Shown here one piece after another: positions 1 through 34,557 of a stretch of DNA of 34,557 nucleotides. The first letter of the stretch is position 1. Each line of letters starts with the position of its first letter. The position numbers and the translations under genes were made by a program. Location of the stretch: contig JAYWEM010000154.1 of the NCBI GenBank assembly GCA_043779265.1, forward strand, positions 1 through 34,557, written 5' to 3'. Below the pieces are notes generated by a model. The model searched no databases. It was not told where the DNA came from and saw only the letters and a list, made by a program, of their open reading frames with translations. The stretch is from a bacterium (GTDB lineage Bacteria > Eisenbacteria > RBG-16-71-46).

Positions 1-47
1 CCGCCCTCGCGTGCGGGCGGCCGTTCGCACTTCGGTACGGATCTGGA

Positions 48-869
48 CTAGCGGTAGAGCGTCTTCAGCTTGCCCCAGGTCGACGTCTCGGTCGCCGTCG
101 GCTTGTCGTTCGAGAACACCACGTTCGACCACGTCACCTTCATGTGGTTGTCCGGGCCGGAACCATTCGGTCCCTGCATGAAGCCACCGACGCGCGCCTG
201 GTTCAGCATGCCCCAGAGGCCGTACGGCGGATCCTCGGCCGGGTTGCCCATGTCGAACGCGAGCGGACCGCTCGTGTAGGCAATGGCGTTGTACGTCACG
301 TTGTAGGTGACGGTCCCCGGGTTCGCGAGGCTGAGACCGTTCGGGTTGTACACCATCTCGAGAACGATCGGCGTGTTCTCGGTGATCGTGATGCCGTGCG
401 CGCCGGTGAACGAGTAGAACGGCAGACGACCGCCGAAGCAGGCGATCTCGCCGTCCGGGAGCCGGCAGTTGATACGGCCGTCGGTGAACGGGCTCCACCA
501 CGGCGAGATGCGAATACCCGCCTCGGTGCCGTCCGTCGGATCGGCGCCCATATTGTCGATCACCATCTCGGCCGAGAACGAGAACTGCGAGTTGTTCGGG
601 AACTCGGCGGCCGTCGAACCGTCGGTCGAGAAGCTCCACGCATGCAGGTTGGCCCAACCGAAACAGGCGCCCAACCCATCCTTGTCTTCGATGCTGATCG
701 AGGCCGGGTAGTTGTTCGTCCCGGTGATGGTGCTGGTCGGGCAATCATTGAAGTGGCTCAGCTTCAGCACGACGCTGTTGATGTTCGGCGTGGCGAACGC
801 GGACGTCGCAACGAATGCGAGCGCACCGATCGTGGCGCCGACCACACGGATGTAGCGGTCACTGATCAT
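48..869 (-). CDS. Secreted protein of unknown function (273 aa), beta-rich, with C-terminal PTATETSTWGKLKTLYR tail
   Basis: ATG at 869 with GGAGG RBS (876-880). N-terminal signal peptide MISDRYIRVVGATIGALAFVATSAFA. Strong GC3 codon bias. The ORF-track extension to 1010 looks non-coding. Confidence 0.85.
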   Translation of the reverse strand: MISDRYIRVVGATIGALAFVATSAFATPNINSVVLKLSHFNDCPTSTITGTNNYPASISIEDKDGLGACFGWANLHAWSFSTDGSTAAEFPNNSQFSFSAEMVIDNMGADPTDGTEAGIRISPWWSPFTDGRINCRLPDGEIACFGGRLPFYSFTGAHGITITENTPIVLEMVYNPNGLSLANPGTVTYNVTYNAIAYTSGPLAFDMGNPAEDPPYGLWGMLNQARVGGFMQGPNGSGPDNHMKVTWSNVVFSNDKPTATETSTWGKLKTLYR

Positions 870-1092
870 GCTGTTCCTCCTGTTTCGGGGGTTGGCCTTC
901 CGAGACCGAGCGAAGCTCTTCCTCGGCTGACCGTGGACAAGATCCGTCTCCAGCGGAGCTTCCGGTCGGACATCTCTCCCCTGCTCCGGACCCCACCACC
1001 CCGAGCTCACGTCACACCGTTCATCGGAGGTGCGAAGCGAACCGTGGAAATGGGGACCAACGCAGAGGATGACCGCAACCGATGGTTACGCC

Positions 1093-1126
1093 TGAAAACG
1101 ATTACACGGGGCCTCACCAGTGTCAA
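1093..1126 (-). promoter_or_regulatory. Putative promoter (TTGACA at 1126-1121) with LacI-type operator TGTAATCGTTTTCA (1106-1093)
   Basis: AT-rich CG-centred palindrome placed over the -10 position, 16 nt after a perfect -35. Same layout as the sites at 14381 and 23183. Confidence 0.7.
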
Positions 1127-1136
1127 CGACCATTTA

Positions 1137-1160
1137 AGCCCCAGGGCCCCTTCCGGGGCT
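1137..1160 (-). terminator. Possible terminator hairpin after the GH94 gene
   Basis: Minus strand AGCCCCGG-N-CTGGGGCT followed by TAAAT, about 20 nt after the stop codon. The U-tract is weak. Confidence 0.35.
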
Positions 1161-1177
1161 CCCGAATGCCCCGCTGG

Positions 1178-3607
1178 TCACCGCCCGGCGGGCCCCGGTC
1201 GGGGCAATCGGACCTCGACCTCATGGACGCGGCCGGCCGTCCCCGGAGGAAGCAGGTCACCCTTCAACCGCTTCCCATCGAGCCACACACCCGGCTCGGC
1301 CCCGCCCACCTTGGCCCGGATCCGGTAGGTGGCCCCGCGGAACCGGCGGGTCATCTCGAAGCCCTTCCAATGAGGTGGGATGCAGGGCCGGATCCGCAGA
1401 CCCTCCCACTCCGGGCGCACGCCGAGGATCCACTCGGTCTGCACCCGGAACAGCCAGGCGGCCGAACCCGTGTACCAGGTCCACCCGCCGCGACCGTAGT
1501 ACGGCGAATCGGGCCCCTCGACGTTGCCGGGCGAGACGTAGGGCTCGACCGTGTAGAAGTCGGGGTCGGCGCCTCGGACGACCGGACAGAACGAGTGCCA
1601 CAGTCGCCACGCCTGCTCGGCGCGGCCGAGCTTGCACTCCATCTGCACCGCCCAGACACCGGCATGCGTGTACAGCCCGCCGTTCTCACGGCTGCCGGGC
1701 GCATAACGAGTCAGGTACCCGATGCTGGCATCCGGGACGCGATAGGCCGGCGCCAGCAGCAGCGGACCGTAGTCGCCGTACAAGTGGCGCTCCAGCGCAC
1801 GCAACAGCTTCGCGCGCCTCGCGGGCGGCGCCACGTCGTGCAGTACGGCCCACGTCTGCGCGTTGAGGAAGATGCGCCCGTCGCGATTGTGCTTGGAGCC
1901 GATGACCGAGCCATCGTCTCGGGTCGCGCGCTGATACCAGTCGCCGTCCCAGAAGTGGCGATTGACGTCGCGGCGGATGCGCGCCGCCCAGGCCGTGTAG
2001 CGTCGGATCACCGCGCGATCGGGCTTGGCTCGACGCTCCTCCAACTCGACCCACTGATCGAGGATGCCGACGAGGAAGTGCGCCAGCCACACACTCTCCG
2101 ACTTGCCCTTGTCGCCGATCGCCGAAAGGCCATCGTTCCAATCGCCCGCACCCATTCGAGGGACGCCGCGCTTGGACATGCGCTGGGCGAACGAATCGAT
2201 CGCGCGGCGACAGTGCTCGTACACGGTTCCACTGCCTGCGTGGCGCTTGCCGCCCGGTGCCAGGAACGGCTCGCGCGCCTCGAGAAACGAGAGGTCGCCG
2301 GTCTCCCTCAGATGCTGGAGCGTCACGAAGGGAAGCCAGAGCAGATCGTCGTTGAGGGGCTTCTGGATCCCCTCCTCGGTCAGCGGATGCCACCAGTGGT
2401 AGGTCGTGCCGTCGGCGAACTGATGCCGCGCATGCAACCGGATCTGTGCCGCCGTGTGCTCGGAAGCCAAGGGCAGGAACACCTGACTGTCCTGGAGCTG
2501 ATCGCGGTAACCGTAGGCTCCGCCCATCTGGAAGTAGCCGGTTCGCCCCCACAGTCGGCTCGAGATCGCCTGGTACTTGAACCAGGTATTCGTGAGCAGG
2601 TCGAACGCCGGGTCGGGCGTCTTCACCTCGAGCGGCGACAAGAGGTCATTCCAATGGCGGTCGACCGAGCGGCGCAGCCGCTCGACTCCGGCCGGCGTGC
2701 GGATCGCGCGGGCGATGCGCAGCGCCTCGGATCGCGTGTGGGCCAGGCCGAGCGTGAACGAGACCTCGCGCGTCTCCCCCGGCGCGAGCCGCACCTTCAC
2801 GTGCACCGCGCCGATGGCATCCTGCCACTTGCCCTCGCCCTTCGACAGGCGAACACCGCGGCCGCGAGGCGAGCGCAACGCCGCCGGGTCGGAGAGCGAG
2901 CCCATGCGCCCGAGGAATCGCTCCTTGTCACTCTCCCATGAGGCGAGCGGCTGGCTCGCCGCCAACACGCCGACATGCGGCCACTCGACGTTCCACGGCG
3001 TTCCGACGCCATGCTCGGCGATCGTGTTGAGCCGCTTGGTCACGAGCATCGCCTGCGCCGGAGCCACCACCTCGGTCTCGAGGAACAGCTTGTGGAACTC
3101 GCGATGCGTGTCGGGCGAGGGTCCGCAGTTCCACTCGAGGTAGGTCACGAGATCCAACTGGCGCGCACGCTTCGTGCGATTCGTCAGCCGGACACGCCAC
3201 ACCTCGCACGCGCTGCCGGGCGGGACGAACACCATCCACTCGCTCGCGATCCCGTCGGTCTCGCCCTCGAACACCGAGTACCCGATGCCGTGACGACAAC
3301 GGAAGTCACGCGTCTCCGCCTTCACCGGCTGGTGCGACAGGGACCACAACACACCACTGTCCGCATCACGGCAGTAGAGGTAGCGCCCCCACTCGTCGCG
3401 CACCAGGTCCTGCTCCCAGCGCGTCAGCCGGTTGAGCGAGGCGTGCGTGCGCCAGCTGTAGCCCGAGCCCGCCTGCGTGAGCGCGACACCGTAGTCGCCG
3501 GTGCAGATCACATTCGACCACGGTCTCGGCGTGTCGGGCCGCGTGATGATGTACTCGCGGCCATCTTCGGAGAAGTGACCGTACTTCGTGGGGAACAACG
3601 CGGCCAT
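1178..3607 (-). CDS. GH94 glycoside phosphorylase (cellobiose/chitobiose phosphorylase-sized, 809 aa), cytoplasmic
   Basis: Motifs YGHFSEDGREYIITRPDTPRPWSNVI, GGAYGYRDQLQD, GDWNDGL (catalytic Asp), ESVWL, RENGGLYTH and WYTGSAAW. No signal peptide. ATG at 3607 is preceded by GAGG. Confidence 0.92.
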   Translation of the reverse strand: MAALFPTKYGHFSEDGREYIITRPDTPRPWSNVICTGDYGVALTQAGSGYSWRTHASLNRLTRWEQDLVRDEWGRYLYCRDADSGVLWSLSHQPVKAETRDFRCRHGIGYSVFEGETDGIASEWMVFVPPGSACEVWRVRLTNRTKRARQLDLVTYLEWNCGPSPDTHREFHKLFLETEVVAPAQAMLVTKRLNTIAEHGVGTPWNVEWPHVGVLAASQPLASWESDKERFLGRMGSLSDPAALRSPRGRGVRLSKGEGKWQDAIGAVHVKVRLAPGETREVSFTLGLAHTRSEALRIARAIRTPAGVERLRRSVDRHWNDLLSPLEVKTPDPAFDLLTNTWFKYQAISSRLWGRTGYFQMGGAYGYRDQLQDSQVFLPLASEHTAAQIRLHARHQFADGTTYHWWHPLTEEGIQKPLNDDLLWLPFVTLQHLRETGDLSFLEAREPFLAPGGKRHAGSGTVYEHCRRAIDSFAQRMSKRGVPRMGAGDWNDGLSAIGDKGKSESVWLAHFLVGILDQWVELEERRAKPDRAVIRRYTAWAARIRRDVNRHFWDGDWYQRATRDDGSVIGSKHNRDGRIFLNAQTWAVLHDVAPPARRAKLLRALERHLYGDYGPLLLAPAYRVPDASIGYLTRYAPGSRENGGLYTHAGVWAVQMECKLGRAEQAWRLWHSFCPVVRGADPDFYTVEPYVSPGNVEGPDSPYYGRGGWTWYTGSAAWLFRVQTEWILGVRPEWEGLRIRPCIPPHWKGFEMTRRFRGATYRIRAKVGGAEPGVWLDGKRLKGDLLPPGTAGRVHEVEVRLPRPGPAGR

Positions 3608-3673
3608 CCTGTGCCTCACCTGGAACGCGCGACGCGCGCACCCAGCGGGGATGCGCGCGCCTCGAATGGGAAC

Positions 3674-5254
3674 TCAGTCGCCCAGATGCACGAGCCGCGT
3701 GACCTGCGTCTCGCCCTGGGCCTCCAATCGTGCGAAGTAGATACCCCCACGCCAACCGGCGGTGGAGATGGTGATCGAGTGCGCTCCCGCTTCGCGGCGG
3801 CCCCGCACGGCGATGGCCTGCTCGCGGCCCTGCACGTCGAACACCGACAGCCTCACGTCGCCGCCACGCGGCAGTCGGAAGTGGAGCGTCGTCTGGCCTC
3901 GGGCCGGATTGGGTTCCGGCGCGGACAACCACAGTGCGCCCTCGCGCTCGGGCTCGACACCCAGCAGCGAGAAGTCGATGAAGTTGGCGCGCTGCAGTCC
4001 CGTCTGGATGTACGGGCTCTGCATGAACCGGTTCCAGATCGACTCGGTGCGATGGTTCTCGATCATCATCAGGATCGGGCCCTGATCGATGCCGACGACA
4101 TCGTTGGACCACCAGGCGAACGACGGCTTGAACGCATCCACGAATCCGTACGGGCCCCACAGGAGCGAGCGGTAGACGCGCCACAGATGGTGCATCACCG
4201 CGTAGGACTCATCCGGCGTGAACACGACCGACGACAGCGCCGCGGTCGGCACCATCGTGCCCTCGTCGTTCTGCGCCGGAGGCGCGCCACGTGCGAGATA
4301 ACCGCCCGGGCCGGGGTAGTCGGACGCCGTGATGCCCCACAGGCTGTCGGTGTAGAGGAACGAGGGCGGCGCGGTCTGGATCGAATAGGCCCGCTGCGCG
4401 AGCGTCGCGCGGCGCGAGTTCTCGAAGTAGTCGAGCCCCTTGGTTTGCATGTAGGGGTCGCGCTGGTCACGGAAGTCGATCCAGCAGTGACTGTATTGAT
4501 GGCCGAACAGCGGTGGGAAGGTGACGAACGAGTAGCCGTAGAACGTCTGCCACTGATAGCCGGAGATCCAGTAGTTCCACGCATTGCTCGGCACGGGGTA
4601 GGTGGGCGAGCCGAGCGCCATCAGGTAGAGGATCATGGCCTCGTTGTAGCCCTGCCAGAGCCCGAAGCCGCTGAACCCCGTTCCCGGCTTCCAGCCCATG
4701 CGGATCCCGACCGAGCCATTGCGCATGAAGTTCCAGTCGACGCGGCGGAAGAGCGAGTCGGCCAGATCGCGGATCGCCACCTCCTGCGAGTCCGCCTGAT
4801 CGAAGTAGAGCCCCACATCCAACACGCCCGCCATCAGCAGTGCGGTGTCGATGGTGGAGAGCTCGGAGTCCCAGGCGCGTGTCGCCGTGGCGGGATCGAG
4901 GAAGTGATAGAAGAGCCCTTTGTAGCCGATCATCCCTGCCGCCGCCGTGCCCTGAACGCCCCACCAGTAGGTGCGAAGCTGTTTGAGCACACGGGCGCGG
5001 CCCTGCTCGCGCGTGATGTAGCCGCGATCGATGCCGATGCAGGTGGCGCTGAAGCCGAAGCCCTGTGATGCGATGCTCGCCATCGACCACGACGCCGTGC
5101 GATCGTCGATGAGACCCGTGACGGGGTGCGACTCATTCCAGAAGAAGTCGAAGGCGCTGCGTTGCAGTGTGTCGAGCAGCGCCGGCGTGCTGATCGCCTG
5201 CGCCGGCATCGAAGTCACGCAAAGAAGCGCGAGTGCCGCGAGAAGTCGTCGCAT
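3674..5254 (-). CDS. GH144-like ('glucoamylase family') endo-beta-1,2-glucanase with signal peptide and T9SS/FlgD-like CTD (526 aa)
   Basis: Motifs LQRSAFDFFW, ELSTIDTALL, GYNEAMILY, PLFGHQYSH, YFENSRRATL, WGITASD, YGFVDAF and GIDQGP. C-terminus PEPNP...VFDVQGR...GIYFARL. Signal peptide MRRLLAALALLCVTSMPAQA. Confidence 0.88.
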   Translation of the reverse strand: MRRLLAALALLCVTSMPAQAISTPALLDTLQRSAFDFFWNESHPVTGLIDDRTASWSMASIASQGFGFSATCIGIDRGYITREQGRARVLKQLRTYWWGVQGTAAAGMIGYKGLFYHFLDPATATRAWDSELSTIDTALLMAGVLDVGLYFDQADSQEVAIRDLADSLFRRVDWNFMRNGSVGIRMGWKPGTGFSGFGLWQGYNEAMILYLMALGSPTYPVPSNAWNYWISGYQWQTFYGYSFVTFPPLFGHQYSHCWIDFRDQRDPYMQTKGLDYFENSRRATLAQRAYSIQTAPPSFLYTDSLWGITASDYPGPGGYLARGAPPAQNDEGTMVPTAALSSVVFTPDESYAVMHHLWRVYRSLLWGPYGFVDAFKPSFAWWSNDVVGIDQGPILMMIENHRTESIWNRFMQSPYIQTGLQRANFIDFSLLGVEPEREGALWLSAPEPNPARGQTTLHFRLPRGGDVRLSVFDVQGREQAIAVRGRREAGAHSITISTAGWRGGIYFARLEAQGETQVTRLVHLGD

Positions 5255-5294
5255 GGATGAGGCTCTCTCTCTCCCCGGCCCGAGGGCCAGGGCT

Positions 5295-6317
5295 TCAGAA
5301 CGAGACGCCCACCGAGAGGCGGTGCGCCTGCCCGAGCCGACCGTGATCGGCCCACGCATAGTCACAATGATAGCGGTATTCCTCGACCTGGCCGCGAATC
5401 CCCGCTCCGAGCGTGGCCCCCATCTCCGAATCCCTCAGGAAGAGGTTCTGCCAGCCGGCCCGCAGCGCCAGTAGCTCGCGGAATGCCCATTCGCCGCCCA
5501 GACTGACGCTCTCCTCGCCGTCGCCGGGGTGATGGGCGTCCAGTGCGAGCTGCATGGCGTGATCGCGGTTGAATCGATGCGGCCAGCCGAGTCCGACGCG
5601 GAACAGCGTCGGCAGCGCGAATGCATCGGTGTGGCGCAGGCCGGGCAGGGTGCCGTTATCGCCGTAGCGGGTCGGATCGTTGTCGTAGAGGATGCGCAGG
5701 TCGCGCCCGTCGTAGCGTGCCCGCGTGCCGAAGTTGGAGAGGCTCGATCCGATGTGCAGGCCATTCTCCGAGGTGCGGTACAGCGTGCCGACGTTGAGCG
5801 CCATCGTGCCGGCCGAGCTGTTCCAGATGGTCTCCTGGAGGTACGTCAGCTGCACCCCGACCGAGAAGCGATCGGTGATGAAGCGCCCGGCTCCCAGCGA
5901 CAATGCGATGTCGGAGACCTGGTAGCGCTCGCCGGTGCCGAGCGGGAAATCGACCGTGCGCACGAGGATGTCGCCCGAGTTCAGTGACGTGATCGAGGCG
6001 TAGCCATTGCCCCATTTTCCGACTGGCATCGCCAAGATGACGTGCTCGAAGCCGATGTCGGCGAGCCACTCGCTGTGCGAGAACTGCACGGCACGGCCCT
6101 CGACCGCGGCGATCGCGGCCGGGTTGTAGAACACGCCGCCCAATCCCTGCGAGGCGGTCACGCCGGCGTTGCCCATGGCCGCGAGCCTCGCATCGGGCTC
6201 GAGCAACAGGAACTGCCCGAGCGTCGTGCCGGTCTTGCTCTGGGCGGCCGCAGCCCCGGCCAGCGGCAGCAGTCCGAGCACGACGGAGGCAGCGACGAGG
6301 AAGCGCCGGGCCCTCAT
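5295..6317 (-). CDS. PorV/PorQ-family outer-membrane beta-barrel (340 aa)
   Basis: N-terminal KTGTTLGQFLLLEPDARLAAMGNA...FYNPAAIA motif, amphipathic beta strands, terminal Phe (HRLSVGVSF). Its ATG overlaps the upstream TGA (ATGA at 6314-6317). Confidence 0.85.
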   Translation of the reverse strand: MRARRFLVAASVVLGLLPLAGAAAAQSKTGTTLGQFLLLEPDARLAAMGNAGVTASQGLGGVFYNPAAIAAVEGRAVQFSHSEWLADIGFEHVILAMPVGKWGNGYASITSLNSGDILVRTVDFPLGTGERYQVSDIALSLGAGRFITDRFSVGVQLTYLQETIWNSSAGTMALNVGTLYRTSENGLHIGSSLSNFGTRARYDGRDLRILYDNDPTRYGDNGTLPGLRHTDAFALPTLFRVGLGWPHRFNRDHAMQLALDAHHPGDGEESVSLGGEWAFRELLALRAGWQNLFLRDSEMGATLGAGIRGQVEEYRYHCDYAWADHGRLGQAHRLSVGVSF

Positions 6318-9300
6318 TTGATCACCGCGAACTTGCCCACGTGCGTCCCGACGCCCGGGGCGTCGACGTGGAAGAGATAGAGACCGGGCGCGATGTCGAG
6401 GTTGTCCTCGGTGCGCAGGTCCCACGCGACGAAGCCCTCGAGCGAGCCCGCCTGCCGCAACTGCCGCACGAGGTTGCCACGCACCGTGTAGATGCGGATC
6501 GCGGCGCCGACCGGGATGTTGCGGAACTCCAGGCGCCGGTCGCCTCGCCCCGAGACCGCGAAGCGCGAAGGCTCGAAGCTCGCCGCGCCGACATACGGGT
6601 TGGGGACGACGTAGGGCTCTTGCGACCAGTCTGCCTGCACGCGTGACGGATCGATCCGCTGGCCGCCCACGGTGAACATCAACTCGTCGCCGTCGCCGTA
6701 GGGCTCGTCGATCCGCAAGTCGAACACATCGCCCTGCCGAGGCGGCACGATCGCGCCGCGTGTCCCCTGTCCCAGCGTGTCGAGCTGGAAGCGCCACGTG
6801 GACTGCGGCGTGCCGGGCGCGCTGTCGAGGTAGGTCACCATGTCGATGTACTCGTCGGCGCGGCTCAGCGTGTTGTTGTTGTCGAGATCACGGAAGCGGA
6901 AGTCCATCTGCCGCGGCCCGCTGGGCGTCTGCGCGAACACCTTGAACTTGGCGGGCCGGGCCGGGATCGGGAACAGCGCGAGGCCGGTGTCCTGGATCGT
7001 GTCGGAGAACTCGATGCGGATGTCATCGGGGAAGCCCACGCGACGCAGGTTGATCGGCTGCACCGGCTGATACACACTCTGGACGCGCGTGTTGGTGGGC
7101 GAGCCGGGCGTGAATCCACTTGCCGCGGCATTCACCTGGATGCGTTGGATCGTGCTGACGATGGGCAGAAGTCCAAGCCCCACCGGCCCATCGCCAACCC
7201 CATTCAGGTCGCGGCCGCTGTTGAAGCCCACCTCCCCGCTCGTGCTATCGAGAAGCGAGTAGCTCGTCGCGCGGATGCTGTCGACCGACGGCGCGGCGAA
7301 GCGGATCTTCATGATGTGGCCATCGGGTACGAGGTTCGAGTTGACGACACGCACCTGCGCCGTTCCCACTCCATCACCGAGCAGATTCGAGACCGCGCCT
7401 GCCGTGGCGCCGACGAAGCCCGGCGCCCGCGGGTTCGGCCGCACCTGCACGACGTTCGAGGGCAGGATGGTGCCTCCTCGTGGCGTCCGCGAAACGGCGA
7501 TCGCGTTCTCGGACGGATAGAACGAGGTGGAGTCGGTGCCGGTGTCGTGGCCATAGTCGTAGGCGCAGACCGCGTAGTAGTAATTCTGCCCGTTCACCAC
7601 CGTCGTGTCGGTCCACGTGTGGGTGATGCCGGAGTCCTCACCCAAGTAGTACGCCACACCCTCGATGACCTTGCGCGAGAAGCCGCGGATCCCATTGACC
7701 CGGTCGAACTGCGCGTTGGGCCGACCATTGCCGATCAGGCCCGCGCCGGTGCCCGTGGTGATGACGCGCACGTCGCGGAACTCGGGATCGGTCGCACGAT
7801 AGATCCGGTAGCCCTCGAAGTCGTTCAGGTTGGAAACCGGATCGATCCCCTTCTCGGCGGCGTCGTCCCACGACAGTCGAACGAAGCCGTCCCCCGTCTC
7901 GGCGGTCACGGTGGGCAGCGGCGGCGGCACCGCGAACTGGTAGTTGGCATCGTAGATCTGCTGCACCGTCCGCACCGTGTTGCGCAGTTCCGGCAGGTCG
8001 CCGCCATAGGCGAGTGCCAAGCTGAAGCGCTCGGTCTTGCCGGCCGCGAGCCGGAACGGGCCCGATGCGAACAGGAAGCCGATGTTGAAGTTGGAGGCGA
8101 GCGCCGAGTCGAAGCGCGCCGCCGGATTGGGCGCGGTGAACTTGTCGAACAGTCGCTGCGGCCAGTTGCCCGAGTCGGTGTAGAACAGGATGCCGTCCGT
8201 CGTGGGGTCGCGGTTGCCGATGCCCGCGCGGATGCGGTTCATCTTGAAGCCGGTCAGCCCGATCTGATCGGACTCATTGAGATCGGTGCGGTCGAAGTTG
8301 GGCTCGCCGGCGGTGGGGATGCCGTCGCCCTCCCCCGCGTCGAAGGTCCCCGCGACTCCATCGACGCCGACATCATGGAACTCGGGGTTCCAATCGAGAT
8401 CCTCGTCGCCCGTCCACCAGATCCCGGTTCGATGTGCGGGGCGATCCTGGATGCGACCGTACTTGGCGACGAACTTGGCCGTGTCGTAGTTCGCAGCGAG
8501 GTAGGAGACGATGTTGTCCGGCCCCGAGATGAGCACGCCGGGACCGCCGTCTCGCTGTTCGTCGACGATGCCGTCGAGGTCATCGTCGACCCCGTTCGAG
8601 GAGTTGCCCGGCGTCTCCAGATACGCGTAACCGAGATAGCCGGTGGGACTGCAGTTGCCCGCCAGGTCGCGGCCGTGGCCGTAGGTGTCCCACGTGTAGA
8701 CCAGGTTCAGTCCCGAGGAGCGGTCGAAGAACGCATTGTCGTCGTCGGACTCGAAGATGCCGTCACACGAGAACGCGGAACCACCGACGCCGGAGTCCAT
8801 GTAGAGCCCGAAGATGATGTTGTCATTGTAATCCGTCGTGCTCTCGTTGGTGATGTCGTAGTGCCAGAAGATCACATTGCCGGCTTGCGGATTGGCCCAC
8901 TGGAATCCACGCACCTCGATGCGCAGACCGAGCCCATTGCGCGTCGGGTCGCGCGAGTCCGGCTCGTAGTCGAACCCGTCATAGAAGTCATCGTCCATGA
9001 CGGTATAGCTCTCCTGATCGGCGGCGGGCCGCTTGCCGAAGTAGCCGTTCCAGCTGCCGCCCCATCCCGGATCGTCGGCGTCGAGCAGCCGATCCGGCCA
9101 CGTGGCGGGCCACGTTCGCGGGTCATGGCTCATCGCCGGGGAACGCCCGCGGTTGATTCGCGGATCGGCCTGGAAGTAGCCCGGGCGCGGCTCGAAACGC
9201 ATCGGGCGCTTGAAGAACGGGCTGATCTGCTGCCGCTCGCGAAAGCCCGTCTCCATGATGTAGGTGTCCTCGCTGCGACCGTTCTCACGGATGCGCGCGA

Positions 9301-9625
9301 GCACGAACGGCGTGATGCCGTCGCTGTAGTTCATGCCCGAGCCCTTGGGGACCTCGGCCGAGTGGAACACCGAGAGGTCCACGGTGGCCGGGTCGGGCGG
9401 GTAGTCGCCGCCCATGCCGAAGTTCCAGAACCGCGTGCGGATGTTGGCGGCATCGTGCGTGCCGAAACGCTCGGCATCAATGCGGCCGCGCTGTTCGGGC
9501 GGCACCGGTGTGATGACCTGCGCGGCGACAGCGAAGGGCTGCGTCAGCATCAGCCAAGCGGCGAGCGCGGGGATCCATCCGCCGCGGCGCGGACTGCACG
9601 ATGCGTTCAAGCGGCGTGAGTTCAT
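6314..9625 (-). CDS. Large secreted protein (1103 aa) with acidic Ca-binding-like motifs, an Fn3-like domain and a T9SS-like CTD
   Basis: ATG at 9625 overlaps the receptor stop (ATGA), with a GGGGAG RBS. Signal peptide ends AVAA. Motifs NGVDDDLDGIVDE and VRLSWD...FEGYRIYR. CTD VVPNPY...IRIYTVRGNLVR...WDL...APGLYLFHV...GKFAVIK. Confidence 0.85.
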   Translation of the reverse strand: MNSRRLNASCSPRRGGWIPALAAWLMLTQPFAVAAQVITPVPPEQRGRIDAERFGTHDAANIRTRFWNFGMGGDYPPDPATVDLSVFHSAEVPKGSGMNYSDGITPFVLARIRENGRSEDTYIMETGFRERQQISPFFKRPMRFEPRPGYFQADPRINRGRSPAMSHDPRTWPATWPDRLLDADDPGWGGSWNGYFGKRPAADQESYTVMDDDFYDGFDYEPDSRDPTRNGLGLRIEVRGFQWANPQAGNVIFWHYDITNESTTDYNDNIIFGLYMDSGVGGSAFSCDGIFESDDDNAFFDRSSGLNLVYTWDTYGHGRDLAGNCSPTGYLGYAYLETPGNSSNGVDDDLDGIVDEQRDGGPGVLISGPDNIVSYLAANYDTAKFVAKYGRIQDRPAHRTGIWWTGDEDLDWNPEFHDVGVDGVAGTFDAGEGDGIPTAGEPNFDRTDLNESDQIGLTGFKMNRIRAGIGNRDPTTDGILFYTDSGNWPQRLFDKFTAPNPAARFDSALASNFNIGFLFASGPFRLAAGKTERFSLALAYGGDLPELRNTVRTVQQIYDANYQFAVPPPLPTVTAETGDGFVRLSWDDAAEKGIDPVSNLNDFEGYRIYRATDPEFRDVRVITTGTGAGLIGNGRPNAQFDRVNGIRGFSRKVIEGVAYYLGEDSGITHTWTDTTVVNGQNYYYAVCAYDYGHDTGTDSTSFYPSENAIAVSRTPRGGTILPSNVVQVRPNPRAPGFVGATAGAVSNLLGDGVGTAQVRVVNSNLVPDGHIMKIRFAAPSVDSIRATSYSLLDSTSGEVGFNSGRDLNGVGDGPVGLGLLPIVSTIQRIQVNAAASGFTPGSPTNTRVQSVYQPVQPINLRRVGFPDDIRIEFSDTIQDTGLALFPIPARPAKFKVFAQTPSGPRQMDFRFRDLDNNNTLSRADEYIDMVTYLDSAPGTPQSTWRFQLDTLGQGTRGAIVPPRQGDVFDLRIDEPYGDGDELMFTVGGQRIDPSRVQADWSQEPYVVPNPYVGAASFEPSRFAVSGRGDRRLEFRNIPVGAAIRIYTVRGNLVRQLRQAGSLEGFVAWDLRTEDNLDIAPGLYLFHVDAPGVGTHVGKFAVIK

Positions 9626-12264
9626 CGACTCCCCCCCAGCGACAGACCGATCTCGATCCGTCTCGGAGCGAGGAAGCGCGTCGGGTTCTCCAGCGTGGCC
9701 CGCTCCGAGAGTCCGAGCACGGAGGAATAGTAAGGACTGCCCGAGTTGTTGAACACGAACCCATTGAAGAAGCGGGCATCGAGCGCGTTGTAGATGCGGG
9801 CGAACCAGCGAGCGCGCTGACCGAACAGCGGCCGGGTCCGCTCGGCCCGCAGGTCGAGCTGCGCGCCGAAGGGCTTGCGACTCGTGTTGGTGATGTCGTA
9901 GCCGGCCGAGGCGTCGCTGACGCTCAAGGGCGTGAACGGCTGCCCGCTGCCCGAGCGCAGCACCGCACTCACGATGTACGCCTCGGGCTTGGCGAGTGTG
10001 AGCGTCAGGTTGAGCGTGTGGCGCTGATCCCAGTTGAACGGGAGCTGCCGCGGCCGCGGGTCCTGTCCCGCCTCGGCTCGCGTCGCCGTCTCGCGCGGGT
10101 CGCTCGAGTTGCCCTGCGCGCGCTGCCACGTGTAGTCGAGCGACGAACTGAGCAGACCACGCGAGCGTTGGTCCAGGGCGATAGTGAAGCCGACGACGTC
10201 GCCGAAGTCGACGTTCGCCCACCTCGCGTATTCGGCCGAGTTGTAGGTCGTCACGAACTCCACGCCGAGCAGGTCGCGGATGTCCTTGTAGAACGTGCTG
10301 ACATCCACGCCGAACCACTCGTTGACCGCATGCTTGTAGCCGAACTGGTACTGCACCGTGCGCTCGGGCCGGATGTCGGGGTTGGCGATGACGCCCTTGT
10401 TCAGCCCGGACTCGCCCGCCGGGATGTCGGCGAGCGCGGCGTAGTCGGCGTTGGCGAAGATCTGGCCCAGTTCGGGCATCTGGTAGAAGTGCCCGTATGC
10501 GAAGAACACCGCGGCATCCGCGGTGACCGGATAGGAGACGCCGAGTCGCGGCGACAGATTCAGCTTGCGCGACGTCGGCACGGGAACCGAGAGCGGCGCG
10601 CCGGCGATCGAGTTGGCGGGGTTCGCAAGATCGCTCGGCAGGCTCGAGCGTGCATCGAAATGGTCGAGCCGGAAGCCCGCGCGCACGTTGACGTCGCCCA
10701 ACTCGACTTCCGCCTGGGCGAAACCGGCGCCCTGCACGGGCTCGAACGATGGCCGCTCTTGGAGGAATCGAGTCAGCGACGTACCGCCCGGGATGAGCAG
10801 AGCGTCCGAACCGAAATCGATCCGCGGCCACTGCATCTCGGCACCGAACTTGTATTGGACGTCGCGCGTCACCTGATCGACGAACGAACCCTTGGCGATC
10901 CACGTGTCGGAGTTCTGCGTGAACCGCCCGAGATCGACTCCCTGCAGGAAGAACGCGCCAAGCCCGAAGCCATCGTCCGTCCGCAGGGCCAGCGCCTCGT
11001 CGTAGCGCGCGTCGTACAGATCGTCGTAGGCGCGATCGGTGTAGTGCAGCACGTTCTGCCGCACGCTCAGGTTGGCGAAGCGCGTGCTGCTGAACGTGTG
11101 CGAGACATCGAGTCCATGCACGAGCGAGAACTGCTTCTGTCGCCGCATGCCCTCCGGCAGGAAGCGGAACGCCCAGTCCTGCCGCCTCGTCTGCGAACCA
11201 TTGGCGATCACTTGATAGCTGAACTCCCAGTCGCGGCTGGCACGATGGGTGAGCTTGGTGATGCCCGACCACTCCCGCGACGTGCCGAGCGCGACCTCGC
11301 GGCCATCGCCCGAAGGGCGATAGACATCCGCCTCGAGCCCGCTGGAATCCGTCGGGGCGAACAGGCTCGTGGCGCGCACGTAGTCATCGAAGTGCGCATA
11401 GCGGCCGCTCACCAGATACGTCGTCCGCGCCAGGGGCAGCGGCCCACTGAGGCTGGCCTGATAGCCCTGGATCGCGCCCGGGCGGATGCTCGCTGGCATC
11501 AGGCGATCGCTACCGCCGTCCCATACGAAGCTCCCGTGCGAGACCTCCGCGTCCCACTGGAGCTTGTCGCTGCCGCGGCGCAGGATGGCGTTGACGACTC
11601 CGCTCATCGCCTGCCCGTACTCCGCATCGAAAGTGCCGCTGATGACCTGCACCTCCTCGAGCAGCGAGCGATCGAGCTTGAGCGTCGAGGCGTTATTGAA
11701 GGCGTTGTTCACGCTCACGCCATCCACCTGGAACTGCACCTCGCCGAGTCGTCCACCGCGGAAGTGTCCGTCCACGACGCCCGCCTGGAGATTCACGATC
11801 TCCTGCAGTTCCTGGACCGGCAGCGCCTGGATCTCCTCTCGGCTGACCGAGGCGACGTTGCTGGTGCGGTTCACCTCGACCACGGGCCGCCGGGCGCTCA
11901 CCACGATCTCCTGCATCTGCACCGGTGCTTCGGCGAGCGCGAGGTCCAGCCGCGTGGTCTGGTCGGCGCTCACGACGACGTCCTGCGTCGCCACGCTGCG
12001 ATAGCCGAGGAGGCTCGCACGAACGGTGTACGTGCCCGCCGGGATCTGGACGATGGTGAATCGCCCGGTCTCATCACTGGCAGCGCCGAGCGGCGCCCCG
12101 ATGACGATGACGTTGACGCCGATGAGCGGCTGCTTGCGCTCATCCACGACGCGGCCCGAGATCTTGCCCGTCGTGCCTGCCCAACTCGTGGCCGCGACCA
12201 GCAAACCGGCCACGACTGCCCATCCTCGCAGCGCGGCTCGCAACTCGACTCGGATCACGCCCAC
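9622..12264 (-). CDS. TonB-dependent receptor with N-terminal carboxypeptidase-regulatory-like domain (about 880 aa)
   Basis: Motifs GTTGKISGRVVDE, plug domain HFRGGR...VDGVSVN...GTFDAEYGQAMSGVVN, SPRLGVSYPV, ANPDIRPERT and C-terminal PRRIEIGLSL. The start is GTG at 12264 or 12258. Confidence 0.92.
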   Translation of the reverse strand: MGVIRVELRAALRGWAVVAGLLVAATSWAGTTGKISGRVVDERKQPLIGVNVIVIGAPLGAASDETGRFTIVQIPAGTYTVRASLLGYRSVATQDVVVSADQTTRLDLALAEAPVQMQEIVVSARRPVVEVNRTSNVASVSREEIQALPVQELQEIVNLQAGVVDGHFRGGRLGEVQFQVDGVSVNNAFNNASTLKLDRSLLEEVQVISGTFDAEYGQAMSGVVNAILRRGSDKLQWDAEVSHGSFVWDGGSDRLMPASIRPGAIQGYQASLSGPLPLARTTYLVSGRYAHFDDYVRATSLFAPTDSSGLEADVYRPSGDGREVALGTSREWSGITKLTHRASRDWEFSYQVIANGSQTRRQDWAFRFLPEGMRRQKQFSLVHGLDVSHTFSSTRFANLSVRQNVLHYTDRAYDDLYDARYDEALALRTDDGFGLGAFFLQGVDLGRFTQNSDTWIAKGSFVDQVTRDVQYKFGAEMQWPRIDFGSDALLIPGGTSLTRFLQERPSFEPVQGAGFAQAEVELGDVNVRAGFRLDHFDARSSLPSDLANPANSIAGAPLSVPVPTSRKLNLSPRLGVSYPVTADAAVFFAYGHFYQMPELGQIFANADYAALADIPAGESGLNKGVIANPDIRPERTVQYQFGYKHAVNEWFGVDVSTFYKDIRDLLGVEFVTTYNSAEYARWANVDFGDVVGFTIALDQRSRGLLSSSLDYTWQRAQGNSSDPRETATRAEAGQDPRPRQLPFNWDQRHTLNLTLTLAKPEAYIVSAVLRSGSGQPFTPLSVSDASAGYDITNTSRKPFGAQLDLRAERTRPLFGQRARWFARIYNALDARFFNGFVFNNSGSPYYSSVLGLSERATLENPTRFLAPRRIEIGLSLGGSR

Positions 12265-12278
12265 TCCCCTCGCCGGAG

Positions 12279-12313
12279 GGGTCGGGCGGAGCGAACAGGC
12301 ACTCCGCCGACCC
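12279..12313. other. Intergenic GC-rich stem-loop between the CBM gene and the TonB receptor gene
   Basis: GGGTCGGGCGGAG / CTCCGCCGACCC: 12 bp stem with one bulge, 10-nt loop, no U-tract. Confidence 0.55.
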
Positions 12314-12330
12314 GCCGGATGGTGCTCACA

Positions 12331-14232
12331 TCAATCGATGAACATCACCTTGCCGGCCAACGAGGCCCGCAGGGCGCCCGTGTTCGGATCCGCCAGTCGG
12401 AGGCGATAGAAGTAGAGCCCATCGCCGAGCCCGGCGCGCGTCAGCAGTGCGGTCTGCGTCCCCGCCTGACGGACTCCCAGCGACCGCGAGGACACCTGAC
12501 GGCCCTGCAGGTCATACAACTCGAGCCGCACGTCGGCGTCGACCGGCATCGCGAATCGCAGGGTCGAAGCGACGCGCGTCGGGTTCGGATACTGACCGAG
12601 CATCCGGAATCCGGTCGCGACCGAGCCGCCACCATCGCCGACATCGGTGACGAACGAGTTGGGATCCATGTACGCCACCACCGGGCAGCAGGTGTTGTCG
12701 TACTCGGCCTGCCACCATGTCCGCGTGCCGTAGCTGTCGGTGAACGGCGTGAACGAGTCGGCGTCATGGTGCGTGATGCTGAACCACAGCGCGCCATCAC
12801 CACGGCCGACCGGGTAGCTCAGTTTGGGGAGCACGAGCTTCAGCTCGGCCTGATAGCCGTTGTCCGCCTGCAGCCCGAGCGTATCCACGGTCGTGCCGAC
12901 GTTCATCGACATGGCGACCTCGGCCCCGCCCGAGTCGCGCAGCGCTGGCAGGTACTCCTCGAGCTGCGCCTGGCCGGTCGGACCGACCCGCAGCACGAGG
13001 CGGCGCGTCTGCAGCGTCTTGTCGACGGGACCGCGCTTGGTGCGCTCGTAGATACCCACCGTGAAGCCGTCCCAGCGATCGAACGCATTCACGGACTGCA
13101 CCACGAGGTCGCGAACATCGAAGCCGAGGTAGAGCGAGTCCTCGCGGAAGAAGTACTTGACCGTGGCGTCGCCCGGATCGATGACCGCAGCCTCGCCCCC
13201 GTTGACGGTGGCCTGGTACTGCCAGGAGCGCCACTTGCCCATGCCCGGATAGCTCTGACGCAATGCGTCATCGCCGAAGCGGATGTCGATGCTCGGAGCG
13301 CGCTGCCACACCGCGTCGGTCAGACGACCATCGATCACGGGAGCCGGGAAGCCGCCGCCGTTCGGCACGATCAGATCCGCGCCGATCACCGGCACCGGAC
13401 CCGAGGCCACGGTGATGTCGGGACGGCTCTGGATGCGCACCTGATGATAGCCGAGCGAGTTGCCCCACGGACCCTGCAGCCAGGTGCGATAGGCGGTGAA
13501 GCGGAAGATGTTCTGCGGCCAATACCAGTCGCAGTCGTAGATCGAGAGGTTCCACTCGACGATGTCGCCCTCGGGCCGCGCCAGGTCATAGCCGAGCGCC
13601 GACACCTTGAACTTCATCTCGACCGTGTAGCGCTGGTCGATCACCGCATCACTGTTGCTGAGGCCGTTCACGACCGTGACGGCATCCCAGTTCTGGATCT
13701 GCTCGGGCGAGCGCGGCGTGCCGGGCGGGAAGTTGCTCCACACGCCGATGAACCCGGGCGAGATACCCGGCGCGCTCGGCTGGATACCGGCATCGGGATA
13801 CCACCACGAGTAGAGATGTTCCTGCGGGCCCGCCGGAGCGCCGCCATTGCGATGGTCCTTGATCGCCATCAGGAATCCGTCGAAGCGATTGAAGTCGATC
13901 GAGCCGCCGACCGAGCTGTCGCGCACCGTCGCGCCGAGCCAGATCTCGTCCCCCACCGTCAGCAGGCGGATCGTGGCGCGGACGCTGTCGCGCGGCAGGC
14001 CACCCGACTCGATCTTCCAGCCGCTGCCGGGCTCCCCGGAATCGAAGTTGAAGTTGATCTGGATCGACTCGGCCAGAGCCCACGCAGGTTCGCTCAGCGC
14101 ACCATCCAAGGTGAGCGCGGCGCCATTGGTGGTGCGGGCCCAGATGACGTCCTTGCGAACGGGCTGCGCGTCGGCCGCGATCGTGAGCGTCATGGCCGCG
14201 ACGAGTGCGAGTGCGGCGATCGGGAACTTCAT
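12331..14232 (-). CDS. Secreted glycan-binding protein with two CBM9/DOMON-like repeats plus T9SS/FlgD-like CTD (633 aa)
   Basis: ATG at 14232 with GGAGG RBS and a signal peptide. Repeats TLDGALSEPAW / VIDGRLTDAVW and IWLGATVRD / LYLGFDVRD. CTD QYPNP...LYDLQGRQV...GLYFYRL. Confidence 0.8.
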   Translation of the reverse strand: MKFPIAALALVAAMTLTIAADAQPVRKDVIWARTTNGAALTLDGALSEPAWALAESIQINFNFDSGEPGSGWKIESGGLPRDSVRATIRLLTVGDEIWLGATVRDSSVGGSIDFNRFDGFLMAIKDHRNGGAPAGPQEHLYSWWYPDAGIQPSAPGISPGFIGVWSNFPPGTPRSPEQIQNWDAVTVVNGLSNSDAVIDQRYTVEMKFKVSALGYDLARPEGDIVEWNLSIYDCDWYWPQNIFRFTAYRTWLQGPWGNSLGYHQVRIQSRPDITVASGPVPVIGADLIVPNGGGFPAPVIDGRLTDAVWQRAPSIDIRFGDDALRQSYPGMGKWRSWQYQATVNGGEAAVIDPGDATVKYFFREDSLYLGFDVRDLVVQSVNAFDRWDGFTVGIYERTKRGPVDKTLQTRRLVLRVGPTGQAQLEEYLPALRDSGGAEVAMSMNVGTTVDTLGLQADNGYQAELKLVLPKLSYPVGRGDGALWFSITHHDADSFTPFTDSYGTRTWWQAEYDNTCCPVVAYMDPNSFVTDVGDGGGSVATGFRMLGQYPNPTRVASTLRFAMPVDADVRLELYDLQGRQVSSRSLGVRQAGTQTALLTRAGLGDGLYFYRLRLADPNTGALRASLAGKVMFID

Positions 14233-14380
14233 GAGACGACCTCCAGAGGCGAGCAAGATGGCATCCACTTGGATGGAAAGGAGTCTCGACGATCCGCATC
14301 GTGCGGCCTGAGAGAGCGGTCCCCGGTCTCGAACGATCGAATCGGAGCCCACGAGATCGGCGTCCCTGCCCGAACGGATG

Positions 14381-14415
14381 TGTAAACGGTTACATCCCGC
14401 ATCTGACACTGTCAA
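14381..14415 (-). promoter_or_regulatory. Putative promoter (TTGACA at 14415-14410) with LacI-type operator TGTAACCGTTTACA (14394-14381)
   Basis: Near-perfect 14-bp CG-centred palindrome covering the -10 position, 17 nt after a perfect -35. Confidence 0.8.
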
Positions 14416-14447
14416 GGACCGGACAAAGGAATCGCGGGGACTCGACC

Positions 14448-17400
14448 TCAGCGTTGGAACGAAATGGTCGCAGGAACTCGCGCCAGATGCACGCGACCGG
14501 CCTCGTCCGCCTGTACCACCCGGCCATCCACGCGCACCTCACGCGCCCGCTCGACACCCGGGTCGCAGACGAAAACGCCCCCGCGCGGCAGGGCATCGAG
14601 CCCGCGAACCCGGACCTCGAACCCGGCCCCAGTGGCCTCGGTCTCGGTCTCGAGTCGTCCCCACCGGGTCGGCAGGCCATGAAGCCGGAGCAATCCGCCT
14701 CGAGCGAACCAGGCGGGCGAGACGCCGGCGCCGATCACGAGCCGGTCCGTGGCATCGTCCTCGAAGGCCACCAGGTCGAGCACCGAGCGCACGAAGTCCG
14801 AACCGACCCATGTGTGCGGCAGGTCGCCGATGAATCGCTGCGCGACGCTGTCGCGATGGACGACCTCGGCCCATTGATTCCACTGTGGCGGATCGCGGCG
14901 GGCCAGGAACCACTCGGTCAGGGCGAGCGCTCGCTCGCGCCAACCGAGTCGGGCCATCGCCCCTATCACGCGCACCTCGTAGGGCGTGAACGCCTCCCAG
15001 GGCTCGGTGCCGATCCGGCGACGCTCGAAGAACGCCCAATAGCGCTCGAAGGTCGCGCGCAGTGCCTCGTCGCGGATGACTCCGGCGGCGGCGGCGGGCG
15101 TGAGCGCGATCGTGGTCGAAGTGGCGTCGAAGTCGCCGAGATCGGCGCAACCGGGGACGTAGTCGATCGCATGCACGCGCATGGCCGCCTCGATCGATGC
15201 GCCAAGGTCCCGCGAGAAGGTGTCGAGCACGGCGGTGTAGCGCGCTTCGGTCGCGGGGTCTCGGAATGCGCTCGCCAGTTCGATGACATCGCGGAACCCG
15301 CGCAGCGCGAACAGATCATCCCAATAGGAGTGCATCGGCTTGGCCGAATAGCCCTCGTGGCTGATCGAGGGCGGCAGCAGTCCGAAGAAGTGGGCACGCT
15401 CGGGGGTGCGCCACTCCGCGGTGCGACGCTGCAGCCGCAGCGAGTCGAGGTAGTGCGCCACGCCGCGCGCCGTCGGCCAGAACGGCTCCACGCCCGCGTG
15501 ATCACCCGTGCGCCGCAGGTACTCCGCGAGCAGGAAGAGATACTGCCCGTTCGAATCATGCTCGGGCACCGGGTCGCTGCCGCGATGATCGACGCAACAT
15601 GGCACCTTGCCGTCGGCATAGAGGTACGGCGTGAACCACCGGATGTAGTCGAGCACGTCCTCGCCGTGGCCGAGCATCAACAGGGCCGAGCACGACAGCG
15701 AGCCGTCTCGGATCCACGAACGCTCGTAGGAGCGCGAGCCCGGCTGGATGGCGGCTCCGTCCCGATTGATCAGCAAGTAGGCGAGTTGGCTCCGCACGAC
15801 ACTGGCCAGCTCCGCCCCATCCCCGGGGATCTCGAGCGTCAGTCGATCCAACCGCTCGCGCCACAACGCCCGCACCGCCGACTCGTGGGCGGCGAACTCA
15901 TCGGCGCCGATCCGGTCGGAAAGTTCGGGAGCGCGATCGAGCGGCACGCGCACCAGCACTTCGCGCTCGCCACCGGCGGGCAACTCCAGCTCGTAGAGCA
16001 ACGCGCCGCTCGCGAGCGCATCGGCATCCGTGAGTGTGAGGCGATCGGGCAACTTCGCCGCGCGCCGCGAGCCGAGCGCCGCGACCACATCGCCCGTCGC
16101 CGACGTGCGCGCCACGAAACCATCAGCCGGCGTCAGGCCGATGACGCCTCGAACGCCATCGGCCAGCACGAGGTCGCCTTGACGCTCGAGCCGGCCGATC
16201 CGCGCGACTCCGCCCGGGGCATTCAGGAACTGGGCCGGCGGGTTCACCTGGAACGGCCGCAATGCGAGCGCGAGCGTCACGCGCTGCGAGTGCGGCAGCG
16301 GATTCCGCACCACGTAGCGCGCGAGGATCGAACTGCGGCCGGGGGCCCCCTCGGCGAACACCGAGGTCGTCAGCTCGAACTTCGGATGACGCCATCGCAC
16401 CCAGGGCATCGGAAGGTCGCCGTCTCTCAGCCCGAGATCGCGCTCGACCTCCGCCCAGGTCACGACCGAGCGATCGTCCAACACGATGAACGGCTCGAGC
16501 GACCACTCCCCCTTGCCCACCTCGAACGCACCGTCCTCGCTGAACAGCGACTCCTCGCGGGCACGATCGACGCCGACGATGGTCCAGCGCGATCGCTCGC
16601 CCAGCATCGCGCGCGGCAGCTCTCCGCGTCGTCGATGCGCGCCGTGCTCGCGCCAGATCGAATCGGGCGAAGCACCCCAAGCGAGCGAGCGGAACTCCAA
16701 CTCCATCAGCCGCGCGTTCCCGGCCGAGCGCGGGGCGCTCACGCGCACGAAGCGCGCTTCGGTCTCGGGCGAGCGGAACAGGTCGAGCCCGAGGTCGGAT
16801 GTGCGGGTCGCGCGATACGTCCGCCACGCGCGCCCGTCATCGGAGAGCTCGATCGAGAGGTCGAGACCGCGAGGCGGCACGCCACCGGCCGCGCCCGCGC
16901 GCGCCGAGCTCCACGTGAGTGCCAGCCCGCCGAACTCGCGGCGAGAACCCAAGTCGAGCGTGAGCGGGCCCTTGGGTCTCCAGCCGGTCGCCGCGTCCCC
17001 ATCCACTGCGGTACCCCCAGCCGCACTGCCGACGACGCGAGCGATCGGCGGCCACGGCGGCGGCGGCGGCAGGGAATCGAGCGTCAGCTCATCGAACCAC
17101 ACGCTGCCCGAGCCGCCCTGCCCCGCCGTGATGGCGAACTCGAGCGCCGCGAAGCGCTGCAGTTCGCCGGGCAACGGGCCCCACGCGAAGGAGACGTGCC
17201 GCTTCTTGATCCGGATCGTCTCCCACTCGCCGTCGAACATGTGGTCGCGCTGGACACTCCACCACACGTTCTCGCCGCTCGCATCCACCACTTTGAACTC
17301 GACGTGATTCGGCTTGGCGAGCGCGCGCATGCGGAACGTGAACTCGTAGTTCGCCGGCACGTCGGCCGAGATCGCCTTGCGGAGCACGGCATAGCCGCCG

Positions 17401-17591
17401 CCCTTCTGGAAATCGAAGTCCATGCGCACCGCGCTGCCTCGGTCGGACTTCTCGAGCGCCAGTGTCGCCAGCACGCCGCTCGCGGGCTGGGCCTGCCAGC
17501 CCTCCAGCGAATCGAAGGCGTCAAGCGTGCGGGCGGTGGCGGGCGTGCCGGACCACACAGCGAGAACCAGCAACAGGAGCGCCTTCCGCAT
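14448..17591 (-). CDS. Secreted multidomain glycosidase-like protein: N-terminal CBM-like domain, F5/8-type C (discoidin) domain and C-terminal (alpha/alpha)6 barrel (1047 aa)
   Basis: Signal peptide MRKALLLLVLAVWSGTPATA. Discoidin motifs AVDGDAATGW...LDLG...LSDDGRAW...ARFVRV. Six-hairpin glycosidase motifs YERSWIRDGS, EHDSNGQ and GDLPHTW. No CTD. Confidence 0.8.
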   Translation of the reverse strand: MRKALLLLVLAVWSGTPATARTLDAFDSLEGWQAQPASGVLATLALEKSDRGSAVRMDFDFQKGGGYAVLRKAISADVPANYEFTFRMRALAKPNHVEFKVVDASGENVWWSVQRDHMFDGEWETIRIKKRHVSFAWGPLPGELQRFAALEFAITAGQGGSGSVWFDELTLDSLPPPPPWPPIARVVGSAAGGTAVDGDAATGWRPKGPLTLDLGSRREFGGLALTWSSARAGAAGGVPPRGLDLSIELSDDGRAWRTYRATRTSDLGLDLFRSPETEARFVRVSAPRSAGNARLMELEFRSLAWGASPDSIWREHGAHRRRGELPRAMLGERSRWTIVGVDRAREESLFSEDGAFEVGKGEWSLEPFIVLDDRSVVTWAEVERDLGLRDGDLPMPWVRWRHPKFELTTSVFAEGAPGRSSILARYVVRNPLPHSQRVTLALALRPFQVNPPAQFLNAPGGVARIGRLERQGDLVLADGVRGVIGLTPADGFVARTSATGDVVAALGSRRAAKLPDRLTLTDADALASGALLYELELPAGGEREVLVRVPLDRAPELSDRIGADEFAAHESAVRALWRERLDRLTLEIPGDGAELASVVRSQLAYLLINRDGAAIQPGSRSYERSWIRDGSLSCSALLMLGHGEDVLDYIRWFTPYLYADGKVPCCVDHRGSDPVPEHDSNGQYLFLLAEYLRRTGDHAGVEPFWPTARGVAHYLDSLRLQRRTAEWRTPERAHFFGLLPPSISHEGYSAKPMHSYWDDLFALRGFRDVIELASAFRDPATEARYTAVLDTFSRDLGASIEAAMRVHAIDYVPGCADLGDFDATSTTIALTPAAAAGVIRDEALRATFERYWAFFERRRIGTEPWEAFTPYEVRVIGAMARLGWRERALALTEWFLARRDPPQWNQWAEVVHRDSVAQRFIGDLPHTWVGSDFVRSVLDLVAFEDDATDRLVIGAGVSPAWFARGGLLRLHGLPTRWGRLETETEATGAGFEVRVRGLDALPRGGVFVCDPGVERAREVRVDGRVVQADEAGRVHLARVPATISFQR

Positions 17592-17593
17592 GC

Positions 17594-18412
17594 TCAATCC
17601 TTCAGGCTGCCCGCGAGGATGCCGCGGGTGTAGAACCGCTGGAGCGCGAGGAACAAGACGAGCACGGGCATCACGGTGAGCACGGCTCCCGCCATCATCA
17701 ACTCGGTGTCCTGCACGTGCTCGCCCACCAGGTTGGCGAGTGCCACCGGCAGCGTGTAGCGCGAGCTGTCCGAAAGGATGATGAGCGGCCACATGAAGTC
17801 ATTCCACGATGCGAGGAACGTGAAAAGGCCGAGCGTCACCAGCACCGGCGCGAGAATGGGGAGCACGAGCGTCCAGAAGATGCGGCCCTCGCTCGCACCA
17901 TCGATGCGCGCGGCGTCGATCAGATCGTCCGGGATCGCCATCGCGAACTGACGCACCAGGAAGATCCCGAAGATGCTGGCGAAACTCGGGAGCGCCACGC
18001 CCCACAACGTGTTCACCAGTCCCATCTGCTGCAGCAGCAGGAACAGCGGCAGCATGCCGACCTGCGCCGGGATGACGAGGGCTGCGACCAGCGCGCGGAA
18101 GAGGCCCTCACGACCCGGAAAGCGCAGCTTGGCGAACGCATAGCCCGCCATGGCGTTCAGGACGAGCCCGATCGTGGTGCCGAGCGTGGCGACGATCAGA
18201 CTGTTGCCGAAGTTGCGCGCCAGATCGAGACGGACGAAGAGCGCTCGGTAGTGTTCCAGCGTCGGCACCGCCGGCAGGAATCTAGGTGGCGCCTGATTGG
18301 CCTCCCCTGGCGCCATGAACGAGGCGGACAACATCCAGAGGAGCGGCGTCAGTGTCAGGATGGCGCCTGCGACCAGAGCCGCGTGCAGCAGGAGCGCGCG
18401 CGGGGCCCTCAT
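17594..18412 (-). CDS. Carbohydrate ABC transporter permease (MalG-like, 272 aa)
   Basis: EAA loop IPDDLIDAARIDGASE, plus GYAFAKLRFPGR and SWNDFMWPLI. ATGA overlap with the upstream gene. Confidence 0.95.
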   Translation of the reverse strand: MRAPRALLLHAALVAGAILTLTPLLWMLSASFMAPGEANQAPPRFLPAVPTLEHYRALFVRLDLARNFGNSLIVATLGTTIGLVLNAMAGYAFAKLRFPGREGLFRALVAALVIPAQVGMLPLFLLLQQMGLVNTLWGVALPSFASIFGIFLVRQFAMAIPDDLIDAARIDGASEGRIFWTLVLPILAPVLVTLGLFTFLASWNDFMWPLIILSDSSRYTLPVALANLVGEHVQDTELMMAGAVLTVMPVLVLFLALQRFYTRGILAGSLKD

Positions 18413-19299
18413 CGCTCGGATCCCTTCTGCAGCCGCATCTGGATGAGCGTCGCCACCAGCATCAGGGCGAACAGCACGAAGGCGATGGCGTTGGCATAGC
18501 CCATGCGCCACCAGCGGAAGCCCTGCTCGTACATCAGGAGCATCGCCGTGACGGTGCTGCGCAGCGGCCCGCCCTGCGTCATCACGTAGGGCTCGGCGAA
18601 CACCTGGAACTGGGCCAGCATCGTCATGATGCCGACGAACAGCAGGGTCGGTCCGAGCGACGGCAGCGTGATGTGGCGGAACTGCTGCCAGGCGCCGGCG
18701 CCGTCGAGGCGCGCCGCCTCGTAGAGATCCTCGGGGATCGTGGAGAGCCCGGCGATCAGGATGAGCATGTTGTAGCCGAAGCTCTTCCACACCGCGAGGA
18801 TCAGGATCGCCCACAGCGCCGTGCGCGGATCGCCGAGCCAGTCGATCGGGGCGATTCCAACGAAGCCGAGCAGATGATCCACGAGCCCGTAGGTCGGGTG
18901 ATACAGGTAGCGCCAGACGAGCGCGACGGCAACGAGCGTCGTGACGACCGGCGCGAAGTACACGGTGCGGAAGAACGACCGCCCCCGCACGAGTTTGTCG
19001 TGCAGCAGCAGCGCCGCCCCCAGCGAGGCCGCCATCGACAGCGGACCCCCGACGAACACGAAGAACAGCGTGTGCCGCAGCGCCGCCCAGAACTCGGGGT
19101 CGGTCAGCACGCGCTGATAGTTCGCCGCTCCCACGACGCGCACGACCGAGGGATCGCCGATCGCGTACAGATCGAAGTCGGTCAGGCTGAGCGCGAACCC
19201 GGCGATCACCGGCAGCAGGTAGAAGAGTGCGATGAGCCCCACGGCGGGGGCGACGAAGATCCACCCGGCACGGGCTTCGGCTCGGCGATCGCTCCTCAT
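18409..19299 (-). CDS. Carbohydrate ABC transporter permease (MalF-like, 296 aa)
   Basis: EAA loop IPEDLYEAARLDGAGAWQQFRHITLP, MTQGGP, six hydrophobic segments. ATGA overlap. Confidence 0.95.
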   Translation of the reverse strand: MRSDRRAEARAGWIFVAPAVGLIALFYLLPVIAGFALSLTDFDLYAIGDPSVVRVVGAANYQRVLTDPEFWAALRHTLFFVFVGGPLSMAASLGAALLLHDKLVRGRSFFRTVYFAPVVTTLVAVALVWRYLYHPTYGLVDHLLGFVGIAPIDWLGDPRTALWAILILAVWKSFGYNMLILIAGLSTIPEDLYEAARLDGAGAWQQFRHITLPSLGPTLLFVGIMTMLAQFQVFAEPYVMTQGGPLRSTVTAMLLMYEQGFRWWRMGYANAIAFVLFALMLVATLIQMRLQKGSER

Positions 19300-20594
19300 G
19301 GCGTGGCCCCTTGCTTGCGCGCATGCAGCCAGCGGCGCTTCTCGAGCACGCGATCGACATCGCGATCGAGTCGGGCGAGCGCCGAGTCGGGCGTGAGCAC
19401 GCCTCGGGCGACCGCCTCGCCCTGCGTCTGGAGCAGCGTCGCGATCAGCTCCCACTCCGGGACCAGCGGCGCCGGCCGGACGCGCTGCAGCTGCGTTCGG
19501 AACGCCTCGATGCGCGGGTCATGCGTGAGGGCCGAGTCGGCCCACGCCGATCGCACCGCCGGCAGGTCGCCGGTCAGGTGGAAGAACCGCGCCTGGATCG
19601 ACGGACGCGACAGGAACGCGATCAACTGCCACGCCGCCTCGGCATGACGCGAGCGTTCGAACACCACGAGGCTCGACCCACCCGCCGTGGAGGCGCCGCT
19701 CTCGGGGCCGTCCGGGCCCGGCAGCGGCGCCGTGCTCCATGACCCTTGCAGTTCGGGCGACAGCCGCCGCGCGAACTCGCCCAGATTCCACGGGCCGGTG
19801 ATCACGGCGGCGAAGCTGCCACGTTCGAACTCCTGGTACATGTTCGCCACTTCGCTGTTCGAGACCGGTGGCGCCAATCGCTCGCGATACAGCCGATCGT
19901 AGAAGTCGAAGCCGCGGCGGAACTCGTGCGATGAGAACGCGCCGCGCGTGCCCTCGGCGTTGAGCATCGTGGCTCCGGCCGAGAGACCCAGCACGTAGGG
20001 CGGCACCCATTCGTTGATGGGCAGGAAGATCGCGTGCCGCGTCGGACCCGCCTGCGCCTTGACTGCGTGCAGCGCGAGCCGGAAGCCCTCCCAGTCGCCG
20101 GGGATGCTCGCGAAGCCCGCCTTCGCGAACAGATCGCTGCGGTAGAACAGCACGCGGGTGTCGACGTACCACGGCACGCCGTACGCGAGCCCGTCGAACA
20201 CGTTCGTGTCCCAGATCCCCTCGAAGCACGAGTCGCGCGAGACTCCCTGGGCGGCGAGTGCCGCGGGGACGGGCGCCAGTGCCCTCAGCGCATGGAACTC
20301 GGCCATCCAACTGTTGCCGAGCTGTGCGACATCCGGGCTCGAGCGACCGACATGTGCGGTGAGCAGCTTCTCGTGCGCCGCCGACCACGGGATCTTCTCC
20401 ACCTGCACGCGAACGCCGGGATGCTCGGCCTCGAACTCGTGCATCAACTCGGTCACGACCTCGCCCTCTCGGCCCATCGCCCAGAAGCGAAGCGTCACGC
20501 GATCGCCCTCTCCCGCACCGCAGCCCGAGGACGCCGCCATCGCGAGCATCGCCACGAGGAAGCCGGCAAGTCGCAGGCGGCGGGCGAGCGACAT
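19296..20594 (-). CDS. Sugar ABC transporter substrate-binding protein, probable lipoprotein (432 aa)
   Basis: Signal ending ASSGC. Motifs LRFWAMGREGE, PDVAQLG, YGVPWYVDTRVLFYRSDL and ITGPW. TGATG overlap with the upstream gene. Confidence 0.93.
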   Translation of the reverse strand: MSLARRLRLAGFLVAMLAMAASSGCGAGEGDRVTLRFWAMGREGEVVTELMHEFEAEHPGVRVQVEKIPWSAAHEKLLTAHVGRSSPDVAQLGNSWMAEFHALRALAPVPAALAAQGVSRDSCFEGIWDTNVFDGLAYGVPWYVDTRVLFYRSDLFAKAGFASIPGDWEGFRLALHAVKAQAGPTRHAIFLPINEWVPPYVLGLSAGATMLNAEGTRGAFSSHEFRRGFDFYDRLYRERLAPPVSNSEVANMYQEFERGSFAAVITGPWNLGEFARRLSPELQGSWSTAPLPGPDGPESGASTAGGSSLVVFERSRHAEAAWQLIAFLSRPSIQARFFHLTGDLPAVRSAWADSALTHDPRIEAFRTQLQRVRPAPLVPEWELIATLLQTQGEAVARGVLTPDSALARLDRDVDRVLEKRRWLHARKQGATP

Positions 20595-22063
20595 CAGCGC
20601 GCCTTCTCCAGCGTCAGCCAGCCGCCGTGGAAGCCGGCTCGCTCGAGCCCGCGGCGGATGCTCGGGTCGCGGCGCATCACGTCCCACACGAGCCCGGTGC
20701 GAAGATTCTCGATCATGGCCAGAATCGGTCCCTGATCGATCGCGAGGTGATCGGTGTCGTACCAGCCCACACCGGGGATGACACGGCCATGCTGGACCGC
20801 GATCGACTCGGTCAGCGTGGGATTGAACGCGTCGACGAAGCCATAGCGTCCGTAGAGCGGCTCGCCGTGCCTTGCGGCCATGGCCATGAGCGCGGGCACA
20901 CAGACTTCGGGTGCGAACGCGACCGACCCGCCGACCGCCGTCGGGGACAGCGTGCCGTCATCGATCACCTCGGTGAAGCTCGCGCCGCGCGCCGCATAGG
21001 TGCGGAACGTGCGTTCGCGGCCGGCAATCGTCAACGTGCGATCGACCGGACCGTCACAGGCCGTCAACCCCCACACGAGCGAGTCGTAGCCAGCGAATCC
21101 GGAGGGGTTGGCGATCGCATACTTGCGCTGGGCGAGCGTGGCGCGGCGCGAGTTCTCGAAGTAGTCGACACCCTTCTCGGCGGTGAACCGATCGTGGATG
21201 CCCCGGAAGTCGATCCAGACGTGCGAGTACTGATGGCCGAAGAGTGCCGCGAATCCCAGATGCTCGTAGCCTTGGTACGTTCCCCAGCGATAGCGCGACA
21301 GCCATTCGTCATAGGCCGCCTCACTGACCGCGTGGGTCGGCGAGCCCAGCGCGAGGACGTGCATGAACAGCGCCTCGTTGTAGCCGCGCCAGTCATAGGG
21401 CAGATGGCCCGACTCGGGCTTCCACCCGAGCGCGATCGTCGGCGGTCGCACGCTCGCCCACTGCCAGTCCGCCCTCGCCTCGAGCGTGTCGGCCAGTGCA
21501 CGCAGCTCGCGCTCGACGTCATTGTCGCCATCGAAGTATCCGCGGCCGAGTAGCGCACCCATCAGAAGGAGTCCGGTGTCGACGGTCGAGAGCTCGACGT
21601 CGGCGAAGCGGGTTCCGGTCACCGGGTCGAGGAAATGATAGTAGAAGCCGCGGTAGCCGGTCGCGCCACTCCTCGACGTGTCGAGTCGCGCATCCGCGAA
21701 GAACCGAAGTGAACCACGCAAGCGCTCGGCCGCCGCCTCGCGCGTGACCCAGCCGCGCTCGGCGCCGATCACATATGCGGTGAGGGCGAATCCGCTTCCG
21801 CCGACGCTCGCGAACGAGCGCGTCGGCCAGCGGTCGGGCGTCAGATGATTGCCCTCGTGCGCGGTCTCCCAGAACCAATCGAACGTGCGCCGCGACAGCG
21901 TGTCGAGGAACGCCCGCTCCTCGAGCGAAAGCGCATTCCACGCCGGGCTCGTCGCTTGGGCGCGAGGGCTCGAAGCGGTCGCCGAGCAGCCGATCACCAA
22001 CCACAGGAGAGCGACGGCGATGGAAGCGTTTCCAGTCAGGCGCTTCAAGGTGACCGATTGCAT
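20594..22063 (-). CDS. GH144-like endo-beta-1,2-glucanase, probable lipoprotein (489 aa)
   Basis: Lipobox LVIGC. Motifs RRTFDWFW, ELSTVDTGLL, GYNEA, LFGHQYSH, YFENSRRATL, WGLTACDG and AIDQGP. GAGG RBS. Confidence 0.88.
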   Translation of the reverse strand: MQSVTLKRLTGNASIAVALLWLVIGCSATASSPRAQATSPAWNALSLEERAFLDTLSRRTFDWFWETAHEGNHLTPDRWPTRSFASVGGSGFALTAYVIGAERGWVTREAAAERLRGSLRFFADARLDTSRSGATGYRGFYYHFLDPVTGTRFADVELSTVDTGLLLMGALLGRGYFDGDNDVERELRALADTLEARADWQWASVRPPTIALGWKPESGHLPYDWRGYNEALFMHVLALGSPTHAVSEAAYDEWLSRYRWGTYQGYEHLGFAALFGHQYSHVWIDFRGIHDRFTAEKGVDYFENSRRATLAQRKYAIANPSGFAGYDSLVWGLTACDGPVDRTLTIAGRERTFRTYAARGASFTEVIDDGTLSPTAVGGSVAFAPEVCVPALMAMAARHGEPLYGRYGFVDAFNPTLTESIAVQHGRVIPGVGWYDTDHLAIDQGPILAMIENLRTGLVWDVMRRDPSIRRGLERAGFHGGWLTLEKAR

Positions 22064-22084
22064 CGTGCGTCCTCGCGAGGGCGA

Positions 22085-23134
22085 TCAGCCGCGCAGCGGC
22101 CTCTCGGATTGCGCCTGTCGGACGCTCTGCACGTCGGAGGCGGTCGAACCACAGGATCGCCGAACCACGAGCTGGGTCGGCAGGATCTCGTGATGTTTAC
22201 GTGCCGGCCGCACCGATCCCTGGCGGACGAGCAGGTGCACGGCCCGCTTGCCGAGATCGAACGGATCGACACGGACGGTGGTGAGCGGCGGCGTCAGATA
22301 GCGCGCAGTCGGGATGTCATCGAAGCCAGCGAGTGCGATGTCCTCGGGCACCTGCAGCCCGGCATCCTGAAGCGCGCACAGCGCCCCCACCGCCATGTGG
22401 TCGTTGGCGACGAACACCGCATCCGGCCGATCCCCACGCGCGAGCAGTTGCATCATCGCCTCGTAGCCCGACTCCTCGGTGAAGCCACCGCGCACCTCGA
22501 GTTCGGGGCTGCTCGCCATCTTGGCCGCGGCGAGCGCCTGGCGATGCCCGGCCAATCGCTGCTGCGCATCGATGTTCTTCTCGGGACCGGTGATCATGGC
22601 GATGCGGCGGTGACCCAGAGCGAGCAGGTGCTCGGTCATCCGCTGCGCGCCCTCGGCATTGGCGATCGAGAGCGAGTAGCAGCCGCCGATCGAGACCTCG
22701 GGATCGAGCAGAACAGTCGGCGTGCGGCCGCCGAACAGCTTCAGCGCCTCGTGCGCGTCGACGTCGGGAGTCATGACGATGAGTCCGTCAACCCGGCCCC
22801 GCATCGTGCGCAGTGCGTTCATGAGCGCATCGGGGTGCGCGCTGGTGCGGGAGAACAGCAGATGGTAGCCGAACTCGCGCGCCGTCAGGTCCACGCCGCG
22901 GATCAGCTCGGAGTAGAACTCGCCGTGCAGATCGGGCAGCAGCACGCCGAGCGCCTGCGTCCGGTTGGTGATGAGACTGCGGGCCACGCCATTGGGCCAG
23001 TAGTTCAGCTCGGTGGCGGCCTGGTGCACCTTGTCGCGCGTCGGCTGGCTGACGAGCGGATGATCGTTGAACACCCGCGACACGGTCGCGATCGAGACGC
23101 CGGCTAGCTTGGCGACATCCTTGATGGTGGCCAT
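22085..23134 (-). CDS. LacI-family transcriptional regulator (349 aa)
   Basis: HTH MATIKDVAKLAGVSIATVSRV, hinge YWPNGVARSL, plus LGHRRIA and VPEDIALAGFDD...PPLTTV. Confidence 0.97.
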   Translation of the reverse strand: MATIKDVAKLAGVSIATVSRVFNDHPLVSQPTRDKVHQAATELNYWPNGVARSLITNRTQALGVLLPDLHGEFYSELIRGVDLTAREFGYHLLFSRTSAHPDALMNALRTMRGRVDGLIVMTPDVDAHEALKLFGGRTPTVLLDPEVSIGGCYSLSIANAEGAQRMTEHLLALGHRRIAMITGPEKNIDAQQRLAGHRQALAAAKMASSPELEVRGGFTEESGYEAMMQLLARGDRPDAVFVANDHMAVGALCALQDAGLQVPEDIALAGFDDIPTARYLTPPLTTVRVDPFDLGKRAVHLLVRQGSVRPARKHHEILPTQLVVRRSCGSTASDVQSVRQAQSERPLRG

Positions 23135-23182
23135 CGGGGCCTCGCGTGGGTGCGGCCGGGCGCAGGGCGGAGCGCCGGAAGG

Positions 23183-23217
23183 GTGAATCGTTTACCGAGC
23201 CCCCCCCAGCGTGTCAA
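23183..23217 (-). promoter_or_regulatory. Putative lacI/ABC operon promoter (TTGACA at 23217-23212) with LacI-type operator GGTAAACGATTCAC (23196-23183)
   Basis: Perfect -35, 17-nt spacer, then TAAACG inside a degenerate copy of the 14381 palindrome. Confidence 0.7.
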
Positions 23218-24169
23218 GGCCAGGTGTGCGGGCAGCGGTCTCGACCGGCCGCTCGTATCGCTCCCAACCGTGGCCCTCCTGCCCGAAGCGGAACGCGCCC
23301 GGGTGCAGCGCCTCGGCCAGGCACTCGAGCGCCTCGGCGACCCGCGGACCCGGCCGATTGAACAGCGCGTTGCCGTCCGCGACATGGACCTGCCCCTCGC
23401 GCACGGCACGCAACTTCAACCAGCGCCGATCCGAGTCGAGCGCCGCCATCTCGGTCCGCGTGCGCGCCAGCCCGAAGCCGCAGGGCGCCACGAAGATCAC
23501 GTCGGGATCCGCCTTGGCGAGCCGCGCGAACGACACCTTCCCCCGATGAACACCCGGCGTGCCGAGCACGTCCTCGCCCCCGGCCAGTGCGATCAGCTCA
23601 GGCGTCCAGTGCCCGGCGATCATCAGCGGCTCGATCCACTCGATGCACGCGACGCGCGGCCTCGGCCGGTCCTTCAAGCGCTCGGCGATCGCCTTCATGC
23701 GGCGCTGCAGGCGTGAGATGAGCTGCACGCCGCGCTCGGGCACGCCCAGCGCGTCGGCGATCGCGCGCATGTCGCGCCACAGGTCGGCCAGCGAGTCGGG
23801 CCGGGTCGAGACGATCGCGGGCCGGCTCGGGATCGTGGCGCACACCGCCGCCTCGACATCGGACAGGCTCACCGCGCACACGTCGCACTGCGTCTGCGTC
23901 ACGAGCAGGTCGGGTGCGAGCCCTGCGAGCGCCTTGGCGTCGACGCGGTGGACGGAGACGACCTGCTCGACCAGAGCGCGCACGCGTGCGTCGAGCTTGC
24001 GCGAGGGCAGGGCGATCTCGAACTGGGGCGACGTCACCTGCGGCAGGCGCTTCACCCATGCGGGATGGTCGCACTCGTGCGAGCGACCGACGAGGCGGTC
24101 ACCGCAATCGAGGGCGCAGATGGTCTCGGTGCTGGAAGCGATCAGGGACACGACGCGTCGGGGGACCAG
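23192..24169 (-). CDS. BtuF/cobalamin-binding-like (TroA superfamily) protein without signal peptide (about 325 aa)
   Basis: Motifs RVVSLIASSTE, LVGRSHECDHP, PDLLVTQTQCDVCAV, EWIEP, DPDVIFVAPCGF and FNRPGPR. Start placed at CTG 24169 (AGGAG 5 nt upstream). The alternative is GTG 24151. Confidence 0.85.
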   Translation of the reverse strand: MVPRRVVSLIASSTETICALDCGDRLVGRSHECDHPAWVKRLPQVTSPQFEIALPSRKLDARVRALVEQVVSVHRVDAKALAGLAPDLLVTQTQCDVCAVSLSDVEAAVCATIPSRPAIVSTRPDSLADLWRDMRAIADALGVPERGVQLISRLQRRMKAIAERLKDRPRPRVACIEWIEPLMIAGHWTPELIALAGGEDVLGTPGVHRGKVSFARLAKADPDVIFVAPCGFGLARTRTEMAALDSDRRWLKLRAVREGQVHVADGNALFNRPGPRVAEALECLAEALHPGAFRFGQEGHGWERYERPVETAARTPGLDTLGGAR

Positions 24170-24317
24170 AGGCTCTCCTGGGTTTCACGTGAAGGGGGTG
24201 CTCAGAGGTACTACCCCGCAACCGCCCCCAACGGGACCCAGGAATGACAAGTTCCGGGCAGACGGCAGGGACCCGGAGCGCCGCCCGCAAGTCGTTCCTG
24301 CACCTTGCACTCCGCGC

Positions 24318-24346
24318 TTGTCACCTCTTGGACGCTCGACTATCCT
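24318..24346 (+). promoter_or_regulatory. Putative sigma70 promoter of hppA
   Basis: TTGTCA (24318-24323), 17-nt spacer, TATCCT (24341-24346). Confidence 0.6.
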
Positions 24347-24500
24347 GCCTCGCCTTCGCGAACAGGGCACCTGCCCGCGCAAAGCGTCATCCCCACCCGC
24401 ATCGACCGGCCGCTCCCCCCTGCACCTCGGTGCGGCCGTGCTTCGAGGCGGTGCTCCGGTGGCCGCGAGCCGCCGTGACCCAGAACCCGAGGAGCATCCG

Positions 24501-26900
<2,400 letters not shown>

Positions 26901-26919
26901 CCTGCTGCGCGAGCCGTTC

Positions 26920-26959
26920 CACGAAGCCCCCGCCGGCGCTGCCGCGCGGGGGCTTCGTG
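26920..26959 (+). terminator. Terminator-like hairpin after hppA
   Basis: Perfect 14-bp inverted repeat CACGAAGCCCCCGC / GCGGGGGCTTCGTG, 20 nt after the stop. Confidence 0.75.
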
Positions 26960-27016
26960 CGTTCTCGTGGGGCCGCTTGTCCGTCCTGCGCGGGTCGTGC
27001 GAGGCTCGGGCACGTC

Positions 27017-29083
27017 ATGTCCGGCCACCGTGTCGTCCAGTCGATCGCAGCGCTGACCCTCTCCGCATGGCTCGGGTTCGCCCCCGTGCCCGCCGATGCT
27101 GCTCCCCACACGGTCACGGGACTCTCGGCGCGATTGCGCGCCGGGCAGATCTTCCTCTCCTGGGACGGGCTGGCGGGATCTGGCTGGAGCTACCGGGTGC
27201 ACCACTCGGTGATCCCGATCGACGATGCCGCGAGCCTCGCCGCATCCGCGCTGCTCGGCGTGCAGCGCGACTCGAGCGCCGTCGATCGACGGCGGACGAA
27301 GGTGATGCGTTCGCTGCAGACCTTCCGAGTGGACAGTGCCGCGGCTCCGCTCGAGTCCTCCGCCGGGCTGTTCGTCCGCACCCTCGAGACCTCGGGGCTC
27401 GGCTTCTATGCGGTGCTGGCGGAATCGTCGGGCGGGGTGCCCGACCCGACGATCGTCCTCGGCGCGAACTCGCTCGTCATCCCGGTACCCGAGTGGCCCG
27501 AGGCACCGCTCCCCATCTGGAAACGACACACGATCGTCCCCGCCGATGGCGATGACTACGTGCTGTGGGTGAACGACGTCGACACGCCCACCATCGAGGC
27601 GATGGCGAATCGCCCGAGCACACCGACCCATCTCACGCTGCGGCGCGGCCTGCCGGGTCGGCCGCTCGTGTTGTACGGGCATTCGCGCGGCGGCAACAGC
27701 TACCAGTCTCTGCTGGGCTCGGGTTATCCCGGCGAATCGATCCTGTGCATCGAGGACCATCTGCCGACGGGAGACCACGCGGGCTTCGCATTCGGCTACG
27801 GTCAGGACGACGACCCGGCCGTCTACTGGAACGCTTCGCGTCCGCCCGGCGGCATCGTCATCGACTACGTCGAACGCCGCGTCCGCTACGTGCTCGACTG
27901 GTCACAGCGCGTGTTGCTCCCCGACCCGCAGCGACTCTACGTGTGGGGCGGCTCGATGGGCGGATCACTCGCCTTCTTCCTCGCCTATCACGAACCCGAT
28001 CGCGTCGCCGCCAGCATGGGCGTGATCCCCAAGCTGAGCACGGCGTACACGCCCGACAGCTTCCTGGACCTGCGTGTGAGCTTCGACCGCATCTGGGGCA
28101 GGATCGAGGACACGCCGATGGGCTCGCACGGCATCCCGGTGTTCGACTGGATGGACGGCCGCTGGCTCGCCGAGCACCGCCGGGTCCGGGGAGCCGCTCC
28201 CCACTCGATGTTCTTCGGACGAGCCGACACGATCGTCGGCTGGCCCGAGAAGGTGGCATACGCGCAGGCGATGCAGACCCACCGCATCGGCGGCGCGCTG
28301 TTCTGGGACACGTGGAAGCACTTCGATGACCAGAACGCGACCCCGTGGCGCAATACACAGACCACGCGGCGAATGCACGCGTTCCGGCTCGACCGCAGCT
28401 TCTCCGCGCTCAGTCGCTGCAGCGCCGACGGCGACATGGGCGATGGTTCGCTGGCGACGGGCGACACCATGGGCACGATCAACGGCTTCCTCGACTGGGA
28501 CACGACGATGGTCGACCTGCCGGATCGCTGGGAGTGCACGCTTCGCACCGTCAGCCTGCCCCATCGAGACGGCGTGTTCGCGGCCCCCGACTCCGCGCGT
28601 GTCGATGTCACGCCGAGGCGCGTGCAGCAGTTCCTGATCGCCATGGGCGTTCCCTACTCCTTCGAGGTGCACGACGTGGTGAGCGGGGCTCTGCTCGAAT
28701 CGGGCGAGCGCTTCGCCGATGGCGACGCCCTGCTGACGATCGAGCGTGTGCCCGTGACGGCTTCGGGCTCACGGCTCACGATCACGCACGCGACGACCTC
28801 GACCCCCGGCTCGCAGATTGCGCCGCGCGGCCCTTCCATCCGCCTCGCTGCGAATCCCTTGCGCAGATCCACCCAGTTCCGCGTCGCGTGGCCGATCTCG
28901 GATGAGGCGCGCGTACGGCTGATCGATGCCGCCGGGCGCGTGATCCGGTTGCTGCATCAGGGCCCGGTCGGACCGCTCTCGACGCTCTTCCTGGACACCG
29001 GCGCGCTCGCCCCTGGCCTCTACTGGATCGAGGCGCGCCAAGGCGACACGCGGGGCCTCCGGCGCATCGTCGTCCTGCGCTGA
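27017..29083 (+). CDS. Secreted alpha/beta-hydrolase-fold protein (putative esterase/depolymerase) with CTD (688 aa)
   Basis: Signal peptide ending VPADA. Nucleophile elbow DPQRLYVWGGSMGG. CTD AANPL...LIDAAGRVIR...APGLYWI...RRIVVLR. Confidence 0.75.
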   Translation: MSGHRVVQSIAALTLSAWLGFAPVPADAAPHTVTGLSARLRAGQIFLSWDGLAGSGWSYRVHHSVIPIDDAASLAASALLGVQRDSSAVDRRRTKVMRSLQTFRVDSAAAPLESSAGLFVRTLETSGLGFYAVLAESSGGVPDPTIVLGANSLVIPVPEWPEAPLPIWKRHTIVPADGDDYVLWVNDVDTPTIEAMANRPSTPTHLTLRRGLPGRPLVLYGHSRGGNSYQSLLGSGYPGESILCIEDHLPTGDHAGFAFGYGQDDDPAVYWNASRPPGGIVIDYVERRVRYVLDWSQRVLLPDPQRLYVWGGSMGGSLAFFLAYHEPDRVAASMGVIPKLSTAYTPDSFLDLRVSFDRIWGRIEDTPMGSHGIPVFDWMDGRWLAEHRRVRGAAPHSMFFGRADTIVGWPEKVAYAQAMQTHRIGGALFWDTWKHFDDQNATPWRNTQTTRRMHAFRLDRSFSALSRCSADGDMGDGSLATGDTMGTINGFLDWDTTMVDLPDRWECTLRTVSLPHRDGVFAAPDSARVDVTPRRVQQFLIAMGVPYSFEVHDVVSGALLESGERFADGDALLTIERVPVTASGSRLTITHATTSTPGSQIAPRGPSIRLAANPLRRSTQFRVAWPISDEARVRLIDAAGRVIRLLHQGPVGPLSTLFLDTGALAPGLYWIEARQGDTRGLRRIVVLR

Positions 29084-29084
29084 C

Positions 29085-30461
29085 TCACAGCTCACCCGAG
29101 CGGATGATGTTCGCGAGACGCCACGCGCTCTTGTGGATGCGGCGCTGCTGCGTCTCGAAGTCCACGCCGATCAGGCCGAAACGGGCCTGGTAGCCATCGG
29201 CCCACTCGAAGTTGTCGAGCAGCGACCAGTGCAGATACCCGGCCACGGGAATGCCGTTCGAGAGCGCGCGTGCGACCTGCCACAGGTGCATGTAGAGGAA
29301 CACCCAGCGATCCTCGTCGTCCTTGGCCGGGATGCCGTTCTCGGTGATGAGGATCGGCAGCTTGTAACGGGAATACTCCTTGAGGAAGACGGCCAGTCCC
29401 TCGGGATAGACCTCCCAACCGAGATCGTTGAGCTTGCCGACGAACCGCTGTTGGTCAAGGTCGCAGACGCCGCCGACGAACCCCGGTAGATCGAGGCCGG
29501 TGTTCCGCACGAAGTCGCGCGTGTAGTAGTTGATGCCGATGAAGTCGAGCGTCCGGGACATCGGCAGTCGCTCCCAGAACAGTCCCGGGACGCGGAGCAC
29601 ACCCGTGTGCAGCGCATCGACGAACAGGTGATTGAAGAGATAGCCGCGGATGCGCGTCGAGATCCGGTCGCGCCAGCTCTTGGGGTCGCAGGCGGTCAGC
29701 GAGATGGCGTGCTTGGCGATACTGACCATGGCGTCCGGCCGATGCTCGTGGATGATGTGGTAGGCGCGCACGTGCGCCCGCATCATCTGCCGCAGCACCC
29801 CGAGCGCCGCCGGCCAGGCCCGCGTCTTCCCCGGCGGCCACTGTCCGATCAACCAGCCCTTGAACACCTGCACCACGGGCTCGTTGAGCGTAATCCACCA
29901 GCGCACGGTCGAGCCGTACTCCTGCAGCACGCGCTCGACGTAGCGCCCGAACAGCTCCTCGATCCGCGGGTGCTCCCAGCCGCCCTCGGCGGCGAGCCAC
30001 TGAGGCAGCGTGTAGTGGTGCAGCGTGACCACGGGCTCCATGTGATTGGCGTGCAGCGCCTCGATCACGTCGCGGTAGTGCTCGATCCCCTCCGCCGAGA
30101 AGCGGCCCTGCTCGGGTTCGATCCGGCTCCATTCGAGCGAGAAGCGATGCGCGTTGTGCTCGAGCGCCTGCGCCATCTCGAAGTCCTCACGGAAGCGGTG
30201 GTAGTGATCCGCCGCATCGCCGCTCGGCGTCTCGACATGCCCGGCCTGCTCCCACGCCCACCAATCGTTGTTGGTGTTGCCGCCCTCGACTTGATGCGAG
30301 CTGGTCGCGGCTCCCCACAGGAAGCCCGTCGGGAAGCGGAAGTTGGAGCCATGGATCCCGGGCTCGATCAGTCCCACCTTCGGACTCGAAGCCGCGAGCG
30401 GCACGATCGGCGCCGTCGCGTGCGCGGCCTGTTCGGAGGGGCTGTCGGAGGTCGGGTCCAT
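29085..30461 (-). CDS. GH1 beta-glucosidase, cytoplasmic (458 aa)
   Basis: Motifs FLWGAATSSHQVEG, RFSLEWSRIEP, acid/base TLNEP, nucleophile ITENG and WSLLDNFEW. AAGGAG RBS. Confidence 0.95.
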   Translation of the reverse strand: MDPTSDSPSEQAAHATAPIVPLAASSPKVGLIEPGIHGSNFRFPTGFLWGAATSSHQVEGGNTNNDWWAWEQAGHVETPSGDAADHYHRFREDFEMAQALEHNAHRFSLEWSRIEPEQGRFSAEGIEHYRDVIEALHANHMEPVVTLHHYTLPQWLAAEGGWEHPRIEELFGRYVERVLQEYGSTVRWWITLNEPVVQVFKGWLIGQWPPGKTRAWPAALGVLRQMMRAHVRAYHIIHEHRPDAMVSIAKHAISLTACDPKSWRDRISTRIRGYLFNHLFVDALHTGVLRVPGLFWERLPMSRTLDFIGINYYTRDFVRNTGLDLPGFVGGVCDLDQQRFVGKLNDLGWEVYPEGLAVFLKEYSRYKLPILITENGIPAKDDEDRWVFLYMHLWQVARALSNGIPVAGYLHWSLLDNFEWADGYQARFGLIGVDFETQQRRIHKSAWRLANIIRSGEL

Positions 30462-30584
30462 GGTCTCCTTCCTTGACGAGCGACGCTCACACGCGTGACG
30501 CTCACCCTCCGCGCCATCGCGCCCAGTATCGAGCGTCGCTCGCGCGCGTCAAGCACTCCCCTGTCACTCGTGCCCGGAGAACCC

Positions 30585-31160
30585 ATGGCCCCGAGCCCCA
30601 AGCGCCACCTCCTGCCGTTGCCCAAGGGCCATCGCTCCCGCGAGGCCGCCTCGTTCGTGGCTCAGATGGAGGAACTCACCGGGCGGATGTTCGCGGACCT
30701 CCGCGGCATCACGGCAACCGAACTGGCGTGGCAGTCGAAGCGAGGCCATAACACGATCGGCATGCTGCTCGCGCACTGCGCCATCGTCGAGCTGTACTGG
30801 ACCGCGATCGCGCTCGAGCGCTGGAGGGAGGAACTGGGCGAGACCGTTCTCGGCATCGGCGTCGATGATGACGGCATGCCGCTCGAGGCTTCAGGGCTTC
30901 CGCCGAAGAGCCTGCGCGGCTGGTCCCTGCGCGACTACCAGGCGCTGATGGCGCGCTCGCGCAAGTACGTGATCCGTGGCACCAAGGGCATGACCGACGC
31001 CGACATGGACCGCCGCATCGCGCGCACGAGGCACGATGGCACGCGCTCGGTGGTCAGCGTGCGCTGGATCCTCTACCACGTCATGGAGCACCTGGCGGGT
31101 CACTACGGCCAGATGCTGCTGCTGCGTCACCAGTACGCCGACCGGCGGAAGAAGAAGTGA
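30585..31160 (+). CDS. DinB/YfiT-family protein (191 aa)
   Basis: NTIGMLLAH and WILYHVMEHLAGHYGQM His pattern. GGAG RBS before ATG 30585. Confidence 0.85.
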   Translation: MAPSPKRHLLPLPKGHRSREAASFVAQMEELTGRMFADLRGITATELAWQSKRGHNTIGMLLAHCAIVELYWTAIALERWREELGETVLGIGVDDDGMPLEASGLPPKSLRGWSLRDYQALMARSRKYVIRGTKGMTDADMDRRIARTRHDGTRSVVSVRWILYHVMEHLAGHYGQMLLLRHQYADRRKKK

Positions 31161-31756
31161 GCGGGCCTATCGTCGCCTCGCACCTGCCGCTCGCCGAAGG
31201 CTGCGCCTCGGGGCAGGCGGCCGTGCTGCTGGCCGCGCTGCGCGACGTGCACCGGCAACTGGATGAGCTGGCCGCGGAGCTCAGCCCGTCTCAGCTCGAG
31301 TGGCAGCCGGGCGTACGCGCCGAGGGCGCGGCCGGCACCGGCCGCAACACGATGGGCATGCTGCTCGCCCACATCGGCGTCGCCGAGACGCATCTGACGC
31401 AGGTCGGCCTCTCGGGCGAGCGAGACGGCCACGTGCAGGACGTCATCGGGATCACCGTCGAGGACGAGGGCATGCCGCTCACCTCGGGAGCGCCCGCGGC
31501 GCCCGTTCTGGCGGGGCGCGATGCCGCATTCTACCGCTCGATCCTCGAGCGTTCCCTGGCGCATCTCACGCACGTGGCGTCTCGGCTCAGCGACGCCGAC
31601 CTGGCCTCCGAAGTGCATCGGCCGCCGCGGCCCGATGGCACGCAGCGTGTGTTCGACAAGCGCTGGGTGCTGTTCCATGCGGTCGAGCACGCGGCGCAGC
31701 ACCTGGGCCAGCTGACCAGCATCCGGAATCAGGCGAAGGACGCCGGCATCGTCTGA
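31157..31756 (+). CDS. DinB/YfiT-family protein, paralogue of the upstream gene (199 aa)
   Basis: NTMGMLLAH and WVLFHAVEHAAQHLGQL. GTGA overlap with the upstream stop. Confidence 0.85.
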   Translation: MSGPIVASHLPLAEGCASGQAAVLLAALRDVHRQLDELAAELSPSQLEWQPGVRAEGAAGTGRNTMGMLLAHIGVAETHLTQVGLSGERDGHVQDVIGITVEDEGMPLTSGAPAAPVLAGRDAAFYRSILERSLAHLTHVASRLSDADLASEVHRPPRPDGTQRVFDKRWVLFHAVEHAAQHLGQLTSIRNQAKDAGIV

Positions 31757-31775
31757 GCCGGCAGTCGAGACGACG

Positions 31776-31808
31776 AAGCGCCCCGGCGGAGGAACCGCCG
31801 GGGCGCTT
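31776..31808. terminator. Probable bidirectional terminator between the convergent dinB2 and ahcY genes
   Basis: Perfect 14-bp stem AAGCGCCCCGGCGG / CCGCCGGGGCGCTT with a 5-nt loop. Confidence 0.8.
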
Positions 31809-31837
31809 GTCTTGTCGCGGGTCGAGCCGGGAACGGA

Positions 31838-33145
31838 CTACGTGCCCTCGCTCCACGAGGACATGTAGCGCACCTGCTCGGGCGTCATCACGTCGATCGT
31901 GACGCCCATGCTCTTCAGCTTGAGGCGGGCGATCTCCTGATCGATCGGCTTCGGGATGATGTGCACGTCCTTGGACAGCTTGGCCGCCTTCTTCTTCAGG
32001 TACTCGACCGACAGCGCCTGATTGGCGAACGACATGTCCATCACCATGGCCGGGTGCCCTTCGGCGGCGGCGAGGTTGATGAGACGACCCTCGCCCAGCA
32101 GGTAGACGCGCTTGCCACCCTTGAGCTTGTACTCGTCGACGTACTGACGGGCGACGCGCTTGGACGTGGCCATGCGCTCGAGCGCCGGGATGTCGAGTTC
32201 GACATTGAAGTGGCCGCTGTTGGCGACGATGGCGCCGTCCTTCATGGCCGCGAAGTGCTCGCGACGGATGACCGACTTGTTGCCCGTCACCGTGATGAAC
32301 AGATCACCCTTGGAAGCAGCGTCCTCCATCGAGGTGGCGATGTAGCCGTCCATCGCGGCCTCGAGCGCACGCACCGGATCGATCTCGGTGACGTACACCG
32401 TGGCACCCATGCCCTTGGCGCGCGCGGCGAGACCGCGGCCACACCAGCCGTAACCGGCGATGACGACCGAGGAGCCGGCGACCAGCATGTTGGTGGCGCG
32501 CAGCACGCCGTCCATCGAGCTCTGGCCGGTGCCGTAGCGGTTGTCGAACAGGTGCTTGGTGTCGGCGTCGTTGATCGCGATCACCGGGAAGCGAAGCGTC
32601 TTGTCCTTGGCCATCGCGCGCAGGCGCGTGACGCCGGTGGAGGTCTCCTCGGTGCCCGCGAAGACGTCCTTGAGGTACGAGCGCATCTTGGTGTGCAGCA
32701 CGGTCACGAGGTCGCAGCCATCGTCCATGGTGACGTGCGGGCGCGTCTCGATGGCCGAGACGATGTGCGAGTAGTAGGTCTTGTGGTCCTCGCCCTTGAT
32801 CGCGTACGTCGGGATGCCGTAGTGGGCGACCATCGCCGCAGCCACATCATCCTGCGTGCTGAGCGGGTTCGAGCCGCACAGGACGACCTCGGCACCACCG
32901 GCCTTCAGCGTGCGCATGAGGTTGGCGGTCTCGGTGGTGACGTGCAGACAGGCGGCGATGCGCATGCCCTTGAGCGGGCGCTGCTTGGCGAAGCGGGCGC
33001 GGATGCTGCGCAGCACCGGCATCTGACGCTCGGCCCACTCGATGCGGGTCTTGCCCTCACGGGCGAGCTTCATGTCCTTGACGTGGCCGGGCGTCATTTC
33101 GGGGGCAGCGGCCTTGGTGCGCGAAACGGATTCGCGAGTCGCCAT
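31838..33145 (-). CDS. ahcY: Adenosylhomocysteinase (435 aa)
   Basis: Motifs ACLHVTTETANL, SNPLSTQDDVAA, DDGCDL, GTEETSTG, KHLFDNRYGTGQS, GYGWCGRG and GHPAMVMDMSFANQ. GAGG RBS. Confidence 0.97.
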   Translation of the reverse strand: MATRESVSRTKAAAPEMTPGHVKDMKLAREGKTRIEWAERQMPVLRSIRARFAKQRPLKGMRIAACLHVTTETANLMRTLKAGGAEVVLCGSNPLSTQDDVAAAMVAHYGIPTYAIKGEDHKTYYSHIVSAIETRPHVTMDDGCDLVTVLHTKMRSYLKDVFAGTEETSTGVTRLRAMAKDKTLRFPVIAINDADTKHLFDNRYGTGQSSMDGVLRATNMLVAGSSVVIAGYGWCGRGLAARAKGMGATVYVTEIDPVRALEAAMDGYIATSMEDAASKGDLFITVTGNKSVIRREHFAAMKDGAIVANSGHFNVELDIPALERMATSKRVARQYVDEYKLKGGKRVYLLGEGRLINLAAAEGHPAMVMDMSFANQALSVEYLKKKAAKLSKDVHIIPKPIDQEIARLKLKSMGVTIDVMTPEQVRYMSSWSEGT

Positions 33146-33278
33146 GGTTCCTCTTGGGGAATGAGAAGGGACTGCCTGATGAGTCGAACGCCGAGGAGAG
33201 TGCCGCATCGGCATCGGCAGGCGCAAGTCCGCAGTGAAGCCTTGAGGCGGCTCGTGCCGATATGCTATGCGTATGCAT

Positions 33279-33518
33279 ATGAAACGAACCACTCTCCTTC
33301 TGGACCCGGCGCTGTGGACGGAGCTGCGTCGCCGCGCTGCGAGCGAAGGACGCACGCTCACCGAGCTGGTCGAGCAGACGATGCGGCTCGGCCTCGCCTC
33401 GGGGGCGCCCGTGCGTCGCAGTCGCACGCCGCTGCCCTCGTTCGACCTCGGCCCCTTCCTCGTCCCGGTCGCCGATCGCGCCCGCCGCGCCGGCGGCACG
33501 CCGAGAGAGGAGCCCTGA
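33279..33518 (+). CDS. VapB-like ribbon-helix-helix antitoxin (79 aa)
   Basis: MKRTTLLLDPALWTELRRRAASEGRTLTELVEQ is an RHH pattern. TGATG coupling to the PIN gene. Alternative ATGs at 33267 and 33273. Confidence 0.8.
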   Translation: MKRTTLLLDPALWTELRRRAASEGRTLTELVEQTMRLGLASGAPVRRSRTPLPSFDLGPFLVPVADRARRAGGTPREEP

Positions 33519-34018
33519 TGAGGGCCGTCGATGCCAGCGTGCTCGCGTTCGCTGCGAATCGCGGCACACCCGAGCATGCGCGCGCCGCCTCGGTGCTCGA
33601 GTCCCTGATGGCCGGCGATGCACCGTGGGCGCTGCCGTGGCCGGCCGTGCACGAGTTCCTGTCGCTGGTGACGCACCGGCTCCGCGTCGTGCGGCCACTG
33701 CGGGCCGAGGACGCCTGGGGCTTCATCGAGGCGCTGGCAGCCAGTCCCTCGGTGCGATTCCTCGGCCCGACCGAGCGCCACGGCGAGGTCGCCCGCGAAC
33801 TGATCCACTCGCTGGCAGCGACCGGTGGCACGCTACCGCCGGGGCTCGAGATCGCCGTCGTGCTGCGGGAACACGGCATCCGAGAGCTGCTGTCCTCGGA
33901 CGCCGGCATGCGGCGCTTCACGTTCCTCGACGTGCGGGACCCCCTGCACGGCCCGGCGTGGAAGCCCGATGAGCGCCCGTCTCGGCGCTACCGTACGCTG
34001 TCGGCCAAGGCGCGCTGA
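33518..34018 (+). CDS. VapC-like PIN-domain protein (166 aa)
   Basis: Motifs MRAVDASVL, WALPWPAVHEFLSLVTH and EHGIRELLSSD...RRF...VRDPL. GAGGAG RBS. It is the 3' part of track ORF 31961..34018. Confidence 0.82.
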   Translation: MRAVDASVLAFAANRGTPEHARAASVLESLMAGDAPWALPWPAVHEFLSLVTHRLRVVRPLRAEDAWGFIEALAASPSVRFLGPTERHGEVARELIHSLAATGGTLPPGLEIAVVLREHGIRELLSSDAGMRRFTFLDVRDPLHGPAWKPDERPSRRYRTLSAKAR

Positions 34019-34041
34019 GCCGCGTGCCGCACGGAGGACGC

Positions 34042-34398
34042 ATGCCACGCGATGGATTCGCCACCACGCCCGAGCCGCCCTACTGGGCGGTGATCTTCAC
34101 CAGCCGCCGCAACGCCACCGGGCCCGAGGCCTACGAGGCGATGGCGGCGCGCATGGCGACGTTGGCGAGCGAACAGCCGGGCTGCCTCGGCTTCGAGAGC
34201 ACGCGCGGCGAGGACGGGCTCGGGATCACCGTCAGCTACTGGGCCGACAAGCGATCGGTGCGCCAGTGGAAGGCGGTGGCTGAACACGTGGGCGCGCAGC
34301 AGGCCGGCCGCGACCGTTGGTACGAGGACTACAGCGTGCGCATCGCCCGCGTGGAGCGCGACTACACGATGGAGTCGAGCCCGCGCGAGTCGATCTGA
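34042..34398 (+). CDS. Antibiotic biosynthesis monooxygenase (ABM) domain protein (118 aa)
   Basis: PEPPYWAVIFTS...QPGCLGFES...GITVSYW...EHVGAQQAGRDRWYEDYSVRIARVER. GGAGG RBS. Confidence 0.88.
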   Translation: MPRDGFATTPEPPYWAVIFTSRRNATGPEAYEAMAARMATLASEQPGCLGFESTRGEDGLGITVSYWADKRSVRQWKAVAEHVGAQQAGRDRWYEDYSVRIARVERDYTMESSPRESI

Positions 34399-34407
34399 GC
34401 GCACACC

Positions 34408-34557
34408 TCACCGTGTCACCACCACGCGCGCCGTGACACTGCGGCCATCCGTCTGGGCCCGCACCAGGTAGATGCCCGGCGCGGCCGGCGGCGCATCGGC
34501 CCGCGGCCACTGCCACGCATGCCGCCCCGGCTCGAGCACGCCGTCGTGCACGCGCGC
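34408..34557 (-). CDS. 3' end (partial) of a protein ending in a T9SS/FlgD-like CTD
   Basis: Manual translation, absent from the ORF track: ARVHDGVLEPGRHAWQWPRADAPPAAPGIYLVRAQTDGRSVTARVVVTR-stop. Confidence 0.75.
   Translation of the reverse strand, partial: ARVHDGVLEPGRHAWQWPRADAPPAAPGIYLVRAQTDGRSVTARVVVTR

Follow-up and report, generated by a model that had tools for sequence, protein, structure and literature searches.

A TonB-dependent transporter, a large CTD protein and a PorV-family barrel form a candidate alternative to the SusC/SusD pair in an Eisenbacteria sugar locus

In SusC/SusD systems, SusD serves the transporter as a lid, which raises the question of what captures the substrate in a sugar locus that encodes a TonB-dependent transporter and no SusD. 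Such a locus was found in the window analysed here, the whole 34,557-nt stretch of contig JAYWEM010000154.1 from an Eisenbacteria genome. A sequence-only reading had proposed that three of its genes, joined by ATGA overlaps, form an uptake module in which a large protein with a type IX secretion system (T9SS)-like C-terminal domain (CTD), served by a private PorV-family barrel, substitutes for SusD. Both overlaps were located exactly where that reading had placed them (Table 1). Long opposite-strand or upstream-extended open reading frames (e.g. 9601-14385 on the plus strand, and a 1652-aa GTG frame) were treated as high-GC shadows.

Table 1. Features of the trio, its large protein and the surrounding glycan locus (positions in the window).
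Feature	Position	Strand	Remarks
GH94 phosphorylase	1178..3619	-	
GH144-like protein, endo-beta-1,2-glucanase homologue, with ordinary type A CTD	3674..5254	-	5gzh, E 5e-54
PorV/PorQ-family outer-membrane barrel, 340 aa, cassette-associated group	5295..6317	-	
ATGA stop/start overlap, large protein to barrel	6314..6317	-	
Large secreted protein (putative), 1103 aa	6314..9625	-	no Pfam match; signal-like N-terminus; no lipobox
C-terminal T9SS-type sorting domain, separate class, insertion at 6524-6604	6317..6640	-	fold matches PorZ CTD (predicted)
All-beta insert or stalk, residues 726-996	6638..7450	-	missing in short paralogues
Fn3-like domain, about residues 566-725, common to paralogues	7451..7930	-	weak sequence match, E 0.12
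Head domain, about residues 45-560	7946..9493	-	predicted galactose-mutarotase-like beta-supersandwich; long conserved loop insertions, acidic and aromatic
ATGA stop/start overlap, transporter to large protein	9622..9625	-	
TonB-dependent transporter, 880 aa, GTG start	9622..12264	-	carboxypeptidase-regulatory-like domain, plug and barrel
CBM9-like protein with ordinary type A CTD	12331..14232	-	first gene of the operon
TTGACA (14410-14415), then LacI-type palindrome (14381-14394)	14381..14415	-	upstream region of the operon
Remaining glycan locus: F5/8-domain protein, ABC permease, sugar-binding protein, second GH144-like enzyme, LacI regulator	14448..23134	-	

The genes around the trio include CAZymes (two GH144-like and one GH94) and a sugar regulator of the LacI type, together with a LacI-type palindrome, suggesting that the locus is probably a LacI-controlled operon for beta-1,2-glucan utilisation. 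The palindrome was found upstream in 46/55 related loci and in 0/75 control segments, and every related locus that spans 18 kb or more (49/49) contained the CBM9-like gene.

The absence of a SusD-like lipoprotein was upheld, since no match to the SusD family was found in the 23 ORFs of the window or elsewhere in the genome. Among 30 genomes carrying the trio, SusD_RagB was detected in three, two of them above the cut-off, and SusD-like_2 was found in 0/41 genomes of the phylum. The transporter matched the SusC/RagA model TIGR04056 with 61.1 bits (cut-off 368), and only along its N-terminal stretch. Its neighbour, the large protein, did not qualify as a SusD-family lipoprotein either: it had no Pfam match and no conserved lipobox, and its model was beta-rich. 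No SusD structure was among the 50 matches listed for that model in the structure comparison, which by itself says little.

The large protein has a signal-like N-terminal stretch that ends in AVAA/Q by inspection, and no lipobox, as the sequence-only reading had described. A lipoprotein was rejected on the basis of its homologues, since even a loose lipobox pattern was present in only 11/120 of them and at unconserved positions. Sequence searches gave little (one weak Fn3 match in the PDB, E 0.12; only unnamed clusters in the ESM Atlas), and Foldseek, run on the complete model, found Fn3 repeats at TM-scores below 0.2. Inspected by domain, the model predicts a four-domain protein composed of head, Fn3-like domain, stalk and CTD, with neither a SusD fold nor a catalytic barrel. 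The head, which contains several low-confidence loops in the model, resembles the N-terminal beta-supersandwich of GH15, GH65, GH94 and GH116 enzymes and galactose mutarotases (Z 12-18, rmsd 2.9-4.6, 210-280 residues aligned), with the N-domain of glucoamylase 1lf6 as an example (Z 18.4, rmsd 2.9, 234 aligned). It differs from these enzymes in that identity is only 6-14%, about 250 residues of extra conserved loops are present, and the catalytic (alpha/alpha)6 barrel is lacking: the model contains only scattered short helices, and no glycoside hydrolase match was found in Pfam. The head is the most conserved part of the protein across phyla, with window means of 0.71-0.93 versus 0.58-0.72 for the stalk. 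Part of the stalk resembles the beta domains of FlgK and FlgL (Z 8-9, 84-90 aligned); the structure comparison gave no clear match for the whole domain, which does not make its fold new.

The CTD carries the insertion that had been noted from the sequence. The motif spans residues 1008-1034 and includes an insertion of about 15 residues that is missing from the two ordinary CTDs of the locus. No match to the T9SS type A models TIGR04183 and PF18962 was found for the window CTD, and among 103 CTDs of the family four matched PF18962 weakly and 34 matched FlgD_ig. Its model superimposes on the PorZ CTD 5m11 (Z 11.1, rmsd 2.6, 92 aligned, 26% identity), a relationship also seen as a weak HMM match. 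The protein thus shares with type A cargo a signal-like N-terminus, judged by inspection, and a predicted C-terminal Ig-like fold. In this genome, seven CTDs belong to the special class with at least 77 bits and the remainder score no more than 33 bits, including 157 ordinary CTDs. A PorV-family gene lies within 4.5 kb of 5/7 special CTDs versus 7/157 ordinary ones. These tests support a distinct CTD class with the fold of the PorZ CTD.

The third gene of the trio had been read as a PorV-family barrel, which was correct at the level of the PorV/PorQ family (NF033709, 175.4 bits, cut-off 90) and not at the level of either orthologue, since the scores for PorV (NF033710, 59 bits) and PorQ (NF033711, 74.7 bits) were below their cut-offs of 250 and 220. 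A FadL-type transporter was considered and rejected, as the barrel profile matched PorV in the PDB with E 3e-32 and TodX with E 2e-4. The barrel is also not that of the housekeeping porU-porV pair, whose PorV copy lies next to PorU on contig C127 and falls in another clade. In a quick tree with moderate support, the cassette barrels formed one group of 46 rows (45 from cassettes, one other; SH-aLRT 85) that was separate from the clade of PorU-adjacent barrels.

The host encodes both the SprA translocon and PorU of a canonical T9SS, the latter above its cut-off; SprA_N was found in 30/30 carriers. Searches for three components of the Gld ring and motor gave GldM in 0/31, GldN in 0/18 and GldK in 0/1, those for GldM and GldN being run without a working positive control.

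The trio recurs far beyond this contig. The large-protein family comprised 1759 matches among 8000 scored candidates, and among the best 80 of 460 confirmed relatives, the order transporter, large protein, barrel was kept in all 68 testable loci, as the proposal of a conserved triplet predicts. Where the related loci left room, the transporter was upstream in 76/76 and the barrel downstream in 72/72, and four-base overlaps joined transporter and large protein at 41/77 junctions and large protein and barrel at 46/69. In five genomes from five lineages, both partners adjoined 37/47 related transporters, with up to 15 cassettes per genome; this genome has four. Among cassettes, three gene orders were observed (transporter-large-barrel, large-transporter-barrel and transporter-barrel-large), and neither partner was nearby for 22/60 matches to the large-protein family. 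The glycan setting holds for the window cassette and not for the whole family, in which some paralogues lie outside sugar loci. In the sub-clade of the window, a CAZyme, CBM, LacI or sugar-binding gene was found beside 7/7 paralogous cassettes, and outside it, sugar genes were beside 0/7 cassettes in the flanking ORFs scanned. The trio was described in none of the papers found, in a searched literature that mostly lay outside subscription journals.

Co-variation was analysed in 32 cassettes. All four parts (transporter, head, CTD and barrel) tracked each other in a mirror-tree comparison (rho 0.59-0.84). The co-evolution of PorV paralogues with adjacent CTDs that the sequence-only reading had suggested as a check did not appear as domain-specific pairing, since the partial correlation was 0.27 for barrel-CTD versus 0.34 for barrel-head, and 0.18 for transporter-head versus 0.23 for transporter-CTD, indicating that shared inheritance explains the co-variation. 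A Mantel correlation between barrel and CTD (rho 0.67, 35 cassettes), which at first seemed to favour binding, was discounted in the light of these partial correlations.

Each known system shares some of these features. As in the SusC/SusD core of polysaccharide utilisation loci (PULs), a conserved partner gene comes after that of a TonB-dependent transporter, and the arrangement is found in many copies per genome beside varied CAZymes and regulators. The trio differs in that its transporter scores far too low for SusC (61 bits, cut-off 368). The partner, which is no lipoprotein, has a predicted fold that is mostly beta and not helical and ends in a T9SS-type CTD, and the barrel gene makes up the third member of the unit. 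The PorQ-PorZ and PorV-PorU pairs of the Porphyromonas gingivalis T9SS attachment complex also combine a PorV/PorQ-family barrel with one large CTD protein, and the CTDs of PorU and PorZ are kept. According to one proposal, PorQ picks up PorZ from the translocon (PMC10947112). Unlike these pairs, the trio has a cargo that is neither PorZ nor PorU, a barrel under both orthologue cut-offs, a link to a transporter and many copies per genome, in addition to the separate PorU-PorV pair on C127. Private barrels are likewise co-encoded with type B CTD cargo (PG1035-PorP, SprB-SprF, Fjoh_3952-Fjoh_3951); such uncleaved cargo is anchored by its cognate barrels (PMC9143113), and stoichiometric amounts of cognate shuttles are required (PMC12618676). 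The trio does not follow the type B scheme, as its barrel is of the PorV/PorQ family with no PorP/SprF match and the window CTD has no CHU_C match (a weak one was seen in only 10/103 family CTDs). The word "TonB" is absent from the main text of both papers. A comparable described locus is the beta-1,2-glucan cluster IALB_1177-1187 of Ignavibacterium album, which like the window locus contains two GH144 genes, GH94, an ABC binding protein and a TonB-dependent transporter (PMC8861115). That paper, a study of a GH35 enzyme, states that close homologues of the transporter are without biochemical evidence, and the searched text of its supplement does not mention PorV.

On balance we favour, somewhat above even odds, a reading in which the trio is the outer-membrane core of the beta-1,2-glucan operon. 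The large protein would leave the cell through SprA, its own PorV-family barrel would collect it and hold it at the surface by a retained CTD, and it would capture glucan for the co-encoded transporter in place of SusD. Export is very probable, anchoring through the CTD quite probable, and action on behalf of the transporter likely; that it touches the transporter directly, as a lid, falls a little short of an even chance. Coupled translation would yield the three proteins in nearly equal quantities, as expected of a stable anchor more than of a shuttle that is recycled. A barrel that acts purely as a dedicated, transient shuttle, with PorU then cleaving a large protein that is surface-attached or released, is improbable. 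The presence of PorU, the type A-like Ig fold retained by the CTD and the family members with no adjacent barrel (including two of the seven special CTDs of this genome, with none inside 4.5 kb) are consistent with a shuttle. Against it, a recycled shuttle would need neither one barrel per cargo nor translational coupling, and the ordinary CTD proteins, more than 150 in number, are already served by a separate PorV next to PorU. That the three genes are simply co-inherited neighbours with no functional or physical link is very improbable: operon neighbours do co-vary by descent, and the mirror-tree cannot separate the cases, but the trio has been rebuilt in several orders and retained in dozens of paralogous cassettes in five lineages.

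The anchored large protein could instead bind glycan at the surface or act as a new enzyme close to the transporter, in the manner of SusE/F/G and not as a docking lid, which we consider rather unlikely. The head can stand alone with an ordinary CTD, as in locus L141, where it is 66% identical and both transporter and barrel are absent within 11 kb; invariant Asp, Glu, His and Trp residues are numerous in head orthologues, aldose 1-epimerases use this fold for catalysis (Z 12-13 with the head model), and the transporter-head co-variation is not above background. Against this, the head has no catalytic barrel, and the gene adjoins the transporter in most cassettes whatever enzymes neighbour it, unlike interchangeable accessory genes. 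The trio might also serve outer-membrane assembly in general, with the large protein capping the transporter, stabilising it or aiding its assembly whatever the substrate, and with the tie to sugars secondary. In this genome, three of the four cassettes lie amid housekeeping genes (such as those for glutamate dehydrogenase, phosphofructokinase, methylpurine glycosylase and GWxTD proteins), the closest tracking is that between the two barrels (rho 0.84, partial 0.56), and the supersandwich also matches the periplasmic domain of YidC (Z 12.1). However, the head loops are nearly invariant among beta-glucan orthologues and different between paralogues, as substrate specificity predicts, and the sub-clade of the window tracks sugar loci. 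We give an assembly role a low probability.

The capture reading may extend to a wider picture, which we put forward tentatively: Eisenbacteria, Krumholzibacteria, Ignavibacteria, Calditrichota and KSB1 would build three-part uptake complexes in which a supersandwich protein, exported by the T9SS and tethered by its barrel, forms the substrate lid, a second solution to the task of SusD. A further class of T9SS signal would then be read by private PorV-family barrels, with secretion perhaps proceeding without the GldKLMN motor.

The trio is likely an undescribed alternative to the SusC/SusD sugar-capture pair in five little-studied lineages that mostly lack SusD and are widespread in soil, sediment and wastewater. 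PUL prediction and carbon-cycling models rest on susC/susD pairs, so that the sugar loci of these lineages would be missed; the trio provides a new marker for them and names a large unannotated protein family. If the anchor model is true, it would link type IX secretion directly to TonB-dependent uptake, carry the pairing of cargo with cognate barrels beyond PorP/SprF to the PorV family, and provide a way to test secretion in genomes in which no Gld motor was detected.

Gene calling and inspection of the window recovered the three minus-strand genes of the sequence-only reading, with the lengths and both ATGA overlaps that it gave. The first encodes a TonB-dependent transporter, which scored far under the SusC cut-off in searches with Pfam and NCBIfam profiles. 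The second product, the large protein, had no match in Pfam, and in NCBIfam it matched the PorZ C-terminus alone, weakly (E 0.003). The third is a barrel above the NCBIfam cut-off for the PorV/PorQ family and under those for both the PorV and PorQ orthologues. The insertion described for the T9SS-type CTD of the large protein (here, the special CTD) was confirmed, and is absent from both ordinary CTDs that the locus encodes. The host genome (3.43 Mb, 92% complete), in which the window makes up an entire contig, C154, contains four such cassettes in total, three of which span contig ends overlapping by 98-99 bases. At 84% identity, a Candidatus Eisenbacteria genome was the nearest relative carrying a label, so that the host probably belongs to this phylum.

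Features of the cassette, its locus and related loci (G000, host genome; G001, another genome; C, contig; L, locus)
Feature	Location	Strand	Position or context
TonB-dependent transporter, 880 aa	window 9622-12264	-	trio
Large protein, 1103 aa	window 6314-9625	-	trio
PorV/PorQ-family barrel, 340 aa	window 5295-6317	-	trio
CBM9-like CTD protein	window 12331-14232	-	upstream of trio
GH144-like CTD protein and GH94			downstream of trio
F5/8 protein, ABC transporter parts, second GH144-like enzyme, LacI			farther upstream of trio
Secreted-looking protein	window 48-866	-	own LacI-type palindrome at 1093
H+-pyrophosphatase, alpha/beta hydrolase, GH1, two DinB-family genes, S-adenosylhomocysteine hydrolase	window 23559-33808		neighbours unrelated to trio
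Ordinary-CTD cargo genes with other PorV-family barrels	G000:C72:3258-8898, C138:12014-20997, C97:3-1333 (L104, L105, L107)		barrel directly behind cargo gene
Special-CTD proteins	G000:C58:47378-49795, C151:4778-5842		no barrel within 4.5 kb
GWxTD-domain genes	L168:4906-6264, L180:13810-15360, L171:2302-3858		flanking cassettes outside sugar loci
PpiC-type rotamase genes	L174:17071-18795, L176:4792-6597		directly upstream of transporter, sugar-linked cassettes
Head with ordinary type A CTD	L141:4867-7164 (G001:C1:267388-269040)		no transporter or barrel nearby

Among 8000 candidates scored, 1759 relatives of the large protein were found, the best 120 being full length with at least 66% identity. 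A genome scan confirmed at least 460 of 602 matched stretches, and the lineages among the matches listed included Eisenbacteria, Krumholzibacteria, Ignavibacteria, Calditrichota and Zhuqueibacter (KSB1). In the best 80, which were analysed, the transporter lay upstream of the large protein in 76/76 loci with room for it, the barrel downstream in 72/72, and both partners were in place at 68/68, so that the trio order is conserved; these loci are the closest relatives, and hence the order test covers one orthologous cassette only. Four-base overlaps occurred at 41 of the 77 transporter-large protein junctions and 46 of the 69 large protein-barrel junctions of the same set.

Beyond orthologues, profiles of all three genes were run against five genomes of five lineages and the coordinates crossed, counting as partners those genes on the transporter's strand that lay no more than 4 kb away for a large-protein relative and 6.5 kb for a barrel. 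Both were close to 37 of 47 related transporters; of 60 large-protein matches 36 had both partners and 22 neither, and 37 of 86 barrels adjoined such a match. The genomes contained 15, 9, 6, 4 and 2 cassettes, with some matches split by frameshifts in one of them. Paralogues have the head, Fn3-like domain and special CTD in common, and the stalk is missing from the short ones. In the flanks, of which 58/105 ORFs were scanned, a CAZyme, CBM, LacI or sugar-binding gene (GH13, GH5, GH10, GH67, GH144-like, CBM20) stood beside 7/7 cassettes of the window's sub-clade and 0/7 outside it, one of the latter assigned by similarity rather than by tree. The cassette is therefore a general module, one branch of which is the core of sugar loci. 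The flanking GWxTD-domain genes were identified by Pfam in two cases and by resemblance only in one; two cassettes are preceded by rotamase genes.

At the window's own locus, the GH144-like protein matched a solved endo-beta-1,2-glucanase (E 5e-54), and together with the locus context this makes beta-1,2-glucan the likely substrate. A TTGACA hexamer followed by a LacI-type palindrome lies upstream of the operon; 46 of 55 related loci, and none of 75 control segments, have a similar palindrome in this position. All 49 of the long related loci (49/49) encode the CBM9-like CTD protein along with the trio, so that this beta-glucan cassette may have it as a constant fourth component. The secreted-looking protein at the window's edge has no Pfam or NCBIfam match, a tail of the W-G-x-x-K-x-x-Y-R type, and homologues in 36/80 related loci. 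A cluster of similar content is described in Ignavibacterium album, in a paper stating that no close homologue of its TonB transporter has been studied biochemically (PMC8861115).

The AlphaFold2 model of the large protein (120 sequences; mean pLDDT 77, pTM 0.72) gives the head a fold close to the beta-supersandwich found in glucoamylase, GH94, GH116 and mutarotases (best Z 18.4, rmsd 2.9, 234 aligned); the stretch 996-1103 resembles the PorZ CTD (Z 11.1). The model contains no catalytic helical barrel, and its secondary structure nothing SusD-like. Folded alone, the stalk reached pLDDT 95.5, and about 85 of its 271 residues matched FlgK/FlgL beta domains, with nothing else clear. Conservation peaks in the head, where orthologues, unlike paralogues, share many invariant acidic and aromatic residues, a pattern that fits a substrate-specific surface and is compatible with catalysis. 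At L141, a head 66% identical to the window's is fused to an ordinary CTD, a natural stand-alone version.

In the host genome, the cassette CTD profile separated seven C-termini (at least 77 bits) from all others (at most 33). A PorV-family gene lay within 4.5 kb of five of these seven, versus 7 of 157 ordinary CTDs, the special ones having been kept out of the seed for the ordinary profile. Of those seven ordinary CTDs, five, PorU included, were directly upstream of a barrel. The trio's barrel is PorV-like, as the sequence-only reading held, and not FadL-like (profile against solved PorV, E 3e-32; against FadL-type TodX, 2e-4). A quick tree built from 75 barrels, one short row left out, put 45 cassette barrels and one other into a single group with moderate support (SH-aLRT 85), separate from the PorU-adjacent clade (98). 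On co-evolution of PorV paralogues with CTDs, the mirror-tree test showed general co-inheritance only. Cargo-barrel pairing reaches beyond the transporter cassette: other PorV-family barrels directly follow ordinary-CTD cargo genes, one encoding 2684 aa, and C-terminal extensions occur in some. The two special-CTD proteins lacking a nearby barrel may, as orphan type B cargo does, share one from another locus.

The suggested search for SprA was positive, the host genome containing SprA-like and PorU genes, about 12 PorV-family barrels and over 150 CTD proteins; SprA_N was found in 30/30 carriers. GldM was not found in 31 genomes searched nor GldN in 18, both without a positive control, nor GldK in one. 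Host and carriers may have type IX secretion that lacks the canonical motor. For Melioribacter and Ignavibacterium, the T9SS proteins reported are limited to PorV, SprA and Plug (PMC11705866). Profile searches found no SusD_RagB in the host genome, and matched it in 3/30 carriers, two over the cut-off; SusD-like_2 matched none of 41 genomes from the phylum in a search whose control was positive. One SusCDE set is reported in Melioribacter roseus (PMC3534657), so these lineages may include carriers of SusD.

The trio resembles the SusC/SusD core in position and repetition, yet is not a member of it. We found no paper describing it in the literature searched, most subscription journals and bioRxiv supplements being outside reach; within that scope, familiar principles come together here in an arrangement that we did not find in print. 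Barrel-cargo pairing has precedents in PorQ-PorZ (PMC10947112), in PorP-PG1035 and SprF-SprB (PMC9143113), and in cognate shuttles of Flavobacterium (PMC12618676). Against a joint reading stand the general co-inheritance, the many partnerless family members, the close head homologue found alone with an ordinary CTD, and the several cassettes among housekeeping genes. We infer that the large protein is exported and anchored, binds glycan and contacts the transporter: Sec would take it across the inner membrane and SprA across the outer one, and its own barrel would collect it by the special CTD and then retain it. The GH144 enzymes would make glucan fragments, which the head would offer to the transporter. 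Taken together, we slightly favour this joint reading, in which export and own-barrel anchoring would serve to present glucan to the transporter.
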